Shown here: in pieces, positions 1 through 64,000 of the stretch
Numbering within the stretch: the stretch's first letter is position 1
How the letters are laid out: every line of letters starts with the position of its first letter
Origin: Nitrospirota bacterium
GTDB taxonomy: Bacteria; Nitrospirota; UBA9217
Direction of reading: 5' to 3'
Length of the DNA stretch: 64,000 bases
NCBI GenBank assembly: GCA_049793155.1
Contig: JBARBN010000053.1
Span: 285 to 64,284 of the forward strand
Program-made: the position numbers and the translations under genes
Notes under the pieces: generated by a model
The model's input: the letters and a program-made list of their open reading frames with translations, nothing else
Database searches by the model: none
Told to the model about the DNA's origin: nothing

Positions 1-540
1 CGCTGCGATCACGAACTCACGTTCTTTGAGCGAAATGAACTCCGCGCGGATCAGCCGGGCCGGTTCCATCCAACTCGTGAGTCCGATCACGATCATAATA
101 TTTATGATGCTCGGCTCCAGGATGGCGATCACGGCCAGTACCAGGAATATCGTAGGGATGCTCAGCATGATATCAACGGCCCTCATGATCGCACTGTCGA
201 TGGTCCCGCCGTAGTAGCCTGCAATGGCCCCGAGAATAATTCCGATGATCGTGGCGATCCCGACCGCTACGAAACCAACCTCAAGTGAGATCCTTCCGCC
301 CCAGAGCAGACGCGAGAATACATCCCTGCCCAGATCGTCCGTTCCAAGGGGATGGGAACCGCTCGGGCCGACGAGGATGTTCTTGATGTCTATCGTGGAT
401 GGATTATAGGGTGCGACCAGCGGTGCGCAGATTGACAGGATGAAGACGAGCAGCACGAGCAGCCCGCCGATGACGGCGAACTTGTTCTTCATGAGATAAT
501 GAAGTGTTTGTGATGTAAAGGATTCGGTATTAATTGCCAT
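1..540 (-). CDS. ABC peptide/nickel-type transporter permease (DppC/OppC-like); C-terminal part lost at the window edge
   Basis: Reverse-strand translation from the ATG at 540-538 gives MAINTESFTSQTLHYLMKNKFAVIGGLLVLLVFILSICAPLVAPYNPS...HPLGTDDLGRDVFSRLLWGGRISLEVGF..., a typical OppC/DppC N-terminus. It lies 59 nt downstream of the DppB-like gene. It is absent from the ORF track because no stop lies inside the window. Confidence 0.75.
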   Translation of the reverse strand, partial: MAINTESFTSQTLHYLMKNKFAVIGGLLVLLVFILSICAPLVAPYNPSTIDIKNILVGPSGSHPLGTDDLGRDVFSRLLWGGRISLEVGFVAVGIATIIGIILGAIAGYYGGTIDSAIMRAVDIMLSIPTIFLVLAVIAILEPSIINIMIVIGLTSWMEPARLIRAEFISLKEREFVIAA

Positions 541-599
541 CTGCTGCCCCGCTTTGTTCCTATCGCAGGCTGAAGCCTGCGGCTACCACTGTGACCTTA

Positions 600-1571
600 C
601 TATCTCAATCTTACCCTCGGATCAGTAAATGCATAAGCGATGTCCGCCAGGAAGTTTCCGAGCAATGTCAGGAACGCCGCGGGCACCAGTATCCCCATGA
701 CGAGGTTATAGTCCCGCGACAAGACCGACTGGAACATGAGCTGACCCATGCCGGGAATGCCGAAGACCTGTTCAATGATCACACTGCCGCCGATAATGCC
801 CGGCAGTGAAAGTCCGAGGATGGTGATGACCGGCATCAGCGCATTCCTGAGCGCGTGTTTGTAAATGACCACTGCCTCGGAAAGCCCCTTGGCTCTGGCA
901 GTGCGAATGTAGTCTTGCCGCATGACCTCAAGCATGTTATTCCGGACATAACGCGAGAATCCGGCCAGACCGCCGAACGACAGCACGAAGACCGGCAGGA
1001 TAAGATGCCGGGACCTGTCCACGAGCCTGCCCCAGTCCGAGAGTCCCGTCACATCCAGGCTCTGGATGCCGGATATCGGAAGCACGCCCCACTGCACACC
1101 GAACAGATAGATGAGCAGAAGAGCCAGCCAGAACGAAGGCGTGGAAAAGCCTATGAAGACGAACATGGTCGTGAACCGGTCAAGGAGCGAGTATTGCCGA
1201 GTGGCGGACATAATTCCGATGGGCAGGGCGATCAAAAGGACCAGTCCGAGCGAGAGCAGGTTTATCGTGAGCGTGATCGGGAGGCGTTCAAGGATCTTGT
1301 CCTTGACCTTGCGGCCATCGGCAAAGGCCTCGCCGAAATCAAGCGTCACGAATTTAGTAAGCCACGTGGCGTATTGCTTGTAAAAGGGCTGGTCAGCTCC
1401 GTACAGCTTGCGGAGCCGCTCACGAGCTTCGGCGGACGCCTTTGCCGAAAACTCCATCTGCGCCTCGGCGGGACCGCCCGGGGCGAGTCGCATGACGCCA
1501 AAACTCAGCAGGGTGATGCCGAGGAGGATGGGGATCATCAGGAGCGCGCGTTTTATGACATAGAGGAGCAT
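600..1571 (-). CDS. ABC peptide/nickel-type transporter permease (DppB/OppB-like)
   Basis: 323-aa ORF. N-terminus MLLYVIKRALLMIPILLGITLLSF, EAA-loop region DYIRTARAKGLSE and about 6 hydrophobic segments. Confidence 0.85.
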   Translation of the reverse strand: MLLYVIKRALLMIPILLGITLLSFGVMRLAPGGPAEAQMEFSAKASAEARERLRKLYGADQPFYKQYATWLTKFVTLDFGEAFADGRKVKDKILERLPITLTINLLSLGLVLLIALPIGIMSATRQYSLLDRFTTMFVFIGFSTPSFWLALLLIYLFGVQWGVLPISGIQSLDVTGLSDWGRLVDRSRHLILPVFVLSFGGLAGFSRYVRNNMLEVMRQDYIRTARAKGLSEAVVIYKHALRNALMPVITILGLSLPGIIGGSVIIEQVFGIPGMGQLMFQSVLSRDYNLVMGILVPAAFLTLLGNFLADIAYAFTDPRVRLR

Positions 1572-1580
1572 CTGTTGGTT

Positions 1581-1847
1581 TTATTCCGTGACCTTGTATA
1601 CGAGATCGAAGGGCTTTGCATGCTGGGAAATCCTGATGCCGGTAAACTGACCGCGAATGGCCTTCTGGACCGGTTTGTGATCGAACTCAAGGACATCGAT
1701 CTTCTGAGTGAAGTCGGTGTCGCTTCCCTTGATATGAATGGTATCGCCGATTGCCAGGTCGCCAAAATCAAGCTTGACCGCCGCAAGGGAGGTCTTCTCG
1801 AAAAATCTTATCACTGATCCGATCCGCTCTTCCATGGGGGTAATCAT
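1581..1847 (-). CDS. small EF-Tu domain-2-like beta-barrel protein (translation elongation factor-like)
   Basis: 88-aa ORF 9 nt upstream of the permease gene. GDTIHIKGSDTDF...AIRGQFTGIRI resembles the EF-Tu domain II fold family. Function unknown. Confidence 0.45.
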   Translation of the reverse strand: MITPMEERIGSVIRFFEKTSLAAVKLDFGDLAIGDTIHIKGSDTDFTQKIDVLEFDHKPVQKAIRGQFTGIRISQHAKPFDLVYKVTE

Positions 1848-1992
1848 AGTATAAAACTCGCATCATTTCAAGGGAAAAGGGTAAGGAGTACAAAAGGAGG
1901 TCAGAATAAAGACATTCAGAAGACGGATGGACTCAACATTTTTAGTTCATTGCCTGCTTGCTGCCTCCCGTGGTCCCGACGGGACATAGCGC

Positions 1993-2021
1993 TTGACAAT
2001 GCGGAGGAGTGTGAGTATTAT
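1993..2021 (+). promoter_or_regulatory. sigma70-type promoter for the tRNA cluster (TTGACA-17-TATTAT)
   Basis: TTGACA at 1993-1998, a 17-nt spacer, and TATTAT at 2016-2021, about 40 nt upstream of tRNA-Pro. Confidence 0.55.
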
Positions 2022-2061
2022 ATGGCCTACCAGTCAGGGTATAAATGGAGCTTTTGTACCG

Positions 2062-2138
<77 letters not shown>

Positions 2139-2151
2139 GTTTGAAAAATTT

Positions 2152-2232
2152 GAAATTGAAGATTGGAAATTGTAAATTTTGAATTGTGCAGGAAGATCTA
2201 AAGTCGCAACTTTCCAATTTCCCATTTACAAT
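2152..2232. repeat. intergenic palindromic repeat, family E (ggaaattg/ttccaat units)
   Basis: gaaattgaagattggaaattgtaaat (2152-2177) faces ctttccaatttcccatttacaat (2210-2232). Related copies are at 48029-48130 and 59271-59393. Confidence 0.7.
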
Positions 2233-2245
2233 ACGCGAAGCGATT

Positions 2246-2322
2246 GCGCCTGTAGCTCAGATGGATAGAGCAACAGCCTTCTAAGCTGTGGGCCAGGGGT
2301 TCGATTCCCTTCAGGCGCACCA
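2246..2322 (+). tRNA. tRNA-Arg (anticodon TCT)
   Basis: Acceptor gcgcctg/caggcgc, anticodon stem acagc/gctgt, loop ct-TCT-aa, T-loop ggttcgattcc, encoded CCA. Confidence 0.9.
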
Positions 2323-2416
2323 ATAAAATAGTAAACGTGAGCAAGTGCGTGAAGGAAAATTGAGAAGGTCTCCTTTCAGGCCTGAATAGAATCAAATGCG
2401 GTATACGGATTGTTTG

Positions 2417-2445
2417 TTGACAAATCGAACGTGGCACTATAAAAT
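2417..2445 (+). promoter_or_regulatory. internal sigma70-type promoter (TTGACA-17-TAAAAT) upstream of tRNA-His
   Basis: TTGACA at 2417-2422, a 17-nt spacer, and TAAAAT at 2440-2445. Confidence 0.45.
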
Positions 2446-2488
2446 TAATCAGTTTCTCGATCCGCAATCCGTTTTCAAAAAATAACAT

Positions 2489-2565
2489 GGTGGGCGTAGC
2501 TCAGTTGGTAGAGCTCCAGGTTGTGGCCCTGGTGGCCGCGGGTTCAAGCCCCGTCGCTCACCCCA
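2489..2565 (+). tRNA. tRNA-His (anticodon GTG) with encoded G-1
   Basis: An extra 5-prime G pairs with C73. Anticodon stem ccagg/cctgg, loop tt-GTG-gc, T-loop ggttcaagcc, encoded CCA. Confidence 0.9.
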
Positions 2566-2575
2566 AATTTCGATC

Positions 2576-2612
2576 GTAGAGACGGTCACGTCGGCCGTCT
2601 CTACAGCTTTTA
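2576..2612 (+). terminator. hairpin (10-bp stem) plus a short T-run after tRNA-His
   Basis: gtagagacgg (2576-2585) pairs with ccgtctctac (2595-2604) and is followed by agctttta. It could be a terminator or an RNA-processing element inside the tRNA cluster. Confidence 0.35.
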
Positions 2613-2627
2613 TAAGGTGTTTTTGAC

Positions 2628-2704
<77 letters not shown>

Positions 2705-2783
2705 GAATCGCAATTCAAAGCAGCACCCGGCAAAGAGTGCGAACAAGAAACTATTTGCAATTTCCAATGAAGCGAAGCGACAA

Positions 2784-2860
2784 GCGCCTGTAGCTCAGCT
2801 GGATAGAGCGTTGGCCTCCGAAGCCAAAGGTCGTGGGTCCGACTCCCGCCAGGCGCACCA
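2784..2860 (+). tRNA. tRNA-Arg (anticodon CCG)
   Basis: Acceptor gcgcctg/caggcgc, anticodon stem ttggc/gccaa, loop ct-CCG-aa, encoded CCA. Confidence 0.9.
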
Positions 2861-2922
2861 TAAAAAATCAGTGCGTCAACGATCAACCCGTTCGAGATAC
2901 CTTTGAGAACCGCGACCTCTGT

Positions 2923-2948
2923 GTCATTCTGAGCAAAGCGAAGAATCC
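2923..2948. repeat. half-copy of intergenic repeat family A (gtcattctgagcaaagcgaagaatcc)
   Basis: It matches both arms of the inverted repeat at 63737-63846. It generates the spurious peptide ...ILRFAQNDT... in ORF 2449..2958. Confidence 0.7.
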
Positions 2949-3072
2949 TGGTTGTCAAATCTATCGAAAAACCCTTCTCGCTGCTCAGAGCGCTGCCTTG
3001 AGCCTGCCGAAGGGGTGATGCATCCGACTTTTTAGGCGCGCATCAATTTTTTACAGGCCGTTGAATTTTTTG

Positions 3073-3101
3073 TTGCATCAGGCGTTAAAGATAAGTATAA
3101 T
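3073..3101 (+). promoter_or_regulatory. sigma70-type promoter (TTGCAT-17-TATAAT) upstream of tRNA-Lys and tRNA-Leu (and possibly tig)
   Basis: TTGCAT at 3073-3078, a 17-nt spacer, and consensus TATAAT at 3096-3101, 36 nt before tRNA-Lys. Confidence 0.55.
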
Positions 3102-3136
3102 AACCGCTCTTTGTATCTGATACTCTCATCGCGTAT

Positions 3137-3212
<76 letters not shown>

Positions 3213-3293
3213 TATTAAAACTCAGGGAGCAGTGAGCAGCAGGCAGCGGGTCGTGATGGCTGCTTTACGTTCACTGCTTTCTTTGTTCCTGAA

Positions 3294-3376
3294 GCGAGAG
3301 TGGCGGAACTGGCAGACGCGCCAGACTTAGGATCTGGTGGGCGACCATGGGGGTTCAAGTCCCCCCTCTCGCACCA
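3294..3376 (+). tRNA. tRNA-Leu (anticodon TAG), class II with long variable arm
   Basis: Acceptor gcgagag/ctctcgc, anticodon stem ccaga/tctgg, loop ct-TAG-ga, long variable arm, encoded CCA. Confidence 0.9.
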
Positions 3377-3447
3377 ATCAGAGAAGAGCGGTTGATGATC
3401 AGTTGCGAATTAAATCTTCATTTTCTGAATCTCTTACAGGGGGAACA

Positions 3448-4728
3448 ATGAAAGCTGTCGTGGAAGAAATAAATTCGGTAAAGAAAAAGATCAATATCGA
3501 AATTGAGCCCGAGTCCGTGGCCAAGGAGATGAACAAGGCGATCAAGGACGTTGCTAAAAAGGCAAAGATACCCGGTTTCCGTCCCGGCAAGGCGCCGAAC
3601 AATGTAGTGGAAAAACACTATGGCGAAGAGGTCAGGTCCGAGGTAATGAACAGGCTCATCTCGGATTCGTATCTCATGGCGCTCCAGGAGAACAAGCTCA
3701 GCCCCGTGGATATGCCGAAGATCGAAAATATAACGACGCTTGCCAAGGGCTCCCCGCTGAGCTTTACCGCCATCGTGGAGGTGCGCCCGAGCATCACGCT
3801 CGGCACCTACGACGGGATCGAAGTGAAGGAACAGGACCTTGTGGTGACGGACCAGGAATTGAACCAGACGCTTGATCGTCTCCGGGAGATGTACGCGCAG
3901 CTTGAAGTTGTCGAGGGACAGGCACTTGCGAAGGACCATACGGCGATCATCGACTTCGAGGGGTTCCACGACGGAAAGACCATCGAAGGCGCCAAGGCTG
4001 CGGACCACGTGCTTGCCATGGGATCAGGCAATCTGATCCCGGGTTTCGAGGAGCAGCTTATCGGCATGAAGAAGGACGAGACACGTGAGATACAGGTCAC
4101 GTTCCCGGCGGATTATACCAATAAGGAGATAGCCGGGAAGGAAGCGCGCTTTACGGTGACGCTCAAAGAGATCAAGAAGAAGGTCCTCCCCGAGCTGAAT
4201 GATGAATTTGCGAAGGATACGGGGGGCAACAAGACGGTCGAAGAGTTGAAGGCGCGGATCAAGGAAGATCTCGAAGCGCGAAAGCGCGACGAGCAAGGGT
4301 CTGCCCAGCGCGAGGAATTGATGTCTAAATTGGTGGACGCTCATGAGTTCGAAGTGCCTCAGGGCATGGTGGAACATGAACTTCAGGCCATGGCGCGGCA
4401 GCAGGCCACCCGCTTTGCCCGGCAGGGCATGGACATCAAGTCCTTTGATGCAAAGAAGTTCATGGAGAAGAACCGGGACCTGGCCGTTAAGCGGGTCAAG
4501 GGGATCCTGCTGCTCGAAGAGATAGCCGAAAAAGAAAAGATCGAAGTTACCGACCAGGAATTTGCCGCATCCATCGCGGCGATGGCGAAGGAAGCGGGAC
4601 AGACCGCGGATGCGGTCAAAAAATATTACGAATCGAAGGATGGAGGTCTTGATAACCTGCGCGCCTCTCTGGTTCAGGAAAAGACATTCGGTCTCTTGAT
4701 TTCGCGTGCGAAGAAGGTTTATAATTAA
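3448..4728 (+). CDS. tig: trigger factor
   Basis: Ribosome-docking motif GFRPGKAP and a central FKBP-type PPIase region. The start is moved to the ATG at 3448 (MKAVVEEINS) because the upstream part of the tracked ORF overlaps tRNA-Leu. Confidence 0.95.
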   Translation: MKAVVEEINSVKKKINIEIEPESVAKEMNKAIKDVAKKAKIPGFRPGKAPNNVVEKHYGEEVRSEVMNRLISDSYLMALQENKLSPVDMPKIENITTLAKGSPLSFTAIVEVRPSITLGTYDGIEVKEQDLVVTDQELNQTLDRLREMYAQLEVVEGQALAKDHTAIIDFEGFHDGKTIEGAKAADHVLAMGSGNLIPGFEEQLIGMKKDETREIQVTFPADYTNKEIAGKEARFTVTLKEIKKKVLPELNDEFAKDTGGNKTVEELKARIKEDLEARKRDEQGSAQREELMSKLVDAHEFEVPQGMVEHELQAMARQQATRFARQGMDIKSFDAKKFMEKNRDLAVKRVKGILLLEEIAEKEKIEVTDQEFAASIAAMAKEAGQTADAVKKYYESKDGGLDNLRASLVQEKTFGLLISRAKKVYN

Positions 4729-4836
4729 CATCAGGAAGGATCAAAGAATTCAGGCTTAAGAGGGTATACAGTCACCGTGAGATCCAGGAGGTTGTTGCGG
4801 CCTCCGCTTTTCAGTGACAGTCCCGAAGGAGAATAC

Positions 4837-5442
4837 ATGTCATTGATCCCCATGGTAATAGAACAGACAAGCCGGGGCGAGCGGGCGTATGATATTTACT
4901 CCCGTTTGTTGAAGGACCGGATCATCTTCCTCGGCACGCCGATAGATGATATTGTGGCGAACACCGTGATCGCGCAGCTCCTCTTCCTTGAGGCCGATGA
5001 CCCGGACAAGGACATTTATATTTACATCAATTCGCCGGGAGGCATCGTGACCGCCGGGCTGGCGATCTATGACACCATGAATTACATCAAATCCCCGGTC
5101 TCGACCATTTGCATCGGCCAGGCCGCGAGCATGGGCGCTCTGCTGCTGGCATCGGGCGCCAAGGGCAAGCGATTCTCTCTGCCTCACGCCCGTATCATGA
5201 TACACCAGCCCATGGGCGGGTTCCAGGGCCAGGCCACGGACATCGAGATCCATGCCAAGGAAATGCTGAAGATGAAGGATACGCTGAACAGGATCCTGGC
5301 GAATCACACGGGGCAGCCGATCGAAAAGATCCATGAGGATACGGACCGGGACTATTTCATGTCCGGCGAAGACGCGAAGGCATATGGTCTTGTCGACGAG
5401 GTCATTGCCAAAAAGATGCCTCTGCTGGTGAAGGAGAAGTGA
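4837..5442 (+). CDS. clpP: ATP-dependent Clp protease proteolytic subunit
   Basis: [25 protein letters not shown]..., catalytic Ser in GQAASMGA and His in MIHQP. A GAAGGAG RBS precedes the ATG at 4837. Confidence 0.95.
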
Positions 5443-5446
5443 CCCT

Positions 5447-6691
5447 ATGACGGATAAGAAAGAACATACAACGACCCCGCTCAGGTGTTCGTTCTGCGGC
5501 AAGGGGCAGGAAGAAGTAAAAAAACTGATCGCGGGCCCGTCGGTTTTCATCTGTAACGAATGCGTGGACCTGTGCAACGAGATCATCGCCGAGGAATGGG
5601 AAGAGACCAAAGAAGCGAAGGTCCCGCGGCTTCCGAAACCGTCCGAGATCAAGCGAAGCCTCGATGAATATGTGATCGGGCAGGAGCGCGCCAAGAAGAT
5701 CCTGTCGGTGGCCGTGCATAACCATTACAAGCGCATCGGCGTGCAGCACGAGATCGGCGACGAGGTCGAACTCCAGAAAAGCAACATCCTGCTGATCGGT
5801 CCCACGGGCGTGGGTAAAACATTGCTTGCCCAGACCCTGGCGAGGATCCTCGACGTGCCCTTCACCATCGCCGATGCCACGACACTTACCGAGGCCGGGT
5901 ATGTGGGCGAGGATGTGGAGAATATCATCCTCAAACTGCTCCAGAACGCCAACTACGACGTGGAGCGGGCGCAGCGCGGCATTGTGTACATTGACGAGAT
6001 CGACAAGATCAGCCGCAAGTCCGAAAGCCCTTCGATCACCCGCGACGTCTCGGGCGAGGGTGTTCAGCAGGCGCTTCTCAAGCTCATCGAAGGTACGGTC
6101 GCCAGCGTTCCGCCGCAGGGAGGCCGGAAACATCCGCACCAGGAGTTCATCCAGGTGGACACCAAGAACATCCTGTTCGTATGCGGCGGGGCTTTCGTCG
6201 GCCTCGACACGATCATCGAGCAGCGCGTTGGCCAGAAGACCATGGGTTTCGGCGCCGATATCCAGAGCAAGAAAGAGCGGAAGTTCTCTGATACGCTCGC
6301 CAGCCTTCAGCCCGGGGACCTGCTCAAATACGGGCTCATCCCGGAGTTCATCGGCCGCATGCCGGTCGTGGCAACGCTCGAAGAGCTCGATGAACGTTCG
6401 TTGATCGACATCCTCACGCGTCCCAAGAACGCGCTCATAAAGCAGTATCAGAAGCTCCTTTCGCTCGAGGGCTGCAAGCTCCGTTTCACCGAAGGCGCGC
6501 TGACTGCCATTGCCAGAAAAGCGATCAGCCGCAAGACGGGCGCCCGGGGCCTTCGCGCCATCCTCGAGGACGTGATGCTGAACGTTATGTACGACGTCCC
6601 TTCCCAGCCCGGCATCCGCGAGTGCCTCATCAGCGAAGAGGTGATCACCGAAGGAGCGGAACCGCTGCTCATCTACGAGAAGATCGCGTAG
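5447..6691 (+). CDS. clpX: ATP-dependent Clp protease ATP-binding subunit ClpX
   Basis: N-terminal zinc finger CSFCGK...CNEC, Walker A GPTGVGKT and IGF-like loop. Canonical tig-clpP-clpX order. Confidence 0.97.
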
Positions 6692-6776
6692 CCAGAAGCA
6701 GGAGACAGGAGCCCGTATTCAGGGGTCAGAAGAAATAATTTATTCTCACTTCGGGCTCCCGGCTTCTGACCCCTGA
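6691..6776. repeat. intergenic hairpin repeat, family B (cagaagc/caggagc units)
   Basis: tcaggggtcagaag (6719-6732) pairs with cttctgacccctga (6763-6776), a 14-bp stem. Related elements are at 31699-31764 and 53134-53231. Confidence 0.7.
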
Positions 6777-6785
6777 TCTCTCATC

Positions 6786-7397
6786 ATGAAAATACTCTCA
6801 GCCGAATTCGTCATCAGCGCCGTCGGACCGAAGCAGTTCCCGCAGGACGGCAGACCCCAGATCGCCATTGCCGGCCGTTCGAATGTTGGAAAATCCTCGA
6901 TCATCAACTCGCTGCTTCACCGAAAGAACCTGGTAAAGACGAGCCAGACGCCCGGCAAGACCCAGCTTATCAACTTTTTCATCATCAATGGATCTTTCTA
7001 CTTTGTGGACCTGCCGGGATACGGCTATGCGCGCGTCCCCCATGCAGTGACCGATGCCTGGGCGCCGATGATCGAGGGTTATCTGAAAAACTCGCCGCGT
7101 CTGTCCGCGGTCGTCGTCCTGCTCGATTGCAGGAGAGAACCCGATGAGCGTGACGTTCAACTGATCGAATGGCTCCGGCAGTACGATATTCCTGTCATCT
7201 TCGCACTGACGAAGATCGATAAACTGAACCGGCAGGAGACCGAGCGGGCCCGACGGGGCATGAGCCTGGCACTCGGGACTGCCAATGAAATGATCCTCAC
7301 CTCTGCCAAAGGCGGGCAGGGTATCAAAGAGCTCTGGTCCGCAATAATAAAAAAATTAAAAGAGCCGGGAATCGGAACGCAGGGGTCAGAGGCGTAG
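6786..7397 (+). CDS. engB: ribosome-biogenesis GTPase EngB/YsxC
   Basis: G1 GRSNVGKSS, G3 DLPGYG, G4 TKIDK. The last roughly 10 residues (GIGTQGSEA) are encoded by sequence resembling repeat families B and C. Confidence 0.9.
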   Translation: MKILSAEFVISAVGPKQFPQDGRPQIAIAGRSNVGKSSIINSLLHRKNLVKTSQTPGKTQLINFFIINGSFYFVDLPGYGYARVPHAVTDAWAPMIEGYLKNSPRLSAVVVLLDCRREPDERDVQLIEWLRQYDIPVIFALTKIDKLNRQETERARRGMSLALGTANEMILTSAKGGQGIKELWSAIIKKLKEPGIGTQGSEA

Positions 7398-7667
7398 TGT
7401 TGATCGCCTTTTTCCCTTTTTTCTGATCTCGTTCTCCGTCTTCAGACTTCCCTCATTTCATTTGTGAATCCCTACAGCTTAATAAAGGTCGTCATTAGCA
7501 ACCGGAAACTTTTTTTCTGTTATACTAACAACAGAATCGTCTCTGAGAGTGCAGATGTGCGGATACGACGCTGAAATAAGTCTATAGTTGCAGTGCCGGA
7601 ATGGCAATAAAGTTATCGTTGGTTATGAAAGCTTAACGTGTACGCTTTATTAATGAAGGAGTCAGTG

Positions 7668-8393
7668 ATGCAAAAGGCATCTGTTTTATGCTTCACGCTG
7701 GCAATGTGTTTTTATTTTACCCATGCCTCCTTTGCTTATGAAACGATTCCTTTCAAAAATGGCGGAAACATCGAGGGCACGGTGGAGTTTGCCGGGGCAC
7801 AGGTACCAAGTGATCCCATTGTCTCACTTACCTCCGAGACGGAATTCTGTGGTAACAGCATGCCCGCCCAACAATACCTGATCAGGAATAGAAAGGTCCA
7901 GAATGTGATCCTTTTCCTGGATGGCATCAAGGCAGGAAAGGCGATTCCCCGGGAGGCGCTTACGGTGACGAGTCGAAAATGCGCATTCGTTCCTCATGTT
8001 GCGGCGGGATTCAAGGGAAATAAGATCATCTTGAAGACCGATGATCCGGTATTCCATGCCTTTGATATTCATGCTTCCATAAGCGGCAAGGAGATCTATC
8101 ACGTCGCTCTTCATGAAAAAGATTCCTCGGTGACAAAAACTCTTTCGAAGGACGGTCTTCTGGATCTCACGTGTTATACCCATCCCTGGCAGCATGCATA
8201 CGTCTATATTTTTGATCATCCGTATGTAGCGATTACAGATGAAAAGGGTGAATTTGTCATCAAAGACATTCTCCCGGGAACCTATACGGTCAAAGCCTGG
8301 CACGAAGCGCTGGAGATAACAGAGATCCGGGATATAAAAGTTGAAAGCGGGAAAACCAGCACCATTAAAGTCAAGTACAACAAGGAGCATTAA
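7668..8393 (+). CDS. secreted cupredoxin-domain protein, paralog 1 (Cys-His-Gln site), with a carboxypeptidase-regulatory-like C-terminal domain
   Basis: Signal peptide MQKASVLCFTLAMCFYFTHASFA. FVPHVAAGFKGNKIILKTDDPVFHAF fits the cupredoxin pattern F-x-P...N-x-D...H. Ligand loop TCYTHPWQH (C-x2-H-x2-Q). C-terminus EKGEFVIKDILPGTYTVKAW. A GAAGGAG RBS precedes the ATG at 7668. Confidence 0.7.
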   Translation: MQKASVLCFTLAMCFYFTHASFAYETIPFKNGGNIEGTVEFAGAQVPSDPIVSLTSETEFCGNSMPAQQYLIRNRKVQNVILFLDGIKAGKAIPREALTVTSRKCAFVPHVAAGFKGNKIILKTDDPVFHAFDIHASISGKEIYHVALHEKDSSVTKTLSKDGLLDLTCYTHPWQHAYVYIFDHPYVAITDEKGEFVIKDILPGTYTVKAWHEALEITEIRDIKVESGKTSTIKVKYNKEH

Positions 8394-8417
8394 TCTTTCT
8401 TACTGAGGAGGTTCGTG

Positions 8418-9131
8418 ATGAAAAGAAGCGTTATTTTTTTTAGTGTTTTGGCGGTACTGTTTTCTTTCTCTGCAGTTTCCTTTGCCTATGAAACGATCGA
8501 AGTGAAGAATGGGGGAAGCATCGAAGGCGTGGTCGAGTTTACAGGGGCAACGGTCCCGAAGGATCCCATGGTCACGCTGAGTTCCGAGGTAAAATACTGC
8601 GGCAAAACGCTCCCGGCGGAAAAGTATCTGATCAAGGATAAGATGATCGAAAACGTCGTTGTGTATTTGACGGATATCAAGTCCGGAAAGGCGATTCCCG
8701 GCGAGCCGGTCACCCTGACGAATATAAAATGTCTTTTTTCGCCTCATGTCGCCGTCGGCTTCAAGGGCGGCAAGATCATTCAGAAGAACGATGACCCCAT
8801 CTTTCACAATATCCATACGTATCTGAACGGCAAGACAATGTTCAATATAGGTCTTCCTGAAAAGGGATCTTCGGTGACGAAGCCATTGCTGAGGGACGGC
8901 CTCATGGAAGTGACGTGCGACAGCCATCCCTGGATGCATGGTTTTATCCAGATTCTGGACCATCCCTACGGAGTAGTCACCAATGCAAAAGGAGAATTTT
9001 CAATAAAAGACATCCCCGCCGGCACCTATACCGTTGAAGCCTGGCACGAGGCCCTGGGCAAGGTAAAAGTGGCAAATGTCAAAGTTGAAAGCGGTAAGGC
9101 CAGCAAGATCAAGCTCGAATACAAAAAATAA
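8418..9131 (+). CDS. secreted cupredoxin-domain protein, paralog 2 (amicyanin-like Cys-His-Met site)
   Basis: Colinear with the upstream gene. Roughly half the residues are identical by eye. NDDPIFHNIH plus TCDSHPWMHGF (C-x2-H-x2-M, compare amicyanin CTPHPFM). Signal peptide and a GAGGAGG RBS are present. Confidence 0.7.
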   Translation: MKRSVIFFSVLAVLFSFSAVSFAYETIEVKNGGSIEGVVEFTGATVPKDPMVTLSSEVKYCGKTLPAEKYLIKDKMIENVVVYLTDIKSGKAIPGEPVTLTNIKCLFSPHVAVGFKGGKIIQKNDDPIFHNIHTYLNGKTMFNIGLPEKGSSVTKPLLRDGLMEVTCDSHPWMHGFIQILDHPYGVVTNAKGEFSIKDIPAGTYTVEAWHEALGKVKVANVKVESGKASKIKLEYKK

Positions 9132-9155
9132 AACGCTGAAAAAGAGGAGGAGAAC

Positions 9156-10424
9156 ATGAAAAAGGGTACGTTGCTGGGGGTTTTGGTTTTTTTTCTGGTT
9201 GTCATGATGATGCCGTATGAGTCTTACGCTGTTCCGTCCTATGCCCGTCAGGTCCAGAAGCCCTGCACTGCCTGTCACACCGTCTGGGGAAACCTGAACC
9301 AGTACGGAAGACAGTTCAAGGTCAAGGCGTATACCGATGTGAGCGAGAAATGGGAGATGATCAACAAGGACAACATGAACCTGCCGACGATCGCCCCGTT
9401 TTCCACGAGGGTCGTCCTTGAGCCATATGTAAAAGACAACACTCCCGGTGCCCCGGGCTCGACCAGCGACGTCAATCAAGTTGCGATATTCATGGCAAGC
9501 AGGGTTTTTGATTACGCCGGCGTATTTGCGAGCGCCGAGGCCGATGGCTTTTCCGCCACCTCGGGCGGCGGTACATTTAGCATACCGACTGTAAAAGTGG
9601 CTTTTCAGTATCCCCTGGGAGAGGGCAATACCATAGGCCTGGTCGCCTTCGGAGGGCTCGCCGCATCAGCAGATCCCTTTAACACCTTGGGAGGCAGGGA
9701 CCGGGACCTGTCTTTTGATGACGGGACTCCCTTTATCCTTAATACAGGCTGGACGTTCAATTTCTGGAGCGGAACGAACATCGGTGAAGTTCTTCACGGC
9801 TACTTCCTCGGCAACCGTCTCTATGCTGCCGTGGGCGTAATGAGGGGCGGGAACACAGCGGATGGTATAGCCGGCCTGTCAAACGCCGATAATTCAGATC
9901 CCAATGATATGTACTATCGCATTGCCTGGGACCAGAAACTTCCGAACGGCGCGGTCACCTTCGGAGGCGTTCTTTACGATGGCAAACAGAGGATTACCAC
10001 TGGAGGCTTACCCTCCTATGATTCCAAGGTTAAAAGGTCGTATGTTGACCTATCGTTGGAGCAAAACTACGGAGAGGACCATATCGTCGAATTGCAGGTA
10101 CTCTACGGCGGCGGCGAGGACAAGAACGTATTTAACGACGACACGGGGGGAAGAAAGTTCAGCGGTTCCTATGTTCAGGCTGATTATTACTATGACAGGA
10201 CGATCGGCGTGATAGCTTCTCTCAACAACATAAAATACAAGGATGTCTTAGCAACAGACCTGACCCCGATTGACAAAGTCGATCAATGGCTTGTCGGCGT
10301 TAATTACATGCCCTGGCTGAACACGAAAGTGGCCCTTCAATATGCGAACGCCAAGACAACGATGTTGGACGGCACGGATTCAACCAACAGGATCACGAGA
10401 CTCGTGTTGGATCTCCTGTACTAA
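9156..10424 (+). CDS. outer-membrane monoheme cytochrome-porin fusion (Cyc2/Cyt572-like)
   Basis: Signal peptide, then a single CxxCH (KPCTACH) about 12 residues into the mature protein. After that come about 380 aa with no further Cys, rich in Gly and aromatics with an alternating beta-strand pattern, ending ...LVLDLLY (C-terminal aromatic). Confidence 0.6.
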   Translation: MKKGTLLGVLVFFLVVMMMPYESYAVPSYARQVQKPCTACHTVWGNLNQYGRQFKVKAYTDVSEKWEMINKDNMNLPTIAPFSTRVVLEPYVKDNTPGAPGSTSDVNQVAIFMASRVFDYAGVFASAEADGFSATSGGGTFSIPTVKVAFQYPLGEGNTIGLVAFGGLAASADPFNTLGGRDRDLSFDDGTPFILNTGWTFNFWSGTNIGEVLHGYFLGNRLYAAVGVMRGGNTADGIAGLSNADNSDPNDMYYRIAWDQKLPNGAVTFGGVLYDGKQRITTGGLPSYDSKVKRSYVDLSLEQNYGEDHIVELQVLYGGGEDKNVFNDDTGGRKFSGSYVQADYYYDRTIGVIASLNNIKYKDVLATDLTPIDKVDQWLVGVNYMPWLNTKVALQYANAKTTMLDGTDSTNRITRLVLDLLY

Positions 10425-10440
10425 CTGACATAGTAGCATT

Positions 10441-10468
10441 CTCCCGGGGGCCGGCCGGTCCCCGGGGT
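10441..10468 (+). terminator. GC-rich hairpin between the cytochrome-porin gene and the bd-like oxidase gene (possible attenuator or RNA-stability element)
   Basis: cccgggg (10443-10449) pairs with ccccggg (10460-10466). It lies in the only sizeable gap (71 nt) of the operon. The downstream T-run is weak. Confidence 0.3.
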
Positions 10469-10495
10469 CTTTCCTAAACAAGCTGGAGGTACATA

Positions 10496-12241
10496 ATGGC
10501 GGAAGCCGATGTGAAAAAAGGCATCCTGAAGGGAATTGTTAAATTTACTGCCACTCTCGGCGCTGGCTTTATACTCCTCGTTGTTCTTAAAAATATGCTG
10601 GCCGCGCCTTCAGAGGACGGATACCGGTTCTTCCCCCTTATCGGAAGCAGGGACTGGATCTGGATCATCGCCCAGCTCCACCTGAATTTCGCCGCCTTCG
10701 TCCTGGGGGTCCCCATCTTTGCGGTTGCGATGGAGTTCATGGGATGGAAAAAGAAGGATGAGAGACTGGATCGTATCGCGTATGACTTTACCAAGCTTTT
10801 TACGCTGGCGTATAGCGTGACGGCGGTTATGGGCTCTTTCTTTCTCATCAGTCTTCCGCTGCTCTACCCTAAATTTATCGATTATATGATGAAGATACTC
10901 GGGCCCACCTGGTGGTTGTACCTCATCGTGATGTATGGAGAGGTGTTCGTCTGTTATTATTATTTTTATTCCTGGAAAAAATTGAAAGAACGGAAGGGCT
11001 TTCATGTCGCCGTGGGCGTGCTGTTGAATATCCTCGGGGCGACGCTGCTTTTGATCACCAGTTCATGGGTCGGATTCATGACCACCCCGGCAGGCGTGAA
11101 CGCGGACGGTGATCTGGTCAGCAGATGGGCCGCGATCCACACTCACATGTGGATACCCCTGTCCATGCATCGGTTCGTGGCCAACATCGTATTCGGGGCA
11201 GGGATCGCCGCGGCCTATGCGGCCTTCAGATTCATTACCGCAGAGACGGATGAAGAACGGGCATATTTTGACTGGATGGGCTATACCTCGGCGATCATAT
11301 CGATCGGGGCCTCACTCCTGCTGCCCGGTGTCGGGTATCTTCTCGGTGTCGAGATCTATTCCTTCAATGAACAAATGGGCATCCAGCTCATGGGAGGATT
11401 TTTCGCGTGGTTGTGGGTCATGCAGTCCATCATGATCGGCGCGATCCTGTTCTTCATCAATTATTATCTCTGGATATCTCTCCAAAAAATGCCGGGAGGT
11501 GAACGGTATTTCACGCATGTAAAATTCATATTTATTGCACTGGTCATAGGCTATGCGGTCTGGCTCGTGCCCCATGATGTAGCGCTGAGCCTCGAAGAGG
11601 CACGGCGGACGGGCACGTATCATCCCGCACTGGGCAAACTGGGCGTCATGGCCGCAAAGAACACCGCTGTAATCCTTTCCTATCTCGCCACTTTTTTGAG
11701 CTTCGCCATTTTCCGGATGAGCAACAAAGAGGCGACCGTTTCCTGGGCCAAAAAAGGGAATATCGCCCGGACGCTGATCATTGTCGGCTCAGTCGCCGGC
11801 GTGCTGGGGATCGGCATCTACAGTTATTACGTCTCCGCGGCAGTAAGAGTGAAGGTCCTTTCACCCATCCAGTTCGGTATCTTCTTCCTTTCCCTTGTTG
11901 CCCTGTATGTTCTTGACAGCGCCATGTATAAGGGCGCCCGGATCATCGGCGAACCGAGGTGGGGCAAGATGCCCGAGCGATCGCAGTATGCGCTTATCGC
12001 GATAACCGTGACCTTTACCTGGCTGATGGGGATGCTGGGCTACATGAGGGCCGGCGCAAGGCAATACTGGCATGTGTACGGGATCATGAAGAACACGAGC
12101 CCGGACGCCTATCTGCCCACCCATGGATATGCATCGGTCATTGTCACGATCGTCACGCTGCTTTTTCTGCTCCTTATCTCCTTTGTCTTTTGGAGCATCA
12201 TGAAACTTGAGAAGGTCCTTGGTGAAAGGAAGGGGAACTGA
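10496..12241 (+). CDS. cytochrome bd-like oxidase, CydA-related subunit (orphan, about 14 TM)
   Basis: 581 aa with about 14 hydrophobic helices by eye. WIWIIAQLHLNFAAFVLGVPIF resembles the CydA helix-1 His region (..MYHFLFVPLTLG..). SMHRFVANIVFGAGIAAAYAAF resembles the CydA His186 region. No cydB-like gene is adjacent. Confidence 0.6.
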   Translation: MAEADVKKGILKGIVKFTATLGAGFILLVVLKNMLAAPSEDGYRFFPLIGSRDWIWIIAQLHLNFAAFVLGVPIFAVAMEFMGWKKKDERLDRIAYDFTKLFTLAYSVTAVMGSFFLISLPLLYPKFIDYMMKILGPTWWLYLIVMYGEVFVCYYYFYSWKKLKERKGFHVAVGVLLNILGATLLLITSSWVGFMTTPAGVNADGDLVSRWAAIHTHMWIPLSMHRFVANIVFGAGIAAAYAAFRFITAETDEERAYFDWMGYTSAIISIGASLLLPGVGYLLGVEIYSFNEQMGIQLMGGFFAWLWVMQSIMIGAILFFINYYLWISLQKMPGGERYFTHVKFIFIALVIGYAVWLVPHDVALSLEEARRTGTYHPALGKLGVMAAKNTAVILSYLATFLSFAIFRMSNKEATVSWAKKGNIARTLIIVGSVAGVLGIGIYSYYVSAAVRVKVLSPIQFGIFFLSLVALYVLDSAMYKGARIIGEPRWGKMPERSQYALIAITVTFTWLMGMLGYMRAGARQYWHVYGIMKNTSPDAYLPTHGYASVIVTIVTLLFLLLISFVFWSIMKLEKVLGERKGN

Positions 12242-12756
12242 TGAAAAAGGGCGTCTTGAAGCTCGCGATCATCGTCATTGGCCTGAACTTGATCTTTCTT
12301 TATATTGGTCTGGAGTTTCTTCCCCAGTCGGAATCCAGGCCGCCGAAGGTGATCAAGATCGCGGAAGGCATCTCCCAGGAAGACCTGATCCAGGTCGGCG
12401 AGGAGATCGTTTTTGGAAAAGGCCAGTGCATGGTATGTCACCCGGCAAAACCTGAATCGGGAATGCGGGCTCCATCCATGGCCGCAATAGGAGCAGACCT
12501 GGAGAAGGAGGCCCGCGAGCGGGGGATGACGTCCGAAGATGTTGTTTTCGAGGCCCTTATCAACCCCTCCAAATACATCGTAAAGGGGTTTGAAGACAGC
12601 ATGTCGCGCGTGGACAAGCCTCCGACGTCGCTGACCGACGGGGAGATCATAGCAGTAGCAGCATATCTGCAGAGCCATGGAGGAAAAGTCACGCTTTCCT
12701 ATCCCGGTTCTGTCCCGATCCTGAAGGGCCAAATAGCAAAGTCAGGAGGGAAGTAA
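12241..12756 (+). CDS. membrane-anchored monoheme c-type cytochrome
   Basis: N-terminal TM helix, one CxxCH (GQCMVCH) and a distal Met region. Its ATG overlaps the upstream stop (TGATG). Confidence 0.8.
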   Translation: MKKGVLKLAIIVIGLNLIFLYIGLEFLPQSESRPPKVIKIAEGISQEDLIQVGEEIVFGKGQCMVCHPAKPESGMRAPSMAAIGADLEKEARERGMTSEDVVFEALINPSKYIVKGFEDSMSRVDKPPTSLTDGEIIAVAAYLQSHGGKVTLSYPGSVPILKGQIAKSGGK

Positions 12757-12757
12757 G

Positions 12758-13561
12758 ATGCAATTCATATTCCCCATCATCACTTTGATCGGTTTGACGA
12801 TCTCGATCATCTCCAGTATGAAAAAATCCCCGTTCTTCAACTTCGTGGGTATCCAGATGGCCATCTACGGAGGATTGAAAAGTCTGGCGCTCGTCATGCC
12901 TCCTCTGCCGGGACAAGTTGTTGTCATGCTCGTGATCATGTCCTTCTTTTCGTTTCTCATCTATTTTTCGATCCAGGATGATACGCTGAAGGCCTTTCTT
13001 GAGCCCATGAGAGCGGTCATTGCCGACGATGACAAAAGAATTTTGAGGATACTCATCGTATATGTCCTCATACCCCTGCTGGCCGGATATATAACCTACG
13101 TAGAGGTAAAGCCTGCGTTTGAACCTCCGTTGTCGGGGAGGATCACCCATCCCGAGCCACCGTCGGAGATCGACTTTAAAGGAGACACAATAAAGATACT
13201 CGGATTGGAGAACCCCCTGCGAAAGGATTCTGCGAATCTTTCGAAGTATGGCGAAGAGGGGAAAGTAATTTACTTCCAGAACTGTTTCATCTGTCACGGC
13301 GCTGACTTGGACGGTCGGGGACAATTTGCCCAGGCATTTAATCCGCCGCCGCCTCCCTTCCGGGGCACGGATACGATCGCGCAGCTGCCGGAGTCCTATG
13401 TGTTCTGGAGGATAGCAAAGGGATGGACGGGTCTTTCCGCGGGCGCGACCCCATGGGATTCAGCCATGCCGGCATTTGAGAATATACTTACACAGGAACA
13501 GACGTGGAAGGTGATCCTCTATATGTATGAAGCTACCGGTAACAAACCAAGGACATGGTAA
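12758..13561 (+). CDS. polytopic membrane protein with a C-terminal monoheme cytochrome c domain
   Basis: 3-4 N-terminal TM helices followed by YFQNCFICHGADLDGRG ...WDSAMPAF (class I cytochrome c). There is a 1-nt gap to the upstream gene. Confidence 0.75.
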   Translation: MQFIFPIITLIGLTISIISSMKKSPFFNFVGIQMAIYGGLKSLALVMPPLPGQVVVMLVIMSFFSFLIYFSIQDDTLKAFLEPMRAVIADDDKRILRILIVYVLIPLLAGYITYVEVKPAFEPPLSGRITHPEPPSEIDFKGDTIKILGLENPLRKDSANLSKYGEEGKVIYFQNCFICHGADLDGRGQFAQAFNPPPPPFRGTDTIAQLPESYVFWRIAKGWTGLSAGATPWDSAMPAFENILTQEQTWKVILYMYEATGNKPRTW

Positions 13562-13586
13562 GGATATGCGGAAGGGAGATTCTCCA

Positions 13587-15008
13587 ATGAGGTTTTTTAT
13601 TGCCCTTGTTTTGCTCGCGTCAATTCCAATGACCGCACTTTCCGAAGAGAAGGGAAAGGCCCTCTATGATCAGTCGTGCGCTTCATGCCATGGGGAAAAG
13701 GGCGATGGGAAGGGCCCGGCGGCTGATTTCGTGTTCCCGAAACCAAGGGATTTTACGAAGGGCACGTACAAATTCAAATCCACGGGGTCGGGTGAGCCGG
13801 CCCTTGATTCGGACATTCTCCGGACAATACGGGAGGGAAATCCCGGTACGTCGATGCCTGCCTGGAAACGCTTCAGCGATGATGAGGCCAAAGCGCTTGT
13901 CGTTTATCTGAAGCAGTTTTCTCCGGATACCTTTTCGATACAAGGCGCCCCTTTCAAGATAGGTAATCCGCCGGGCAACAAGGATAAGATGATAGCACTC
14001 GGGAAGGAACTGTACCAGTCGGTGAAGTGCTGGGAATGTCACGGCAAGGCCGGCAGGGGCGACGGCGAGAAGGGATGGCAGGAAAAGTTCAAGGACGATT
14101 GGGGCAACAAGATATATCCTGCAGACCAGACAAGTCCCTGGGAATACAGGGCAGGCAGTGATCCGAAGGATGTGTTAAAAACGATTTCAGTCGGTTTCGA
14201 CGGTACGCCCATGACCTCATACGGAGATACGGTCACGGAGGAGAAGAGGTGGGCGCTTGCGTATTTTGTGCAATCGCAGCAGCAGACAAGGGTCCTCGGC
14301 CCGGCATTGCGGGTGAAAAAAGTGGAGGCCATCCCCGCTGCAACCGACGATCCGGTCTGGCAGGGCGTTGAGTATCTTGATCTTCCGATGGCAGGACAGG
14401 TGATCTTTGAGCCGCGTGATTTTACCGCGTTGATCACCAATGCGCGGGTACGAGGGGTCTATAGCAAGACCGAGTTGGCAGTGATGATAGAGTGGACCGA
14501 CAAACAGCAAAACAAGGGTGAGGACAATCTCCCCCCCGACGCAGCACGTATACAGTTCCCGACCAAAGCCCCGGAAGTAGCCAAGCCGTACTTATTCATG
14601 GGGGACAAGAAACTGGGGGTCAATATCTGGCAATGGAAGGCCTCTGACAATCTTGCTGTTGAATTCACTGCAGCAGGACCCGAGAATCTGACTCAGCAGG
14701 AAAAACAGGACGTGAAAGTAACTGCTGCGTTTACAGATGGACGCTATAGGGTCATGTTCAGGAGGCTGTTGAACTCAGCCAATGAAAACCACACCGTTTT
14801 TGAAGTCGGCAAGTTTATGCCGTTTTCGGTTACCCTCTACGATGGTCGTAATAATGAGTCGGACAAGAAGGGGGCGATCTCAGCTTGGTATTACCTGGTG
14901 CCGGAGCCGGCAACGCCTGCGAAGGTTTATATGCTCCCGCCCCTGGTATTCCTTGTCATACTCGGCATCGGCTTTATATTGCACAAGAAGTTGAGGAAGA
15001 AACGTTAG
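13587..15008 (+). CDS. diheme cytochrome c fused to an EB_dh/DOMON-like (heme b type) domain, with a C-terminal TM anchor
   Basis: Signal peptide MRFFIALVLLASIPMTALS. CASCHGEKGDGKG and CWECHGKAGRGDG. A roughly 200-aa domain, DDPVWQGVEYLDLPMAGQ..., resembles the ethylbenzene-dehydrogenase gamma family. C-terminus VYMLPPLVFLVILGIGFILHKKLRKKR. An alternative start exists at 13566. Confidence 0.65.
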   Translation: MRFFIALVLLASIPMTALSEEKGKALYDQSCASCHGEKGDGKGPAADFVFPKPRDFTKGTYKFKSTGSGEPALDSDILRTIREGNPGTSMPAWKRFSDDEAKALVVYLKQFSPDTFSIQGAPFKIGNPPGNKDKMIALGKELYQSVKCWECHGKAGRGDGEKGWQEKFKDDWGNKIYPADQTSPWEYRAGSDPKDVLKTISVGFDGTPMTSYGDTVTEEKRWALAYFVQSQQQTRVLGPALRVKKVEAIPAATDDPVWQGVEYLDLPMAGQVIFEPRDFTALITNARVRGVYSKTELAVMIEWTDKQQNKGEDNLPPDAARIQFPTKAPEVAKPYLFMGDKKLGVNIWQWKASDNLAVEFTAAGPENLTQQEKQDVKVTAAFTDGRYRVMFRRLLNSANENHTVFEVGKFMPFSVTLYDGRNNESDKKGAISAWYYLVPEPATPAKVYMLPPLVFLVILGIGFILHKKLRKKR

Positions 15009-15025
15009 GCAGGAGAATCATCGGC

Positions 15026-16021
15026 ATGTACAAAAAAATATTTATCCCTATAGATAACTCGAAATATTCCCGCTACTGTACCGACATTGGGGTGTCCCTG
15101 GCTTCCAAGCTCGGTTCCGAACTGATCGGCAGCCACGTCTACAGCGCGCGTTTGCACGACAAGCGGTTCCGGGACATGGAGGCAGGACTGCCCGGGCATT
15201 ATCAGGAGGAAGGCAGACTGCGGAAATCGAGAAAGGTCCACGATTCCCTGATCGGGGACGGGTTGAGAATAATCTCCGATTCTTATCTGGAATCCTTTAA
15301 AAAGGACTGCAGGGAATCCTCAGTGCCGTTCAATTGTAAAATGATGGAGGGGAAAAACTGGCTGGAGCTGGTAAAAGACATCCGAAGCAGCGGCTATGAT
15401 CTGGTGATCATGGGGATCCTCGGCCTCGGCGCGATGAACGGCAACCTTATCGGGAGTGTCTGTGAACGGGTAGTGCGGAAGGTCACGGCAGATGTCCTGG
15501 TCGTAAAGAACAGTGAACCGCTCAATGAACGGATCGTCGTGGCGATCGACGGCAGCGATCATTCCTTTTCGGCATTGAAAAAAGCACTGGCCCTGAACAA
15601 ACAGTTTCATTCGAAGATCGAGGCCGTATCCGTTTATGACCCCTATTTTCACAGAAGGGCCTTCCAGGCTCTGGTGGGCGTCCTCTCAGACGAAGCCGGG
15701 AAAATGTTCAAGTTTAAGGATCAGGAAAAGCTGCACGATGAGGTCATTGATGACGGTTTGGGAAAGATATATCAGGGGTACCTTGAACAAGCTGTTCAGA
15801 TAGGGGCCGCTCAAGGGGTCGAAGTGAAAAGTACGCTTCTCGCAGGAAAGGCGTATGACGAAATCCATAAATATCTGGAAAAAGACCCGCCATCTCTTCT
15901 CATCGTAAGCCGCTTTGGTGCGCATACGACCGACGAACAGGACATCGGCAACACTGCAGAGAACCTTCTTCGCCTTGCACCGTGCAATCTGCTTATCACG
16001 GGTAATTCTCACGTTGAATGA
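15026..16021 (+). CDS. tandem universal stress protein (two UspA domains)
   Basis: MYKKIFIPIDNSKYS..., VIMGILGLG...GSVCERVVRK..DVLVVK, and a second repeat IVVAIDGSDHS...LLIVSRFG...GNTAENLLRLAPCNLLI. An AGGAGA RBS precedes the ATG at 15026. Confidence 0.8.
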   Translation: MYKKIFIPIDNSKYSRYCTDIGVSLASKLGSELIGSHVYSARLHDKRFRDMEAGLPGHYQEEGRLRKSRKVHDSLIGDGLRIISDSYLESFKKDCRESSVPFNCKMMEGKNWLELVKDIRSSGYDLVIMGILGLGAMNGNLIGSVCERVVRKVTADVLVVKNSEPLNERIVVAIDGSDHSFSALKKALALNKQFHSKIEAVSVYDPYFHRRAFQALVGVLSDEAGKMFKFKDQEKLHDEVIDDGLGKIYQGYLEQAVQIGAAQGVEVKSTLLAGKAYDEIHKYLEKDPPSLLIVSRFGAHTTDEQDIGNTAENLLRLAPCNLLITGNSHVE

Positions 16022-16081
16022 TCCTCCACAGGGCAGTTTCTCCTGAAAAGCTGCAGCGAACTCAAGGTCCCAAAATAAAAA

Positions 16082-16996
16082 ATGGAGCTGTATATGCGAT
16101 CTCCTGTGTTCACCTATTTAATAGTAACCGTTTCTCTTATATTCTCAGCGGTTCTTTTTGCGATGGGGAACCCATATGCCTACGCAGGCAACGAAGCGAT
16201 TGAGGATCAGGTTGCCGGTATTTTATCCGAGGAATCTGCGCCGGGGAAAATTAAAATACTTGTCTTAGATTTCAGCGTTTCATCCGTAGATACTGAAAGG
16301 AAACCCACTGAGAAGGAATTGAAAGACCGGGGGATTCTGTACACGGAAGAATTCATAGCCAACCTCATGAATAAGATCAGAGATTTAGGGAAACGGGACA
16401 AAATATCCATAATTGATCGCAGCAGACTGGAGGATATCCTTCGAGAAAAAAAATTGCCAATAATGGCCACTCCAGAGCGCACGGCAAGTGAAATCGGCCG
16501 TCTTGCAGGGGTAGATGTGATAATCTCCGGCAGACTGCAAATAGCAGGTAACACCATAACCGCAACGACAAAAGTGGTCAGAGTTAAAGATGGCGAAATA
16601 CTGGATATTGTAAAACAAGACAAACAGGAGAAACCATCCCCAATTGTCCATGTCCCCGTAATTATCCTGGAGAGAGTTGAAGAACTTAAAATTGGTACCT
16701 ATACGGCGTTGCCTCTGAACGTGCCCTCGGGCGGTACACTCAGCGTGACCATTGAAGTCGTTCATGGAAATCCGATCGATATAAACGTCATACCGGGATC
16801 GGATTTGGAAAACTTCAAAGTCCAAAAAAAGTTTAATAATATTTCCGATTTTATGGCCACGAAGATAAAGAGCTACAAACGCTCGGCTAAAGTTCGCAAT
16901 GGCGTTGACTATTATCTTGTACTTCGTGATAGCTCTTTGGGTATTTTTACCGCGCAGAGGAGCGAGATTAAGATCATAGTTCAACTGGAACCATGA
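16082..16996 (+). CDS. hypothetical exported or anchored protein: LpoB/FlgO/CsgG-like N-domain plus DUF1883-like C-domain
   Basis: N-terminal hydrophobic segment. KILVLDFSV...ISIIDRSRLEDILREKKL...GVDVIISGRL fits the TolB-N/LpoB-like fold pattern. The C-terminal roughly 110 aa (SGGTLSVTIEVVHGNPIDINVIPGSDLENF...YYLVLRD) resemble DUF1883. The gene is AT-rich. Confidence 0.45.
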   Translation: MELYMRSPVFTYLIVTVSLIFSAVLFAMGNPYAYAGNEAIEDQVAGILSEESAPGKIKILVLDFSVSSVDTERKPTEKELKDRGILYTEEFIANLMNKIRDLGKRDKISIIDRSRLEDILREKKLPIMATPERTASEIGRLAGVDVIISGRLQIAGNTITATTKVVRVKDGEILDIVKQDKQEKPSPIVHVPVIILERVEELKIGTYTALPLNVPSGGTLSVTIEVVHGNPIDINVIPGSDLENFKVQKKFNNISDFMATKIKSYKRSAKVRNGVDYYLVLRDSSLGIFTAQRSEIKIIVQLEP

Positions 16997-17127
16997 GATA
17001 AGACATCTCGATCAAATAAGGCGGACCTTGCTTGCCCGCAAAAGAGATTGGGGTCAGGGATGTTTAATCATCAATGAATGCGTTTGTATTAGTGGTAGAA
17101 TCGGATCGAAAATGATGGTACAATTTA

Positions 17128-17238
17128 CCCCGTTAGAGAAAACCGCTGACTCATGGAGGCGGGTTAATTTCATATATTCACGCATTCTGGTATAAAGTCA
17201 CAATTTGCTGACGTAGAGAATAAAGTTCTCTAACGGGG
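17128..17238 (+). promoter_or_regulatory. 5-prime leader with mutually exclusive pairings that cover the RBS of the radical SAM gene
   Basis: ttctctaacgggg (17226-17238, includes the GGGG RBS) can pair with the distal ccccgttagagaa (17128-17140, 13 bp). It can alternatively pair with the proximal tagagaa (17214-17220). Confidence 0.35.
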
Positions 17239-17246
17239 ATTACTTT

Positions 17247-18521
17247 ATGAACGACCTCCATGTTATATCCTGGAATGTCACTAGAAGATGTAATCTTGAA
17301 TGCACCCATTGCTATCTTCCCGCGGATACGAGAAAAGAAAGTTCTGCTCTTCCCGCCGCTGACGAACTCTCCACCAAGGATGCCTTCCGGCTCATCGATC
17401 AAATTGCCGCTGTCAACCCCGAGGTCATGCTGATCCTGTCTGGAGGAGAACCCCTCCTGAGAGGGGACATTTTTGATCTATCTGCGTACGCCTCAGGTAA
17501 GGGCATGATGGTTGTTATGGGTTCCAATGGACTCCTTATTGATGACGCCGTTGCCCGCAAGCTGAAACAGGCCGGGGTCTCCGGGATAAGCATCAGTCTT
17601 GATTCAATCGACCCGATAATTCACGATGATGTCCGCTCTTGCCCGGGCGCCTGGAAAAGGGCGGTAGCGGCAATAGAGAACTGCAAGAACGCGGGATTGT
17701 CAGTGCAGATCAATACGGTTGTCACCGGCAGGAACTGTGATGAGCTGCCCGCATTGATGAACTTTTCTCAAAAACGGGGAGTAAAGGTCTTTAGCCCGTT
17801 CTTCCTGGTCTGTACCGGCAGGGGAGAAGAACTGACGGACATATCGCCGCAGCAATACGAATTGGTATTGTCCCGGATCGTCGAGTCTCAGGGAAAATAT
17901 GGCGATCTGATGATAAGGACACGGTGCGCCCCGACAATACGTCGAATTCTGTATGATAAAGATCCCGACTCATCGCTGCTCAAGATGGGCGCCGGGCGTT
18001 GTCTCGCCGGTTTGACCTATTGCCGGATCACGCCTGAAGGTGACGTGACACCCTGTCCATACCTGTCCGTTTCAACCGGAAATATCCGCGAGCGGGATTT
18101 CGGGGACATCTGGAACAACTCCAGCCTCTTCGACTCTCTGAGAAATCCTGCTCTCAAGGGCAAATGTAAAGGATGTGCCTTGCGCCTCGTCTGCGGCGGT
18201 TGCAGAGCGAGGGCCTATGAGACCTATAAAGACTACCTGGAAGAAGATCCCTGGTGCAGCTATATTCCCAATGGAGGTGAAGTGGTGAAACCACCATCGT
18301 TCGGCAAGGATAACAATGCTTCAGCAAATGGATCGATCAAGCCTCTCTGGACGGCGGAGGCGGAAGAGCGGTTGAAGAGGGTGCCCTCGTTCGTTCGCAC
18401 GATGGTAAGAAGCGCCGCGGAGCGTTACGCGATCGAGCATAATTATCAAGAGATCACCCCTGGTATGATGGAAGAACTCAAACAAAAAGCAGGGATGGGA
18501 GGAATGGGTGGACATCGATAA
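17247..18521 (+). CDS. radical SAM/SPASM protein (AhbD/NirJ-like) with a C-terminal PCP_red-like extension
   Basis: CNLECTHCY radical SAM cluster motif and SGGEPLL. A Cys-rich SPASM region (CPYL..., CKGCALRLVCGGCRARA). The C-terminal roughly 70 aa (PLWTAEAEERLKRVPSFVRTMVRSAAERYAIEHNYQEITPGMMEE) resemble the protochlorophyllide-reductase 57-kD C-terminal domain. Confidence 0.7.
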   Translation: MNDLHVISWNVTRRCNLECTHCYLPADTRKESSALPAADELSTKDAFRLIDQIAAVNPEVMLILSGGEPLLRGDIFDLSAYASGKGMMVVMGSNGLLIDDAVARKLKQAGVSGISISLDSIDPIIHDDVRSCPGAWKRAVAAIENCKNAGLSVQINTVVTGRNCDELPALMNFSQKRGVKVFSPFFLVCTGRGEELTDISPQQYELVLSRIVESQGKYGDLMIRTRCAPTIRRILYDKDPDSSLLKMGAGRCLAGLTYCRITPEGDVTPCPYLSVSTGNIRERDFGDIWNNSSLFDSLRNPALKGKCKGCALRLVCGGCRARAYETYKDYLEEDPWCSYIPNGGEVVKPPSFGKDNNASANGSIKPLWTAEAEERLKRVPSFVRTMVRSAAERYAIEHNYQEITPGMMEELKQKAGMGGMGGHR

Positions 18522-18528
18522 GATATTA

Positions 18529-18783
18529 ATGGAGAGCGAAAGGATCTTTTTAAACAGGGCTGCAAAGCGAAAGACCCTTTTTTTGGCATCCAGCATTGCC
18601 ACGGTCGTCGTGGCACTGTCATTCCTCGCGTATCATGGCCTGATCGCCAGGGACATGAGCGGGCCCCGGTTCGTCATTATTCTACTTCTTCTGCTGTCCG
18701 GTCGTTCGTATCTGAGACTCTACAAGTGCGCGGTGATTTTCAGCAAAATAAAGCCAAGGCCGGAGATACAAGGGTCAAATTAA
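18529..18783 (+). CDS. small hypothetical membrane protein (2 TM)
   Basis: The ATG lies 8 nt after the radical SAM stop. There are two hydrophobic helices and no recognisable family. An alternative GTG start exists at 18508. Confidence 0.35.
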   Translation: MESERIFLNRAAKRKTLFLASSIATVVVALSFLAYHGLIARDMSGPRFVIILLLLLSGRSYLRLYKCAVIFSKIKPRPEIQGSN

Positions 18784-18904
18784 AACCGGTCGGTTTATTT
18801 GACAGTGATTTGCATGGATACAATTATGATCTATCACGGGTTATAAGCCGCCCTCGTCCCTGTCAGAGCCCCTGTTTTCGGAGCGCATGGTTTTAACATC
18901 TTAT

Positions 18905-19348
18905 ATGAAAAAGATAATTATTCTGATAGTATTAGCGCTGATCATCGTTACCTTTTATTGGTTGACGAGTGGAACAGAAACAATACCGGAAGCAAAGATA
19001 GCAGCGATAATGAAATATTTAAATACGGTGATTATTGATACGCTGGAAAAGGACTATCAAAGGCATAACATAACCATTGCCGTTTTGGTGTCGGATTTAA
19101 CCGTAGACAAGATCACGAAAAAAGAAACCAGCGAATTTATTTTGTATACCGCGTACGGCAAGGTCACTTATATCATAATAGGGAAGAGAACGTGGCTGGA
19201 TAAGGAAGGGAACCTGATACGGCTGGATCCTGAGCAGAACATAACTCACTGGTTCAGCTGCGACATTCGTGAAGATAAATATGGCGAACTTTACAGCGAC
19301 AAATCCAGAATTCCGCTTACCTTGTATGCTGATAATCCCTTGAAGTAA
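18905..19348 (+). CDS. hypothetical N-terminally anchored protein
   Basis: MKKIIILIVLALIIVTFYWL anchor. The composition is markedly AT-rich compared with neighbours. No recognisable family. Confidence 0.45.
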   Translation: MKKIIILIVLALIIVTFYWLTSGTETIPEAKIAAIMKYLNTVIIDTLEKDYQRHNITIAVLVSDLTVDKITKKETSEFILYTAYGKVTYIIIGKRTWLDKEGNLIRLDPEQNITHWFSCDIREDKYGELYSDKSRIPLTLYADNPLK

Positions 19349-19437
19349 TGTGGTCCGATCTCCATTGTTGCACAATGCCATTTGCCTTGTCTGTGATTCT
19401 GAAAAAAAAATAATTCCAACAGTACGGGAGGGAACCA

Positions 19438-19779
19438 ATGAGTGAGAAACAAGACGATCGAGACGAGAGCGGCAGCCGAGGGTCGCGGGTTGTCGGACAC
19501 ATTGCAAAGTGGACCCTCATCATCATCGCATTTGCGCTGGTACTGGGTATCCTTGTGCAATTGCTCTGGAATTGGCTGATGCCAGCTCTATTCGGGCTTG
19601 GGAAGATCAATACGGTTCAGGGTATCGGGTTGATACTTTTGTCCCGAATCCTTTTTGGACGAATGGGGCAGCGTCGCGAGCATGCCGGATACCTTACCGG
19701 CAAATATGGTTTTAGAAGCCCTGCATGGCTCGGACGCGGCGCCAGGGAGGATACGGCAAAAGACACCATTGATGCGTGA
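19438..19779 (+). CDS. hypothetical small membrane protein
   Basis: 113 aa. Charged N-terminus, two TM helices (WTLIIIAFALVLGILVQLLW, GIGLILLSRILFG) and a GGGAGG RBS. Confidence 0.45.
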   Translation: MSEKQDDRDESGSRGSRVVGHIAKWTLIIIAFALVLGILVQLLWNWLMPALFGLGKINTVQGIGLILLSRILFGRMGQRREHAGYLTGKYGFRSPAWLGRGAREDTAKDTIDA

Positions 19780-19803
19780 CCGCAAAAACGCAATTTGTAT
19801 GCT

Positions 19804-19829
19804 ATACTGTCCGCTATAGCGGACAGTAT
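19804..19829. repeat. perfect 26-bp palindrome (terminator hairpin and/or operator)
   Basis: atactgtccgcta|tagcggacagtat. It lies 25 nt after the stop at 19779 and about 170 nt upstream of the porin gene. Confidence 0.6.
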
Positions 19830-19996
19830 TTAATGAGTAAATATCATTCTTGCCTAAAATTCTAATTTGAGTGCGAGCCTTAGCATGGTTTCCGAATGCG
19901 CCTCAGATTCTGATCTACAACGTCGGGTTCACGGAAGTTCTAGAAACAAATTGCATGATGGAAAGTTATGACATATCGTGAAGGGAGGCAGGACCA

Positions 19997-21217
19997 ATGA
20001 GGTTATCAATGCGGTATAGTTGTGCTTTAGCTGCGCTGTTGTTATTAGGCCTCGGTGATGCAACAACTGCATCGGCTGTAGTCGTCGAAGGAAGAAGTTC
20101 CACGGAGCTTCTGTGGTACAACGATATTGTCGATGGCAGCAAGCAGACGGAGGCCGCGGAGTTGCTCAGGGTCTCGATCAGCGGTATCGACAACGGCAAC
20201 AAACTGTCCATCAAGGGGTACGGCAAACTCGATTATGATTTGAAGCACGGCGGTGATCTGGAAAATCGATTGTATTATTTATATGCCGACTACAAGGGTT
20301 TCATGGACAAGGCCGATATCAAACTGGGACGGCAGTTTGTGAACCTGTCAGCCGGCAGCGCTCTTCTGGACGGCATCGAGGCGGACATCAACAAGATCGG
20401 CCCCGTTGGTTTCGTGATCACGGGGGGGCGGGACGTCATTTTCGGTGAAGAAAAGGAGTTGGCGAGCCATCTCTATTCTTACGGCGCTCAGGCGTACCTC
20501 ACCGGCCCTCAGATGACCTATCTTGATATCAGCTACTATCGTGCTTACGATTATGGCGATATCGCCCGGGATATCATCGGCAGCAGCTACAAGCAATATT
20601 TTTTCAATCTCGTCAAAGCATACGCGAATGCCAGGTATGATCTCACGAGCAAGTCGTTCAACGAGGTCCTTGCGGGACTCAAGTATTTCCCGACGCTGAA
20701 CCTGATGCTGACCGCTGAGCATTATGAAAGTTACCCTACGTTTGATACGACCTCCATATATTCGGTATTTGCCGTCGATAAGTTCAAGGAGAATTTATTC
20801 AGGGCAGAATATACGCTGGCTGCATGGGTCGATATCAGCCTTGCCTTCAGCCATGAGAGCGTCGGTGAGGGCGGCCAAGCGAAATTGTACGAGGCAGGGT
20901 TGAGGTTCAGGCCTTCGATGAACACGACGATTGGCGTCTTCCACGACAAACGCAATGGATATCCCGGGGACCTTGACGGATATAAGATCTACGCTGAATA
21001 CAGCGCCATGGGAAAATGGAAGGCCGCAGGGGGCATTGACTATGATGCCTATGAACGGGACGACATGACCGGCCAGGAGACTGCACGCAAATACTGGGTC
21101 GGTGGAAAGTATGTTTTTGCAAAAAATATGGCCAGCTCGATTCGTTTGGAGGACGATGTCAATGTCAACTATACGAAAGACATACAGGGCAGGCTTACCT
21201 TTGATGTTGATTTCTAA
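19997..21217 (+). CDS. putative outer-membrane beta-barrel porin of a porin-cytochrome conduit
   Basis: Signal peptide ...GDATTASA. 406 aa with alternating hydrophobic and aromatic strands, many Y/G/D turns, and a C-terminal ...RLTFDVDF. The nonaheme gene starts 17 nt downstream. Confidence 0.6.
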   Translation: MRLSMRYSCALAALLLLGLGDATTASAVVVEGRSSTELLWYNDIVDGSKQTEAAELLRVSISGIDNGNKLSIKGYGKLDYDLKHGGDLENRLYYLYADYKGFMDKADIKLGRQFVNLSAGSALLDGIEADINKIGPVGFVITGGRDVIFGEEKELASHLYSYGAQAYLTGPQMTYLDISYYRAYDYGDIARDIIGSSYKQYFFNLVKAYANARYDLTSKSFNEVLAGLKYFPTLNLMLTAEHYESYPTFDTTSIYSVFAVDKFKENLFRAEYTLAAWVDISLAFSHESVGEGGQAKLYEAGLRFRPSMNTTIGVFHDKRNGYPGDLDGYKIYAEYSAMGKWKAAGGIDYDAYERDDMTGQETARKYWVGGKYVFAKNMASSIRLEDDVNVNYTKDIQGRLTFDVDF

Positions 21218-21233
21218 TGAAAGGGGAGCATCC

Positions 21234-22307
21234 ATGAAGAAATTGCTCATATTGGCAATGGTGATAGTTATTGCTTCGGCGGTGGTTGCATTTGCCGCTC
21301 ATAATCCAGGCATAACTGCGCAGACGGAATCTCCTGCAGCACAACCGGCGTCGCCTCCCGGAGATCAGTCATCAGCGACTCCTGCAGAACCGGCGCCCCA
21401 GACGGAAGCATCTGCTCCGGCAACACCCGCTCCGGTGGAACCTGCTCCGGCGACACCTGCTCCAGCAGCGTCTGCTCCGGTGGCACCTGCTACGACAGCT
21501 CCTGCTCCACAACAGGAGGCCTCTCCGGCGCCGGCCTGGCAACCGGCTACTTCGGCGACATCCACGGCTGCTTCAACTGCGCCGCCTGCAGGGTTCATGG
21601 TTCAGCAAATGTCCCATAAAGATTTTGCGAAAATGGACTTAAAAGAGTGCACGAAATGCCATAAAGGTTCAGGCGTTGCACCGACTCACGGGTCAGATCA
21701 GATGAGGGAACACAGTTTCCTCGCACGCCGAGCCGGAAAGAACTGTACGGACTGTCATAACCAGCAGTTCTGTTTAGATTGTCACAAGGGCGGCGGCATT
21801 GACGCGGATCTGAGCGTCTCGAATTATCGTACGAGCTACGTACCCAAAACCCACCGGACCGATTTCCGGGAGATCCATCCCATAAAGGCACTGGACAATC
21901 CGCAGTCCTGCTACCGGTGCCACGACGCGAAATACTGTTCAGAGTGCCATGCCAAGTTCAAGGGAGATGATCTCAGGATACAGTCTCACCGCAGGGCGTG
22001 GTCTGACCTTCAAGCAGGAAATCCGGGCCCTGCCCACGCTTCATTTACCGCGGACCAGTGCCAGACCTGCCATCCGGGCGGGCTTCTTCCAAAGCATGTA
22101 TGGTCTGCTGACCATGCGCAGGAGGCGCGGAGGAACCTGCAGGCATGCCAGACCTGTCACAGTGACGGCGATGTATGCATGACCTGTCACAGCGCCCGGC
22201 GCGGCCTCATGGTCAATCCTCATCCCAGGGGATGGGACTCTGTGAAGGGCAGATATAGCAAGAAGAGCGGCGGTCGAAGCTGTCAAAAGTGTCATGATAC
22301 TTATTAA
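21234..22307 (+). CDS. periplasmic nonaheme c-type cytochrome with an N-terminal Pro/Ala-rich spacer
   Basis: Signal peptide MKKLLILAMVIVIASAVVAFA. About 100 aa of P/A/T/S low complexity. Nine CxxCH motifs (CTKCH, CTDCH, CLDCH, CYRCH, CSECH, CQTCH, CQTCH, CMTCH, CQKCH) in about 235 aa. An AGGGGAG RBS precedes the start. Confidence 0.85.
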   Translation: MKKLLILAMVIVIASAVVAFAAHNPGITAQTESPAAQPASPPGDQSSATPAEPAPQTEASAPATPAPVEPAPATPAPAASAPVAPATTAPAPQQEASPAPAWQPATSATSTAASTAPPAGFMVQQMSHKDFAKMDLKECTKCHKGSGVAPTHGSDQMREHSFLARRAGKNCTDCHNQQFCLDCHKGGGIDADLSVSNYRTSYVPKTHRTDFREIHPIKALDNPQSCYRCHDAKYCSECHAKFKGDDLRIQSHRRAWSDLQAGNPGPAHASFTADQCQTCHPGGLLPKHVWSADHAQEARRNLQACQTCHSDGDVCMTCHSARRGLMVNPHPRGWDSVKGRYSKKSGGRSCQKCHDTY

Positions 22308-22405
22308 CGACGGGCCATATTGAATCGATATGAATAACACCTGAGGGAATAGGGAGTCACGAAGAATCATGATTGCCATCCCATCAAAGCAAGGAGGATC
22401 GCAAA

Positions 22406-24604
22406 ATGTTTAAACGATTCGGGATCATTTTTGGGTTACTAACGATTTTACCAGCCTTGTTTCTCGTTTATGGATGCGGAAACAGCAAGCGAGAGTCGGC
22501 GGGCGAAGCTCCCATCGCAGCGGTGAGCGCTGCCGGAAATATCCAGGCCAATATTACCGGTGCGGTGGTTTCCGCTACGACCGGCAGTTTGGTCGTCACA
22601 TTCACCCTGTTTGATGAAAAGGGGTCGGCATTGGATCCTGCGGATGCCACTATTAACGGGAAAAGCTTCGTTATAGCCCAGCTCGGCGCTGACGGTGAGT
22701 ACCATGATCCGATCCGCAATTCAAGTAGACAGCCCACGGCTGATTCGGGAGGCACGTTTGCCGGATCAGGTGGCACCTACACCTATGCCTTCGGCAAGAA
22801 CATCACAACGCTGCCCGGGTATGATGCCACGAAAACGTATACCGTGGCCGCCTATATCGGAAGAACCATTTCGAACGTAGTCGGCTCGCCCTTTCGGCAG
22901 ATATCCAATCCGCGATTTGACTTCAGGCCCGATGGTACAGCGGCAACGGATCACCGGGAGATCGTTGCCATTGATGCCTGCAATGAGTGCCACGGTAAGC
23001 TCACCGCCCATGAGGGCAACCGGATGGATGTCCCCCTTTGTATCCTCTGCCACAATCCAGGCGAGATCGATACCGATACCGGCAATACGATCGATTTCAA
23101 AGCAATGATCCACAAGATACACATGGGAAGCAAACTGCCCAGCAATACAAGGGGTGGCGCTTACGGCATCATCGGATTTGGCAATGCACAGCACGACTTC
23201 TCAAAGGTTGTCTATCCGCAGATGTCCGGGGATACCCAAACAGATAATGCTCCTGTTGATTGCGTCAAATGCCACCGGCTCGGTACAGACACGAACGGTA
23301 AAGCGTACGGCAAAGATGTTGATAAGTGGAAAACGAAACCAAGCATAGAGACATGCACCGGGTGCCACGATGTGTACACCTTTGATGGCATTACAAGCTC
23401 AGTGACAGTCACGACGTTTGCAGGGGTCGTCACCTCCGTGACGGCTTCAGCTCACTCCGGCGGCGTACAGCCGCTGGATAGCTCCACCTGTGCGGTGTGC
23501 CATACGGGCACAGGAGACGATGCATATGCATCCATCTCGGTTCCCGCGGTTCATACGATCCCGATCAAGTCGAGCCTTAATCCGGGACTCGTTTTTAGTA
23601 TTGTTTCCGCAACCGGTATTGCATCGGGTTTGACGCCGTCGGTCACCTTTACCATTACAGACAAGACGGGGGCCAATGCCGTTATGGTGCTTGGCGACCG
23701 TACGGATGTGATCATGGGGTACATGACCGGTATTGAGTATGACAATACGCTGGCAAATTGGATTTTCGGTCAGAGCACGGTTCAGGGAAAAGCGGCGAAT
23801 GCCTTCTCAACATCCGTCACGACAACGGCGAATGCAGACGGATCCTATACGGTCTCCTATGATAGGCCCTGGTATGTGCCGTCTGCCACGAAATTGAAAC
23901 CAGTACTGCCGCCAAGCGGCGTTGTTACGTTCGCCGTATATGGCGGGAAAGCAGTAACGATCCCGGCTGCCAATACAGCGCATCGAGTGGCCGCTGGGAC
24001 AAGCAAGGTCACCATGACTTCAACCTCGGTTGCGATCAACTACTATGATATCGCGACCGGTTTGACCGCAACTCCGGCACAACAGCGCCGGCAGGTGGTC
24101 TCAACTGAGCTCTGTAATGTCTGTCATTTGCAACTTGCATTCCACGGCCGGAGGACAGAAACTCAGCTCTGCGTAATGTGCCATGGCCCGAATCTTACTT
24201 ATTTAGCGCCATCGAGCAGCCCCTCACCCGGCTACTCGGGCAATTTGAAGGATTTTGTTCATGGCATCCACGGGGCGACAACTTCAACTACTGTTTTCAG
24301 AGGAGTGGAAGTCGCAGAAATTCCGAATGATCCGAGGAAATGCAGTATCTGTCACCTCAATAATTCCCAATTGTTGCCGCTGCCCGTGGGGGTAAAGGGC
24401 TCACTCAAAACAGGAACAACCGGAACGTCTTTGGATGGTACGCCGGTGTTAACGATAAAAGCCGCATGCGTGGCGTGCCATGAAAACCCCTTGACAGCAA
24501 CACACGCAGACAGTAAAGTTATTTCCGGAAGTGAAACCTGTGTGGTCTGCCATGGGACAGGATTACTCATGGGTGTAGATGCTGTTCATTTGCCGGCTAA
24601 TTAG
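22406..24604 (+). CDS. lipoprotein decaheme c-type cytochrome with MtrC/OmcA-like four-domain layout
   Basis: Lipobox LVYGC. Ten CxxCH motifs sit in two groups of five (nt 22977-23504 and nt 24113-24553). Each group is preceded by a roughly 190-200-aa heme-free, Thr/Ser/Val-rich region. An AAGGAGGA RBS precedes the start. Confidence 0.8.
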   Translation: MFKRFGIIFGLLTILPALFLVYGCGNSKRESAGEAPIAAVSAAGNIQANITGAVVSATTGSLVVTFTLFDEKGSALDPADATINGKSFVIAQLGADGEYHDPIRNSSRQPTADSGGTFAGSGGTYTYAFGKNITTLPGYDATKTYTVAAYIGRTISNVVGSPFRQISNPRFDFRPDGTAATDHREIVAIDACNECHGKLTAHEGNRMDVPLCILCHNPGEIDTDTGNTIDFKAMIHKIHMGSKLPSNTRGGAYGIIGFGNAQHDFSKVVYPQMSGDTQTDNAPVDCVKCHRLGTDTNGKAYGKDVDKWKTKPSIETCTGCHDVYTFDGITSSVTVTTFAGVVTSVTASAHSGGVQPLDSSTCAVCHTGTGDDAYASISVPAVHTIPIKSSLNPGLVFSIVSATGIASGLTPSVTFTITDKTGANAVMVLGDRTDVIMGYMTGIEYDNTLANWIFGQSTVQGKAANAFSTSVTTTANADGSYTVSYDRPWYVPSATKLKPVLPPSGVVTFAVYGGKAVTIPAANTAHRVAAGTSKVTMTSTSVAINYYDIATGLTATPAQQRRQVVSTELCNVCHLQLAFHGRRTETQLCVMCHGPNLTYLAPSSSPSPGYSGNLKDFVHGIHGATTSTTVFRGVEVAEIPNDPRKCSICHLNNSQLLPLPVGVKGSLKTGTTGTSLDGTPVLTIKAACVACHENPLTATHADSKVISGSETCVVCHGTGLLMGVDAVHLPAN

Positions 24605-24630
24605 GTCTGTTTGGAAAAGTAATCTGATAG

Positions 24631-24664
24631 AAAAAGGCCCCGGAAAAATCCGGGGCCTTTTAAT
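24631..24664. terminator. bidirectional rho-independent terminator
   Basis: aaaaa-ggccccgg-aaaaat-ccggggcc-ttttaattt, lying between convergent genes. Confidence 0.85.
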
Positions 24665-24696
24665 TTAAAATAACGCAACGTCGATTTATCTAAGAT

Positions 24697-25764
24697 CTAT
24701 TTCAAGGTAATCGCTTTCTCAGGACACATTTCCTGACAGCAAAAGCACGCGATACACGTTCTGGCATCCACCTGGGGGATTTCATCAATCATGGACAAAG
24801 CAGACACCGGACAGTGGTCAATGCAGGTACCGCAGCCGGTGCACTTTGCAGCATCCGCTTGTGGGCGGAGGATGGTTAGACTGTGTATCATCGACTGCAT
24901 GGTTTCGTTGCGCTGGAGCGCTTCTCCGCCCAAGGGAGGCAGCTTGAAATCGGGTAGCCGTTTCAACTCTCCAATGACTTCAATCGTGTTCAGCTCATAG
25001 TTGCCCAGACCTGCCTCCTTCGCTATCTGAAGGAAACGCAACCGGCCCGGTTCACACCCCATAATCGTTGCAATCACAGCGTCAACGGCCACGGCATTGT
25101 CAGAGGCGAGGATCAGTTCGATATTTCTGAGGTCAGGTGAGGCTGGTCCGTTGCCCTCCATACCGACTACAGCGTCTACGATGAACAGGTCCGGCACCCT
25201 GAGCCGGAAGACATCAACGATAACCTCATGGAATCGTGCAGGACTGCCGGCAGCCTTGTGAAGCATGGCTTTCTGGGCACCAGGTAAAATACCATAACTA
25301 TTTTTTATCGCTCCGGTCAGAACAGTCAAACCATGGGTCTTGAATTTTGGCAGGCTGATGAAAATATCGGCGTCCATGACTGCGCGGGATACGCTTACGG
25401 CCGGCATGAATTTGGCATTGAAATCTACCTTTAGGGAATCGTTGCCGATGTTTTGATAGTGCCCCCCTGCTGCTTCCATAAGGCCCGTTATTGTGAAGCT
25501 TTCCTCATTCGCCCCATAGCTGAACAGACCTGGATTGTCACCCACCACGATAGAGGCGGGACCCATCGTCTCCACCTTGTCGACGACGGCGCGAAGAACG
25601 GCAGGATTGGTGACGATGCTTTCATTTGCCATCGAAGTACGAAGTACGTTCGGCTTTATCAAGATCTTCTTCTCCTGTATCGTTAAGGGAAAAAGGTCGA
25701 AAGCCCGGTCAACCGCTTGACGGACATTTTCATAGGTAGAAGGATGGATCATGACCCTTGACAT
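24697..25764 (-). CDS. DUF362 domain protein with a C-terminal 2x[4Fe-4S] ferredoxin domain
   Basis: 355 aa. The DUF362-like body (ILIKPNV..., GDNPG...) is followed by CTGCGTCIDHCP and CIACFCCQEMCP. Confidence 0.75.
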   Translation of the reverse strand: MSRVMIHPSTYENVRQAVDRAFDLFPLTIQEKKILIKPNVLRTSMANESIVTNPAVLRAVVDKVETMGPASIVVGDNPGLFSYGANEESFTITGLMEAAGGHYQNIGNDSLKVDFNAKFMPAVSVSRAVMDADIFISLPKFKTHGLTVLTGAIKNSYGILPGAQKAMLHKAAGSPARFHEVIVDVFRLRVPDLFIVDAVVGMEGNGPASPDLRNIELILASDNAVAVDAVIATIMGCEPGRLRFLQIAKEAGLGNYELNTIEVIGELKRLPDFKLPPLGGEALQRNETMQSMIHSLTILRPQADAAKCTGCGTCIDHCPVSALSMIDEIPQVDARTCIACFCCQEMCPEKAITLK

Positions 25765-25842
25765 AAATTAATCTTCGCTCTCGACATAAGTTCAACGAGG
25801 CATTTCCTCAGACAGATGAAGTAAAAATAAAAAAATTGAAAC

Positions 25843-25932
25843 GCGGAGACGGGGAGGCGCGGGAAAACAATTGGTTTTTGAAACACAAGCCTTGCCATCC
25901 TTTTCCCTGTGTCTCGGTGCCTCTGAGGTGAA
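25843..25932. repeat. intergenic hairpin repeat, family D (cacagagRcac/ggtgcctctg units)
   Basis: gcggagacggggaggcgcgggaaaa faces ttttccctgtgtctcggtgcctctgaggtgaa. Related copies are at 30273-30319, 36065-36137, 36647-36713, 41746-41847 and 49063-49158. Confidence 0.65.
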
Positions 25933-25949
25933 CACCTTTGGCTTTTGAA

Positions 25950-26516
25950 CTAAGCTCTTTTGCCGATCGAAAATGCCTTGCCGATACGCTCGCCGATGCT
26001 GTGATAAGCACCTTGCCCCGTATCGAAAATAAGCGGCCTGACCTTCAGGATATCTGTCATTCCCTGTTCGTCGAGCACCGACTCTTCGGCCTTGATGTCC
26101 ACGATCTCGCCAATGAATTGCGTATGGAGTCCGATTTCCACGGTGTGGAGCACTTTGCACTCTATCACAACAGGGAATTCTTTTATAAACGGAGCGTCGA
26201 CAAGCACGCTTCGAACGGGAGTCAGTTTCATTACATCAAACTTATCGACAGTTCTTCCTGAAACGGTGCCGACGTAGTCTACCTCTTTCACCAGCGCGGC
26301 TGACGGGATGTTGACGGTGTAAGCTTTGCGTTCCTTGATGCATCCGTATGTATACGTTGCCTTGCGCAGGGAAATAGTGACGCAGGGAGGCTGTGAGCAG
26401 CAGATTCCACCCCATGCAATAGTCATGATATTCGGTTTCCCCTGAGCGTCGTAGCTTCCGATAACCCAGACAGGCGCCGGCTGAGCGAGTGTTTTGGCAC
26501 CGAGCGACTTTTTCAT
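25950..26516 (-). CDS. flavin reductase-like (FMN-binding split-barrel) protein
   Basis: 188 aa. PNIMTIAWGGICCSQPPCVTISLRK...TVNIPS...VSGR..DKF is typical of the flavin reductase domain family. Confidence 0.75.
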   Translation of the reverse strand: MKKSLGAKTLAQPAPVWVIGSYDAQGKPNIMTIAWGGICCSQPPCVTISLRKATYTYGCIKERKAYTVNIPSAALVKEVDYVGTVSGRTVDKFDVMKLTPVRSVLVDAPFIKEFPVVIECKVLHTVEIGLHTQFIGEIVDIKAEESVLDEQGMTDILKVRPLIFDTGQGAYHSIGERIGKAFSIGKRA

Positions 26517-26592
26517 GGTTACCTCCTAAACGAAGCTTTAAATTATTTTATTTAACCGGGGAATATTTTGACCATACAGGGTTTCCCAGTCG

Positions 26593-27777
26593 CTATTTCT
26601 TTAAGGGAGTCCGGATAAATTCCAGGAGGTCCGCCATCTCTCCTTTTTTTAGTTGAGGCCAGGAAACGCCTTTCTCTCCCGTCGCGGCCTGCATTTTGAC
26701 GCTGTGATTCCAGATACTGGCTACGATTTCGGTCGGCTGGCTGTTACGGAAATTGGACAGATCGATATACATAAGTGTACCGTGTTTCCCGTCCAAACCG
26801 TGGCATTGCGCACACCCGAAAGCTGAAAAGAGTTTTTTCCCTTTCGATGAATCCCCAGGCTCATCCGTATAATGGAGGAAGTAAAGATAGGCGAGGAGAT
26901 CCGTCATTTCTTTCGCGGTGAACCGGGGAACCCCGCACTGCGTTGGGGCTATTGTAAACAGGATCATCTCAGGGCTCTTGTTCCACATGCTCGAAGCGAT
27001 CTGGGTGAGGCTCGTATAAAAGGCCTCGGCTCTTTTCCCGAGATCGGGGCCTCCCTTTCCGCCTTCGCCATGGACTGAATGACAATTGGCACATCCCTTG
27101 GCGTTAAAGACCGCCCTGCCTTCCCTGGGATTGCCTTGCCTGATGAAAAAAGGTTCTTCCGCACCCTTTGCCGCGGTCCTGATATAAGCCAGTGTATCCA
27201 TCATCTCTGTTTCAGTAAAATGGGGCCACATCATCCCGATCCGTACCATGCGGGCCATCATGCGCAGGCTGTGATTCCAGATCGACTGGCTTAGAAAAAC
27301 CGGCGAAGCGTTTCGGGGAAACTCATCGAGTCCGGGCGCGCCGTCTTTGTCTCTACCCGAGACAAGATGACAAGAGATGCAGCCCTTCTGGTCGAAGAGG
27401 TATTTCCCGCTGGCGGCATCGCCAGGCTTATCAAAGAACCTGAGAAAATAGAGATAGTCGGTGATCTCGGTAAATTCCTGTCCGGTCAGCGTCGGCTTGG
27501 GGATCCCCGCTTGTTCCATACCCGCGATCATAGATGGAGTATGGTTCCAGATCTCCGCCGCCAGATCCAGTTGTGTGCCGCCGAGAGTGATCGTGCCCAA
27601 ATCCGGCCCGGTCTTTCCTCCCTCACCGTTGACAGCATGGCATTTCACGCATCCCTTGCTTACAAACAGTTGGCCCCCTTTGGATGGGTCTTCAGGAAGT
27701 ATTTGGGCGACCGCAGACGTCGAGGCCAAGAGAAGGAGAATGATGATTCCGTTTGATATTATCGTACCGATCTTCAA
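26593..27777 (-). CDS. periplasmic tetraheme cytochrome made of four tandem class-I cytochrome c domains
   Basis: Four repeats of G-x-LF-x3-GC-x2-CH-x-V-x-GEGGK-x-GPDLG ... IWNHS-x2-M (CVKCH, CISCH, CANCH, CAQCH). The start is set to the TTG at 27777, 6 nt after an AAGGAGGA RBS, which gives the signal peptide LKIGTIISNGIIILLLLASTSAVA. Confidence 0.8.
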   Translation of the reverse strand: MKIGTIISNGIIILLLLASTSAVAQILPEDPSKGGQLFVSKGCVKCHAVNGEGGKTGPDLGTITLGGTQLDLAAEIWNHTPSMIAGMEQAGIPKPTLTGQEFTEITDYLYFLRFFDKPGDAASGKYLFDQKGCISCHLVSGRDKDGAPGLDEFPRNASPVFLSQSIWNHSLRMMARMVRIGMMWPHFTETEMMDTLAYIRTAAKGAEEPFFIRQGNPREGRAVFNAKGCANCHSVHGEGGKGGPDLGKRAEAFYTSLTQIASSMWNKSPEMILFTIAPTQCGVPRFTAKEMTDLLAYLYFLHYTDEPGDSSKGKKLFSAFGCAQCHGLDGKHGTLMYIDLSNFRNSQPTEIVASIWNHSVKMQAATGEKGVSWPQLKKGEMADLLEFIRTPLKK

Positions 27778-28017
27778 GGTAAATCCTCCTTTGTCATTTT
27801 TAAAAATCCCGATATTGCCATGGAGATGCCACCGGTGCCTTTTGGACCGAGAACCGCACTCGAGGAGCAAGCTTTAATAAGCACCTATATCATAGGATAA
27901 CGCTTTCGCGCGATATTTTCCAGTGTTTTAAGGTGTCAGAATATAATCGATAGACTGCATTGGAATGAATACTCGATGTATTTCAAAATGAATGTCCGGC
28001 ACACCGGCCCTGTTAAC

Positions 28018-29220
28018 TTATCCCGGCGAGAGATACCCATCAGGGGCAAGACTGGTTGCCAGCATCACCATATTGATATCGCGATGCTCCCTCCAGGTAC
28101 TGGCCTGTCTGTTTGCAGGTTCAAGCCAAAAAGCCTCAATAACCTCACTAAACGGCGTATATCGCATCAGGTTTTCGATTTGCGAATGCAGGTGGCGCGT
28201 CATCTTGAGATCGCGCGGAGTTTGCTTGATTAGTCCCTGCAGCTTCTCAATTGCATGCAATCCTATGGACAAACCCAGTTCCCGAAATGCAAGCCGGTAC
28301 TTCGCAGGAGTCATCAGGGGATTCCTTCCCCGTGTATAGGCTTGCAAGCCGATCAGTGAAGAATCCAGGAGAACATCCAGAAGGGCGGCTTGTTCAAATT
28401 CTTCGATCACGATCAATTGAGCTAATTTATATGAATTGCTCAAGAGTTCACCGATACCCAAGGGATCATCGGTTGCCCAACTTTTTCCTTCACACATAGC
28501 GGCCATATCTTTAATCTCCGCACTGAGGTCGAAATCCGCGGATTTATCGGGATCGTTTACTGCAGTCGGCTGGAGTTGAAGATACGTGATGAGACCATCG
28601 AGAGGATCGTGCTGCCCCATCGAGGTTACTAGCGGATACGAGAGGTCGATGCTCATTTTCCAATACATGCGTTTCTGTCCACCGGAAGAGGGGACATAGG
28701 TGAACTTGTCGTGCGTGACTTTCGCAAGTTCGATCGCCCATCTGCTGCAGGTTGGATCTCCTGTGACTCTGCTTACTCTATTAAGAGCGTGCATCCACTT
28801 CGTCAGGTAATGAAAGTACTGTCCATCCCGATCCCATTCCAGCTGTTCATCATAGGGATCTTTGGGCCCGCGCTCGTTCATCCCTTTACCGATTCGTAAC
28901 CCGCCTTGTGTAGGATGCAATATGCCTTCTTGTTCACTGAGGCCGCTGATCCAGCCGGTTCTTGGATCGTCGTCATGGTGTCGCCCGAGTATGAAGTGAA
29001 CCTGATCGACGAGGTGCAACGCGAACTTCTTGTAATGTTCATCATTTGTCTGTTGGTAAAGTCCCAGGAAATTGCAGACGGCAAAGGCGTCTGTCCATAA
29101 ATAGCGGCGCGGCAATTTCCCGTCCGAGAGCATCCCGGTCAGATTGGCAAACTCGTCCATGAGATTCCGGGCAATAGACCCGGAAGTTATTTGTTTCATC
29201 TGTTCCTTTTTCACCGACAA
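28018..29220 (-). CDS. conserved-looking hypothetical protein (400 aa), family not recognised
   Basis: Long ORF with coding-like composition and predicted helix-rich sequence (possible alpha/alpha-toroid). No signal peptide and no motif I can name. Confidence 0.5.
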   Translation of the reverse strand: MSVKKEQMKQITSGSIARNLMDEFANLTGMLSDGKLPRRYLWTDAFAVCNFLGLYQQTNDEHYKKFALHLVDQVHFILGRHHDDDPRTGWISGLSEQEGILHPTQGGLRIGKGMNERGPKDPYDEQLEWDRDGQYFHYLTKWMHALNRVSRVTGDPTCSRWAIELAKVTHDKFTYVPSSGGQKRMYWKMSIDLSYPLVTSMGQHDPLDGLITYLQLQPTAVNDPDKSADFDLSAEIKDMAAMCEGKSWATDDPLGIGELLSNSYKLAQLIVIEEFEQAALLDVLLDSSLIGLQAYTRGRNPLMTPAKYRLAFRELGLSIGLHAIEKLQGLIKQTPRDLKMTRHLHSQIENLMRYTPFSEVIEAFWLEPANRQASTWREHRDINMVMLATSLAPDGYLSPG

Positions 29221-29298
29221 GCTGAAACTAAAAGATTTAGCGCAAATCGCACATCAGCAGGTTTATTTGTCTGATGCAAGTACCCCGGAAAGCATGAA

Positions 29299-29320
29299 CG
29301 CCGCATCAGGTGATGCGGCG
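29299..29320 (-). terminator. hairpin terminator downstream of argB
   Basis: cgccgcatc-aggt-gatgcggcg (9-bp stem). On the minus strand it is followed by ttcatgcttt. Confidence 0.5.
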
Positions 29321-29368
29321 TATTCTTACATTGAGAGATTGAGCCATGAGGATATATGATAAGATTTC

Positions 29369-30268
<900 letters not shown>

Positions 30269-30272
30269 TCAA

Positions 30273-30319
30273 CGAAGGCACGAAGGCTCTAAGTTATTCT
30301 TAGTGTCTTGGTGCCTTGG
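30273..30319. repeat. family D hairpin (21-nt arms, 5-nt loop) between hslU and argB
   Basis: cgaaggcacgaaggctctaag / cttagtgtcttggtgccttgg. 18 of 21 positions pair, including one G:U. Confidence 0.7.
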
Positions 30320-30329
30320 TGGTGAAAGA

Positions 30330-31679
<1,350 letters not shown>

Positions 31680-31698
31680 AAAAACCTCCGAAAAAATA

Positions 31699-31764
31699 CA
31701 GTAGTCAGGAGTCAGTAAAAAATTGCATACGTTGCTTATTCTGGCTTCCGGCTCCTGACTACTG
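31699..31764. repeat. family B hairpin inside the hslV-hslU intergenic gap
   Basis: cagtagtcaggag (31699-31711) pairs with ctcctgactactg (31752-31764). Confidence 0.7.
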
Positions 31765-31774
31765 TCTCCTGCGT

Positions 31775-32317
31775 TTACAATTCTTCTACCGTAATAACAC
31801 TATTCGTATAAATGCAGATCTCCGCTGCGATCTTCATCGCTTCTTCCACGATCGCGCGGGTGTCGAGCTTAGTGTGGTCAATGAGCGCGCGGGCTGCGGC
31901 AAGGGCATAGGGGCCGCCTGAGCCGATGGCAGAGATGCCATTTTCCGGTTCGATCACGTCACCGTTGCCGGAGAGAATAAAGGAGCGTTCATGGTCAGCG
32001 ACGATCATCAGGGCCTCGAGCCGGCGGAGGACCCTGTCCGTTCTCCAGTCCTTTGCAAGCTCCACGGCGGCACGGGTGAGGTTGCCGTGATACTGATCCA
32101 GTTTCGCCTCGAATTTTTCGAAGAGCGTGAATGCATCGGCAGTTGCGCCCGCAAAACCGGCAAGGACCTTGTCATTATACATTTTGCGGACTTTTTTTGC
32201 GTTGTGCTTCATCACGGTGGCGCCGACGGTCACCTGGCCGTCGCCGGCGATCGCTGTCTTGCCGTTCCGTCGGACTGCCAGTATCGTAGTTCCGTGCAGG
32301 GGTGTTATTTCACTCAT
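31775..32317 (-). CDS. hslV: ATP-dependent protease subunit HslV
   Basis: ...[12 protein letters not shown] (N-terminal Thr nucleophile after processing), GDGQVT, GSGG. 180 aa. Confidence 0.95.
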
Positions 32318-32426
32318 TGCTCCTCCGGTGCCAAAAAACTATGGACCATGGTCGATCGTTCGCTTCTCTCACGATGACGATGGACGAAGTCTTTCATTGT
32401 CTTTTCGTCCCTCGTCCTTCGTTCGT

Positions 32427-33314
32427 CTATTTTTTCCTCGCCTTCGGATGCGCCTTGTCATATACCTCCATCAGCGAGTCGAGGTTCACGTGTGTGTAGC
32501 GCTGGGTGGTCGAAAGGCTCGCGTGTCCGAGAAGTTCCTGAATAGCACGCAGGTCCGCTCCTGACTCCAGCATATGCGTGGCATAGCTGTGACGAAGCGT
32601 GTGCGGACTCGCCTTTTGCTGCAGACCCAGCTGTTTTCTGTGGTTTTCTAAAATACGCTGAACAGTGCGCGCTGTCAAGCGTTTTCCTGACGGCCCGATG
32701 AATACCGCGGCGGATTCCGCGATGCGGGACGGATAGGTCAGATATGCATCGATTGCCTCTCGTGCCTTATTGCCGATGGGCACGATCCGTTCCTTGCGGC
32801 CCTTGCCTCTGATGCGGACGAGGCTGCCGTGGCGGTCTATGTCTTCCCGGTTCATGCCGATGAGTTCGCTCGCACGGATGCCGGTGGAGTAAAGGGTTTC
32901 AAGCACGGCACGGTCTCTCAGCGCGGTTCGGTGGTCTTCAGGTCTCCTTGCGTCAGGCGATTCAATAAGTCTTAACGCGTCGTCAGCTGTCAACACGGAA
33001 GGAAGGCGTTTTTCGCGCCGCGGTGTGGCGACAAGCCGGGCCGGATTGCTCATGAGTACTCCTTCACGGTTCAGATACCTGAAGAACGACCGGATGGCCG
33101 AGAGTTTCCTTGCAATGGATGCTTTTTTCACCTCGTCCTGCATGAGGTGGGCTATGAACCGCCGAAGCGTTTGATGGTCAACTGCGGCCGGCTCTTTATC
33201 GCCGAGAAAGGCGGACAGTTGTTCGAGATCGGAAAGATAGCCCCGCAGGGTGTGAGGAGAAACATTTCGCTCATTTCTGAGGTAGGAGAGGAAATCAAAA
33301 ATATGCTTGCGCAT
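32427..33314 (-). CDS. xerC: tyrosine recombinase XerC/XerD family (chromosome dimer resolution)
   Basis: RGKGRKERIVP...HTLRHSYATHMLESGADLRAIQELLGHASLSTTQRYTHV. Conserved topA-xerC-hslVU synteny. Confidence 0.88.
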   Translation of the reverse strand: MRKHIFDFLSYLRNERNVSPHTLRGYLSDLEQLSAFLGDKEPAAVDHQTLRRFIAHLMQDEVKKASIARKLSAIRSFFRYLNREGVLMSNPARLVATPRREKRLPSVLTADDALRLIESPDARRPEDHRTALRDRAVLETLYSTGIRASELIGMNREDIDRHGSLVRIRGKGRKERIVPIGNKAREAIDAYLTYPSRIAESAAVFIGPSGKRLTARTVQRILENHRKQLGLQQKASPHTLRHSYATHMLESGADLRAIQELLGHASLSTTQRYTHVNLDSLMEVYDKAHPKARKK

Positions 33315-33435
33315 GAGGATACTTTAGCGTAACAGCCGCAAATTTGCAAGGGAAGAGGTAAATTGTGCATGGGTTAATACCGGCTGCCGATGAGCGAGGC
33401 GGAAAGGGGAAGATCATTTGGCCGGGAGCATCCTG

Positions 33436-36045
33436 CTAAGATTTTGCGGGAGAGATAGATGCCGATGATTTCTTTTTTCTTGAAGGCTTCTTGGGCGCTT
33501 TCCTGGATGGTGTGCGTTTTTTGCGCCCGCCGCCGTTGTTCGCATTTTCACGACGAATCGCCAGCAGTTCATACGCTCGTTCGGGTAACATTTCCTCGAG
33601 GCGGTCGCTCCGCATGAGGCTGGCATTGGTTTCCCCATCGGTGACATAGATGCCGAACTTGCCCTCTTTGGCCAGAACCGGTTTGCTGCTCACCGGGTCA
33701 TTGCCAAACTCGCGCAGCGGAGGCTTTGGCGCAGCGCGGCGGCCGTACTGGCGAGGCGTAGCAAGCAGCGCAAGGGCTTGTTCGACGGTAATATCGAAGA
33801 TCTGTTCTTCGCTCGCGAGCGTGCGACTTTCCTTACCCTTGGTGATATAGGGGCCATAGCGGCCATTTTGTGCGGTGATCGACACTCCGTCAACAGGATC
33901 AACGCCCACCACACGCGGAAGCGAGAGCAGCTGTGCGGCGTCCTGGAGGGTGACGTGAGCCGGGTCCATTGTCTTGAACAAGGACACCATCTTCGGTTTG
34001 TCGAGCCCGGGTGGGGGAGCATCAGGAGTACCCAGCTGAACATACGCGCCATAGCGGCCGCTCTTGATGAAGAGAGGCAGACCGTCTATTTCGCCGATCG
34101 GGTCGGTCCCCTTTGGTGCAGCGAGAAGTTTCAGCGCCGCCTCCAGTGTCAGCTCATCGGGCGTCATGGTATCGGGAACGCTGGCTGTTTCTTCACCGCG
34201 GCGAACGTAAGGTCCGAATTTCCCCGGCTTAACCACGACCTCAAGACCGGTCTCGGGGTCAATGCCGACGGGGAATGTGTTGATCGCTGAGGCATCGATC
34301 TCATCCAGGTTTATAGCGACGCGTTGCTTGAGACCAACGAGGCCCTGGTCATTGCCGAAATAAAAATCAGCGAGCCACTGTTCCTTCTTCTGCAGGCCCT
34401 GCGCGATCGCATCGAGATCTTCTTCCGTGTTCGCGGTAAAACTATAGTCTACAAGACCGGAGAAGTGCTTTACTAGCAGATTAATGACGGAGAACGCGAC
34501 CCAGTTGGGTACGAGCGCCTGGCCTTTTTTCCAAACGTAACCACGATTGACGATCGTTTGCATGATGGATGCCCAGGTTGAGGGACGGCCAATGCCCAGT
34601 TCCTCAAGTTTTTTGATCAGCGACGCTTCAGTGTACCGTGCGGGTGGCTGCGTTACGTGTCCGCTCGGAGTGATGTCGGCAATATTTACCTTGTCACCAA
34701 CAGCAAGCTTCGGCAGCAGCGCTTCACCCCTGCTGTTCTCGGTATCGTCATCCGTGGATTCCTCGTACACCTGTCGGTAGCCTGCAAAGGCGATCGTAGT
34801 GCCGCTCGCGGTGAATTCGCAGTCAGTTCCATTGCTCAGTGCGCCCAGGCGTATGCTGAGGGTGGTGCCAATCGCGTCGGCCATCTGCGAAGCGAGAGTG
34901 CGCTGCCAGATAAGCTCATACAGGGCAAGGTCCTGCGAGTTTAGCTCGCTCTTCAGTTCGCGCGGTGAACGCATCGGCGTGCTCGGACGGATCGCTTCAT
35001 GGGCTTCCTGGGCGTTTTTCACTTTTGACGAGTAGGCGCGAGGGGTCGGGTAGAGGTATTGCCGGCCGTATAACTTCCCCACTTCCGCGCGGATTTCCTC
35101 AAGCGCTTCATCGGAGATCACCACATTGTCCGTTCGCATATACGTGATGAACCCGCGTTCATATAAGCCCTGTGCGACACGCATGACCTGTGCCGCGGAC
35201 AGGCGCAATTTCCGGCCGCCCTCCTGTTGAAGGGTTGACGTCATGAACGGCGCCTTTGGCGACGAGCGGTAAGGTTTTTCCTCGACGCTTCGAACCGTAA
35301 GAAGAGTCTTGTCAAGGCCCGCTGCCAGTGCCATTGCCCGGGTCTTGTCGATTACGATGACCTTGCCGCCGGCACGACCCTGGCTGTCAAAGTCCTTGCC
35401 CGTAGCGACTCTGGTGCTGTCGAGTGCGACGAGCGTGGCAAGAAAGGGAGGTGTCGTCGCCGTTGAAATTTCGATGCCCCAGTATCCGGCAGCGACATGA
35501 GCGATGCGTTCACGTTCGCGTTCCACCACGAGACGGAGTGCGGGGCTCTGAACCCGGCCGGCTGATAAGCCGCGGTTTACGCGTCGCCACAGCACCGGAG
35601 ACACCTCGTATCCAAAGAGCCGATCCAGTATCCGGCGGGTCTCAGCAGCATCAACCAGCCCGTGATCGATGCCGCGGGGATTGGCGAGTGCGTGTTCGAT
35701 CGCGGATTTTGTGATTTCATGGAATACCATGCGTCGCACCGGTATCTTCGGCTTCAGATGCTCAACGAGGTGCCACGAGATAGCTTCGCCCTCGCGGTCT
35801 TCGTCGGTCGCGAGATACAGGGCGCTTGCGTTTTTCAGTGCTTTCCGGAGATCGCGAACCACCTGAGTTCCGCGTTCAGTGAGTTCGTAGGTGGGTTTAA
35901 ATCCATTGTCAACGTCGACCGCGAGCCCTTTGCTCGGGAGGTCTGCAATATGGCCTACAGAGGCGCGAACCTCAAAGGCATCGCCGAGATATTTTGCGAT
36001 GGTTTTTGCCTTTGCAGGTGATTCAACAATGACGAGGGATTTCAT
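33436..36045 (-). CDS. topA: DNA topoisomerase I with zinc-free C-terminal repeats and a Lys-rich tail
   Basis: MKSLVIVESPAKAKTIAKYLG (Toprim). Four G(K/R)(F/Y)G(P/A/I)Y repeats (GKFGPYV, GRYGAYV, GRYGPYI, GKFGIYV). No CxxC zinc ribbons. Tail RKKRTPSRKAPKKPSRKKK. Confidence 0.95.
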   Translation of the reverse strand: MKSLVIVESPAKAKTIAKYLGDAFEVRASVGHIADLPSKGLAVDVDNGFKPTYELTERGTQVVRDLRKALKNASALYLATDEDREGEAISWHLVEHLKPKIPVRRMVFHEITKSAIEHALANPRGIDHGLVDAAETRRILDRLFGYEVSPVLWRRVNRGLSAGRVQSPALRLVVERERERIAHVAAGYWGIEISTATTPPFLATLVALDSTRVATGKDFDSQGRAGGKVIVIDKTRAMALAAGLDKTLLTVRSVEEKPYRSSPKAPFMTSTLQQEGGRKLRLSAAQVMRVAQGLYERGFITYMRTDNVVISDEALEEIRAEVGKLYGRQYLYPTPRAYSSKVKNAQEAHEAIRPSTPMRSPRELKSELNSQDLALYELIWQRTLASQMADAIGTTLSIRLGALSNGTDCEFTASGTTIAFAGYRQVYEESTDDDTENSRGEALLPKLAVGDKVNIADITPSGHVTQPPARYTEASLIKKLEELGIGRPSTWASIMQTIVNRGYVWKKGQALVPNWVAFSVINLLVKHFSGLVDYSFTANTEEDLDAIAQGLQKKEQWLADFYFGNDQGLVGLKQRVAINLDEIDASAINTFPVGIDPETGLEVVVKPGKFGPYVRRGEETASVPDTMTPDELTLEAALKLLAAPKGTDPIGEIDGLPLFIKSGRYGAYVQLGTPDAPPPGLDKPKMVSLFKTMDPAHVTLQDAAQLLSLPRVVGVDPVDGVSITAQNGRYGPYITKGKESRTLASEEQIFDITVEQALALLATPRQYGRRAAPKPPLREFGNDPVSSKPVLAKEGKFGIYVTDGETNASLMRSDRLEEMLPERAYELLAIRRENANNGGGRKKRTPSRKAPKKPSRKKKSSASISPAKS

Positions 36046-36064
36046 TAAGCAATGCCCTTTTTAA

Positions 36065-36137
36065 CACAGAGGACACCGAGAATAAATACAGAGTTAAAGA
36101 AACGATTCATATTCGGGATTCTCTGTGATCTCTGTGG
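36065..36137. repeat. family D hairpin repeat between topA and smg
   Basis: cacagaggacaccgagaat / attctctgtgatctctgtgg. Confidence 0.65.
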
Positions 36138-36147
36138 TGAAGCCATT

Positions 36148-36624
36148 CTAATTCCACGCCGTATTTTTGATCCGCCGGAGATTCGCAGAAGAACTATGCT
36201 CATGATCGAGCGGGGAGACGAAAAAGACAAGGGCAATAAGGTTCTTGATATGGTCAAGCTCGATCCGTTCAGTATATGCCGTCATGGCCTTTTCCAGCAA
36301 TTCTTCCCGCTGGTCCTCGGAGATGATGCCGAGGTGGGTGAGTTTTGATACAAAACCAAAAGCTTCAACAGTAAAACGTTCGCGTTCTTCCCGGTTCATC
36401 GTCCTCATCCGTATGGAAGACGCCTTCAGTTCCCGTGTGATGAGGCTTTCTGATTGGTTCTGTACGAGGGTCTGCATGAGTGTGAGCGCAGCGTCAGCTT
36501 CAGTGATCCGGAAACCGCTGTTCAGCAGAGTTTGCATGATCTTGCCTTCGTTATCGAACAACTCCTGTTTATTTCGAACCTGGCCCGCGATAAGCGAGAC
36601 GAGGTCCATCATCTGTTCGTCCAA
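36148..36624 (-). CDS. smg: Smg protein (DUF494)
   Basis: 158 aa, acidic and helical. It sits in the dprA-smg-topA arrangement known from Enterobacteria. Confidence 0.7.
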   Translation of the reverse strand: MDEQMMDLVSLIAGQVRNKQELFDNEGKIMQTLLNSGFRITEADAALTLMQTLVQNQSESLITRELKASSIRMRTMNREERERFTVEAFGFVSKLTHLGIISEDQREELLEKAMTAYTERIELDHIKNLIALVFFVSPLDHEHSSSANLRRIKNTAWN

Positions 36625-36646
36625 AAAAATCTCCTTTGTGTTTACT

Positions 36647-36713
36647 CCAGAGGCACAGAGAAAATTCTTATCAATTCAAAAATACTTTTCTCCGTGTCTC
36701 GGCGTCTCTGCGG
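36647..36713. repeat. family D hairpin repeat between smg and dprA
   Basis: ccagaggcacagagaaaa / ttttctccgtgtctcggcgtctctgcgg. Confidence 0.65.
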
Positions 36714-36738
36714 TAGATCATGACTTTTTACGACCGTT

Positions 36739-37872
36739 TCAATCTTCCCGAACAAAATACTTCCCCGGAAGCTGTTTCGTCAGTCCTTTCAACTCCAGAT
36801 TGATCAGGACTCCGCTCAGTTTCCCGGCATTGGCGCCGCTTTCCTTCATAATGATGTCAATGTGCTTCGGTTCATTCGTAATACAGCAAAGCACGGTTGT
36901 TTCTTCCCGGGTAAGCGCAGGCAGGGGGCGGGCAGATATGGCTGAACCATTATCCTGCTTGTCCATCCCAAGGTTCCTCAGGATATCTTCGACGCCTTCC
37001 ACGAGGATCGCGCCCTGCTTGATCAGGCTATTCGTGCCCTTGCTGGTTAACGAGCCGATGTTCCCCGGTACGGCATAAAGCTTGCGGCCCTGTTCGAGCG
37101 TGTACTTAGCGGTGATGAGCGAGCCGCTGTCCTCGGCAGCCTCGATGATGACGGTTCCCCGCGACAGCCCACTGATGATCCGATTCCTCGCCGGGAAGTA
37201 GCCCGACTCGGGTTGCGTGCCAAAAGGGTTCTCAGTCACCACGGCTCCACGCCCCGCCTGGATGATCTCTTCCATCAGTCCTTTGTTCTCGGGCGGATAC
37301 ACGACGTCAATACCGCATCCGAGCACTGCTATGGTCCGGCCTTTTGCCGCAAGCGAACCACGATGCGCCTGGGTGTCGATCCCCCTCGCCATGCCGCTGA
37401 CAATAGTAAAGCCCGCCGAGGAAAGTTCTGATGCGATCCGTCGCGTGACGGTCATCCCATAGTGAGTGGGTTTACGGGTTCCGACGATCGCGATGGAGTT
37501 CCTGTCTTGTACCTGCAGCTCGCCTTTCACATACAGGTAGGGTGGCGAATCCGGTGCATGCCTGAGGCTTTCGGGATACGCAGGGCTGTCGGCGGTCACG
37601 ATCGCAACGTTCGCTTCAGCCGCTTTCGCGACCTCCTGTTTCGCATGCTCCTGCCAGGGGAAGGACCCAATCGCCGCGGCGACCTTTTCGGACAGCATGC
37701 CGATCTTTTGAAGGTCCTCACGAGAGGCGAAGAGCGCACGCTCCGGTGAACCGAAAAGGCTGACAAGTTTCCTGAACGTGATGCGTCCGACCCCCGGAAC
37801 GCTGCTGAGTCCTATCCAAGTAAGGGCACGATCGGAATTATCTTGTATGAGGCTGTCCGTGTGTGTACTCAT
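36739..37872 (-). CDS. dprA: DNA processing protein DprA
   Basis: Rossmann-like core GTRKPT.YG...ARGID..AH...GRTIAVLGCGID..YP and a C-terminal winged-helix region. Confidence 0.9.
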   Translation of the reverse strand: MSTHTDSLIQDNSDRALTWIGLSSVPGVGRITFRKLVSLFGSPERALFASREDLQKIGMLSEKVAAAIGSFPWQEHAKQEVAKAAEANVAIVTADSPAYPESLRHAPDSPPYLYVKGELQVQDRNSIAIVGTRKPTHYGMTVTRRIASELSSAGFTIVSGMARGIDTQAHRGSLAAKGRTIAVLGCGIDVVYPPENKGLMEEIIQAGRGAVVTENPFGTQPESGYFPARNRIISGLSRGTVIIEAAEDSGSLITAKYTLEQGRKLYAVPGNIGSLTSKGTNSLIKQGAILVEGVEDILRNLGMDKQDNGSAISARPLPALTREETTVLCCITNEPKHIDIIMKESGANAGKLSGVLINLELKGLTKQLPGKYFVRED

Positions 37873-38337
37873 TCCGCACTTAAGGTTAGGAATTATACAG
37901 TCTCAGGGAGGATAGTCAAGATTTTTTTTCAGACCTATATCAAGGATGACGTCGTAACATCCAATTGCGCATTATGTCGCTGCGGGAAAAAATATACGAT
38001 ATTCTATTAAATGCCGATGGGGTTTCAACGTACGCAAGGTTCTCCGAAAGTTCCCTTATGAGTCGGAACCGAAAACAACCGGGCGGCAAATGTGCGGTAA
38101 GGACGCTCCTTCTTGCACTCAGGCTGTACCATCATCCACCAGACGATCAGGATTCTTTAAATATAATACCGGAAGCGCGGTTTCGCCCTCTTCAGAGGCA
38201 TGTTCACTGTTTAGATAATTTTATGAAACGATGATTTAGAACGCTGTTTTTTTGCATATTTGATAAAATATCATGATGTTTAGCATTCCTGCAAAAAATT
38301 AGTCTTGCAGCTGCCTTTAAATTCAATGTGATATCTT

Positions 38338-38353
38338 TGGCACGTAGGATGCA
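38338..38353 (+). promoter_or_regulatory. candidate sigma54 (-24/-12) promoter
   Basis: TGGCACGtaggATGCA against the consensus TGGCACG-N4-TTGCW, with correct GG/GC spacing. It sits in a 750-nt AT-rich intergenic region. The inverted repeat ctgcaa-N10-ttgcag at 38289-38310 lies just upstream. Confidence 0.45.
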
Positions 38354-38626
38354 AGTACTATGAGGACGAAATGTAAGTTTTTCCAGCATGCAGACGATAA
38401 TTATAAGACCCCTAAATCATCAGATCGTTGTCGAGCCAAATTATTCCCGATTGTTGCGTTTTTCCCGGCAAGTTGGGGCTATTTTTTGACTTCATAGTTG
38501 CAAATATTATTAACAATGCAACAATATGGTCCTGTTTTTTTAGTTCTAATTGCGTGAGGAGGTGAACGGGAACGATAGGTATCTGACATATATCTCGGTT
38601 TTAAAATTAAAAGGAGGCATTCGGTA

Positions 38627-40051
38627 ATGAAAAAAGTACTTCTGGTAGCAATGTCGTTCGTCCTTCTGACCGCAGGCTTTGCAACGGCTGCTGATGAGAC
38701 CTCATGGCTTGAGATCGGCGGTGATTACCAATACAGGTTCGATTCGGTCAAAGGTACCGTACACGAATATTATAATTTCCAGGATGTTCTGCCCTGGCAG
38801 CTCGGAGGGATGACGACACCGCCGCCGGCCACCGTAAAAAGCTACGATGTCAAGAACGATTCGCTCATGACGAACCGTTTCGGTCTGAACTTAAAAGCAA
38901 ACGCCATGGAAGACGTGAGTGTCAAGGCTCGCCTTATCATGTACAAAGTGTGGGGTCATGAGACCTCGGGGCCTGCTGACGGCGCCTTCTTCTCGGACAG
39001 GGCAACGGGGCCGAACGACGGCACGGTCGGCCACATACCCGAGGACAACACGCTACGCGTAGATTATGCCTATGCCACCGTAAGCAATATCGGACAGCTG
39101 CCCCTCTGGTTCTCCGTCGGCAGGAGGCCGACCACGGGCGGCGTCCCCACGAACTTAAAAAATAATGAAGAAAAGACCGGCAGCGCGGGCGTACCCGCCA
39201 TCATGGTCGACTACGCATTCGACGGCGCTACCGTAGGCTATGCTCCGGATATAGAGGTAATGCCGGGCGCGTTCGTAAAACTCTGCTACGGCAAGGGTTT
39301 TGACAGCGGTTTTACTACGCCGACCGGTTCCTCTCTTAAGGACACGTCTTTTTACGGTGTAATGGCTTCGTTGTATGACACTGAGAGCCTGAAGGCGCAA
39401 GTGCAGTATCAGAAAGGCGCGCACATTTTCGATGCGCCTTCCGACGGCAGTGCCCTGACCGGGCCCGTACGGCACAACCTTGGCGACATCGACTGGATTG
39501 GCGGCGTTGTCATGGGGAAAGTTCACGACCTTAACCTGTTTTTGTCCGCCGCTCAAAGCAAGACCCATCCTAATGATGAGCTGTTCCAGGTCGATGCCGG
39601 TCCGTTCGGCCTTGTTCCTGTTGCCGGCCTGATGTACGATGCAGGCAGTAATGCGGAAAGCCGTACCGGCACAGCCGTGTATATCGGCGGACGTTATGAC
39701 ATCGAATCCCTGAACACGAAGATCGGCGTAGAGTACAACCAGGGATCAAAAAACTGGATCGGCATGGTTCCGGCCGCAGACGACGTCTGGACGAGCAAAC
39801 TCGGAACCCGCGGCAGTGTCTACGAAATCTATGTCATCCAGGAGCTGAAGAACCAGCGCATTTCCAAGAAGGGAAAGGCCTTCTTCAAGGTCGGCTATCA
39901 GTCCTACAAGTTCGACTATACGGGCAGCAACAACTGGGTCGGAGCCCCGAAGAAGATCTCAGACCTGGCAACCAGCCCCGCGAATGCCCAGATGCTGGCG
40001 CCGGTCGAAAAGGCGACGGATATCTACTTGACGTTCGAGGTCAGATTCTAA
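38627..40051 (+). CDS. outer-membrane beta-barrel protein (DUF3373-like porin)
   Basis: Signal peptide MKKVLLVAMSFVLLTAGFATA, beta-strand-rich sequence and a C-terminal ...YLTFEVRF. An AAGGAGG RBS precedes the start. Confidence 0.6.
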   Translation: MKKVLLVAMSFVLLTAGFATAADETSWLEIGGDYQYRFDSVKGTVHEYYNFQDVLPWQLGGMTTPPPATVKSYDVKNDSLMTNRFGLNLKANAMEDVSVKARLIMYKVWGHETSGPADGAFFSDRATGPNDGTVGHIPEDNTLRVDYAYATVSNIGQLPLWFSVGRRPTTGGVPTNLKNNEEKTGSAGVPAIMVDYAFDGATVGYAPDIEVMPGAFVKLCYGKGFDSGFTTPTGSSLKDTSFYGVMASLYDTESLKAQVQYQKGAHIFDAPSDGSALTGPVRHNLGDIDWIGGVVMGKVHDLNLFLSAAQSKTHPNDELFQVDAGPFGLVPVAGLMYDAGSNAESRTGTAVYIGGRYDIESLNTKIGVEYNQGSKNWIGMVPAADDVWTSKLGTRGSVYEIYVIQELKNQRISKKGKAFFKVGYQSYKFDYTGSNNWVGAPKKISDLATSPANAQMLAPVEKATDIYLTFEVRF

Positions 40052-40183
40052 ACTCGACGGACGCGCGCAGAAATGACATGTCACAAACTGAAAGTAAAAA
40101 CTATTGGGCAAATGTTCTGAACGCAAAAATGAAAGTTGATAAGAAGTAGTATAGGTTATAGAAGCTATATTGCAGTTCCCCTC

Positions 40184-40213
40184 AGCCCCGGATGGCATTG
40201 TGCCTCCGGGGCT
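40184..40213 (+). terminator. hairpin terminator candidate downstream of the porin gene
   Basis: agccccgga (40184-40192) pairs with tccggggct (40205-40213) and is followed by tccttgcttc. Confidence 0.4.
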
Positions 40214-40434
40214 TCCTTGCTTCAGTGAGCGAAGTCCCGTATTGCGGTCAGCTGCACGCGTATCATTTTTTGCATCCATTGCTTATTGATTGTTGTTGCG
40301 AGTGGTAGTACTATAAATACCAGCTGTATAATGATCTTAGAATTTCAAGCTTCGATCCCCACTCACAGATTTTCAATATGGAAGAGATCAAGGTCTTTCG
40401 AATAATTGCTGGTAGGAGCATCAAAGTCATCATT

Positions 40435-41046
40435 ATGCAGAATGTGATTAAAGCGGTCCTTTTTGATTTTGGCGGTGTGATCGCAGATGAGGGTTTTTGG
40501 AAAGGACTTCAGGCCATTGGGAAGGAGAGCGGGCTCGATCCCGATGACTTTTTCCGGACGGTTGATGCGCTCATTTACGAGACGGGGTATCTTGTCGGCA
40601 GGGCGGACGAAGCCTCGTTCTGGAACGCGGTAAGGACCAAGGCCGGTATCCGCGGGACTGACGCCGAGCTTACAAGCGAGATCATGAGGCGATTCGTGCT
40701 CAGACCGCCTATGATCGCGTCCGTAGATCACCTGAGGCAAAAGGGGTTCATTGTTGCCCTGTTGAGCGATCAGACGGACTGGCTCGACGAAATAGACGGG
40801 CAAACTGCGCTCTTCCAGCACTTCGATGCAATATTCAACTCCTTCTACACCCATAAAAGCAAACGTGATGCGTCCGTGTTCCGGGATGTATGCAGTGCTC
40901 TGGGTGTTAAGGCTGGAGAAACGCTTTTTGTCGATGACAATATCGATCACATCAAACGGGCGCGGGGGCAGGGACTTCAGACGATTCATTTTACGGGAAT
41001 AGACGAATACAACAAGCAGATCGGGAATTTCATCGATTTAGAATGA
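40435..41046 (+). CDS. HAD-superfamily hydrolase
   Basis: Motif I LFDFGGVI, motif II LLSDQ and the motif IV region FVDDNIDH. The start is set at the ATG at 40435 (MQNVIKAVLFDFGG). Confidence 0.7.
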   Translation: MQNVIKAVLFDFGGVIADEGFWKGLQAIGKESGLDPDDFFRTVDALIYETGYLVGRADEASFWNAVRTKAGIRGTDAELTSEIMRRFVLRPPMIASVDHLRQKGFIVALLSDQTDWLDEIDGQTALFQHFDAIFNSFYTHKSKRDASVFRDVCSALGVKAGETLFVDDNIDHIKRARGQGLQTIHFTGIDEYNKQIGNFIDLE

Positions 41047-41186
41047 GACAGTATCACGAATGACACTAATAGGACTTACACTCATAAAACCGGGAGCTTG
41101 TATATTTTAATTTGTGACTTTCGGATTATTTGTGTAATTCGTGTAACGTGTTAAAGTTTTGGTCCCGGCTTGTCCTATCCCGGATT

Positions 41187-41735
41187 TTACAAACCAAGGG
41201 CCTTTCTTGCCAACTCCACCAACCCGAAAACCTTCAAGTCCACGAGCGTACCGTTGATTTGCGCGGTGCGGAGATAATCCTGTACGTTCTGGATCGGAAC
41301 CTCCATCACATCGATGATCTCGTTGTCGTCTCCACCATTCTTGCCTACATGGACAAGTTCCGTGCACAGATAGGCACGGAGCGCTTCGGTCGAAGCTCCC
41401 GTTGAGATCGGTCCTTCAGCAAGAAATTCTATTTTCCCCGCGGACCATCCCGTTTCCTCGATCAGCTCGCGCTTCGCTGCGGATTCCATTGATTCACCGG
41501 ACTCCACAAGTCCCGCAGGGAGTTCGATTACGTCCCGGCCCATAGGCGGCCGGAACTGTTTTTCAAGAATGACGTTATGGTCAGGCGTGACGGCGACCAT
41601 CACCACGATGCCGCTGACACCGACGCGCTCGAGGGCCTCCCAGGTTCGAACCGCTCCGCGAGCATCGCGATAGGTGATCTCCACCGCGCTCATGAAATTA
41701 CCTTTCCAGACGGTTTTTTTACTGATGATTTCCAT
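41187..41735 (-). CDS. NUDIX hydrolase (ADP-ribose pyrophosphatase-like)
   Basis: Nudix box GLVESGESMESAAKRELIEETG. Confidence 0.85.
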   Translation of the reverse strand: MEIISKKTVWKGNFMSAVEITYRDARGAVRTWEALERVGVSGIVVMVAVTPDHNVILEKQFRPPMGRDVIELPAGLVESGESMESAAKRELIEETGWSAGKIEFLAEGPISTGASTEALRAYLCTELVHVGKNGGDDNEIIDVMEVPIQNVQDYLRTAQINGTLVDLKVFGLVELARKALGL

Positions 41736-41745
41736 AGATCAAGAT

Positions 41746-41847
41746 TTACCACAGAGGCAAGGAGACACAGAAAAATTCAAAAAAAAGATCGAGAAGGAAT
41801 CTGTTCCCGTCTCGTATTTCTCCAAGTCTCTGGGTCTCAGCGGTGAA
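41746..41847. repeat. family D hairpin repeat
   Basis: ttaccacagaggcaaggagacacagaaaaa / tttctccaagtctctgggtctcagcggtgaa. Confidence 0.65.
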
Positions 41848-41853
41848 TTGGGG

Positions 41854-42465
41854 TTACAACCATTTCTTCAAATCCAGCGTCAACGCCGCGGGAATGATGG
41901 TATCAACTTCGCGGAGCCGCTTTCGGCCGGCCTTTATAAACATGGCCTTCTGCAATTTCTTTTCTTCCGCATAGTGGTCGAAGATGGGGAAATCGGCTTC
42001 GGGAATGTCTTTTGTAAAAAGTCCGCAGCCTGCGAGCTGCACAGCGCGGCGCGGGCCGCGGATGGTCGGACCGAAGATGCGACAGATGTGCGGCCGCTGG
42101 TTATAGATCAGACATGAGCCGTTCTCGAGCGCCGGGCAGGACATCTTTGCCGATCTGCGGGAGATCGAGTCGATGGCGGGCAGCGTTTTGAGCAGCGGAT
42201 CTTTGCGGGAAAAGGCCTTTTTCTTTTCCAGGATATCGATCTGTTCATTGGCCTTTGCGAGTACCCGTTCCCTGATAGGCGCGGGGAGCTGTTTCAGTGC
42301 GTCGCGAAGATAGATCGCGTCGAGAAGAGTGATGTCGAAGAAGCCGACTGAACAGCACTCATGGCACCCTTGTTTGCAGCCGACACCGTGTTTTGAAGCG
42401 GCCTTGGAGAAGACCGTGTTTGATCTTTCGAGGAACTGTCCGTATTTTTTGATGATTCGGTTCAT
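41854..42465 (-). CDS. YkgJ-family cysteine-cluster protein (UPF0153)
   Basis: CKQGCHECCS plus later Cys residues (CPAL...GSCLIY...ICR), typical of the Zn/Fe-chelating YkgJ family. Confidence 0.6.
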   Translation of the reverse strand: MNRIIKKYGQFLERSNTVFSKAASKHGVGCKQGCHECCSVGFFDITLLDAIYLRDALKQLPAPIRERVLAKANEQIDILEKKKAFSRKDPLLKTLPAIDSISRRSAKMSCPALENGSCLIYNQRPHICRIFGPTIRGPRRAVQLAGCGLFTKDIPEADFPIFDHYAEEKKLQKAMFIKAGRKRLREVDTIIPAALTLDLKKWL

Positions 42466-42606
42466 TGCACAATACCTTTCTGTAAATAGTGTTGTGGATT
42501 ATACGGGCTTGACAGTACGTTTGTCAATATGAAGCGTACTATCGGGGAAAGAGCAGGGGGTGTGGACCGGATTAGAAAGGTTGTAAGCGGTGTTTCGAGC
42601 TGCCTT

Positions 42607-43419
42607 TTACATCCTTTGCCTCACCGCTTCATAAAGTACCGCTGCTGCGGAGACGGCAACATTCAAAGAGTCGATCGCTTCCACCATGGGAATACGAACG
42701 CGAAGGTCGACTTCAGCCATGATGTCCTGCGGTAGTCCGGCGCCTTCCTGTCCTAGAACGATCACGGTCGGTTTTTTGAGGTCGAGAGCAAAGTGGGACT
42801 TGTCGCCGGTCACGACGGCTGCGATTGTTTGAAAACCCCTCTGCTTGCACAGCTTCAAGAATTCGTTCGCGTTCCCGACGCGCACCACGGGAAGCCGGAG
42901 GATGCTGCCCATTGATGCCCTTATTGCCTTGGCGCTGTAGGGATCAACGGTACTGGGCGCCAGCACTATGCCGGCCGCGCCCACGGCCTCGACCGTTCTG
43001 ATGATAGTGCCGAGGTTGCCCGGGTCCTGAAGCTGATGGCAAATGATAATGAGCTTTGAGGCATGATCGAAGAGCTCATCTTCGCTGTGTTCCTTCATCT
43101 TAACGATCGCCATCACCGGCTGAGGGGTTTTACTCTCCGATATTGCGTCTACAAGTCTTTCAGCGATCCAGAGAATATCGATGGATCTGGCCTCCGCCAG
43201 CTTGAGCACACCTTTGCCATGATGTTGAACAAGAGCTGGCGAGGCCACGACCGTGGTAACGCCGACCTTGTCCCGAAGCGCCTCTTCGACCATTTTAACG
43301 CCTTCGATCAAAAAGACCTGTTCCTTTCTCCGGAATTTTGGATCGGACAGGGCGCGCAGGTATTTTATAATGCTGTTGTCTTTGCTCGTGATCGGCTTAT
43401 GAGGGCTGGATTGCTGCAT
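42607..43419 (-). CDS. TrmH/SpoU-family RNA 2-prime-O-methyltransferase
   Basis: C-terminal SPOUT motifs NLGTIIRT, VVLGQEGAGL and IPM...SLNVAVSAA. The start is set at the ATG at 43419. Confidence 0.8.
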   Translation of the reverse strand: MQQSSPHKPITSKDNSIIKYLRALSDPKFRRKEQVFLIEGVKMVEEALRDKVGVTTVVASPALVQHHGKGVLKLAEARSIDILWIAERLVDAISESKTPQPVMAIVKMKEHSEDELFDHASKLIIICHQLQDPGNLGTIIRTVEAVGAAGIVLAPSTVDPYSAKAIRASMGSILRLPVVRVGNANEFLKLCKQRGFQTIAAVVTGDKSHFALDLKKPTVIVLGQEGAGLPQDIMAEVDLRVRIPMVEAIDSLNVAVSAAAVLYEAVRQRM

Positions 43420-43550
43420 GGAAGAGAGTATAACATAAACAGGTGGGAGTGCGAACAGGAAATTCTCGCGCAATCATGGAGACACGGAAACCGGATGGCA
43501 GGACAATTTCTTGAAGATGCGTACAATGGTTTCGGCATGTCCGGGTTAGG

Positions 43551-43823
43551 TTAGATCTTCATCGTCCTGAAGGCTTCCCGGTACTGCTGCTCCAGTTCCT
43601 GCCATTTCTTAAGTGAATCGTAACTGCTCTGCCAGGCAGCATAGTCGTCTTTAAATTCAAGACGGTCTATCAATTTATTGTCCAGGAGTTCCTGAATAAA
43701 AACCTCGGTGGTCTTATTATGCTTCCGCTCCAGGATGCCGAGTGACTTTTGGATCCTCTGGATGGTATTCTTACATAAGTTCAGTTCCCGAGCAAGGGAT
43801 ATCTCATATTCATCGTATGGCAT
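43551..43823 (-). CDS. hypothetical small helical protein (90 aa)
   Basis: An ORF with a plausible GGAGGAG RBS. It is charged and helical with no recognised family. Confidence 0.4.
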   Translation of the reverse strand: MPYDEYEISLARELNLCKNTIQRIQKSLGILERKHNKTTEVFIQELLDNKLIDRLEFKDDYAAWQSSYDSLKKWQELEQQYREAFRTMKI

Positions 43824-44031
43824 GACTCTCCTCCAACTCTTGATTAAAATTGCTTACCACGGATTTTCACCGAGGGAGGCACACAGAGATATACAAATGC
43901 AAAGAATCTTCATAGGGAGATCGATCCTTTTATCTTCCCCGGGTGTTAGCTATCCTCGGCAATTACGCACAGCTGTCTGCCATGAACTGATTAAAAGTAG
44001 TTCAAATGACCGTAAAAAACAAGGAAATAAT

Positions 44032-44064
44032 ATACTTGACAAAATTGGTCAAGTTTGTTATGTT
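44032..44064 (+). promoter_or_regulatory. sigma70 promoter (TTGACA-17-TATGTT) overlapped by an IscR type-1-like operator
   Basis: TTGACA at 44036-44041 and TATGTT at 44059-44064. ATACTTGACAAAATTGGTCAAGTTT (44032-44056) matches the remembered consensus ATASYYGACTRWWWYAGTCRRSTAT at about 22 of 25 positions. Confidence 0.55.
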
Positions 44065-44138
44065 TTCATTGAATGATAGTGAAGACAGAATCAGTCCTCT
44101 TTGATGAGGGGATGGGCCTTCACCGGTAGATATAAAGT

Positions 44139-44612
44139 ATGAAACTGTCAACAAAAGGTAAATACGGCGTCCGGGCCGTGTTTGAGATCGCAAGGCACTA
44201 CGGCAAGGGACCAATTTCGATCAAGGAGATCGCAGAGCGGCAGGGAATTTCGTTCTCCTACCTCGAACAGATCCTGCATAAACTCGGCAAGGCCGGATTG
44301 ATCGAGAGCGTTCGCGGTCCCGCAGGGGGATATTTGCTTGCGCGCAAGCCGTTGGAACTGACGATAGGTGATATTGTGCGCGTGCTGGAAGGCCCGATAG
44401 CCCTTTCTCATTGTTTGGAGCCCGGAGAATCGGCTGATTGCTGCCAGACCGACGATTGTGTCGCCAGAATGGTTTGGGCCAAGGTGGGCGCAAAAATTGA
44501 GGAAGCGCTTGACAGCATCAGCTTTCATGATCTCCTGCAGCAGCATCGGAAAGAACCGATGCTCCTGAAAGCGAGGAGAAAAACGGTTTTGGCGGGAAAG
44601 GGGGCATGTTGA
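44139..44612 (+). CDS. iscR: Rrf2-family transcriptional regulator (IscR-like)
   Basis: MKLSTKGKYGVRAVFEIA... winged HTH and a Cys cluster (C..x..CC....C). It heads the isc operon. Confidence 0.85.
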   Translation: MKLSTKGKYGVRAVFEIARHYGKGPISIKEIAERQGISFSYLEQILHKLGKAGLIESVRGPAGGYLLARKPLELTIGDIVRVLEGPIALSHCLEPGESADCCQTDDCVARMVWAKVGAKIEEALDSISFHDLLQQHRKEPMLLKARRKTVLAGKGAC

Positions 44613-44613
44613 A

Positions 44614-45798
44614 ATGAGAAATGTATATCTTGACCATGCGGCCACAACGCCGGTTCACCCGAGAGTTCTGGAGGCCATGTTGCCTTACTTTTCGGCAAAG
44701 TTCGGCAATCCGTCCAATTTGCATGATATCGGGCGGGAGGCAAAGAATGCCATCGAAGAGGCGAGGGACAAAACCGGAAATCTTATCGGGGCCCGGGCAG
44801 ATGAAATATTCTTTACCGCCAGCGGAGCCGAGTCGAACAACTTTGCGATCAAAGGTCTGGCCCAAGCGAACAGCCAGAAGGGCAAACATATTATCGTATC
44901 GCAAATAGAGCATTTTTCAATTCTTCATCCGGCGAAAACGCTCGAAAAATCGGGCTTCACGGTCACCTACCTGCCGACGGACAAACAGGGGCTCGTGAGC
45001 CCCGATGACGTCGCCAGCGCGATCACCAAGGAGACGATTCTCGTCTCGATCATGCACGCGAACAATGAGATCGGCACCATAGAACCGATCGAAGAGATAG
45101 GCAGGATCACCAAAGAACGCGGCGTACTGCTCCATACCGACGCGGTTGCCACTACGGGATGGATCCCGGTGGATGTAAAGACCCTGGGCGTTGATGCCCT
45201 TTCGTTCTCCGGCCACCAGTTCTACGGACCCAAGGGATCTGCCGGGCTCTTTGTGCGCAAGGGAGTCAGGATCAAACCATTGATCGAAGGCGGCATTCAG
45301 GAGGACGGGAGGCGTGCGGGCACCGAGAATGTGCCTGCCATCGTGGGGCTGGGCAAGGCATCGGAGATCGCCGCCGCAGAGATCACCAACCGGATGAGAT
45401 ATCTTGCCCCGCTCAGGGACCGTCTCCAGAAGGGGCTCAGTGAGAAGATCGACCACCTGGTGATCAATGGCCATCCTACGAAAAGACTGCCGAATAATCT
45501 AAACATCTCATTGTGGTATGTGGAAGGCGAGTCTATGCTCCTGTTCCTGAATATGCAGGGGGTCTCGGTCTCGAGCGGATCGGCATGCACCTCACGTTCG
45601 CTCAAGTCGTCGCATGTGCTCACGTGTATCGGCACGGACGCTGCGGTCGCGAACGGGACGCTGCTGATGTCGCTGGGGATGGGGAACACGGCGGAAGACA
45701 TCGACTACGTGATAGAAACACTTCCCCCCATTGTTCATCGTCTGCGGGAGATGTCACCGCTCTATGAGGACATGATAAAAAAAGAGAAAGGAAAATGA
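44614..45798 (+). CDS. iscS: NifS/IscS-family cysteine desulfurase homolog lacking the PLP-binding lysine (Gln202)
   Basis: Full-length class-V aminotransferase fold (HANNEIGT, GTENVP, active-site loop SSGSACTS). The conserved SGHK is SGHQ (CAG at 45217-45219) and DAVQ is DAVA. Confidence 0.85.
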   Translation: MRNVYLDHAATTPVHPRVLEAMLPYFSAKFGNPSNLHDIGREAKNAIEEARDKTGNLIGARADEIFFTASGAESNNFAIKGLAQANSQKGKHIIVSQIEHFSILHPAKTLEKSGFTVTYLPTDKQGLVSPDDVASAITKETILVSIMHANNEIGTIEPIEEIGRITKERGVLLHTDAVATTGWIPVDVKTLGVDALSFSGHQFYGPKGSAGLFVRKGVRIKPLIEGGIQEDGRRAGTENVPAIVGLGKASEIAAAEITNRMRYLAPLRDRLQKGLSEKIDHLVINGHPTKRLPNNLNISLWYVEGESMLLFLNMQGVSVSSGSACTSRSLKSSHVLTCIGTDAAVANGTLLMSLGMGNTAEDIDYVIETLPPIVHRLREMSPLYEDMIKKEKGK

Positions 45799-45808
45799 GG
45801 AGGATATT

Positions 45809-46237
45809 ATGGAACAGTACAGCTCAAAAGTGATGGAACATTTCGCCCAGCCGCATAACGTGGGCGAGATCGAGAACGCCGACGGCGTCGGCACCGTGGG
45901 CAACCCGGTGTGCGGCGACGTGATGCGTCTTTACATCAAGGTGGAGAACAACATCATTACGGACGCAAAGTTCAAGACCTTCGGTTGCGGCGCGGCGATC
46001 GCTACCAGCAGTATGGTGACGGACCTGGTGAAGGGGAAGAGCATCGACGAGGCGCTCAAAATATCCAATGCTGCCGTGGCTGAAGCTCTCGGCGGGCTGC
46101 CGAAGGTAAAAATGCACTGCTCGGTGCTGGCCGAGGAGGCGCTAAAGTCCGCGCTCGACGATTACTATAAGAAGCAGGGCAAGCCGTCACCCGTTAGAAT
46201 ATCCCCTGACGCGGGACATGAAAATGAGATGGAGTGA
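45809..46237 (+). CDS. iscU: Fe-S cluster scaffold IscU/NifU N-terminal type
   Basis: GNPVCGDVM, FKTFGCGAAIA and MHCSVLAEEA (three ligand Cys plus Asp). Confidence 0.9.
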   Translation: MEQYSSKVMEHFAQPHNVGEIENADGVGTVGNPVCGDVMRLYIKVENNIITDAKFKTFGCGAAIATSSMVTDLVKGKSIDEALKISNAAVAEALGGLPKVKMHCSVLAEEALKSALDDYYKKQGKPSPVRISPDAGHENEME

Positions 46238-46316
46238 TTCAATAGCGGATTGCGTGAAAAAAACCGGCATTAATCCGTGTTCATTCGTGTGAATCCGCTT
46301 CTGCGAGAGTGACTCT

Positions 46317-46559
46317 ATGGACGTAAAGGACATTAAACCTGATGAAATACTGGACTGCGTGAACTTGGCCTGTCCCATGCCGATCTTCAAGGCATCAGGT
46401 AAGATCAAGGAAATGAAGCAGGGTCAGGTTCTTGAAATTCAGTCCGACGATGAGGGCATTGAAAAGGACATGCCTGCGTGGTGCGAGATGACCGGTAACG
46501 AATACATCGGCCTGATCAAGGAAAACGGCGAATATCGCGTATATGTACGGAAGAAGTAG
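46317..46559 (+). CDS. TusA/SirA-family sulfurtransferase
   Basis: 80 aa with the CPMP motif (LACPMPIFKA). Confidence 0.8.
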   Translation: MDVKDIKPDEILDCVNLACPMPIFKASGKIKEMKQGQVLEIQSDDEGIEKDMPAWCEMTGNEYIGLIKENGEYRVYVRKK

Positions 46560-46945
46560 CTTCCCTACCCGATGACGGCATATAGGCGCGGGCGAATTCG
46601 CTTTTGCCGTCGCGGTGCTTCGGAACACCTTTCTGATCTACTTGCAGGCATACAACTCCTCATGAGAATACTTTCTGGATCAATGATCTTGTCCAACTCG
46701 AGAACATTGAGGAGGGGACGACGATCATTTGCAACGCGCTCGAATCGATTGACCCGCAGCACGAGCAGCCCAAACGCCATATAAGCCTTTTCAAGCGGAG
46801 CTCATCGAGACCGCTTCCCCACCTAAAACAAACCAGCGTCCGGGAAATGTATGAAATTCAGTTGTCCGGGCACTCTCTTCCTGCTTTCCGTTTGACAATG
46901 CCGGGACGATAGTTTATTATCAAAACGCGTACGAAGGGGGCTTTG

Positions 46946-48010
46946 ATGCAGACAATAGCATCGCTAAAAGAAGGCGACTGGGTCGAGGATATCTACCTCG
47001 TTACCTCGAAACAGGTATCGACGGCAAAGAACGGCGTGACCTATCTGTCATTGAAGCTGGCAGACAAGACCGGAGAGATCGATGGCAGGCTTTGGGACAA
47101 TGCCGATGAAGTTTCCGGGAAGTTCGAGCGTGAGGATTTTGTCCGAATCAGGGGTATGGCCTCGGTGTATCAGGGCTCGATGCAGATCAAGATGAAGACC
47201 CTTGAAAAAGTGGATGATGCCAGGGTTGACGTGGCAAACTTTCTTGAAGCGTCGCCGCGCAACATCGATGAAATGGTGATGGAGCTGCGGACCGTTGCGG
47301 CTGCACTTTCCAATGGCTATCTCCGGCAGCTCATGAATACCTTTCTTGACGATCCTTCCTTTATGACCTTGTTCAAAAGAACGCCCGCCGCAAAAACGCT
47401 GCATCATAATTATATCGGCGGGTTGCTTGAGCACATTGTCGAACTTGTTGCGCTTGCCCGCGATGTAGCAAAGCACTTTCCCTCAGTGGACCTTGACCTG
47501 CTGACCGTGGGCGCATTCCTGCACGACGTCGGCAAGGTGAAAGAACTTGCGGTCAGAAAATCCATCGAGTACACGACAGAGGGGCGGCTCATCGGGCACA
47601 TCTCCCTGGGGTATGAGATGATCGTCGAGAAGATAAGCGCCATCCCGTCGTTCCCCGCCGAGTTGACCCTTCTGCTGAAGCATATCATGCTTTCGCATCA
47701 CGGCGAATACGAGTTTGGCTCTCCCAAGAGGCCTAAGATCCAGGAGGCGATCATCATCAACTACCTGGATGACCTCGCGGCTAAGATCAACAACTTCCAG
47801 GCAACGATCAAAAAAGAGAAAGTGGCGGAGGGGGCGTGGTCTAGCTACAGTAAAATGCACGACCGGTATCTTTACCATGCCAGGAGCGTGCTCGCCTCCA
47901 CACCGGCGGAAGGGCCTGAAGACGCTGAAGAAATAATGCTACGCAGGGGCAAGAAGGCGGTTGCGGGCGGCGAAGTGGACGCATGCGGCAAACTGCCGCT
48001 GGATATTTGA
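46946..48010 (+). CDS. OB-fold plus HD-domain phosphohydrolase (YhaM-like 3-prime-5-prime exoribonuclease)
   Basis: N-terminal OB fold (VEDIYLVTSKQVSTAKNGVTYLSLKLADKTGEIDGRLW). HD domain (HHNYIGGLLEH...FLHDVGK...SHHG). Confidence 0.75.
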   Translation: MQTIASLKEGDWVEDIYLVTSKQVSTAKNGVTYLSLKLADKTGEIDGRLWDNADEVSGKFEREDFVRIRGMASVYQGSMQIKMKTLEKVDDARVDVANFLEASPRNIDEMVMELRTVAAALSNGYLRQLMNTFLDDPSFMTLFKRTPAAKTLHHNYIGGLLEHIVELVALARDVAKHFPSVDLDLLTVGAFLHDVGKVKELAVRKSIEYTTEGRLIGHISLGYEMIVEKISAIPSFPAELTLLLKHIMLSHHGEYEFGSPKRPKIQEAIIINYLDDLAAKINNFQATIKKEKVAEGAWSSYSKMHDRYLYHARSVLASTPAEGPEDAEEIMLRRGKKAVAGGEVDACGKLPLDI

Positions 48011-48028
48011 CGGCATTCTTTGAATGCC

Positions 48029-48130
48029 GAATTGAAAGCTGAAGAGTGTAAATTGGAAATTTATAATTAAAGCGCTGTCGCAGGCAGTATGTTCTCCAAT
48101 CTCAAATTTCCAATCTTCAATTTCCAATTC
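48029..48130. repeat. family E palindromic repeat
   Basis: gaattgaaagctgaagagtgtaaattggaaattt / aaatttccaatcttcaatttccaattc. It is preceded by the small hairpin cggcatt-ctttg-aatgccg (48011-48029). Confidence 0.7.
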
Positions 48131-48144
48131 ATTTGAGGTACTCT

Positions 48145-49050
48145 ATGTTCGGCGTTCTCCGCAGTTTGCGCGACGGGCTTGCTAAGACCAGAAAAAACTT
48201 TACGGACAAGGTCGGTTCACTGATCCTGGGCGAGAAGATCGACGAATCGTTCCTCGACGAACTCGAGGAGGCGCTTATCGCTTCGGATGTCGGCGTCGAA
48301 ACCGCGTCGTTCGTCCTCAAGGACCTGAAGGAGCGGTTCAAGCGCAATGAACTGTCCTCTCCCGAACAGGTAAGGGACCGGCTCAGGCAGATACTGTTTG
48401 AGATCCTCTCGGCACGGTCGCCGATATTTTCTCTTACCGCATCTCCATCGGCAGTGCTTGTTGTCGGCGTTAACGGCACGGGCAAAACCACTACTATCGG
48501 CAAACTGGCGAACCGGCTGCAGGCAGAAGGAAAGAAAGTGATGCTTGCCGCGGGAGATACCTTCCGCGCGGCGGCATCGGAGCAGCTGTCGATCTGGGGA
48601 GCGCGCGCGGGAATACCGGTGATCAAACACAAGGAAGGCGCCGACCCCAGCGCAGTGGTATTCGACGCCGTATCGGCGGCTAAGGCCCGTGCAGTGGATG
48701 TGCTCATCGTGGATACCGCCGGCAGGCTGCACACGAAATCGAACCTCATGGAAGAGCTTAAAAAGGTACGCCGGATTCTTTCACGCGAACTCCCGGGCGC
48801 GCCGCATGAAACCTTGCTCGTCCTCGACGGGAACACCGGTCAGAACGCACTGGTGCAGGCAAAGATGTTTCATGAGACGGTGGGCGTCACCGGCATCGTG
48901 CTCACGAAACTCGACGGCACATCAAAGGGCGGCATTGTCTTCGCTATTTATAAGGAGCTTTTGATCCCGGTAAAGTTCGTGGGAATCGGCGAGGCCATTG
49001 AAGACCTCAAAAGCTTTGATCCGAGAGAGTTCGTGGATGCGCTGTTGTAA
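48145..49050 (+). CDS. ftsY: signal recognition particle receptor FtsY
   Basis: GVNGTGKTTTIGKLA, DTAGR, TKLDG. The start is set at the ATG at 48145 (MFGVLRSLRDGL). Confidence 0.93.
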   Translation: MFGVLRSLRDGLAKTRKNFTDKVGSLILGEKIDESFLDELEEALIASDVGVETASFVLKDLKERFKRNELSSPEQVRDRLRQILFEILSARSPIFSLTASPSAVLVVGVNGTGKTTTIGKLANRLQAEGKKVMLAAGDTFRAAASEQLSIWGARAGIPVIKHKEGADPSAVVFDAVSAAKARAVDVLIVDTAGRLHTKSNLMEELKKVRRILSRELPGAPHETLLVLDGNTGQNALVQAKMFHETVGVTGIVLTKLDGTSKGGIVFAIYKELLIPVKFVGIGEAIEDLKSFDPREFVDALL

Positions 49051-49062
49051 AAAAAAATGATA

Positions 49063-49158
49063 TACCACTAAGACACGAAGACACAAAGGACACCTGAAAA
49101 AAGTATTTTATCAGACAAGGATTAAAGCATTTCTTGGTGTCTTCGTGTCTTTGTGGTA
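49063..49158. repeat. family D hairpin repeat (about 27-nt arms) between ftsY and zapA
   Basis: taccactaagacacgaagacacaaagga / tcttggtgtcttcgtgtctttgtggta. Confidence 0.75.
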
Positions 49159-49169
49159 AGGATGGTATT

Positions 49170-49442
49170 ATGGAACGCGTGCAGGTCGAGATATTCGGTC
49201 AGATGTACACCATCAAGGGCAAGGATGATCCCGGTTATATCCGTGAACTGGCTGCCTTCATCGACGCTAAGATGAAGGAAATACAGAAAGGTACGGGCAC
49301 GGTCGATCCGCACCGAGTGGCAATCCTCATGGCTCTTACGATCACCGATGAGCTTTACCGTTTGCGCGAGCGATATGGAATCCTGGAACAAAAATCTGAG
49401 GACATCGCCTGCCGACTGCTCGATATTACCGAAAACATCTGA
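49170..49442 (+). CDS. zapA: cell division protein ZapA
   Basis: MERVQVEIFGQMYTIKGKDDPGYIRELAAFIDAKMKE..., typical ZapA. About 90 aa. Confidence 0.85.
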   Translation: MERVQVEIFGQMYTIKGKDDPGYIRELAAFIDAKMKEIQKGTGTVDPHRVAILMALTITDELYRLRERYGILEQKSEDIACRLLDITENI

Positions 49443-49569
49443 GAAACAGCTGCAAAACATTGTTTGTTCCGATTGCTGCTGTGAAGGAAGGCGGCAATAT
49501 CATTTTGTATCGGCTTGAAATACAATAAAATTACATCGCCCCGATGACCGGGCGGACTCCATTTTCCCC

Positions 49570-49598
49570 TTGCCATTTTTGGCTGGTTCTGGTATATA
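49570..49598 (+). promoter_or_regulatory. sigma70 promoter (TTGCCA-17-TATATA) for the candidate 6S RNA
   Basis: TTGCCA at 49570-49575, a 17-nt spacer, and TATATA at 49593-49598. Confidence 0.5.
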
Positions 49599-49604
49599 GT
49601 ATCA

Positions 49605-49795
49605 GACATAAAAAACGTCCCCTGCTTTGCCCGTGATGATGTAACTTGTTCCTCGTGAACAAAAAATTATGGGAGCTGTCACTGAAAAGGGTGTGCATGC
49701 CCAGATTGGACTGGGAAGCCTAAACTTTTAGACATGGCGCCCACCTGGTTAATCCAGGAATCAAGTTTATCCACACGGCAAAAGCGGGGGATCTA
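49605..49795 (+). ncRNA. ssrS: candidate 6S RNA
   Basis: It lies immediately downstream of zapA, the classical ssrS position. A long irregular closing helix is present. cccctgctttgcccgtg (49619-49635) pairs with cacggcaaaagcggggg (49774-49790), and the helix extends through aacttg-ttcct (49643-49653) pairing with aggaa-t-caagtt (49756-49767). This leaves a roughly 100-nt central region. Total length is about 185-190 nt. The ends are approximate. Confidence 0.5.
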
Positions 49796-50237
49796 AATAT
49801 TGCGGGTCAGGAATAACGGCTTCATAACCACACTAACGTGTAATCAGCGCGTACTCGAAAGGGGCGGGCAGTTAAGGCTCCGGCGCTTGTGATAGTGCTC
49901 AAGAAACAGCGGTTTACTGGGACGTTTTAACGATACGGACTTTCATAAACGGGTGTTCTCAGTCCGCGACCAGATTGTTTTGCCAGCATGGTAACATAAT
50001 GAGACTATGGGGATTTTTATGCATACATATATTCACCGAGAGGAAATACCGGGTACGGAAGTTCCAGAGACATTGCGCGCGAAGGTCGTTCGCCGGATGC
50101 GAATTGCGCAATTTCCTGGAAAATCGGCAGCATTCCGGGTATTCGCTCGAATCCCCGGTCCACTGTTGTCCTGATCTGGATCAATCGGCCCCCTCACTAT
50201 TACAGGTCCCGTGTAAGCCCTCCCGCAGTTAAGAACG

Positions 50238-51584
50238 TTGGGTCTTAAAAATCTTAATAAGCAAACTCAGAAAGATTTGCTGTCCGTCGAGTCGACTCCT
50301 GCGCCTCTGGCGTGGAGAATGCGTCCCCATGCCCTGTCCGAGTTCGTGGGACAGAAGCATATCCTGGGTACGGGCAAGCTTCTGCGCAGGGCCATTGAGA
50401 CCGATCGGTTCATGTCGCTCATTTTATATGGTCCGCCCGGCGTAGGAAAAACCGCGCTGGCGCACCTGATCGCGGAGCAAAGCAGCGCACATTTTGTCCC
50501 GCTCAATGCCGTCACCGCCGGAGTAGCCGACATCCGGAAGGTGACGCACGAGGCGATGCAGGAACGGGCTCAGAGCGACAAAAGGACCATTCTCTTCATC
50601 GATGAGATCCACCGCTTTACCCGGGTACAGCAGGATGCCCTCCTGCCCGATGTGGAGCGGGGGAATATCACGCTGATCGGCGCCTCAACCCAGAATCCCT
50701 TCTTTGCCATTATTCCAGCCCTCTCCTCGCGCTCACAGATCTTTGAGTTCAAACCGCTCGACCATGAAGATCTTAAGACGCTCATCCTTCGCGCGCTTGC
50801 CGATAAAGACCGGGGACTCGGTAATCTGGCCGTGATCCTGACGCCGGATGCACTCGACCTCATTATCGCCAAATCCAACGGCGATGCGCGGCGCGTGCTG
50901 AATGCACTTGAACTCGGTGTTCTCTCGACAGCGCCCGGTCCTGACGGCGCCATCCTCTATGATCTCCATACGGCGGAGGAATCCATTCAGAAGAAGGCGC
51001 TGGTCTACGATGAAGACGAACATTACGACACAATCTCCGCTTTCATTAAAAGCATGCGCGGGAGCGACCCTGACGCGACGCTCTACTGGATGGCAAAGAT
51101 GATCACTGCCGGTGAGGACCCGTTGTTCATCGCGCGCAGGATCGTGATCGCCGCGAGCGAGGACGTCGGGAACGCGGATCCGCGGGCGCTCTTTGTGGCC
51201 GTTTCCGCATACCAGGCAGTGGAGCGCATCGGTATGCCTGAGGGCAAACTGCCGCTCGCACAGGCTGCTGTATACATTGCCTCGGCGCCGAAGAGTAACG
51301 CATCGTACCTCGGCATCAAAGAGGCGATGAAGGACATTGAGGAAGGGCAGCTCATGCCGGTACCGGACCACCTGAAGGACTCCTCATACAAGGGTGCGGG
51401 CCGTCTCGGCAGGGGCAAAGGCTACAGATATCCGCATGATTTTCCGGGCCACTATACTGCCCAGGATTACCTCCCGCAAAAGCGGGAGTATTACCGGCCC
51501 TCGGAGCAAGGCGAAGAAAAAAGGATAAAGGACCGCCTTGCCGGGCTGAAGAAGAGATACCAGGAGGAACACGGACATGATTGA
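50238..51584 (+). CDS. rarA: replication-associated recombination protein RarA/MgsA
   Basis: [21 protein letters not shown], Walker A GPPGVGKT, and a C-terminal MgsA domain. TTG start. Confidence 0.92.
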
Positions 51585-53133
51585 GTATATGGTGGTGTTG
51601 ATTGTCGGTCTTGCCATGGGCTTGGGTGCAGGCCTGCTGATCAAGGGAAAGTCAGCTGCAGGCAAGATAAAGGAAGCAGAAACGGAAGCGGCGAGGATCA
51701 TTGCCAATGCCGAGCGTGAAGCGGAGACCAAGCGTAAGGAGGCGGTGCTTGAGTCCAAGGACAAATTCTATCAGGCGCGGTCTGATTTCGAGAAGGAGAC
51801 CCGGGAAAAGCGCCAGGAGATCCAGAACCAGGAACGGCGGCTCACGCAGAAGGAAGAGAGTCTTGAAAAAAAGACCGACCTTATCGAAAAGCGGGAATCC
51901 GATGCAGTGCGGCGCGAGCGGGAGCTGACAGCGAAGGAAAAGATCGCGCAGGAAAAAGAGGAGCGCTTCGAGAAGGGGATCCACGAGCAGAGGCAGATGC
52001 TCGAAAAGATCGCGAACATGACCGCCGAGGAGGCAAAGCGCCAGCTCATGGTATCTATGGAAGACGAGGCCAAGTATGAGGCGGCCAAGACGATCAAACG
52101 GATCGAGGACGAGGCCAAGGAAGAGGCGGACAAGAAGTCGAAAAACATCATGAGCCTGGCCATCCAGCGGTACGCCAGCGACTATGTAGCCGAGGCCACG
52201 GTCTCCGTTGTCAATCTTCCCAATGATGAAATGAAAGGCAGGATCATCGGGCGCGAGGGCAGGAACATCAGGGCACTCGAGGCAGCGACGGGCATCGACC
52301 TGATCATCGACGATACGCCGGAAGCGGTCATTCTATCGTGTTATGATCCGCTCCGGAGAGAGATCGCGAAGCTTACCATTGAACGCTTGATCCATGACGG
52401 ACGCATCCATCCCGCCCGTATCGAGGAGATCGCCGAGAAGGTCAGGAAAGACCTCGATATCACCATGAAGGAGGAGGGAGAAAAAGCCGCATTCGATCTC
52501 GGCCTGCACAATATTCACCCCGAGATCATCAAACTTCTCGGGAGGCTCAGGTTCCGGACGAGCTATGGACAGAACGTGCTGATGCATTCGCGCGAGGTCG
52601 CCTATTTTGCAGGCATCATGGCTGCCGAGTGCGGTGTGGACCAGAAACTCGCGCGGCGCGCCGGTCTCCTGCATGACCTGGGCAAGGCAGTAGACCATGA
52701 GGTGGAGGGGACCCATCCGCAGATTGGCGGCGACCTGGCCAAGAAGTACGGTGAGAACCCCAAGGTGATCAACGCGATCATGACGCATCACGGAGACGGG
52801 GAGCCGAACTGCGTGGAGTCCGTACTGGTAGCGGCTGCGGACGCGCTTTCCGCGGGAAGGCCGGGTGTGCGGCGCGAGACGCTCGAGAGCTATCTCAAGC
52901 GGCTTGAGCAGCTCGAGACAGCGGCGAATTCCTTTAAAGGGGTCGAGAAATCCTACGCCATTCAGGCGGGCCGGGAGATCCGCATCATCGTCAAACCGGA
53001 AGATCTGTCTGATGCCCACTCTGCCCAGCTTTCGCGGGATATTGCCAAGAAGATAGAGACCGAGATGTCCTATCCCGGCCAGATCAAGGTCACGGTGGTG
53101 CGCGAGAGCAGGTATGTGGAGTACGCGAAATAG
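51577..53133 (+). CDS. rny: ribonuclease Y
   Basis: N-terminal TM helix, coiled-coil, KH domain ([15 protein letters not shown]) and HD domain (LLHDLGKA). It overlaps the rarA stop by 8 nt. Confidence 0.95.
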
Positions 53134-53231
53134 AAGAAACAGGAGCCAGAAGTCAGAATTCAGGAGTCAGGAGTAAAGGGAGACAATTGAAATCTTTATT
53201 CTGGCTCCTGGCTTCTGTCTCGTGACTTCTG
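53134..53231. repeat. family B repeat between rny and ymdB
   Basis: aggagccagaa (53141-53151) pairs with ttctggctcct (53199-53209), plus cagaagtca/tgacttctg units. Confidence 0.65.
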
Positions 53232-53247
53232 CATCTAAGGGGGCTCA

Positions 53248-54027
53248 TTGAAGGTTCTTTTCATCGGCGACATCATCGGCGAGCCGGGCAGAAAGATGGT
53301 TCGGCAGCAGTTGCGCGGTCTCCGGGACACGCACCATCCCGATCTCGTGATTGCGAATGGAGAGAACTCGGCGGGCGGGTTCGGGATCACGTCCGAGATC
53401 GCCGATGAATTGTTCTTTCTCGGCATCGATGTGCTGACGTCGGGCAATCACGTTTGGGACAAGAAGGAGATCGAACCCTATCTGGCCAGGCAGGACCGGC
53501 TCATCAGACCGGCAAACTATCCCGAAGGAAATCCCGGGTACGGTAGTGTGGTCATCTCCACCGAGAGCGCAGGCAAGGCGGCGGTCCTGAACCTGGAAGG
53601 GAGGGTCTTCATGTCGAACCTGACAGACCCGTTTCGCGTGGCCGAACAGGAGATCGAGAAACTGAAAAAAGAAACGTCGATCGTGATCATCGACTTTCAC
53701 GCCGAGGCCACCTCCGAGAAGATCGCCCTCGCCTGGCACCTGGACGGCAAGGCGAGCGCCGTGATCGGGACCCATACCCATGTGCAGACGGCCGACGAAA
53801 GGGTCCTTCCGGGCGGGACGGCTTTTATTACCGATGCGGGCATGACGGGGCCCACGGATTCGGTCATAGGCGTGAAGAAAGAACAGGCTATCGCCCGTTT
53901 TCTGTATCAAACCCCGCACCGGTTCGAAATACCAAAGGGTCCGGTGCATCTCTGCGCGGTCATCATCGATGTCAACGATAAGACGGGGAAGGCAAACTCC
54001 ATAGAACGAATACACGTTAGATCGTAG
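53248..54027 (+). CDS. ymdB: YmdB-family metallophosphoesterase (2-prime,3-prime-cyclic-nucleotide phosphodiesterase)
   Basis: MKVLFIGDIIGEPGR, GENSAGG, DFHAEATSEK, GTHTHVQTADE. TTG start with an AAGGGGG RBS. rny-ymdB synteny. Confidence 0.9.
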   Translation: MKVLFIGDIIGEPGRKMVRQQLRGLRDTHHPDLVIANGENSAGGFGITSEIADELFFLGIDVLTSGNHVWDKKEIEPYLARQDRLIRPANYPEGNPGYGSVVISTESAGKAAVLNLEGRVFMSNLTDPFRVAEQEIEKLKKETSIVIIDFHAEATSEKIALAWHLDGKASAVIGTHTHVQTADERVLPGGTAFITDAGMTGPTDSVIGVKKEQAIARFLYQTPHRFEIPKGPVHLCAVIIDVNDKTGKANSIERIHVRS

Positions 54028-54053
54028 GGTCAGGGGTCATGGGTCCAGGGTCA
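54027..54053. repeat. family C repeat (gggtcaggggtcatgg units) overlapping the xseA start codon
   Basis: gggtcaggggtcATGggtccagggtca. Related palindromic copy at 60311-60390. Confidence 0.6.
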
Positions 54054-55256
54054 AACAAGTCTCACATTGTAACCGTTTCCCAGCTTACCGCTCAGATAAA
54101 AACCCTCCTCGAGGGTGCGTTTCCTGAGGTCTGGGTGGAAGGTGAACTCTCGAACCTCAGCATCCCCCAGTCAGGTCATGCCTATTTTACTCTCAAGGAC
54201 GAACACGCCCAGATCCGCGCGGTCATGTTCCGCTCCTCCCTTCGATTCCTCAAGTTCACGCTCCAGCACGGGATACAGGTGCTGTGCCGGGGCAGGGTCA
54301 GTGTCTATGACCCGCGCGGTGAGTACCAGCTCATTCTCGACTATATAGAACCAAAAGGCGTTGGCGCACTCCAGCTTGCCTTTGAACAGCTCAAGGCGCG
54401 GCTCGACAAGGAAGGACTCTTCGACCTTGACCGCAAGAAGCCCCTCCCGCTCCTTCCGCGGCGCATCGGTATTATCACGTCACCGACCGGCGCCGCGATC
54501 CGTGACATGTTGCGCGTGATCAAGCGCCGTCATCCGAGGATGCATATCCTTCTCTATCCCGTGCCGGTGCAAGGCATCGATGCCGCCCCCGCCCTTGTTG
54601 AGGCAATACAGTATTTCAACCGGGAGAAGAGCGTCGAGGTGATGATCATGGGCCGCGGCGGCGGGTCACTCGAAGACCTCTGGGCCTTCAATGAGGAACC
54701 GGTGGCGCGCGCAATCGCCGCGTCGAATATCCCGCTCATATCAGCGGTCGGCCACGAGACGGACTATACGATCTCGGATTTTGTTGCTGATCTGCGCGCT
54801 CCGACGCCTTCTGCCGCGGCTGAGATGGTGGTGGAGAGCGAGGAGCGTTTTCGGGAAACCGTTCATTCACTCAAGGTCCGGCTTGTCGGCCGCATGGAAC
54901 AAATGATCGGGACTGCGCGCGCATCTCTTCGCGAGAAGATCCGTCTTCTGGGAGACCCGAGGCGGAGACTTGAACAGGTGGTGCAGCGGGTAGATGAACT
55001 GGTCCGCCGGATGGGTCTGGGACTTCGTCAGCACGTGCGACGGGACCGGGCGCAGCTCACTTCTTTGATCGCGGGTCTCGACCATTTGAATCCGCTCGGC
55101 ATCCTTTCGCGCGGATACAGCATCACAAGAAAAATGCCTGAAGGGATTATCCTCAAAGATGCCGTGGCGGTCATACCGGGCGATATGATCAGGACCAGGC
55201 TCAATGAGGGCGAGGTGTTGTCCCGGGTTGAACAGCGGGATGCTTCTGATAAGTGA
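54039..55256 (+). CDS. xseA: exodeoxyribonuclease VII large subunit
   Basis: VTVSQLTAQIKTLLEGAFPEVWVEGELSNLS (OB fold N-terminus), GRGGGSLEDLWAFNEE. Confidence 0.92.
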   Translation: MGPGSNKSHIVTVSQLTAQIKTLLEGAFPEVWVEGELSNLSIPQSGHAYFTLKDEHAQIRAVMFRSSLRFLKFTLQHGIQVLCRGRVSVYDPRGEYQLILDYIEPKGVGALQLAFEQLKARLDKEGLFDLDRKKPLPLLPRRIGIITSPTGAAIRDMLRVIKRRHPRMHILLYPVPVQGIDAAPALVEAIQYFNREKSVEVMIMGRGGGSLEDLWAFNEEPVARAIAASNIPLISAVGHETDYTISDFVADLRAPTPSAAAEMVVESEERFRETVHSLKVRLVGRMEQMIGTARASLREKIRLLGDPRRRLEQVVQRVDELVRRMGLGLRQHVRRDRAQLTSLIAGLDHLNPLGILSRGYSITRKMPEGIILKDAVAVIPGDMIRTRLNEGEVLSRVEQRDASDK

Positions 55257-55329
55257 CAGCGGCCGAGAGCCCTTGACGGCCGGAGCACCTGTCCGCAATT
55301 GACGGAGCAGGGGATATGCCGTTCTCCTT

Positions 55330-55358
55330 TTGACACCCGGTCTTTCTTGTGGTACAGT
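55330..55358 (+). promoter_or_regulatory. sigma70 promoter (TTGACA-17-TACAGT) placed for a leaderless transcript
   Basis: TTGACA at 55330-55335 and TACAGT at 55353-55358. The ATG of the next gene is at 55366, 8 nt after the -10 element, with no Shine-Dalgarno sequence in between. Confidence 0.45.
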
Positions 55359-55365
55359 ACAAATT

Positions 55366-57465
55366 ATGCAGAAAGATATCGGCCAGGAAGATGTACTCAC
55401 CCCTGAAGTGCACGATGTCATGCGCGCCCTCGTTTCGGCGATCAGGACGGTTAAGATTTACCCTCCCAACAATCCCGTTTATTCTCAATCGCTAAAAAAA
55501 TCCTTTGAACTGCTGGACCATTTCCTGGCCACGGCGCAGGAATACACCGTCGGCGTACAAAAAACCAATTTCACCTACCGGCGCACTCCGGTCGGGAAAG
55601 AGGCTCAGTTGAACAGGGCCATTGCCCAGGACCTGTTCGCGAAAGGGATCCGTGAGATCGTCCTCAGCGCCGGGGTGACCGAGGCAGAGCTGCTCACGCT
55701 TTGTCGGGCACTTGCCCTGTCGTCGGAAGACCTGGCGATGAAGAACGGAATCTCTTCTATCCTCTGGGAGGAGGGTGCAACGCATATCAGGGTGACCGAG
55801 GCGGGTCTTGACGAGATCATAACGACAAATATGTCAACGGGTTTGATGGACAAGGCGGCAACGGGTACCACGGCAACAACGGAAAGTCCCCTGCCATCCG
55901 CGGTCAGGAAGGAAAAGGTTTTTTTTGGCCGCACACTGGTCCTCGGTGACCTTATCGGCGATCCCTCGGGGTTCGCATTCAGCATGCTGGAACTTGCAAA
56001 ACAGACTCACGCTGAAGATGAAACTGTGGAGGACCGGTTGTATGCCCTCTATCAGGAAGCCGGCCGTAAGATAGAGGTTGACCATGCCGGACAGGGTGAT
56101 GCCATGTTCGAGAGCCTGGGCAAGTCCGTTCTTGCGCTTGAACCAAACTTTCGCGATGCGCTCGTAGCCGGTAAGTTATATAAAGACCTGGACTCCGAAA
56201 TGGCGTCTGAACAGCAGACCGACGTCGAACAGAACTTTCCCTCCGCGATTCAGGAGGTCCAGGCGGGGCGTTTCTCCCACGCCTGGACCGTGCAGCAGGT
56301 GTCAGCGCTCCTGAAAAAAGCAACGTCAAAAAAATCCCTCTCCTCAACACCGCTGTTGTCCCCTTCCGAGGTGATAGCCGCCCCGTTGTCCCAGGGCATC
56401 GCCGGGATCGCCAGGGAAATGTCCTCTTACAGTCCGGAAGAGATGGAACGACTCAAAGTACTCGGAGAGGCAGGCATGGAATCGGACATCATCCAGGCGG
56501 CTGTGCACACCTTCATCTGCTTGCTGCCCCTCGCCAAGAATCCGCAGCATGCCGCTCCGGAACAGAAGGAAATCGAGCATTTTTCCAGTGTGGTCAGACA
56601 GCTTGAGGAAATGCTCAGCTTTTTTTTGAAGGAAAAGGATTATGACCGCGCATTGGGTATAATCGAGGCGTTTCACCTGCCGGTGGAACCGGCATTCAAA
56701 CCGCGGATAAATGAGGCCCTGAAAAGAACGGCATCCAAGTCCGTCGTTATAGCGGTGATCGGCGAGCTGAAAAAGCATCCCAAAGGTTCTAGAGAATACA
56801 AGTCCGCCTATGCCTACATTTCGAGACTGGAACGAGAAACAACGGAAATTCTTCTGGAGCTCATGGCGGAGGAACAGGACCGGGCGGCAAGGATCTTCTA
56901 TCTCGATCTCTTGAAAGATGTCGGCAGGAACCAGATCGCACTGCTCGGGGAATTGCTTACGGACGGGCGCTGGTATTTCGTGCGAAATATCGTGAGCGTT
57001 CTGGGGGAAAGCAAGACGGACCAGGCGCTCACATTTCTCCGAAAGGCGGCAGACCACAAGAATGTCCGCATCCGGCAGGAAGTCATCAAGGGGCTTTTCA
57101 GTGTCGGCGGGAAGAAAGCTGCAAGTATACTGGTCAAGCTGCTGCGCGACAAGGATGATGGCGTGCAGGTAACGGCGATCCATGCGTATGGTGATTTCCC
57201 CGGCATCGGTGCGGAGGAGTCAACTCCCCTCATCGAGTTTCTGGAGGAAAGGGTTTTGAAAAAGAAGGAACAGGAACATACGATCGAGGCGATCAAGGCG
57301 CTGGGAAAAATCGGCGGGCGGGAGGCGATGGAATTTCTAAAACGGTATTCAATCACCCGGTGGTGGAAACCCCGAAAACTTCAGAAGGAGCTCAAGGTCG
57401 CGGCGGAACAGGCCGTTGAGGAGATCAAGAGGAGACAGAGCGATGTCGGACGAACAAGTCGATAA
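55366..57465 (+). CDS. hypothetical protein: N-terminal domain shared with the downstream HD-GYP protein, plus C-terminal HEAT repeats
   Basis: The N-terminal roughly 150 aa (AIRTVKIYPPNNP...GIREIVLSAGVTEAELL...GATHIRV) align with the N-terminus of the next gene. The C-terminus has HEAT/PBS-lyase-like repeats (RWYFVRNIVSVLGES..., VRIRQEVIKGL..., DDGVQVTAIHAYG..., EAIKALGKIGG). Confidence 0.65.
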   Translation: MQKDIGQEDVLTPEVHDVMRALVSAIRTVKIYPPNNPVYSQSLKKSFELLDHFLATAQEYTVGVQKTNFTYRRTPVGKEAQLNRAIAQDLFAKGIREIVLSAGVTEAELLTLCRALALSSEDLAMKNGISSILWEEGATHIRVTEAGLDEIITTNMSTGLMDKAATGTTATTESPLPSAVRKEKVFFGRTLVLGDLIGDPSGFAFSMLELAKQTHAEDETVEDRLYALYQEAGRKIEVDHAGQGDAMFESLGKSVLALEPNFRDALVAGKLYKDLDSEMASEQQTDVEQNFPSAIQEVQAGRFSHAWTVQQVSALLKKATSKKSLSSTPLLSPSEVIAAPLSQGIAGIAREMSSYSPEEMERLKVLGEAGMESDIIQAAVHTFICLLPLAKNPQHAAPEQKEIEHFSSVVRQLEEMLSFFLKEKDYDRALGIIEAFHLPVEPAFKPRINEALKRTASKSVVIAVIGELKKHPKGSREYKSAYAYISRLERETTEILLELMAEEQDRAARIFYLDLLKDVGRNQIALLGELLTDGRWYFVRNIVSVLGESKTDQALTFLRKAADHKNVRIRQEVIKGLFSVGGKKAASILVKLLRDKDDGVQVTAIHAYGDFPGIGAEESTPLIEFLEERVLKKKEQEHTIEAIKALGKIGGREAMEFLKRYSITRWWKPRKLQKELKVAAEQAVEEIKRRQSDVGRTSR

Positions 57466-58876
57466 GCGGGGAGAGGCGAGGCAGTCCTTTTATGCGAGAC
57501 AACTTTTAATCGACTCTGCGCGGACCGCGTTCCAGCAGCTTGCCGCCATCCTGAAAAACGCGACCCTGTATCCGGAAGCTCACCCGCATCTGCTTGCCGC
57601 AGCGGACAAATTTCGGGGCAAGATCGAAGAATTGCTTGAGGAACGGAAGGAAGCGGCTTTTTATCTCGTCGGCGGCGAGTTGTTTTTTGAGAAGATATCC
57701 ATTCCTATCGATCAGGCGCTTTCCCTGCTCTTGGAGCAATTCACCACGAGGGACGTGGGCGGGATCGTCTTTATGCCGGGACTCACCGCTCAGGAATTGA
57801 TCCGGTTTGCAAGCCTCATGAACAAGGAACCCTCGGTTCTTGCCGGGCAGGGGGGCATTCGTTCCGTGATCGAGAAAGAGGGCGCATCTCACCTCGTACT
57901 TCACAACGTGGTTCTTGTCGAAAAGCAGGTGGGAGCTGACATCAAGGCGGGGAAAAAGAAGGCCTCCGACGTGTTCAAGGATGCGATCGACACGGTGAAG
58001 GATACGGTCCAGGCAATGCAGACCGGTCAGCTGTCCAGTGTGCGAAAAGTGAACTCGGTCGTGCAAACCATGGTGGACAACATCCTGGACAACCGGGATG
58101 CCCTCTTGGGCATGACAAACCTCAAGATGTACGATGAATACACCTTTGCCCACTCCGTGAACACGTCGATCCTCGCGTCATCCCTCGGGACATTTCTCTC
58201 ATTCGGCAAACCGCAGGTCGCCACCCTGGGTATGGCGGCGATGATGCATGATATCGGCAAGGTAACGGTCCCACTCGATATCATCAATAAACCGGGCAAG
58301 CTCTCGGATGAAGAATGGAACCAGGTGAAACGGCATCCTATCGAAGGGGCGCTGCTTCTCGTAGACATACCGGGTGTGTCCAGGCTGGCCATGGTGGCGG
58401 CTTTTGAGCATCATCAGCACGGAGGAGCCAGGGGCTATCCGCAGGTGAACGGCCAATCTGAGCGGCATCCCTTTTCTCAGATCGTTGCCCTCGCAGATGC
58501 CTATGAAGCACTCACGGCGGCGCGGGTGTATTACAGCTCCCAAATGCCCCCGAACCAGGCCATCCAGATCCTGATCAAGAATCGAGGGACTACCAGCGAT
58601 CCCGTTCTCCTCAAGGCGTTTGTCAACATGGTCGGCATCTTCCCTGTCGGCACCCTTCTTAAACTGGACACGGGAGAGGTCGCTCTCGTCACCCATCAAA
58701 CGCGGGATTTGATGCGTCCCCGCGTTCTGATCTTGAACCGGTTCGACGGATCGGAAAAGGAGAGTGGTCAGGACATCAGTCTTCTGGAGACCGCAGGAGG
58801 ACGGCATCGGCGCTCCATTGTCGGCACCATTGATCCGAATTCGGCCAAGATCGATCTGAAAAAATACCTCACATAA
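57443..58876 (+). CDS. HD-GYP domain protein (putative c-di-GMP phosphodiesterase; variant HHQ..GARGYP motif)
   Basis: AAMMHDIGKV (HD), KRHP, FEHHQHGGARGYP (GYP). A GAGGAGA RBS precedes the start. It overlaps the upstream gene by 23 nt. Confidence 0.8.
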   Translation: MSDEQVDKRGEARQSFYARQLLIDSARTAFQQLAAILKNATLYPEAHPHLLAAADKFRGKIEELLEERKEAAFYLVGGELFFEKISIPIDQALSLLLEQFTTRDVGGIVFMPGLTAQELIRFASLMNKEPSVLAGQGGIRSVIEKEGASHLVLHNVVLVEKQVGADIKAGKKKASDVFKDAIDTVKDTVQAMQTGQLSSVRKVNSVVQTMVDNILDNRDALLGMTNLKMYDEYTFAHSVNTSILASSLGTFLSFGKPQVATLGMAAMMHDIGKVTVPLDIINKPGKLSDEEWNQVKRHPIEGALLLVDIPGVSRLAMVAAFEHHQHGGARGYPQVNGQSERHPFSQIVALADAYEALTAARVYYSSQMPPNQAIQILIKNRGTTSDPVLLKAFVNMVGIFPVGTLLKLDTGEVALVTHQTRDLMRPRVLILNRFDGSEKESGQDISLLETAGGRHRRSIVGTIDPNSAKIDLKKYLT

Positions 58877-58949
58877 GGAGCACCGGCGCAAATTACAGCC
58901 TCCGTCGTCCCCGGTTGACATTCCTGACGCATTTCCCTTGCATTTATCC

Positions 58950-58979
58950 TTGATTTTGTCCACCCGTTGCGGATATAAT
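58950..58979 (+). promoter_or_regulatory. sigma70 promoter (TTGATT-18-TATAAT) for xseB-ispA-dxs
   Basis: TTGATT at 58950-58955 and TATAAT at 58974-58979. Confidence 0.45.
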
Positions 58980-59031
58980 TATTTTGTCGCGCTTTTCTTT
59001 TCTGGCCCGACATCATGGAGCACGCGTTCCT

Positions 59032-59259
59032 ATGGCGGAAAAAAAATTTGAGGCGGCGCTGGCGCGGCTCGAGGAGATCGTGCAGAAGCTTGAGCAGGGA
59101 GACCTCCCGTTAGAGCAATCGCTGAAATTGTTCGAGGAGGGGATAAGGCTTTCACGCATCTGCAACACCCGTCTGGAAGAGGCCGAGCGCAAGGTGGAGG
59201 TCCTGCTCAAAGATAAGGCTGGAAATATGATCGCGAAACCGTTCGAAGAAGAGGAATAA
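59032..59259 (+). CDS. xseB: exodeoxyribonuclease VII small subunit
   Basis: [44 protein letters not shown], the canonical XseB sequence. Confidence 0.9.
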
Positions 59260-59270
59260 CGGAAACAATC

Positions 59271-59393
59271 GCCAAATTACAAATAACAAATCCCAAATGA
59301 ATTCCAAGTTCAATATGCAATTTCTCAAACGTTCGGAATTTGAGGCTTGGCTTATTGAATTTTATTTGTAATTTGCCGCTTGGAATTTAGGGC
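59271..59393. repeat. family E-like large imperfect palindrome between xseB and ispA
   Basis: caaattacaaataa (59273-59286) pairs with ttatttgtaatttg (59362-59375). It is flanked by ttccaa/ttggaa units. Confidence 0.6.
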
Positions 59394-59406
59394 TTGCTTC
59401 TCACTT

Positions 59407-60297
59407 ATGGATATAACCTCATACCTTTCCAAAAGAAAAGCCGTCATTGACAAGGCGCTCGATAAGCTCGTTCCGTCCGCGAAGATGTTCCCGACGTCGA
59501 TCCATGAGGCCATGCGCTACAGTCTTTTTGCCGGCGGAAAGAGGGTGCGGCCAATCCTGGCTATTGCCGCTGCCGAGGCGCTCGGTGCAAGGGCATCAGG
59601 CCTGCTTCCCCTGGCAGGATCACTGGAACTCATTCATACGTACTCGCTGATCCACGACGATCTTCCCGCCATGGACGACGATGATTTCAGGCGAGGGCGA
59701 CCGACCTGCCACAAGGTCTATGGCGAGGCCGTAGCCATCCTTGCGGGTGACGGGCTTTTGAACATGGCGTTCGAGGTATTGTCCGATCCCCGACGGGCCA
59801 AAGCAGTGCCCGCGAACAGGCTCATTGCCATCATCAAAGAGATCAGCGCTGCATCCGGCGTCCTTGGCATGGTGGGAGGACAGGTGGTCGATATGGAGTC
59901 CGAGGGCAGGGAAATTGATTTCCCCACGCTCGAATACATACATACGCACAAGACCGGCGCGCTCATCCGGGCCGCGGTTCGGGTCGGCGCCCTCTATGCA
60001 AAGGCGAGTGAAAGACGGCTCAGTGCCCTGACCCGGTACGGTGAACTGGCCGGGCTTGCTTTTCAGATCGTCGATGATATCCTCGATATTACGGGCAAGC
60101 GGGAGGAGATCGGCAAGGATATCGGCAGTGACCTGAAAAAAGGCAAGAGGACCTTCCCGAGCTTTTATGGTCTTGAAGAATCGCGCCTGAGGGCCAGCGA
60201 GGTTGCGGACAAGGCGATTTACGCCCTAAGGGACTTTGACCGTAAGGCAGATCCGCTCAGGGAACTGGCGAAGTATATTGTGAAGAGAGTGAATTAA
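59407..60297 (+). CDS. ispA: farnesyl diphosphate synthase (polyprenyl synthetase)
   Basis: FARM LIHDDLPAMDDDDFRRG and SARM QIVDDILD. Confidence 0.92.
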   Translation: MDITSYLSKRKAVIDKALDKLVPSAKMFPTSIHEAMRYSLFAGGKRVRPILAIAAAEALGARASGLLPLAGSLELIHTYSLIHDDLPAMDDDDFRRGRPTCHKVYGEAVAILAGDGLLNMAFEVLSDPRRAKAVPANRLIAIIKEISAASGVLGMVGGQVVDMESEGREIDFPTLEYIHTHKTGALIRAAVRVGALYAKASERRLSALTRYGELAGLAFQIVDDILDITGKREEIGKDIGSDLKKGKRTFPSFYGLEESRLRASEVADKAIYALRDFDRKADPLRELAKYIVKRVN

Positions 60298-60310
60298 AAA
60301 AACAGAGGTT

Positions 60311-60390
60311 CATGGGGCAAGGGTCAGGGGTCATGGTTTAGGATTCATGATCCAGAAGTCCATGACCCTTGCGACTTGACCCTTGACCCA
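60311..60390. repeat. family C palindromic repeat between ispA and dxs
   Basis: caagggtca (60318-60326) pairs with tgacccttg (60377-60385). gggtcatgg (60328-60336) pairs with ccatgaccc (60360-60368). Confidence 0.7.
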
Positions 60391-60406
60391 TTTTATGAGG
60401 TACCAA

Positions 60407-62329
60407 ATGATTCTCGACAAAGTGAACAATGTTCAAGAACTCAGGACGCTTCCCCAAGCGGAACTGCCGACGCTAGCCGGGGAAATCCGGCAGGAGATCA
60501 TCACGGTGGTGTCGAAGACCGGTGGACACCTGGCCTCGAGCCTTGGGGTCGTTGACCTGACCATCGCCTTGCATTACGCTTTTGATACGCCGAATGACCG
60601 CATTATCTGGGATGTGGGCCATCAAGCCTACGCGCATAAGATCCTTACCGGCAGACGGGATCGGTTCCCATCACTCCGGCAGCACGGCGGGATCAGTGGT
60701 TTTCCCAAGCGCGAGGAGAGTTCTTACGACAATTTCGATGTGGGACATGCAAGCACCTCCATATCCGCGGCCACCGGCATGATCGCGGCCAGGGACATCA
60801 AGGGAGAGGACTATCGGGTGATCGCCGTGATAGGCGATGGGTCCATCTCCGCCGGATTGGCATTCGAGGGAATGAACCAGGCGGGCCACCTGAAAAAGAA
60901 CCTGATCGTCATTCTGAACGATAATGAGATGTCCATCTCGCCGAATGTCGGAGCACTCTCGTCGTATCTCAGCAGGATGATGACCGGACATTTTTATACA
61001 AAGTTGCGGCAGGACGCCAAGCACTTTCTTCAGGGCATCCCCCGGGTCGGAGAATCCATGTTCAACCTCGCCAAGAGGGCCGAAGATTCTCTCAAGGGCC
61101 TGATGGTGCCGGGCATGCTGTTCGAGGATCTGGGCTTCCAGTATCTGGGTCCTCTTGACGGGCATAATATCGATCATCTCGTCAAGGCCTTTCAGAACAT
61201 CAAGGACTATCCCTGGCCGGTGCTGGTCCATGTGATCACCCGGAAAGGAAAGGGCTGCGAGTTCGCGGAATGCAAGCCGTCACAGTATCATGGTACACCG
61301 CCCTTTGATCCGGTGACGGGTAAGGTCGTATCAAAGAAGCAACCCATTATGAGCTACACCGAGGTGTTTGGCCAGACCATGATCAAGCTCGCCGAGGAAA
61401 ACGACAAGATCGTCGCCATTTCGGCGGCAATGTCCGAAGGTACCGGGCTTGACCTGTTTGCCGAAAAATTTCCTGAACGATTTTTCGACGTGGGCATTGC
61501 CGAGTCCCACGGCATCACCTTTGCGTGCGGCCTTGCGGTGGAAGGGATGCACCCGGTCGCGGCCATTTATTCCACCTTTATGCAGCGCGCCTACGACCAG
61601 GTAGTGCACGACCTTTGTCTCCAGAACCTGCCGGTGACGCTCGCGCTTGACCGGGCTGGCCTCGTCGGAGAGGACGGACCGACGCACCACGGCGTATTTG
61701 ACATCGCGTATCTTCGTCATGTCCCCAATATCGTCGTCATGGCGCCGAAGGACGAGAACGAGCTGCAGCACATGATCAAGACCGCTGTCGAACACGAAGG
61801 TCCCGCGGCGGTGCGCTATCCGCGCGGCATCGGCAACGGCGTTCCCATGGACCAGGAGTTGAAGACGCTTGAGATGGGCAAGGCGGAAATGATCAGGGAA
61901 GGGCGCGATGCCGCGATCATCGCCATCGGCACGATGGTCACGCCGTCACTCGAAGCGGCCGAGAGACTCTCCGGAGAGGGGATCTCCGTGGCGGTGATAA
62001 ATGCGCGGTTCGTAAAACCGCTCGATGACGATATGATCCTTTCGATGGCGAAGAAAACAGGACGGATCGTGACGGTGGAGGAACACGCGCTTCTGGGCGG
62101 TTTCGGCAGCGCCGTGCTTGAGTGTCTGGATGCGCAGGGGGTTACGGGTATCAAGACCCATCGTATCGGATTGCCGGACGCGTATATCGAACACGGCCCG
62201 CAAGCCGTTCTCCGGCAGAAATACGGCCTCGACGCGAACGGCATCTATTCTTCCGTCAAGGAGTTCGTCGAAAAGTCCCGTCCCAAAGCTGTTTCCCCTG
62301 TTGCGTCGCTTCGGGCAATTGATGTGTAA
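60407..62329 (+). CDS. dxs: 1-deoxy-D-xylulose-5-phosphate synthase
   Basis: GGHLASSLGVVDLTIALHY and the TPP motif GDGSISAGLAFEGMN. The start is set at the ATG at 60407 behind a GAGG RBS (alternatives at 60383 and 60395). Confidence 0.95.
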   Translation: MILDKVNNVQELRTLPQAELPTLAGEIRQEIITVVSKTGGHLASSLGVVDLTIALHYAFDTPNDRIIWDVGHQAYAHKILTGRRDRFPSLRQHGGISGFPKREESSYDNFDVGHASTSISAATGMIAARDIKGEDYRVIAVIGDGSISAGLAFEGMNQAGHLKKNLIVILNDNEMSISPNVGALSSYLSRMMTGHFYTKLRQDAKHFLQGIPRVGESMFNLAKRAEDSLKGLMVPGMLFEDLGFQYLGPLDGHNIDHLVKAFQNIKDYPWPVLVHVITRKGKGCEFAECKPSQYHGTPPFDPVTGKVVSKKQPIMSYTEVFGQTMIKLAEENDKIVAISAAMSEGTGLDLFAEKFPERFFDVGIAESHGITFACGLAVEGMHPVAAIYSTFMQRAYDQVVHDLCLQNLPVTLALDRAGLVGEDGPTHHGVFDIAYLRHVPNIVVMAPKDENELQHMIKTAVEHEGPAAVRYPRGIGNGVPMDQELKTLEMGKAEMIREGRDAAIIAIGTMVTPSLEAAERLSGEGISVAVINARFVKPLDDDMILSMAKKTGRIVTVEEHALLGGFGSAVLECLDAQGVTGIKTHRIGLPDAYIEHGPQAVLRQKYGLDANGIYSSVKEFVEKSRPKAVSPVASLRAIDV

Positions 62330-62456
62330 CGGAAACGCGGGGTGCGAAGCAACCAACCCCGGTCCGTGCAGGAGCACAAAAAGATCTCAGCGCCATTTTC
62401 CGGTAAATACTCTTTTTTCCGACGAACGCGATGCGGCAATGGTCTGTTAAAGACCT

Positions 62457-62801
62457 CTAGGGTTTTACATATCCATAGTTGCCGGTCCGAATTTCCGCGA
62501 CCCTGCCGTTTTTCAGGACAACGATCCGCATGAACTGGCTCGGCCCGAGATTATATGTCCATTCTTCCACTGTTATGAATACTTTTTGCCTGGTGTCTGT
62601 AGTGAGTCTTTGGGTCACTTCCTCCTGATGTGAATCCCGAAAGTCGGGTTCACCACATTTTGACACCACATCGGCGCTTCTATCGTCAGTTGAAATGATC
62701 CCGCCTCGACAGCTGAAAGAATCTGAATAAGCGTCAAACCAAAAAAGGGTAAACGTCAGAACAAAAAAAGCGGGAAGAATGTATGCTTTTTTCATATGCA
62801 C
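62457..62801 (-). CDS. DUF2845-like small exported protein
   Basis: Signal peptide, then C..GGIIS.DD...V..KCGEP pattern and ...RIVVLKNGRVAEI. It is inserted antisense between dxs and tlyA. Confidence 0.6.
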   Translation of the reverse strand: MHMKKAYILPAFFVLTFTLFWFDAYSDSFSCRGGIISTDDRSADVVSKCGEPDFRDSHQEEVTQRLTTDTRQKVFITVEEWTYNLGPSQFMRIVVLKNGRVAEIRTGNYGYVKP

Positions 62802-62962
62802 AACCTCCGTGCGCAGATAAGATTACCTTCAGCAACTCATCATAGTTTAGATCAATCCGGGAGAAACATCAATAATAAAACAGATTTCCAATGGTTGTCC
62901 GTTGACAGCCTCGTCGGCTTCTGGTAGGCTCAATCACGAAATGGTGTGAACGGATATTCTTA

Positions 62963-63727
62963 ATGATGGGTAGGCAGGCAAATAAAAAGATCAGCAAGAT
63001 ACGCATCGATCGTCTGCTTGTCGAACGAGGCCTGGTGGAAAGCCGCGAGCGCGCTCAATCCCTGATCATTGCCGGACAGGTGCTGGTGAACGAACAGAAA
63101 CAGGACAAGGCGGGAGCGATGGTCCCCGAAGACGCGGAGATCCGCATCCTTGGTGGACAGCTTCCCTACGTGAGCCGGGGTGGATTGAAGCTCGAGTCAG
63201 CATTAAAAGAATTCAAGGTGTCCGTTTCAGGTAAGACAGCCCTCGATGTTGGAGCATCAACCGGCGGCTTTACCGATTGCCTGCTCCAGCATGGATGTGA
63301 AAAGGTCTATGCCGTGGATGTGGGCTACGGCCAGATGGCGTGGAAGCTCAGGCAAGATCCTCGCGTGGTCGTTATCGAACGCACGAACGTTCGCTCAATG
63401 GACCCTTCACTCATTCCCCTGCTTGTCGATATCGTGGTGATCGATGCTTCTTTCATCTCCCTTGAAAAAGTCATCCCGTCGGTCCTGAAATTTCTTGCAG
63501 CAGGTTCGGACCTCATCGCGCTCATTAAACCGCAGTTCGAAGTGGGAAGGGAACAGGTGGGCAAGGGCGGGATCGTGCGGGATGAGATCGCGCGGGCTGC
63601 TGCGGTCGAGAAGGTCGTCATGTTCTTTCACGAAATCGGTTTAGAGGTAAAGGGCGTCATCCCTTCGCCGATCACGGGCCAGGATGGGAATGTGGAATAT
63701 CTTATTCATGCGCTTTATCGGACGTAA
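62963..63727 (+). CDS. tlyA: TlyA-family rRNA 2-prime-O-methyltransferase (hemolysin A-like)
   Basis: S4 domain RIDRLLVERGLVESRERAQSLI and FtsJ fold DVGASTGGFTDCLL. dxs-tlyA synteny as in Bacillus. Confidence 0.9.
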   Translation: MMGRQANKKISKIRIDRLLVERGLVESRERAQSLIIAGQVLVNEQKQDKAGAMVPEDAEIRILGGQLPYVSRGGLKLESALKEFKVSVSGKTALDVGASTGGFTDCLLQHGCEKVYAVDVGYGQMAWKLRQDPRVVVIERTNVRSMDPSLIPLLVDIVVIDASFISLEKVIPSVLKFLAAGSDLIALIKPQFEVGREQVGKGGIVRDEIARAAAVEKVVMFFHEIGLEVKGVIPSPITGQDGNVEYLIHALYRT

Positions 63728-63736
63728 TGAATTTAT

Positions 63737-63846
63737 TGTCATCCTGAGTGAAGCGAAGGATCTCGTCGTTAATTAAATCCGGATCGGAAAGATTTGAGTG
63801 CCGAATGGTTTGGAAAGCGAGATTCTTCGCGTTGCTCAGAATGACA
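63737..63846. repeat. family A inverted repeat (gtcatcctgagtgaagcgaaggatctc ... gagattcttcgcgttgctcagaatgac)
   Basis: Arm 63737-63765 faces arm 63818-63846. A third partial unit (ggctcagaata) follows. It lies between convergent genes. Confidence 0.75.
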
Positions 63847-63886
63847 ACGAAAGGCTCAGAATAACGGGAAGTGAGTCAAATTATAT

Positions 63887-64000
63887 CATCCCGTCAATCG
63901 TGAAGCGAACTCTTCACCCAGAACCACGATCGACTCGATGTCCAGATAACGCGGCGCGGTCTTATCCAGAAGCAGCCTGCATTGAGCGGGAAAATTCTCA
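63887..64000 (-). CDS. C-terminal end of an unidentified CDS entering from the right window edge
   Basis: The minus-strand frame reads ...ENFPAQCRLLLDKTAPRYLDIESIVVLGEEFASRLTG-stop (stop complement at 63887-63889). It is too short to assign. Confidence 0.3.

Follow-up and report, generated by a model that had tools for sequence, protein, structure and literature searches.

The locus at positions 7668-16021 of the window (the whole 64-kb stretch of DNA analysed here) encodes eight co-directional genes on the plus strand, referred to below as g1 to g8. The initial annotation described a nine-gene module, yet its own list held eight items and seven gaps, and the gene count is eight; the tight packing it described is exact at all seven spacings (24, 24 and 71 nt, a 1-nt TGATG overlap, then 1, 25 and 17 nt). 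Upstream lies an AT-rich leader or promoter region of 270 nt, recognised by reading the sequence (7398..7667, plus strand), and a Shine-Dalgarno motif (GAAGGAG) sits 6 nt upstream of the g1 ATG. The leader gave no match to Rfam families, and a promoter scan of the plus strand that included it returned nothing convincing.

The first two genes, g1 (7668-8393) and g2 (8418-9131, in an open reading frame that opens at GTG 8415), had been described as secreted cupredoxins, and each product does have a signal peptide and a cupredoxin domain, as judged by profile, ligands and fold. Both also carry a C-terminal CarboxypepD_reg beta-sandwich that was absent from the earlier description (1.6e-08 for g1 by profile search). 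The two proteins are 55% identical with the ligand columns kept in their alignment; g1 is of the Gln axial-ligand type (motif C-Y-T-H-P-W-Q), and g2, of amicyanin type, has a Met axial ligand (H131, C168, H171, M174) together with extra invariant cysteines C62 and C106. The cupredoxin family profile matches amicyanin and 5fc9, and a Foldseek search with the AF2 model of g2 (pLDDT 88.3) retrieved the same two folds (5fc9 at TMt 0.73, amicyanin at 0.70) as well as AcoP, CuA domains and plastocyanin. NosDFY/NosL genes for copper delivery accompany relatives of the oxidase core, in keeping with genuine copper proteins in the complex.

The third gene, g3 (9156-10424), encodes a Cyc2-type fused monohaem cytochrome c-porin of the outer membrane. 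Published diagnostics of Cyc2 are a single N-terminal CXXCH, the motifs AxPx[F/Y]ARQ and PxL, and a 16-strand porin (PMC8406198). By its motifs and predicted fold, g3 has these features: its only CXXCH is at residue 37 within A-V-P-S-Y-A-R-Q...CTACH-TVW-G-N-L, with Y in place of F and G in place of P, the latter a position where 34 of 42 members of the g3 family read P-N-L. The AF2 model predicts a 16-strand beta-barrel, in agreement with the suggested outer-membrane monohaem/beta-barrel fusion, and its best Foldseek matches are 16-strand porins, including OprP and OprO; confidence is low in the haem domain of the model. Like the Cyc2/Cyt572 proteins of Mariprofundus PV-1, Leptospirillum and 'Ca. 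Mariimomonas ferrooxydans', g3 combines a signal peptide, an N-terminal CXXCH and an OprP-like barrel in ~420 aa, but it belongs to a Nitrospirota-specific subfamily and is likened to them by motifs and predicted fold. Produced in E. coli, the Cyc2 encoded by a Thermodesulfovibrionia MAG oxidised Fe(II) (PMC13647500). Cyc2 belongs to a very large superfamily, with 2563 clusters at E<=0.001 and most members from organisms not known as iron oxidisers, and homology of this kind does not by itself fix substrate or direction. Distant relatives bear names that give no guidance.

Between cyc2 and g4 lies a GC-rich hairpin (10442..10467, plus strand) with an 11 bp stem, 9 of them GC, and a weak T-rich tail. 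Of 13 related loci, 10 have a counterpart of this hairpin whose stem differs in sequence. It is probably a partial terminator or an mRNA-stabilising element, and a conserved terminator-like hairpin after cyc2 implies that the two halves of the operon are probably expressed unequally, with the soluble and outer-membrane parts probably more abundant than the inner-membrane complex. Only 28 nt, including a GGAGG, separate the hairpin from the g4 ATG, which leaves no room for a promoter; a promoter search near the hairpin and g4 start gave no good match.

The product of g4 (10496-12241) is a CydA homologue (PF01654, 7e-16) with about 14 hydrophobic segments, and the window contains no CydB partner, both as initially annotated; neither a g4 paralogue nor an OR-N1 partner was found in the 64 kb. 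Alignment to Geobacillus CydA (5doq_A) bears out the haem ligands, with H62 corresponding to E. coli H19, and H225 and M385 spaced like H186 and M393. The conserved proton-channel glutamate is also retained (E149, equivalent to E. coli E107). Compared with the OR-N2 row of Murali Table S6, g4 agrees at H62, Y142, E149, Y156, Y158, H170, H225, M385/N389, A519 and W525, all of them conserved. This covers every signature residue checked, and on this sequence basis g4 is assigned to the OR-N2 subfamily of the cytochrome bd superfamily. It has no hydrophilic Q-loop, and hence no known quinol site, and places four hydrophobic segments between H225 and M385. In the supplement of Murali et al. 2021, an EbdC homologue and several cytochromes c are already reported for OR-N2 operons; the Nitrospirales versions are called NIDE0901-like, that of 'Ca. 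Manganitrophus' TO_1. The oxidase is thus not the orphan it was first taken for: g4 to g7 represent this OR-N2 type, already known from bioinformatics. OR-N enzymes have been proposed as cytochrome c-oxidising O2 reductases, and for Nitrospirales and Nitrospinota with an aerobic lifestyle OR-N2 is the oxidase proposed to be the principal one. None of the OR-N enzymes has been purified or biochemically characterised, so O2 reduction by g4 is an assumption.

Three cytochrome genes follow, each with the architecture assigned to it at the outset. A single N-terminal TM anchor and one CXXCH make up the monohaem cytochrome c g5 (12241-12756), in which C63, C66, H67 and M121 are invariant across 38 sequences. 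The polytopic monohaem cytochrome c g6 (12758-13561) has 3-4 TM segments and one CXXCH, with H131, C176, C179 and H180 conserved. In g7 (13587-15008), a dihaem cytochrome c with two CXXCH motifs is fused to a haem b (EB_dh) domain of EbdC/NxrC-like type, and a TM anchor closes the protein at its C terminus (Cytochrom_C twice, EB_dh at 8e-14, TIGR03477 at 1.2e-27). Further matches of g7 are to 6h5l_B (2e-44), 7b04_C and 2ivf_C, the dihaem part being Kustc0457/CcoP-like; g6 and g7 both give weak CcoO/CcoP-type matches. M338 of g7 aligns to EbdC M108, and K428, just past the end of the printed alignment, lies near what we take to be the position of the EbdC Lys, the second haem b ligand. By sequence, g5 to g7 supply what OR-N2 operons typically contain, namely cytochromes c together with a haem b subunit resembling EbdC. 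The last gene, g8 (15026-16021), encodes the tandem universal stress protein (Usp) expected from the initial annotation, with two Usp domains (2.3e-34). In each of the 10 type A loci with contig sequence beyond g7, as in L027, L038 and L039, a Usp is the next gene after g7.

In most related loci, the gene directly 3' of the Usp encodes a radical SAM/SPASM enzyme, AhbD/NirJ2-like, that carries PCP_red as its C-terminal domain. In the window this gene lies at 17247..18521 on the plus strand (TIGR04055 and TIGR04545 at ~1e-95 to 1e-99, under their cut-offs), with a CsgG-like gene (16082-16996) inserted before it; judged by its sequence, the enzyme may, with some question, serve haem maturation. 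A separate MtrC-like porin-cytochrome module is found 4 kb downstream, and genes for a decahaem lipoprotein of MtrC/MtrF-like type, a cytochrome with 9 haems and an OMP-like protein lie in the neighbourhood.

Besides what each part is, its fold and the ligands it keeps, the analysis shows a conserved gene order. Among 40 related loci from GTDB genomes, the core of cupredoxin, OR-N2, two cytochromes c and the dihaem-EB protein occurs, in this order, in nearly every sufficiently long locus. Cyc2 lies inside this unit, between cupredoxin and OR-N2, in 13 of the 40; it is absent from 27, so the OR-N2 oxidase is not dependent on Cyc2. A search seeded with Cyc2 homologues recovered the full operon in two further contigs, at 53% and 43% identity. 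The same order in independent related genomes is not a product of chance, which answers the question of co-occurrence raised by the initial annotation. The cupredoxin-Cyc2 pair was found together in all five contexts examined, one of which adjoins a cbb3 haem-copper oxidase, as would be expected if the pair were a portable cassette that feeds electrons into terminal oxidases. Some genomes carry the pair without OR-N2, and another distant homologue has a COX2/Cupredoxin_1-like gene directly upstream. The separate parts have been predicted before; what we did not find reported in the searchable literature is Cyc2 or a cupredoxin within an OR-N2 operon, and it is this operonic joining that would be new.

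The rus operon of Acidithiobacillus ferrooxidans (cyc2-cyc1-acoP-coxBACD-rus) follows the same outside-to-oxidase logic, with Cyc2 in the outer membrane, a pair of cupredoxins, a dihaem cytochrome c and a terminal oxidase all in one operon, and its AcoP is matched structurally by the g2 model. The literature states a Cyc2-to-rusticyanin link in that organism. The rus oxidase, however, is an aa3 haem-copper enzyme whereas that of the window is CydA-like OR-N2; rusticyanin is replaced by amicyanin-like cupredoxins with an extra CarboxypepD_reg domain; the dihaem cytochrome c of the window is Kustc0457/CcoP-like and fused to a haem b domain; and the rus host is an acidophile, in contrast to the neutrophile-type Nitrospirota considered here. 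Described OR-N2 operons (NIDE0901-like, TO_1) share the 14 TM segments, the cytochromes c and the EbdC homologue, but the window, like 12 of the 40 related genomes, adds Cyc2 directly upstream, after the cupredoxin; the window also lacks an OR-N1 partner. A polytopic catalytic subunit with a membrane monohaem c and a dihaem c also recalls cbb3 (CcoNOP), whose catalytic subunit belongs to the haem-copper and not the bd superfamily.

We read the host as a groundwater/soil-type, Thermodesulfovibrionia-type member of the Nitrospirota and the eight genes as a single respiratory electron-uptake operon, in which electrons would travel from Fe(II) or Mn(II) outside the cell by way of Cyc2, cupredoxin and the c/b haems to OR-N2 and O2; taken as a whole, we judge this reading from sequence about evenly poised between right and wrong. 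Donor, acceptor, flow direction and protein-protein contacts are our inference, as follows. Extracellular or pore-accessible Fe(II) (most likely, with Mn(II) as the alternative) would be oxidised by the single haem of g3, and the electron would pass to one or both type-1 copper proteins, the Met-axial g2 and the Gln-type g1, whose C-terminal beta-sandwich may serve docking. It would then move on to g5 and g6, with their membrane-anchored c haems, and to the dihaem c/haem b subunit g7, and finally reach the haems of g4, where O2 would be reduced at low oxygen tension and energy conserved by charge separation, as in cytochrome bd. If true, one operon would hold a complete route from outside the cell to O2. 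The outside-to-oxidase logic first proposed for the locus stands in its parts, their linkage and the position of Cyc2 inside the unit, and the cupredoxin-Cyc2 pair beside cbb3 elsewhere adds to it; the count of nine and the orphan status of the oxidase do not stand. Points against this reading are the hairpin separating cyc2 from g4, the 27 loci without Cyc2, the low model confidence in the g3 haem domain and the fact that cultivated Thermodesulfovibrionia are, to our knowledge, anaerobes.

The mainly anaerobic character of the host class favours two other uses of the same parts. OR-N2 could scavenge or detoxify O2 or NO in an anaerobe, with Cyc2 and cupredoxin supplying electrons from whatever reductant is available outside the cell, be it Fe(II), Mn(II), reduced humics, a partner cell or a mineral acting like a cathode, and no lithotrophic growth. 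Canonical bd oxidases also detoxify O2 and NO, a role left open for OR-N enzymes, and both the Usp as conserved last gene and the general extracellular redox exchange suggested by the MtrC-like module would agree with it; we nonetheless consider it unlikely, given the large investment of an eight-gene unit with three membrane cytochrome subunits, the proposed standing of OR-N2 as main oxidase in aerobic Nitrospirales and Nitrospinota, and the retained channel glutamate E149. Electrons could instead flow outward, from metabolism through c haems and cupredoxins to Cyc2 and on to Fe(III), Mn(IV) or humics, with g4 a membrane haem carrier and not an oxidase. Sequence does not reveal direction, and the multihaem cytochromes and OMP-like gene nearby are typical of metal reducers. 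This direction is improbable in view of a g4 that lacks a Q-loop and shares its active-site His and channel Glu with O2-reducing CydA, of a cupredoxin-Cyc2 pair that elsewhere adjoins cbb3, an obligate O2 reductase, and of the high potential at which type-1 copper proteins usually operate.

Least probable, and in our judgement very doubtful, is a chance adjacency in which the cupredoxin-cupredoxin-cyc2 transcript stops at the hairpin and a separate OR-N2 operon begins, with no common electron path. A conserved strong hairpin with a T-rich tail 3' of cyc2 would suit such a boundary, as would the genomes with cupredoxin-Cyc2 but no OR-N2 and the many with OR-N2 but no Cyc2. Against it, the 28-nt interval offers no room for a promoter, OR-N2 has a cupredoxin gene as its conserved neighbour upstream also in loci that lack Cyc2, which places Cyc2 inside the unit, and the gene order is retained down to 43% Cyc2 identity.

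The module lies on the plus strand at 7668-16021 and consists of eight ORFs; the initial annotation had counted nine genes, although its own list held eight products and seven spacings. Two cupredoxin genes, g1 (7668-8393) and g2 (8418-9131), are followed by g3 (9156-10424) for a Cyc2-type cytochrome-porin, g4 (10496-12241) for a CydA-like protein of the OR-N2 subfamily of the cytochrome bd superfamily, g5 (12241-12756) and g6 (12758-13561) for monohaem cytochromes c, g7 (13587-15008) for a dihaem cytochrome c fused to an EB_dh domain, and g8 (15026-16021), whose product is a tandem Usp as annotated (Pfam scan). All seven spacings had been reported exactly: gaps of 24, 24 and 71 nt, the 1-nt TGATG overlap at 12241, and further gaps of 1, 25 and 17 nt. 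The first of these, between g1 and g2, presumes that g2 starts at ATG 8418, one codon inside a GTG-initiated ORF. We read this operon as a rus-operon-like electron-uptake system in which a known but uncharacterised OR-N2 oxidase replaces the haem-copper oxidase and a conserved cupredoxin-Cyc2 cassette is the input, and not as a new kind of system.

The N-terminal half of g4 matches PF01654, as had been anticipated (7e-16, residues 58-286), and alignment with Geobacillus CydA (5doq_A) pairs H62 with H21, Y142 with E101 and E149 with E108. The published OR-N2 signature comprises Tyr at E99, Glu at E107, a Y/Y pair, His at H126 and H186, M/N at M393, S/A at E445, and a Trp (Murali, Gennis and Hemp 2021); g4 carries Y142, E149, Y156, Y158, H170, H225, M385/N389, A519 and W525, with spacings that fit the OR-N2 row of Table S6 by the same authors (H99/Y183/E190/Y197/Y199/H213/H269/M430-N434/S563/W569). 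Among 39 homologues, H62, Y142, E149, Y156, Y158, H170, H225, M385, N389 and W525 each show conservation of 97% or more (A519 lies outside this tabulation), and E149 sets OR-N2 apart from OR-N1, which has Gly at this position. H62, the equivalent of His19 in the four-helix region for O2 reduction, is invariant (n=39), and the equivalents of the haem ligands H186 (H225) and M393 (M385) are likewise kept. Three further histidines, H360, H376 and H526, the first two situated just before M385, reach the same conservation of at least 97% in the 39 sequences; they could be the copper ligands that were once proposed for NIDE0901.

Hydropathy gives approximately 14 membrane segments in g4 (13 clear and a weaker one at about 135-160), and neither tblastn with g4 nor the Pfam-scanned ORFs revealed a CydB, an OR-N1 or another g4 paralogue in the window, which bears out the description of a 14-TM CydA-like protein lacking a CydB partner. 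The stretch from H225 to M385 holds four hydrophobic segments in place of the hydrophilic Q-loop. The unit thus differs from a canonical CydAB quinol oxidase, with no CydB found in these scans of the window and no quinol-binding Q-loop. NIDE0901-like OR-N2 proteins are regarded as part of the terminal oxidase in most Nitrospirales and correspond to TO_1 of ‘Ca. Manganitrophus’, which is accompanied by a periplasmic cytochrome b. In Nitrospira, Nitrospina and ‘Ca. Manganitrophus’, OR-N enzymes are considered the principal oxidases; none has been purified, their composition and function lack experimental confirmation, and their O2 reductase activity is putative.

The cytochrome subunits complete this picture, with g5 to g7 supplying the several cytochromes c and the EbdC homologue expected of an OR-N2 operon. 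Their annotated architectures all held: g5 is a single-anchor monohaem cytochrome c, g6 is a monohaem cytochrome c with 3-4 TM segments, and g7 joins a dihaem cytochrome c to an EB_dh domain with a C-terminal anchor after it. The N-terminal half of g7 (residues 20-233; 13587-14290) closely matches chain B of 6h5l, a Kuenenia dihaem cytochrome (2e-44) named in the PDB merely as a conserved hypothetical cytochrome. This chain is probably the dihaem partner of an HAO-like octahaem reductase in Kuenenia stuttgartiensis, an identity that, if true, would link electron carriers of anammox bacteria and Nitrospirota. The C-terminal half matches the EB_dh HMM, as predicted (8e-14), and TIGR03477 under its cut-off (1.2e-27). 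This domain aligns to EbdC and NxrC, with M338 corresponding to EbdC M108; only 61% of family members retain this Met. The Lys ligand of haem b in EbdC is presumably K201, at about the position of g7 K428; the printed EbdC alignment stops approximately three residues short of K428, so it is assigned as the second haem b ligand by position and not by alignment. Gamma subunits of type II DMSO reductases (EbdC/NxrC/NarC-like) also have this domain, but for g7 no adjoining molybdopterin alpha or FeS beta subunit was found among the Pfam-scanned window ORFs of at least 150 aa. The EB_dh domain of g7 serves as an oxidase cytochrome subunit.

The two cupredoxins are 55% identical to each other, and Pfam recognises in them only a C-terminal CarboxypepD_reg domain; the models proposed for checking them, PF00127 and PF13473, gave zero matches for either protein at E<=0.1, and NCBIfam likewise yielded no cupredoxin model. 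The assignment as two cupredoxins nevertheless stands on the agreement of the ligand set, profile matches and predicted g2 fold. The ligands of g2 are H131, C168, H171 and M174, forming a C-x2-H-x2-M loop of the amicyanin pattern, and across 29 diverse homologues, once aligned, neither H131 nor H171 varies, nor do two more cysteines. A profile of this alignment searched against PDB sequences matched a Nitrosopumilus blue copper protein (5fc9, 2.4e-4) and, spanning the whole domain, amicyanin (~1e-3). The AlphaFold (AF2) model of g2 (pLDDT 88.3) was matched by Foldseek to 5fc9 (TMt 0.73), amicyanins (0.68-0.70) and plastocyanin (~0.7), all at probability 1.00, and also to CuA domains and the rus-operon cupredoxin AcoP. 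In g1, Gln replaces the axial Met.

For g3, Pfam and NCBIfam offer no family. Published criteria for Cyc2 are a signal peptide, one CXXCH, the motif AXPXFAR[Q/K][T/Y] before it and PXL four residues downstream of it, and an OprP/OprO-like porin of 16 strands and at least 365 aa (Keffer et al. 2021, PMC8406198). By inspection, g3 begins with a signal peptide (MKKGTLLGVLVFFLVVMMMPYESYA, then VPSY) in which a basic n-region is joined by a hydrophobic core, with small residues at -3/-1, residues 3-17 being helical in the AF2 model. Its single CXXCH lies at residue 37 of 422 aa, within A-V-P-S-Y-A-R-Q-V-Q-K-P-CTACH-T-V-W-G-N-L; judged from sequence, this is a conservative departure from the published motif (Y for F, V for T/Y, G for P). 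All 42 members of the g3 family share the V, P, S, R and Q; at the F position 31 have Y and 11 have F, and the PXL proline is P in 34, G in six and A in two. The model (pLDDT 74.8, pTM 0.76) has exactly 16 strands across residues 82-420, with a haem domain of low confidence, as expected without haem, and the top Foldseek matches are 16-strand porins, OprP (2o4v) and OprO (4rjw) being among the matches. The proposed outer-membrane fusion of a monohaem domain to a beta-barrel thus passes the barrel-prediction check, with one CXXCH and a predicted 16-strand barrel.

Searching 1.8 billion representatives with a g3 profile recovered 2563 related clusters; among the best 150 of these, 122 were full-length, all 122 had exactly one CXXCH and 101 fit the motif. 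Ten distant relatives (Desulfurella, Gammaproteobacteria, Bacillota) are named just ‘cytochrome c’ or ‘hypothetical’, and a search seeded with one of the distant relatives (P0261) gave 3983 matches, with no named iron oxidiser among the best 120. Membership of g3 in Cyc2 therefore rests on the published motif and fold criteria; by these g3 appears to be of Cyc2 type, and Fe(II) oxidase activity is putative. Cyc2 homologues are already known in Nitrospirota from the ‘Ca. Manganitrophus’ paper, and recent work demonstrated Fe(II) oxidation in E. coli by a Cyc2 from Thermodesulfovibrionia.

Scanning GTDB species representatives with g4 identified 40 loci at 44%-86% identity, onto which the window proteins were mapped. 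Almost all belong to Nitrospirota/Thermodesulfovibrionia, including ‘Ca. Magnetobacterium’ and ‘Ca. Magnetominusculus’; the exceptions are three Aquificaceae MAGs and one Anaerolineales MAG. Their constant core is cupredoxin, OR-N2, the two monohaem cytochromes and the dihaem-EB_dh protein, and the g4-g7 order is held in all related loci that extend far enough to reveal it. Thirteen of the 40 loci (type A) resemble the window, with one or two cupredoxins, Cyc2, the core, Usp and an AhbD-like radical SAM gene, so the unit recurs in related genomes, contrary to the refuting case in which the genes never co-occur. Four others (type C) have the cupredoxin and core with Usp and AhbD. The cupredoxin thus belongs to the oxidase, and Cyc2 is inserted between cupredoxin and OR-N2 in type A. 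The Cys and Met ligands are retained in the cupredoxin copies adjoining the oxidase.

The 17 type B loci have no Cyc2 and occur in magnetotactic Nitrospirota, hot-spring Thermodesulfovibrio and Aquificaceae (L011:2385-15055; also L008, L010, L013-L015, L018, L020, L023, L025, L028-L032, L036 and L037). Upstream of their cupredoxin and core they carry NosD (fused to a Fer4_5 membrane domain), NosF, NosY, a cupredoxin paralogue in which Ser replaces the ligand Cys, a transglutaminase-like gene and a thioredoxin-like gene, and in most of them NosL follows the core. NosDFY and NosL proteins are the copper-delivery machinery of N2O reductase, and their presence here suggests that the complex truly contains copper delivered in the periplasm; we found no literature linking nosDFYL to bd-like oxidases. 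The window itself has no such maturation set, NosD/F/Y/L homologues being absent there and present in Magnetobacterium-type relatives. In the Aquificaceae-labelled MAGs (L023, L024 and L025) the OR-N2 core is 68-70% identical to the Nitrospirota gene and has the same nos-type flanks, which suggests lateral transfer between phyla or mis-binning.

Approached from the Cyc2 side, homologues at 53% and 43% identity lie within a complete operon. At 40% (L048:6277-10983, MAG GCA_027328945.1) the cupredoxin-Cyc2 pair is intact and is followed by remnants of the OR-N2 operon (one of 55 aa, a Cyt_bd_oxida_I fragment of 123 aa and a fusion of Usp with PCP_red), the fragments reflecting either decay or an assembly error, and at 39% the pair stands by itself. 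At L041:4855-9269, a Cyc2 homologue that shares 32% identity with g3 and a cupredoxin fused to CarboxypepD_reg that shares 44% with g2 and keeps its ligands directly follow a cbb3 cluster of CcoN (COX1), FixO with a cytochrome c, FixS and FixP (FixP_N); the pair therefore also attaches to a haem-copper oxidase. A still remoter Cyc2 homologue has a COX2/Cupredoxin_1-like gene directly 5′ of it. From these loci we conclude that the cupredoxin-Cyc2 pair is the constant element and that its partner, if any, is a terminal oxidase.

The identities of the parts, the conservation of their ligands, the predicted folds and the conserved gene order are established, and their most economical reading is the outside-to-oxidase route first proposed. 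An extracellular reduced metal would pass an electron to the Cyc2 haem of g3, periplasmic cupredoxins would carry it to the c and b haem subunits, and OR-N2 would then reduce O2; from the parts and their order we infer the direction of electron flow, the acceptor and the protein contacts. By analogy, the donor would be Fe(II); Mn(II), which has been discussed for ‘Ca. Manganitrophus’, is possible too. Electrons flowing outward through the same proteins would be less likely, given that the quinol site is absent, that the active-site residues are retained and that the cassette is associated with cbb3 elsewhere. That the Cyc2 part and the oxidase are merely adjacent is unlikely, because Cyc2 is inserted inside a conserved unit. 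A rival to the energetic side of the uptake route is that the OR-N2 complex is a detoxifying oxidase that does not conserve energy.

The likeness to the rus operon is one of logic: the scheme of electron uptake is analogous, but the operons are not homologous, as that of A. ferrooxidans has rusticyanin and a coxBACD aa3-type haem-copper oxidase, whereas the eight window genes have no match to COX1/COX2 or rusticyanin. The claim that the combination is uncharacterised holds for its input half, as the searchable literature yielded no account of an OR-N2 operon that includes Cyc2 or a cupredoxin; the oxidase half is known OR-N2. Among the papers listed by the search, ‘bd-like’ and ‘Cyc2’ occur together in a single one, on Manganitrophaceae, which handles the two separately. 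We would venture, with considerable doubt, that CarboxypepD_reg-fused cupredoxin and Cyc2 form a portable electron-uptake cassette for differing terminal oxidases (OR-N2, cbb3), that OR-N2 enzymes are cupredoxin/cytochrome c:O2 oxidoreductases supporting Fe(II)/Mn(II) lithotrophy in Thermodesulfovibrionia, and that the cupredoxin is the sought carrier from Cyc2 to the inner membrane in neutrophiles.

With the cupredoxin genetically joined to both Cyc2 and the oxidase, the operon offers a compact system in which to probe OR-N function and the periplasmic step of metal oxidation through Cyc2: it makes testable the role of OR-N ‘bd-like’ oxidases, the identity of their electron donor and the Cyc2-to-inner-membrane carrier of neutrophilic metal oxidisers. 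If the uptake route is true, O2-linked iron or manganese oxidation would extend to groundwater and soil Nitrospirota of the Thermodesulfovibrionia type, a class regarded as anaerobic sulfate reducers, and a compact eight-gene set would be available for heterologous reconstruction.

The 71-nt gap between cyc2 and g4 contains an 11-bp hairpin with nine GC pairs followed by TCTTTCC (10442-10467). Ten of the 13 type A loci have a hairpin at the corresponding position, with differing stem sequences and often a longer T run. Because only 28 nt, including a GGAGG site, remain before g4, it resembles a partial terminator or a 3′ stabiliser inside a single transcript, and not a boundary with a new promoter behind it. 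Upstream of g1 lie 270 nt of AT-rich spacer, which include a GAAGGAG ribosome-binding site. No Rfam regulatory RNA was found there, and the scan for sigma-70 promoters gave matches no better than those in shuffled sequence.

The surroundings are housekeeping genes: before the operon come a cluster of seven tRNA genes (2062-3373), tig, clpP, clpX and engB, and farther on there are topA, dprA, ftsY, rny and dxs. Together with unremarkable GC content, these flanks argue against a horizontal-transfer island. After the Usp gene, most related loci have a gene for an AhbD/NirJ2-like radical SAM/SPASM protein with a C-terminal PCP_red domain (17247-18521 here), which may supply or modify haem for the haem-rich complex; only the window has a gene for a CsgG-like lipoprotein (16082-16996) between the two. 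A second extracellular-electron-transfer module at 19997-24604, 4 kb downstream of the operon, encodes a 406-aa secreted protein of no Pfam family with an OMP-like end (...FDVDF), a cytochrome with nine haems and a decahaem lipoprotein bearing MtrC/MtrF domains II/IV (1.9e-50). Further redox and envelope genes nearby encode a tetrahaem cytochrome c (26593-27870, minus strand), a DUF362 and 4Fe-4S protein (24697-25764, minus strand) and a DUF3373 protein (38627-40051, plus strand; 4e-131). Farther downstream lies a 6S RNA gene (49616-49794, 104 bits).

Follow-up and report, generated by a model that had tools for sequence, protein, structure and literature searches.

For microbial Fe(II) oxidation, no genetic marker is in wider use than Cyc2. 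This activity has been shown experimentally for the proteins of Acidithiobacillus ferrooxidans, Mariprofundus ferrooxydans PV-1, and "Candidatus Mariimomonas ferrooxydans" (PMC8406198; PMC13647500). The published Cyc2 signature consists of AXPXFAR[Q/K][T/Y] just before the CXXCH and PXL after it (Keffer et al. 2021, PMC8406198); the first element was described as unique to Cyc2, with some variation between clusters, and the second as not unique to it. In A. ferrooxidans, Cyc2 is a fusion of a signal peptide, a single CxxCH, and a porin, and its gene is clustered in the rus operon (cyc2-cyc1-cup-coxBACD-rus) with genes for cupredoxins, c-type cytochromes, and a terminal oxidase. Within the Nitrospirota, Cyt572 of Leptospirillum is an outer-membrane monoheme cytochrome-porin that oxidizes Fe(II), and the Cyc2 of "Ca. 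Mariimomonas" was shown to oxidize Fe(II) in E. coli and reported to be Cluster 3-type, closest to the Deltaproteobacteria SURF_14 protein (PMC13647500). For "Ca. Manganitrophus" and other Nitrospirota, the accessible text of the Manganitrophaceae papers proposes Cyc2 and TO_1, the latter comprising a bd-like protein and a periplasmic cytochrome b, as members of a single chain that leads from a metal outside the cell to O2. The locus described here likewise encodes a predicted cytochrome-porin with the fused layout of A. ferrooxidans Cyc2, in a cluster with putative cupredoxins, c-type cytochromes, and a bd-like complex of the TO_1 type.

The gene lies at 9156..10424 of the window (the whole stretch of 64,000 nucleotides analyzed), on the plus strand, as do the features given below up to position 18521. 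Its assignment as a Cyc2-type fused monoheme cytochrome-porin gene draws on 171 homologs and on profile, motif, and fold evidence. The ORF encodes 422 aa plus a stop codon, and a ribosome-binding site, GGAGGAG, is located ~7 nt 5′ of the ATG. The protein begins with MKKGTLLGVLVFFLVVMMMPYESYA up to the predicted cleavage site and continues with VPSYARQVQKPCTACH after it. By inspection, residues 1 to 25 (9156..9230) carry the features of a Sec signal peptide, with a KK n-region, a hydrophobic core, and a predicted cut after SYA and before VP; in the homolog alignment, conservation sets in exactly at A25/V26, the predicted cleavage site. The mature protein has 397 aa (10.8% Gly; 12.1% Tyr, Phe, and Trp together), and no Cys occurs other than C37 and C40 of the CTACH, which starts at mature residue 12 and is followed by a Cys-free stretch of 381 residues. 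Phe is the usual last residue of outer-membrane barrels; it occupies this position in 114 of the 116 close homologs, and the window protein ends with Tyr. These data confirmed the original prediction of a signal peptide, a single CTACH near the mature N terminus with no Cys thereafter, and a mature protein of about 400 aa that is rich in Gly and aromatic residues and ends with Tyr.

The cytochrome region, residues 25 to 61 (AVPSYARQVQKPCTACHTVWGNLNQYGRQFKVKAYTD; 9228..9338, with the CTACH codons at 9264-9278), shows the highest conservation within the family. C37, C40, and H41 are invariant in 30 aligned homologs with identities down to 42%, and exactly one CxxCH is present in all 116 family members and in all 144 remote relatives that keep the N terminus, so the possibility raised with the original prediction, a CxxCH that is not conserved among homologs, did not materialize. 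No invariant Met or second His was found in the alignment of the 30 homologs that would be an obvious distal heme ligand. The family shares the flanking motif AVPS[Y/F]ARQ-x4-CxxCH-x3-PxL, which appears, from its residues, to be a conservatively altered form of the Cyc2 signature given above. In the window protein, AVPSYARQV is identical to the Cyc2 consensus at 5 of the 7 specified positions, with F replaced by Y and T/Y by V. The strict motif P.FAR[QK][TY] occurred in 71 of 144 remote relatives and in none of the 116 family members, all of which carry V, I, or L where PXFAR[Q/K][T/Y] ends; the relaxed form P.[FY]AR[QK] matched 106 of the 116. The spacing from the motif to the first Cys (3 residues) equals that of the superfamily. 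At the PXL site, the window copy reads GNL, with P changed to G, and PxL is kept in 90 of 116 family members, whose consensus is CTACHTIWPNL.

A search with the family profile retrieved 2587 cluster representatives, Cyc2-like proteins of 400 to 500 aa whose N termini read A[VI]P[SA]FARQTGxxCxxCHxxFPxL, and HHalign against a clade containing Gallionellales proteins gave 99.7% probability (E 4e-26, 390 columns, ~22% identity). The syntenic ortholog from UBA9159, HAM50271.1, shows full-length identity of 53% (E 2.7e-141), and the identity of the accession was confirmed; the authors of the "Ca. Mariimomonas ferrooxydans" paper refer to it as a "Cluster 2-type Cyc2" (PMC13647500; preprint 10.64898/2026.03.26.714105). 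The link to Cyc2 is made through the published motif, profile homology, the Gallionellales-containing clade, and the HAM50271 match, with the Cyc2 proteins of A. ferrooxidans and PV-1 and Cyt572 compared by description. Taken together, sequence and model make it very probable that the protein is a divergent member of the Cyc2 family with Cyc2 architecture, and if the label of the ortholog carries over, it would be related to Cluster 2, on the A. ferrooxidans side, rather than to Cluster 3 with Cyt572. The Cyc2 protein itself is of the expected kind, and the literature already gives the name Cyc2 to an ortholog. No second Cyc2 paralog was found within the window; a 400-aa ORF on the minus strand (28018-29220) was considered for this role and discarded, as it does not encode a barrel protein.

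We then considered the fold. A 16-strand beta-barrel porin domain is predicted for residues 82 to 421 (9399..10418) by the AlphaFold2 model (pLDDT 72.7, pTM 0.73) and Foldseek, in agreement with the 16 to 18 strands that had been anticipated. The heme region of the model is poorly resolved, with pLDDT below 50 at residues 18 to 74, and the alignment places a long conserved loop (about residues 168 to 207, ADPFNxLGGRDR) between strands 5 and 6. Foldseek neighbors in the PDB are the 16-strand porins Omp32, OmpT, OprP (2o4v), and OprO (4rjw), with a best E of 1.5e-11 and TM scores of 0.54 for OprP and 0.51 for OprO; OprP and OprO were also reported as the structural neighbors of Cyc2 by Keffer et al. 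(PMC8406198). With 422 aa and 16 predicted strands, the protein agrees with the description of Cyc2 as at least 365 aa long with an OprO/OprP-like barrel of about 16 strands. A PDB sequence search with the family profile returned nothing even at E≤10, and hence no solved Cyc2 relative was detectable by sequence. Likewise, the Pfam and NCBIfam libraries gave no meaningful match for the protein, Pfam porin models included; this silence says nothing against Cyc2 membership, since these libraries contain no Cyc2 model. Two other types of barrel were rejected: complexes of the MtrAB/MtoAB/PioAB type have a ~26-strand barrel around a separate decaheme, whereas the barrel here has 16 strands and a single fused heme motif, and general 16-strand diffusion porins (Porin_4, OmpF/Omp32/OprP type) are similar in fold, but a Pfam porin match is absent and the heme motif is conserved. 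No unrelated porin family emerged as a better match, and the proposed fused cytochrome-porin architecture held up on the single conserved heme motif, the 16-strand model, full-length profile homology, and the published ortholog.

Directly upstream of cyc2, two paralogous genes encode predicted periplasmic cupredoxins fused to a CarboxypepD_reg domain, and gaps of only 21 and 24 nt separate the three genes. Paralog 1 (7638..8393), whose translation probably begins at the ATG at 7668, was identified by Pfam (C-terminal domain only), ligand alignment, and profile, and its putative type-1 copper ligands follow the pattern H...C-x2-H-x2-Q, with Gln in the axial position. Paralog 2 (8415..9131) contains TCDSHPWM, with an axial Met, and was identified by alignment, profile, and model. 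In the ligand columns (A2 numbering), H107, C144, and H147 do not vary, and the residue at position 150 is either M or Q. The cupredoxin profile matched amicyanin, 5fc9, blue-copper, and NirK entries of the PDB, and the AlphaFold2 model of paralog 2 (pLDDT 91) had a NirK domain, 5fc9, amicyanin, AcoP, and plastocyanin as its top Foldseek matches. Fold and ligand pattern thus support the prediction that both proteins are type-1 copper cupredoxins, and because the axial ligand is Met in one and Gln in the other, their redox potentials probably differ.

Downstream of the cyc2 stop codon, a terminator scan detected a GC-rich hairpin of 11 pairs followed by a T-rich run (10442..10467), ahead of the start of the bd-like gene. 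A hairpin sits at this position in nine of the loci compared and is missing from three others; its presence here points to possible differential expression of cyc2 and the oxidase genes. The next gene (10496..12241) encodes a 581-aa homolog of cytochrome bd subunit I, with a partial PF01654 match (7e-16) and a match to Geobacillus CydA (5doq) at 2e-8 over the N-terminal 170 residues, such that its likeness to CydA is confined to the N-terminal half. It is followed by genes with spacings of −1 and +1 nt or with overlaps. These encode a membrane-anchored monoheme cytochrome c with an N-terminal TM helix and CMVCH (12241..12756; Pfam Cytochrom_C), a polytopic membrane protein with a C-terminal monoheme cytochrome c domain (12758..13561; Pfam and sequence), both syntenic among the loci, and a diheme cytochrome c with an NxrC/EbdC-like heme-b domain and a C-terminal TM anchor (13527..15008; two Pfam Cytochrom_C domains plus EB_dh, and TIGR03477). 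The PDB matches of the diheme protein are 6h5l_B (2.5e-44), NxrC (7b04_C), and EbdC (2ivf_C); its NCBIfam match to "cytochrome 579," which would have indicated a Leptospirillum-type chain, was dismissed, as it scored 42 bits against a cutoff of 280 and covered the heme-binding stretch only. A tandem universal stress protein (14885..16021; Pfam), with a true start probably near 15026, is conserved at the end of the cluster. Further downstream, a radical SAM/SPASM protein resembling AhbD/NirJ2, with a C-terminal PCP_red domain (17247..18521; Pfam, below both equivalog cutoffs), is syntenic with the oxidase cluster in eight loci. A CydA-like protein, an NxrC-like heme-b subunit, and c-type cytochromes, i.e., the composition of TO_1, are all present, matched to TO_1 by description, and the bd-like protein is the candidate membrane core of a putative terminal oxidase of this type. 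The window also encodes an MtrC/OmcA-like decaheme cytochrome, a 9-heme cytochrome, and a porin, with a candidate porin-multiheme cluster at 19997-24604, 10 kb downstream.

Conservation of this arrangement was examined in loci of ~20 Nitrospirota/Thermodesulfovibrionales species. One or two cupredoxin fusion genes adjoin cyc2 on its upstream side in all 20 loci that have upstream sequence. The bd-like TO_1 cluster adjoins cyc2 in 13 of 18 informative loci, at Cyc2 identities from 74% down to 41%, and the adjacent oxidase is missing in the other 5, including UBA9159, which led us to reject the notion of one invariant operon of Cyc2 and bd-like oxidase. Across the syntenic loci, the bd-like protein is 75 to 86% identical, whereas the Cyc2 proteins are only 41 to 74% identical. 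In Gemmatimonadaceae, a Cyc2 with the canonical motif lies beside a diheme c-type cytochrome, the same cupredoxin fusion, and COX2/COX1/COX3, indicating that the cupredoxin partner recurs with a different oxidase.

What supports the original proposal that this protein is the Fe(II) oxidase or electron entry point of the operon is its conserved linkage to predicted periplasmic cupredoxins and the bd-like oxidase, and the cluster suggests a complete route from a dissolved metal outside the cell to O2. In such a route, one covalent c-type heme would be held by the N-terminal ~40 residues at or inside the periplasmic opening of the 16-strand outer-membrane porin. Dissolved Fe(II) would enter the pore and deliver one electron to the heme, which would pass it to one of the two soluble periplasmic cupredoxins encoded directly upstream. 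From there, it would travel to the membrane-anchored cytochromes, of types c and b, in the bd-like complex encoded next to cyc2, and this complex would reduce O2. We regard an inward electron-entry role coupled to the neighboring genes as probable, from gene content and order, and Fe(II) as the physiological donor as an evenly balanced proposition. As a whole, a Cyc2 porin feeding electrons from Fe(II) through cupredoxins to the bd-like complex and O2 is the explanation that we favor, with modest confidence. Counting against this explanation, relatives of the host lineage are mostly known as anaerobes, and the separate porin-multiheme cluster 10 kb downstream could be the main extracellular electron route. 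The hairpin between cyc2 and the oxidase genes, the 5 of 18 informative loci that lack an adjacent oxidase, the resemblance of the bd-like protein to CydA over its N-terminal half only, the failure of the family to match the strict motif, the low model confidence at the heme region, and the want of an obvious distal ligand also weigh against it. More tentatively, at somewhat under an even chance, the cupredoxin fusions, Cyc2, and the bd-like TO_1 complex may form a self-contained metal-oxidizing and O2-reducing respiratory chain in uncultured relatives of Thermodesulfovibrionales within the Nitrospirota, in which the cupredoxin-CarboxypepD_reg protein would be a previously unrecognized, dedicated periplasmic partner of Cyc2 across phyla, combined with interchangeable oxidases (bd-like here, heme-copper in Gemmatimonadaceae).

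The same path could be protective instead of energy conserving, in that a mostly anaerobic host would scavenge O2 or detoxify Fe(II) or reactive oxygen species at oxic-anoxic interfaces, with Fe(II) as a sacrificial donor. Cytochrome bd-type oxidases often serve O2 scavenging, and both the lineage label (Thermodesulfovibrionales/Nitrospirota) and the tandem universal stress protein as a conserved cluster member fit such a role. Nevertheless, the higher conservation of the bd-like protein than of Cyc2, like the elaborate chain with its two cupredoxins and several cytochromes, agrees with a role at the core of respiration, and we consider a protective role unlikely.

The protein and the path could be as we favor and the donor be Mn(II) or another soluble reductant, such as a complexed metal or reduced humics, rather than Fe(II). 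Nothing in the sequence fixes the substrate specificity, and the accessible text of the Manganitrophaceae papers proposes that Mn(II) lithotrophy in "Ca. Manganitrophus" involves both Cyc2 and the bd-like TO_1, notes Cyc2 homologs across the Nitrospirota, and gives a make-up of TO_1 that matches the cluster here. However, no Manganitrophus-titled locus appeared among the close relatives in the genome scan, within the limits of its search patterns and of vague MAG titles. Furthermore, every Cyc2 tested so far oxidizes Fe(II) (PMC8406198; PMC13647500), and the one-electron oxidation of free Mn(II) requires a potential far above the 208 mV of Cyc2 PV-1 (potential from PMC8406198). A donor other than Fe(II) is thus judged improbable.

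Electrons might also flow outward, from quinol oxidized by the bd-like complex via the cupredoxins and then the Cyc2-type protein to a soluble extracellular acceptor, e.g., Fe(III) chelates. Porin-cytochrome systems (Mtr/Mto) can run in both directions, and the decaheme and 9-heme cytochromes and the porin encoded in the window are typical extracellular electron-transfer machinery. This direction is nonetheless very improbable: cupredoxins as a rule have potentials too high to allow Fe(III) reduction, and the Cyc2-cupredoxin module of Gemmatimonadaceae is linked to a heme-copper oxidase, an electron sink. In addition, the characterized Cyc2 proteins all oxidize external Fe(II) (PMC8406198; PMC13647500). 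Finally, an ordinary diffusion porin with an incidental or heme-free CxxCH is barely credible, for although the barrel resembles general porins in Foldseek, one homolog has a precomputed Porin_4 match, and no Pfam or NCBIfam model recognizes the cytochrome domain, the CxxCH with its ~37-residue surroundings is present in all full-length relatives of the superfamily and the gene is invariably accompanied by genes for redox proteins.

The favored reading, Fe(II) electrons passing inward through Cyc2, concerns a lineage of Nitrospirota whose members are generally taken to be anaerobic sulfur cyclers. Members of the subfamily are frequent in MAGs of this lineage from soil, groundwater, peat, and sediment, the habitats from which the homologs come, and surveys may miss the subfamily, since it fails the strict motif screen used for the reference Cyc2 set and is recognized by neither Pfam nor NCBIfam. 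Its linkage to the bd-like TO_1 cluster bears on the function of the bd-like oxidases of Nitrospirota, and that to two cupredoxins bears on which carrier takes the electrons of Cyc2 at neutral pH. If the self-contained chain is true, a defined source of electrons would for the first time be genetically linked to the enigmatic bd-like "oxidase" of the Nitrospirota.

How, then, does the locus compare with those of the known systems? The Cyc2 of "Ca. Mariimomonas ferrooxydans" (Thermodesulfovibrionia) shares the host class, the signal peptide, the CxxCH, and the 16 strands with the window protein. It belongs to a different Cyc2 lineage, given its reported Cluster 3 type and its affinity to the SURF_14 protein; in JAZFSN01, the closest reference genome of "Ca. 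Mariimomonas," the present subfamily is represented as well, by a protein with 42% identity. Cyt572, compared by description, is likewise a Nitrospirota cytochrome-porin but differs in its unusual heme and its long branch in Cluster 3 (PMC8406198); the genome scan, restricted to its search patterns, returned no Leptospirillum locus. The "Ca. Manganitrophus" system has the same two components, Cyc2 and TO_1; in the accessible text of the papers, these are encoded at separate loci with Mn(II) as the donor, and neither adjacency nor cupredoxins are mentioned, whereas here they are adjacent and joined by cupredoxin genes. With Cyc2 PV-1 and the Cluster 1 proteins of Gallionellaceae, the window protein shares 16 predicted strands, OprO/OprP-like neighbors, a single heme, and the motif spacing, at ~22% identity in the profile alignment, and the loop ADPFNxLGGRDR is specific to the present subfamily. 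The locus of UBA9159 has the same N-terminal motif in HAM50271.1, itself uncharacterized, and the same upstream cupredoxin-CarboxypepD_reg gene, but unlike the window it has no bd-like cluster within 10 kb after the HAM50271.1 gene. In comparison with the rus operon of A. ferrooxidans, as described, the oxidase here is bd-like and not of the aa3 type, the cupredoxins are fused to CarboxypepD_reg and lie upstream of cyc2, and the motif ends with V/I/L and not T/Y. Nevertheless, AcoP, a cupredoxin of the rus operon, is among the structural matches of the upstream cupredoxin. [quoted passage not shown]

The open reading frame at 9156-10424 (+) comprises 422 codons plus a stop, as in the original prediction, and is preceded by a GGAGGAG ribosome-binding site. 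Its N-terminus (MKKGTLLGVLVFFLVVMMMPYESYA/VPSYARQVQKPCTACH) has the predicted form of a Sec signal peptide, and conservation among homologs sets in exactly at A25/V26. Since C37 and C40 are the sole cysteines, the protein carries one CTACH, which starts at mature residue 12 and is followed after H41 by 381 residues without cysteine. In the mature protein of 397 amino acids (aa), glycine makes up 10.8% and aromatic residues 12.1%, and the last residue is tyrosine. These data agreed with what had been claimed of the product, namely, a signal peptide with one early CTACH, a Cys-free stretch of about 380 residues, richness in glycine and aromatic residues, a C-terminal tyrosine, and about 400 mature residues. 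A protein search retrieved 171 homologs, every one of them annotated as hypothetical; wherever a source was named, it was a Nitrospirota metagenome-assembled genome (MAG). Neither Pfam nor NCBIfam recognized the window protein. In an alignment of 30 homologs with identities down to 42%, C37, C40, and H41 were invariant, and AVPSYARQxQKPCTACHTIWPNLNQYGRQFKVKAYTD was by far the most conserved stretch. Judged by its sequence, cyc2 is a real, conserved gene.

An AlphaFold2 model built from the 30-homolog alignment (pLDDT 72.7, pTM 0.73) contained 16 beta-strands spanning residues 82 to 421, and the heme region (residues 18-74) was of low confidence, as expected for a protein modelled without its cofactor. 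Foldseek matched the model in the PDB to the 16-strand porins Omp32, OmpT, OmpF/OmpC, OprP (2o4v, TM 0.54), and OprO (4rjw), in line with the barrel of 16 to 18 strands that had been anticipated. As described by Keffer et al. (PMC8406198), Cyc2 combines a signal peptide and a single CXXCH with a 16-strand porin of OprO/OprP-like structure; OprO and OprP are also among the structural neighbours of the window protein's model. Between strands 5 and 6, a long non-strand segment (about residues 168-207) carries the nearly invariant ADPFNxLGGRDR and, as loop L3 does in general porins, may line the pore constriction.

According to Keffer et al. (PMC8406198), the consensus AXPXFAR[Q/K][T/Y] before CXXCH is unique to Cyc2 and PXL follows it; their screens asked for PXFAR[Q/K][T/Y], CXXCH, and no fewer than 365 aa. 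The window protein reads AVPSYARQV-QKP-CTACH-TVW-GNL, with the frame and spacing of that consensus, but differs from it by F to Y, T/Y to V, and P to G. The strict P.FAR[QK][TY] was found in 0 of 116 subfamily members versus 71 of 144 remote relatives, because V, I, or L always occupies the final position in the subfamily. The relaxed P.[FY]AR[QK] was present in 106/116 and 108/144, respectively, PxL at the expected position in 90/116 and 123/144, and exactly one CxxCH in every member of both sets (116/116 and 144/144). Thus, the motif behaves as a consensus, and Keffer et al. themselves acknowledged motif differences between Cyc2 clusters (PMC8406198).

When the family profile was searched exhaustively by HMMER, 2587 cluster representatives scored E<=1e-3, and 491 of them reached E<=1e-10. 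They were typically 400-500 aa long and aligned over their whole length, with N-termini of the form A[VI]P[SA]FARQTGxxCxxCHxxFPxLxxFGRxFK. P0215, a remote relative from the profile search, has homologs (P0374 and P0400) in Gallionellales/Gallionellaceae MAGs, and HHalign matched its clade to the target family at 99.7% probability (E 4e-26, 390 columns), covering both domains. The homolog P0076 (HAM50271.1), which is 53% identical to the window protein over its full length, is encoded at the syntenic locus L008 of MAG UBA9159. HAM50271_UBA9159 was aligned in the preprint on Ca. Mariimomonas ferrooxydans and is called a "Cluster 2-type Cyc2" in both versions of that paper (PMC13647500); by its accession, therefore, an ortholog of the window gene is a published Cluster 2-type Cyc2. 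The Cluster 2 assignment is second-hand, coming from the published label on HAM50271. The Cyc2-type architecture originally claimed is thus upheld by one invariant CxxCH, the motif variant, the 16-strand model, profile homology, and the published ortholog. From the sequence comparisons, we assign the gene to the Cyc2 superfamily and, within it, to a Nitrospirota subfamily whose signature is slightly relaxed.

The genome scan detected this subfamily in 21 genomes at species level, one of which carries the label Thermodesulfobacteriota and the others Nitrospirota, Nitrospirae, Nitrospiraceae, Thermodesulfovibrionales, or Thermodesulfovibrionia. The closest match was 74% identical, so the window organism is absent among the scanned representatives. 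In all 20 loci with upstream sequence, cyc2 is preceded by one gene or two paralogous genes for proteins of about 240 aa, and a fixed gene set followed in 13 of the 18 with enough downstream sequence. This set encodes a CydA homolog of the bd-like type, a monoheme cytochrome c anchored in the membrane, a polytopic protein that includes a cytochrome c domain, a fusion of a diheme cytochrome c with an NxrC/EbdC-like heme-b domain, a tandem Usp protein, and usually an AhbD/NirJ2-like radical SAM protein. In L008, L013, L016, L017, and L020, the upstream gene and cyc2 have no adjacent oxidase and unrelated genes come next. Across intact loci, identity is 75-86% for the bd-like protein versus just 41-74% for Cyc2. 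As published, TO_1 of Nitrospirota is a putative terminal oxidase that combines a bd-like protein with a cytochrome b in the periplasm, a description that the downstream set fits.

The diheme domain of the protein at 13527-15008 (+) (residues 40-253) is a close relative of PDB 6h5l chain B (E 2.5e-44), deposited as 'Conserved hypothetical cytochrome protein', and its C-terminal domain is NxrC-like. We take 6h5l chain B to be the diheme partner of an HAO-like complex from the anammox bacterium Kuenenia. The radical SAM/SPASM protein at 17247-18521 (+), AhbD/NirJ2-like and below both NCBIfam cutoffs, has a C-terminal PCP_red domain and may make or modify a heme for the cluster; in eight loci it is retained where the oxidase cluster ends. 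A CsgG-like protein (16082-16996, +) lies between the Usp and radical SAM genes in the window only; its homolog in L002 sits upstream of the cluster. The Cyc2 gene of L019 (10019-11339) and the bd-like gene of L006 (11308-13033) are each split across reading frames, and the entire oxidase cluster of L015 (11463-14326) is in fragments; either indels from assembly or decay of the copies may explain this. Directly behind the cyc2 stop codon and ahead of the bd-like gene, a conserved GC-rich hairpin of 11 bp with a T-rich tail (10442-10467, +) has counterparts at the same place in L001-L006, L009, L010, and L019 and none in L012, L014, and L018 (present in 10 of 13 loci examined). It may act as an attenuator of transcription or as a stabilising element of the upstream mRNA, so that expression levels may differ between the three upstream genes and the oxidase genes.

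Elsewhere, 19997-24604 (+) appears to hold a second, separate extracellular electron-transfer module, with an outer-membrane barrel protein (about 380 mature residues, DVDF end), a 9-heme cytochrome (21102-22307, +), and a 10-heme MtrC/OmcA-like cytochrome (22373-24604, +; PF22113, 1.9e-50). Just past it on the opposite strand are a DUF362 protein with a 4Fe-4S dicluster domain (24697-25764, -) and a cytochrome c with four CxxCH (26593-27870, -). A DUF3373 protein (E 4e-131), from a family without assigned function, is encoded at 38627-40051 (+).

Pfam detected only a C-terminal CarboxypepD_reg in the upstream paralogs, at 7638-8393 (+) and 8415-9131 (+). Their 28-ortholog alignment showed H107, C144, H147, P148, and W149 to be invariant; paralog 2 (TCDSHPWM) has the amicyanin-like C-x2-H-x2-M ligand pattern with Met at the axial position, where Gln replaces it in paralog 1 (TCYTHPWQ). 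The profile matched a Cu nitrite reductase (6.6e-5), blue-copper protein 5fc9 of Nitrosopumilus (6.7e-5), and, over nearly its whole length, amicyanin (7.5e-4). An AlphaFold2 model (pLDDT 91, pTM 0.84) gave a NirK domain, 5fc9, amicyanin, AcoP, and plastocyanin as top PDB matches, AcoP being the cupredoxin of the A. ferrooxidans rus operon. Both paralogs carry apparent Sec signal peptides and no membrane anchor. By profile and model, they are cupredoxin-CarboxypepD_reg fusions with putative copper sites; the Gln-ligated one is probably of lower potential, by analogy with stellacyanin-type sites.

Beyond the architecture, the family membership at sequence and fold level, and the gene linkage, which sequences and models establish, an electron path can be proposed. 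Fe(II) entering the pore would reduce the heme, soluble cupredoxins would carry the electron over the periplasm to the membrane-anchored cytochromes of the bd-like complex, and the latter would reduce O2. The donor could possibly be Mn(II), which has been proposed for Cyc2 and TO_1 of Ca. Manganitrophus, or another soluble compound rather than Fe(II). A protective role, in which the cluster would scavenge O2 or Fe, would run along the identical path. Electron flow outward, from the bd-like complex through the cupredoxins to Cyc2, is less likely: every tested Cyc2 protein is an Fe(II) oxidase (PMC8406198, PMC13647500), and in Gemmatimonadaceae the same Cyc2-cupredoxin module is tied to a heme-copper oxidase. 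The way in which the CxxCH region is conserved excludes, in practice, a plain porin that has this motif by chance.

The window protein is an uncharacterised further member of the known Cyc2 family; an ortholog has already been published under the name Cyc2, and earlier work on other Nitrospirota hypothesised that Cyc2 is paired with TO_1. In the literature searched, we found no description of a gene cluster that physically joins Cyc2 to the bd-like complex, of the constant cupredoxin-CarboxypepD_reg partner of Cyc2, or of the subfamily's failure against the strict curation motif, negatives that are weak because that literature was limited, with figures and many supplements outside it. At the Gemmatimonadaceae locus L032 (9755-16900), and likewise at L026, L027, L029, and L033, the same cupredoxin-CarboxypepD_reg fusion occurs near Cyc2. 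The order there is Cyc2 (canonical IPAFARKY...CSACH, C-terminal FDF), a diheme cytochrome c, the fusion, and COX2/COX1/COX3 genes. Thus, the cupredoxin fusion travels with Cyc2 in two phyla and with two terminal oxidases. The Gemmatimonadaceae arrangement of Cyc2 and COX genes is similar to the rus operon, and the window cluster is alike to that operon in content but different in its oxidase.

Follow-up and report, generated by a model that had tools for sequence, protein, structure and literature searches.

The window analysed here, the whole 64,000-nucleotide stretch to whose first letter all positions refer, carries a tightly packed group of genes on the forward strand, at the center of which an ATG-started gene (10496..12241) encodes a 581-residue cytochrome bd-like subunit with 14 transmembrane helices. 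Upstream lie genes for two cupredoxin-like periplasmic proteins, CuA and CuB, and a Cyc2-type cytochrome-porin; downstream are three membrane-anchored cytochromes c, here called cytc1, cytc2 and cytc3, followed by a universal stress protein and a radical SAM protein. The preliminary description of this DNA, made from its letters alone, had called the bd-like gene an orphan. That label misleads, since the gene forms the core of a conserved unit that has a type-1-copper-like protein upstream of it and, in this genome, the cytochrome-porin as well.

Sequence and structure comparisons agree that the protein is a relative of CydA. Hydropathy gives about 14 hydrophobic segments, in agreement with the AlphaFold2 model (pLDDT 87, pTM 0.88), which has 14 long helices of at least 22 residues each and a short helical pair at residues 276-299. 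The Pfam family Cyt_bd_oxida_I (PF01654) matches with 58 bits (E 7e-16), in the N-terminal half and over profile positions 9-236 of 418 only, and phmmer matches Geobacillus CydA (5DOQ_A) at E 2e-8. In a Foldseek search of the PDB, the top 10 matches were all subunit I chains, from bd-I, bd-II and other bd oxidases, at probability 1.00 and with TM-scores of 0.5-0.6 normalised to the target; CydB came next. Membership of an unrelated transporter family, an outcome that the preliminary description had named as fatal to its reading, is out, given that transporters appear only at E > 0.1 with TM-scores below 0.2. Its protein length, helix count and CydA kinship all hold up against the ORF, hydropathy, AlphaFold2, Pfam, phmmer and Foldseek. 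So too does its observation that no cydB or cydX follows the gene, where the cytochromes lie instead, and this extends to the entire window: E. coli CydA, CydB and CydX queries in tblastn over the 64 kb returned noise alone elsewhere (E > 0.2; best E for CydB or CydX 0.24), and the bd-like protein itself, used as a query for a second cydA-like gene, also returned noise (E > 0.2).

We aligned the protein to CydA in order to locate the residues known from bd oxidases. The histidine in the motif QLHLNF, H62, corresponds to H19 of E. coli and H21 of Geobacillus, and the one in SMHRF, H225, corresponds to E. coli H186, just as had been read from the motifs. E149 is equivalent to E107 and H170 to H126; Y142 occupies the position of E99, Y156 and Y158 those of F114 and F116, and the E445 column holds M513 here and Leu in most relatives. 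With no equivalent of either E99 or E445, the protein does not fully preserve the di-haem active site found in true bd oxidases. The equivalent of M393 is ambiguous. MAFFT alignment with E. coli CydA offers K453, which is not credible; M385 fits the published M430/N434 spacing, is present in 31 of 37 sequences, and is our preferred candidate. Of the positions that had been singled out for this comparison, then, the two His ligands are retained, E99 is replaced, and M393 has a candidate counterpart. The expected absence of the Q-loop is confirmed, with E. coli K252 and E257 falling in an alignment gap and the sixth CydA-equivalent helix (252-273) trailed by just ~30 residues (274-303) in the model.

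Across 37 diverse family members, the haem-ligand His and the cytoplasmic proton-path residues (the E107 and H126 equivalents) are kept. An additional His cluster had been pointed out at IHTHMW (H215, H217); it is present but varies even among relatives that are 65-93% identical, and we rejected it as a site for haem or metal. Conservation is seen instead at three other extra histidines, H360, H376 and H526, which, together with E368, are found in 31-35 of the 37 members. From the helix positions in the model, we would place this set at the periplasmic face, which is also where bd oxidases carry their haems.

These residues identify the closest published relatives. OR-N2 is a subfamily of the cytochrome bd superfamily (Murali, Gennis & Hemp 2021), known as the NIDE0901-like 'bd-like oxidase' in Nitrospira and as 'TO_1' in Ca. 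Manganitrophus. Its published signature keeps H19, E107, H126 and H186, replaces E99 with Tyr and F114/F116 with Tyr/Tyr, and has lost E445 (Murali et al., Suppl. Table 6); in published OR-N2 operons, an EbdC-like haem b subunit accompanies several cytochromes c, often without a second cydA-like gene. H62, Y142, E149, Y156, Y158, H170 and H225 match this row, and the operon here holds both cytochromes c and an EbdC-like haem b subunit. By residue signature and operon make-up, then, the protein is a new member of the known OR-N2 or NIDE0901-like kind, in line with the Nitrospira-type family first suggested for it. E149 separates it from OR-N1, which has Gly at the E107 position. It shares with published OR-N2 proteins the 14 helices and the lack of Q-loop and CydB, in addition to signature and operon parts. 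The setting, in contrast, differs: the host is of the Thermodesulfovibrionia type and not one of the nitrite or Mn oxidisers, the 64 kb contain no gene for an OR-N1 partner, and the unit stands directly behind a Cyc2-type cytochrome-porin, or inside nos clusters in sister genomes.

Compared with canonical CydAB(X) (E. coli 6RKO/6RX4, Geobacillus 5DOQ), the subunit I fold, the H19/H186 ligands and the E107/H126 proton-path residues are common to both. In contrast, the bd-like protein has five additional helices, lacks the Q-loop residues K252 and E257, and does not conserve E99 or E445, and in place of CydB, CydX and quinol the unit has cytochrome c and cupredoxin partners.

The cytochrome genes are closely packed. 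The TGA stop of the bd-like gene overlaps by 1 nt the ATG of cytc1 (12241..12756), which encodes a 171-residue monohaem cytochrome c (CMVCH) with one N-terminal transmembrane helix and a Pfam Cytochrom_C domain. One nucleotide past its stop begins cytc2 (12758..13561), a polytopic monohaem cytochrome c of 267 residues (CFICH; Pfam Cytochrom_C / Cytochrome_CBB3) with 3-4 N-terminal transmembrane helices, which is conserved in all complete loci. The third gene, cytc3 (13566..15008), most likely starts at ATG 13566 or 13587, that is, 4 or 25 nt past the stop at 13561; the mechanical ORF start at 13527 is probably not the true one. Its product combines an N-terminal dihaem cytochrome c (CASCH and CWECH; two Pfam Cytochrom_C domains) with an EB_dh or NxrC-like haem b domain (Pfam EB_dh; NCBIfam DMSO_red_II_gam at 96 bits) and a C-terminal transmembrane anchor. 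The dihaem portion of the protein is similar to 6H5L_B (E 2e-44), its haem b portion to NxrC (7B04_C) and EbdC (2IVF_C). The cytc3 motif FMGDKK aligns with the TMGATG motif of EbdC, whose Met we take to be the haem ligand Met108. Thus, the three tightly spaced cytochrome genes noticed from the sequence are there, although the Met-ligated haem b domain of the third had been missed. In two relatives (P0121 and P0131), the C-terminus of the bd-like protein continues into a homolog of cytc1 (39% and 34% identity); these natural fusions of bd-like protein, transmembrane segment and cytc1 support a physical complex.

Further downstream, a tandem universal stress protein (15023..16021; Pfam Usp x2) starts 14 nt past cytc3. 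Its place behind the module is conserved in the Cyc2-type context (loci L004, L005, L007-L009, L012, L020, L023, L026, L031, L038, L041 and L045). Next is a NirJ2/AhbD-like radical SAM/SPASM protein (17247..18521; Pfam Radical_SAM, SPASM and PCP_red, the last as a C-terminal PCP_red-like domain), which scores 331 bits with NirJ2 and 319 bits with AhbD in NCBIfam, both under the 500-bit cut-offs. It follows Usp in most Cyc2-context loci and adjoins a second bd-like gene in L032; it may be a haem-cofactor maturase, or simply a housekeeping haem b synthase. Two ORFs beyond it (19997..21217 and 28018..29220) match no NCBIfam or Pfam family.

Upstream of the bd-like gene, CuA (7638..8393) and CuB (8415..9131) encode paralogous cupredoxin-like / CarboxypepD_reg periplasmic proteins, the CarboxypepD_reg domain of CuA being C-terminal in Pfam. 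CuB has H131 and an amicyanin-type loop, C168-x2-H171-x2-M174, whereas CuA has Gln at the axial position (H-C-H-Q). The ligand columns H131, C168 and H171 run through 66 homologs, with Q at 174 in the CuA paralog group. Neither protein matches a Pfam cupredoxin domain; residues 117-180 of CuB give weak PDB sequence matches at E 0.015-0.7, namely to a Cu nitrite reductase, to CoxB and, at E 0.015, to the blue-copper protein 5FC9_A. These ligand positions suggest that CuB, whose N-terminus is signal-peptide-like, would bind copper in a type-1-copper-like site. CuB is the invariant upstream partner of the module, with H-C-H-M in every ortholog listed in both genomic contexts. CuA, which probably starts at an internal ATG (MQKAS...), is present in just some Cyc2-context loci.

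Between CuB and the bd-like gene lies the cytochrome-porin (9156..10424), with a signal peptide, a single C37-T-A-C-H41 motif and a 16-strand outer-membrane beta-barrel. In its AlphaFold2 model (pLDDT 71), a signal helix is followed by a segment (19-72) that contains the CxxCH and is left unmodelled, and then by 16 beta strands; Foldseek matches the barrel at 1e-9 to 16-strand general porins, among them OmpT, Omp32 and OmpF. Signal peptide, N-terminal CxxCH, 16 strands and a length within about 400-450 residues are the features of Cyc2, so that the protein appears to be Cyc2-type by its predicted architecture; Pfam and NCBIfam assign it to no family. Among the 171 homologs found, the 120 that were listed carry either no name or 'hypothetical protein', and nearly all come from Nitrospirota. 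In the 71-nt gap before the bd-like gene, a terminator scan finds a GC-rich stem-loop (10442..10467, forward strand; 11 bp, 9 of them G-C, weak T tail) that may act as a partial terminator or stabilise the mRNA. At the same place, L004-L010 and L038 have an equivalent CCCCGGGG-type hairpin whose stem or loop sequence differs; no equivalent was seen in more distant loci.

We compared the genomic context of the unit in 42 genomes, using loci retrieved with an alignment of closer relatives. In these, the unit of cupredoxin, bd-like protein and three cytochromes is found in one of two settings, behind a Cyc2-type cytochrome-porin or as part of a nosZ-nosDFY-nosL cluster. The bd-like protein is at least 65% identical across the loci, two distant Dehalococcoidia loci excepted, and the operon arrangement of cytochromes c with an EbdC-like subunit is kept in all loci that extend far enough. 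At least 14 species keep the order CuB, Cyc2-like, module; in at least 19, which belong to Nitrospirota and Aquificaceae, the five-gene unit sits between nosDFY and nosL. The nos-context orthologs, located between nosY and nosL, are 68-78% identical to the protein here and keep the conserved positions that we examined; moreover, the proteins from the two contexts interleave within one clade. The window itself has no nos genes. Our search for published bd-like modules that are embedded in nos clusters or adjacent to Cyc2, in a literature from which many subscription journals were outside its scope, returned nothing relevant.

The unit resembles the bd-like set in the NXR clusters of Kuenenia, Nitrospira and Nitrospina (kustd1706-1713; Lucker et al. 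2013), where a 14-TM bd-like protein is accompanied by cytochromes c with one or two haems, a pair of cupredoxin-like proteins, an alternative NxrC-like haem b protein and a Usp gene (uspA, kustd1706, in Kuenenia). Here there is no NXR; a Cyc2-like outer-membrane protein takes the place of the periplasmic partner enzyme. Our sequence comparison with the Kuenenia proteins was confined to the PDB chains 6H5L_B and 7B04_C.

What does the complex do? We favor, with a probability of roughly one half, a terminal reductase fed by cupredoxin and cytochrome c. The haem-ligand His and proton-path residues are kept across the 37 members compared, whereas an alignment gap takes the place of the quinol-site residues, and all the partners are periplasm-facing redox proteins, presumably of high potential. 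The bd-like/cytc1 fusions argue in the same direction, as does the published finding that certain Nitrospirales genomes have no terminal oxidase other than the bd-like one and that TO_1 expression is at the 98th percentile in the aerobic Mn(II) oxidiser Ca. Manganitrophus. Oxidation of cytochrome c by bd-like oxidases is the field's standing hypothesis. The preliminary description had likewise proposed cytochrome c rather than quinol as the donor; the missing Q-loop, the three adjacent membrane cytochromes and the fusions fit this proposal without proving it, and electron supply from the quinone pool, which it had not considered, must be weighed against it.

In the terminal-reductase reading, the bd-like protein would be the catalytic membrane subunit of an OR-N2-type complex, retaining the four-helix bundle of CydA with H62 as axial ligand of the ligand-binding haem and a b558-type haem on H225, likely with M385 as sixth ligand. 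With Q-loop and CydB lost, the three membrane-anchored cytochromes would assemble on it instead, contributing four c haems and one Met-ligated periplasmic b haem, and a soluble type-1-copper protein would feed the complex. Electrons, most plausibly from Fe(II) as a donor outside the cell or in the periplasm, would pass through the Cyc2-like protein to CuA/CuB, on to cytc1, cytc2 and cytc3, and from there to the H225 haem and the H62 haem, where a small oxidant, most likely trace O2, would be reduced. Protons taken from the cytoplasm through the retained E149/H170 pathway would make the reaction electrogenic. The involvement of Cyc2 is suggested by the porin and CxxCH architecture, by the synteny of CuB, Cyc2-like gene and module, and by the oxidation of Fe(II) by a Thermodesulfovibrionia Cyc2 expressed in E. 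coli (PMC13647500).

The layout parallels the rus operon of Acidithiobacillus ferrooxidans (cyc2-cyc1-coxBACD-rus), by analogy and with no homology claimed: in both, a Cyc2-type porin, a blue-copper protein, cytochromes c and a terminal oxidase-like enzyme share one operon. The oxidase of the rus operon is a haem-copper aa3 enzyme whereas that here is bd-like, the cupredoxins here carry an additional CarboxypepD_reg domain, and the host is probably neutrophilic and anaerobic or microaerophilic.

Several observations count against a terminal reductase. No OR-N enzyme has been purified, and O2 reduction is assumed in the literature rather than measured. The equivalents of E99 and E445 are lost. 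Thermodesulfovibrionia is generally regarded as an anaerobic class, and a related bd-like gene is found in strictly anaerobic Kuenenia. Finally, in the nos-embedded orthologs, a sink that competes with NosZ is not an obvious expectation.

The main rival, which we consider a real but clearly less probable alternative, makes the unit a quinone-pool coupling module similar to alternative complex III, in which a new quinol/quinone site connects menaquinol with the periplasmic cupredoxin/cytochrome c pool. Electrons would run forward to NosZ in the nos context; in the Cyc2 and NXR contexts, they would flow either forward, to an acceptor at the outer membrane, or in reverse, driven by the pmf. The embedding between nosDFY and nosL in so many species speaks for this model, as does the interleaving of the two contexts with shared conserved positions. 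In other bacteria, nos clusters carry electron-supply modules, for example NosGH/C1C2 in Wolinella or Rieske/cytochrome bc, at such positions. Like these modules and alternative complex III, the unit combines a polytopic membrane subunit with c-type cytochromes; its fold is unrelated, and it has neither an Fe-S subunit nor a recognisable quinol site. The occurrence of the unit in strict anaerobes also fits, and an ACIII-like role in reverse electron transport was raised explicitly by Lucker et al. 2013. The same authors, however, noted that all known quinol residues are lost; the Q-loop, K252 and E257 are absent here too, and we identified no alternative site. The best-conserved residues are those of the ligand-binding haem and the cytoplasmic proton path, which a quinol:cytochrome c oxidoreductase does not need. 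Such a role would also leave some Nitrospirales without any terminal oxidase, and the nos clusters that hold the unit already include a split NosR-like protein. We raise only tentatively the broader idea that the OR-N2 complex is not primarily an O2 reductase; it is possibly a reversible coupling site between menaquinone and cupredoxin/cytochrome c, a bd-fold 'complex III substitute' plugged into NosZ, Cyc2 or NXR by lineage. In a smaller variant of the coupling-site idea, the bd fold could have given rise to a NO reductase using haem and a non-haem metal.

Protection from O2 is an unlikely primary function. A high-affinity oxidase might keep the periplasm anoxic for NosZ or other O2-sensitive partners or prevent abiotic Fe(II)/O2 chemistry at Cyc2; canonical bd oxidases have published roles of this kind, the co-transcribed universal stress protein fits a stress role, and O2 reduction would be reconciled with nos synteny and an anaerobic host. 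This is a sub-case of the terminal-reductase reading, inseparable from it by sequence, and the elaborate donor chain and very high expression in Ca. Manganitrophus favor a main respiratory role, at least in aerobes.

Least probable of all is a NO or dual NO/O2 reductase, in which NO would be converted to N2O at a binuclear center made up of the H62 haem and a non-haem metal with H360, H376, H526 and E368 as its ligands. The high conservation and inferred periplasmic position of these residues speak for the idea; three His plus a Glu resemble the FeB ligand set of cNOR. NO reduction would also explain the nos linkage as two consecutive steps of denitrification, and the dihaem domain of cytc3 is homologous to the Kuenenia cytochrome chain 6H5L_B, which presumably belongs to an NO-binding complex. 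We lowered it from the leading explanation because NorBC is reported to be prevalent in Thermodesulfovibrionia, which leaves no missing enzyme to explain, and no protein with the bd fold is known to reduce NO.

In the globally important nitrite oxidisers Nitrospira and Nitrospina, as well as in Mn(II) oxidisers, OR-N bd-like complexes are presumed to serve as the main terminal oxidases, and none has been characterised in published biochemistry; the window offers a clean, compact OR-N2 example from a Thermodesulfovibrionia-type genome. Its two contexts, behind a Cyc2-type porin or within an N2O-reductase cluster, pose a discriminating question: whether the unit supplies NosZ or competes with it. 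If it is indeed a coupling site, the nos-embedded arrangement would be the first genomic handle on that function. In anaerobic Nitrospirota, Cyc2-dependent iron oxidation has been proposed with its inner-membrane terminus unnamed (PMC13647500); the unit is a candidate for that terminus.

The bd-like gene (10496..12241, forward strand) encodes a protein of 581 residues, as the preliminary description stated, and its placement among relatives of CydA is supported by sequence and fold. The predicted count of about 14 hydrophobic helices also holds: hydropathy analysis finds about 14 segments, and an AlphaFold2 model (pLDDT 87, pTM 0.88; input alignment of 37 sequences) contains 14 long helices (residues 6-34, 51-85, 89-123, 125-158, 167-196, 219-248, 252-273, 304-331, 335-356, 385-408, 418-445, 448-477, 494-521, and 543-580) together with a short helical pair at 276-299. 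The Pfam family Cyt_bd_oxida_I matches the N-terminal half (E 7e-16), covering only profile positions 9-236 of 418, and phmmer recovered Geobacillus CydA (5DOQ_A). When the model was compared with the PDB using Foldseek, the best ten matches were bd oxidase subunit I chains, all with probability 1.00, followed by CydB; transporters appeared only as noise, and we rejected membership in an unrelated transporter family. Given these Pfam, phmmer, and Foldseek results, with neither a transporter family nor a loss of haem ligands seen, the assignment as a CydA relative survives.

Residue equivalences rest on two alignments, one with the Geobacillus protein and one, made with MAFFT, that includes E. 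coli CydA as well as 14 diverse relatives. The histidines noted earlier in the QLHLNF and SMHRF motifs, H62 and H225, correspond to E. coli H19 and H186, and H170 corresponds to H126. E107 is retained as E149; E99 (E101 in Geobacillus) is lost, with Tyr (Y142) in its place, and the b595 ligand E445 is replaced by M513, a position that is mostly Leu among relatives. F114 and F116 align with Y156 and Y158. For M393 there is a candidate, M385; the spacing of M385 and N389 is that of the published OR-N2 candidates for this position, 'M430/N434'. The Q-loop is absent, as anticipated, with E. coli K252 and E257 lying opposite a gap. Across 37 family members with identities down to 28%, R52, H62, Y142, Y156, H170, H225, R226, Y324, W326, P359, E368, and K388 are invariant or nearly so, and E149, M385, H360, H376, and H526 are kept in 31-33 of the 37. 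The extra His cluster proposed at IHTHMW does not belong to this conserved set: H215 and H217 vary even between close relatives. Murali, Gennis and Hemp defined the OR-N family, including 14-TM OR-N1 and OR-N2 subfamilies without a quinol site, and the protein studied here agrees position by position with their OR-N2 residue table.

No CydB accompanies this subunit; as described earlier, the gene is followed by three cytochrome genes, of which the first two are very closely spaced. The first, cytc1 (12241..12756; one TM helix, CMVCH), shares 1 nt with the stop codon of the bd-like gene, and cytc2 (12758..13561; three to four TM helices, CFICH) starts 1 nt past cytc1. For the third, cytc3, the probable start is ATG 13566 or 13587; the protein has two CxxCH motifs, an EB_dh / type II DMSO-reductase gamma domain, and a TM helix at the C-terminus. 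Its dihaem part is homologous to a Kuenenia cytochrome (6H5L_B, E 2e-44) and its haem b part to Kuenenia NxrC (7B04_C) and EbdC (2IVF_C). In the alignment, FMGDKK of cytc3, with candidate Lys residues after the motif, lies opposite TMGATG of EbdC, whose Met we take to be the haem ligand Met108. Three bd-like relatives from the representative search (P0121, P0124, and P0131) carry one or two cytochrome c domains at the C-terminus, joined on by an additional TM helix. For P0121 and P0131, this domain is homologous to cytc1 (39% and 34% identity); these natural fusions argue for a physical complex and agree with an N-in/C-in topology of the bd-like subunit.

Upstream lie two paralogous cupredoxin-like genes (7638..8393, CuA, and 8415..9131, CuB), each encoding a C-terminal CarboxypepD_reg domain. 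In an alignment of 66 homologs drawn from the fetched loci, the paralog immediately 5' of the module always has H131 and C168-x2-H171-x2-M174, presumably an amicyanin-type type-1 copper loop, and weak PDB matches to blue-copper proteins span exactly this ligand-loop segment of CuB. In a second group, to which the 7638 gene belongs, the axial residue is Gln, and a third, found only in nos clusters, has Ser for Cys. The product of 9156..10424 has a signal peptide, a lone C37xxCH41 motif (CTACH), and after it a barrel of 16 predicted strands, for which Foldseek gave matches to OmpF/Omp32-type porins; as modelled, the protein has the architecture that defines Cyc2-type fused cytochrome-porins. Pfam and NCBIfam searches assigned it no family. 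A homolog search gave 171 proteins, and the 120 of them listed, nearly all from Nitrospirota, are either unnamed or annotated as 'hypothetical protein'. Between this gene and the bd-like gene is a strong GC-rich hairpin (10442-10467, 11 bp) whose position, not sequence, is kept in the closest relatives (L004-L010 and L038); it could act as a partial terminator, or as an mRNA-stability element that adjusts subunit ratios.

Close homologs of the bd-like protein (65-98% identity) come from Nitrospirota, including Thermodesulfovibrionales and magnetotactic MAGs, with a few in Desulfatiglandales, Thermodesulfobacteriota, and Aquificaceae; at 50% clustering, matches at E < 1e-30 came from 135 clusters. 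We surveyed 42 loci from 42 different species genomes, one locus per genome, placing neighbours by tblastn. The unit CuB - bd-like - cytc1 - cytc2 - cytc3 is present in all loci of sufficient length, barring two distant Dehalococcoidia. It occurs in two settings. In Type A, comprising the window and at least 14 loci, the order is (CuA) - CuB - Cyc2-like - unit - Usp - radical SAM. In Type B, comprising at least 19 loci (L001 1-15056, from Ca. Magnetomonas plexicatena CP049016.1, and L011, L013, L014, L017-L019, L022, L024, L025, L027, L029, L032-L036, L039, and L040), NosZ - FMN-binding protein - NosR-like - NosD - NosF - NosY are followed by the Cys-to-Ser paralog - transglutaminase-like - redoxin - CuB - unit - NosL; the hosts include Ca. 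Magnetobacterium, Ca. Magnetominusculus, Ca. Magnetomonas, and Thermodesulfovibrio and Aquificaceae MAGs. No genome showed both settings, since a single locus was sampled from each. The two types are interleaved inside one clade (at least 65% identity) of a neighbour-joining tree and are identical at the conserved positions examined, which argues for one machine with different periplasmic or outer-membrane partners. In the Aquificaceae-type MAG loci L027-L029 the bd-like protein is 68-70% identical to that of the window, and nos genes were fetched in L027 and L029; these loci suggest that the whole block of nos genes and unit was transferred between phyla.

In the window, a tandem universal stress protein gene (15023-16021) begins 14 nt past cytc3; it is co-transcribed with the module, and its synteny is conserved. 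A CsgG-domain-like lipoprotein gene (16082-16996) separates it from a NirJ2/AhbD-like radical SAM/SPASM gene (17247-18521), whose product carries an additional PCP_red-like domain at its C-terminus; in most other Cyc2-context loci reaching that far, radical SAM follows Usp with at most a short gap. The NirJ2/AhbD-like gene stands behind Usp in most Cyc2-context loci, and in the nos-context genome of L032 a second bd-like gene (21015-21737, 41% identical) comes right after a Usp - radical SAM pair. This enzyme could be a maturase dedicated to a haem cofactor, or just the housekeeping haem b synthase. Farther along, 19997-24604 is a probable porin-cytochrome set for extracellular electron transfer. 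One member, a 406-aa protein without a family, has a signal peptide and a C-terminal Phe; the other two are a multihaem protein with an MtrC domain (21102..22307) and a decahaem cytochrome (22373..24604) that scores 367 bits for the OmcA/MtrC family, where the cut-off is 209. On the reverse strand, a gene for four cytochrome c domains (26593..27870) adjoins a 400-aa ORF (28018..29220) with no family match. The window also holds a DUF3373 protein (38627-40051, 438 bits), a 6S RNA gene (49616-49794, 104 bits), and seven tRNA genes (Pro, Arg x3, His, Lys, Leu; 2062-3376) that precede tig-clpP-clpX; since the trigger-factor ORF, taken from its mechanical GTG start at 3337, overlaps tRNA-Leu, its true start lies farther downstream.

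The bd-like module is of an already known kind. The gene set of Ca. Manganitrophus TO_1, at the 98th expression percentile in Yu et al., is the same as the unit here. The parts listed by Lucker et al. (2013) for the NXR clusters of Kuenenia, Nitrospira, and Nitrospina are likewise those found here: a bd-like protein, mono- and dihaem cytochromes c, an alternative NxrC, and two cupredoxin-like proteins; the Kuenenia cluster also has a uspA gene (kustd1706). Lucker et al. (2013) noted helices in place of the Q-loop and raised an ACIII-like role in reverse electron transport. Later papers call this protein the NIDE0901-like OR-N2 subunit and stress that its subunit composition and function are unconfirmed. 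In the literature searched, whose coverage was incomplete, we found no description of a Cyc2-adjacent or nos-embedded arrangement, and for that reason this silence is weak evidence of novelty.

We rank first, at a probability of about one half, a terminal reductase fed by cupredoxin and cytochrome c, because the family keeps exactly the residues that in true bd oxidases hold the ligand-binding haem and deliver cytoplasmic protons (H62, E149, and H170), while the quinol site is discarded. Electrons would enter from the periplasmic side via the cupredoxin and the membrane-anchored haems c and b, and would pass to the H225 haem and then to the H62 haem. The acceptor would most likely be O2, since certain Nitrospirales lack any other oxidase; an O2 scavenger with a solely protective role would be a sub-case of this reading. 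The operon order in the window, which we take to be analogous to the rus operon, would complete an electron route that begins at an Fe(II)-oxidase-like protein of the outer membrane and ends at the inner membrane. A Cyc2 from Thermodesulfovibrionia oxidises Fe(II) in E. coli (PMC13647500). Oxidation of cytochrome c, as the preliminary description proposed, is plausible, and it is now challenged by the nos setting. The main rival, coupling to the quinone pool to supply NosZ, draws its strongest argument from the nos-embedded orthologs; we consider it less probable than the terminal reductase, and it lacks any identifiable quinol site. NO reduction is a possible reading that the prevalence of NorBC in Thermodesulfovibrionia weakens. 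The instance in the window is an ordinary member of its class, and the two settings, with Cyc2 or with nos genes, provide a practical handle on the biochemistry of that class.
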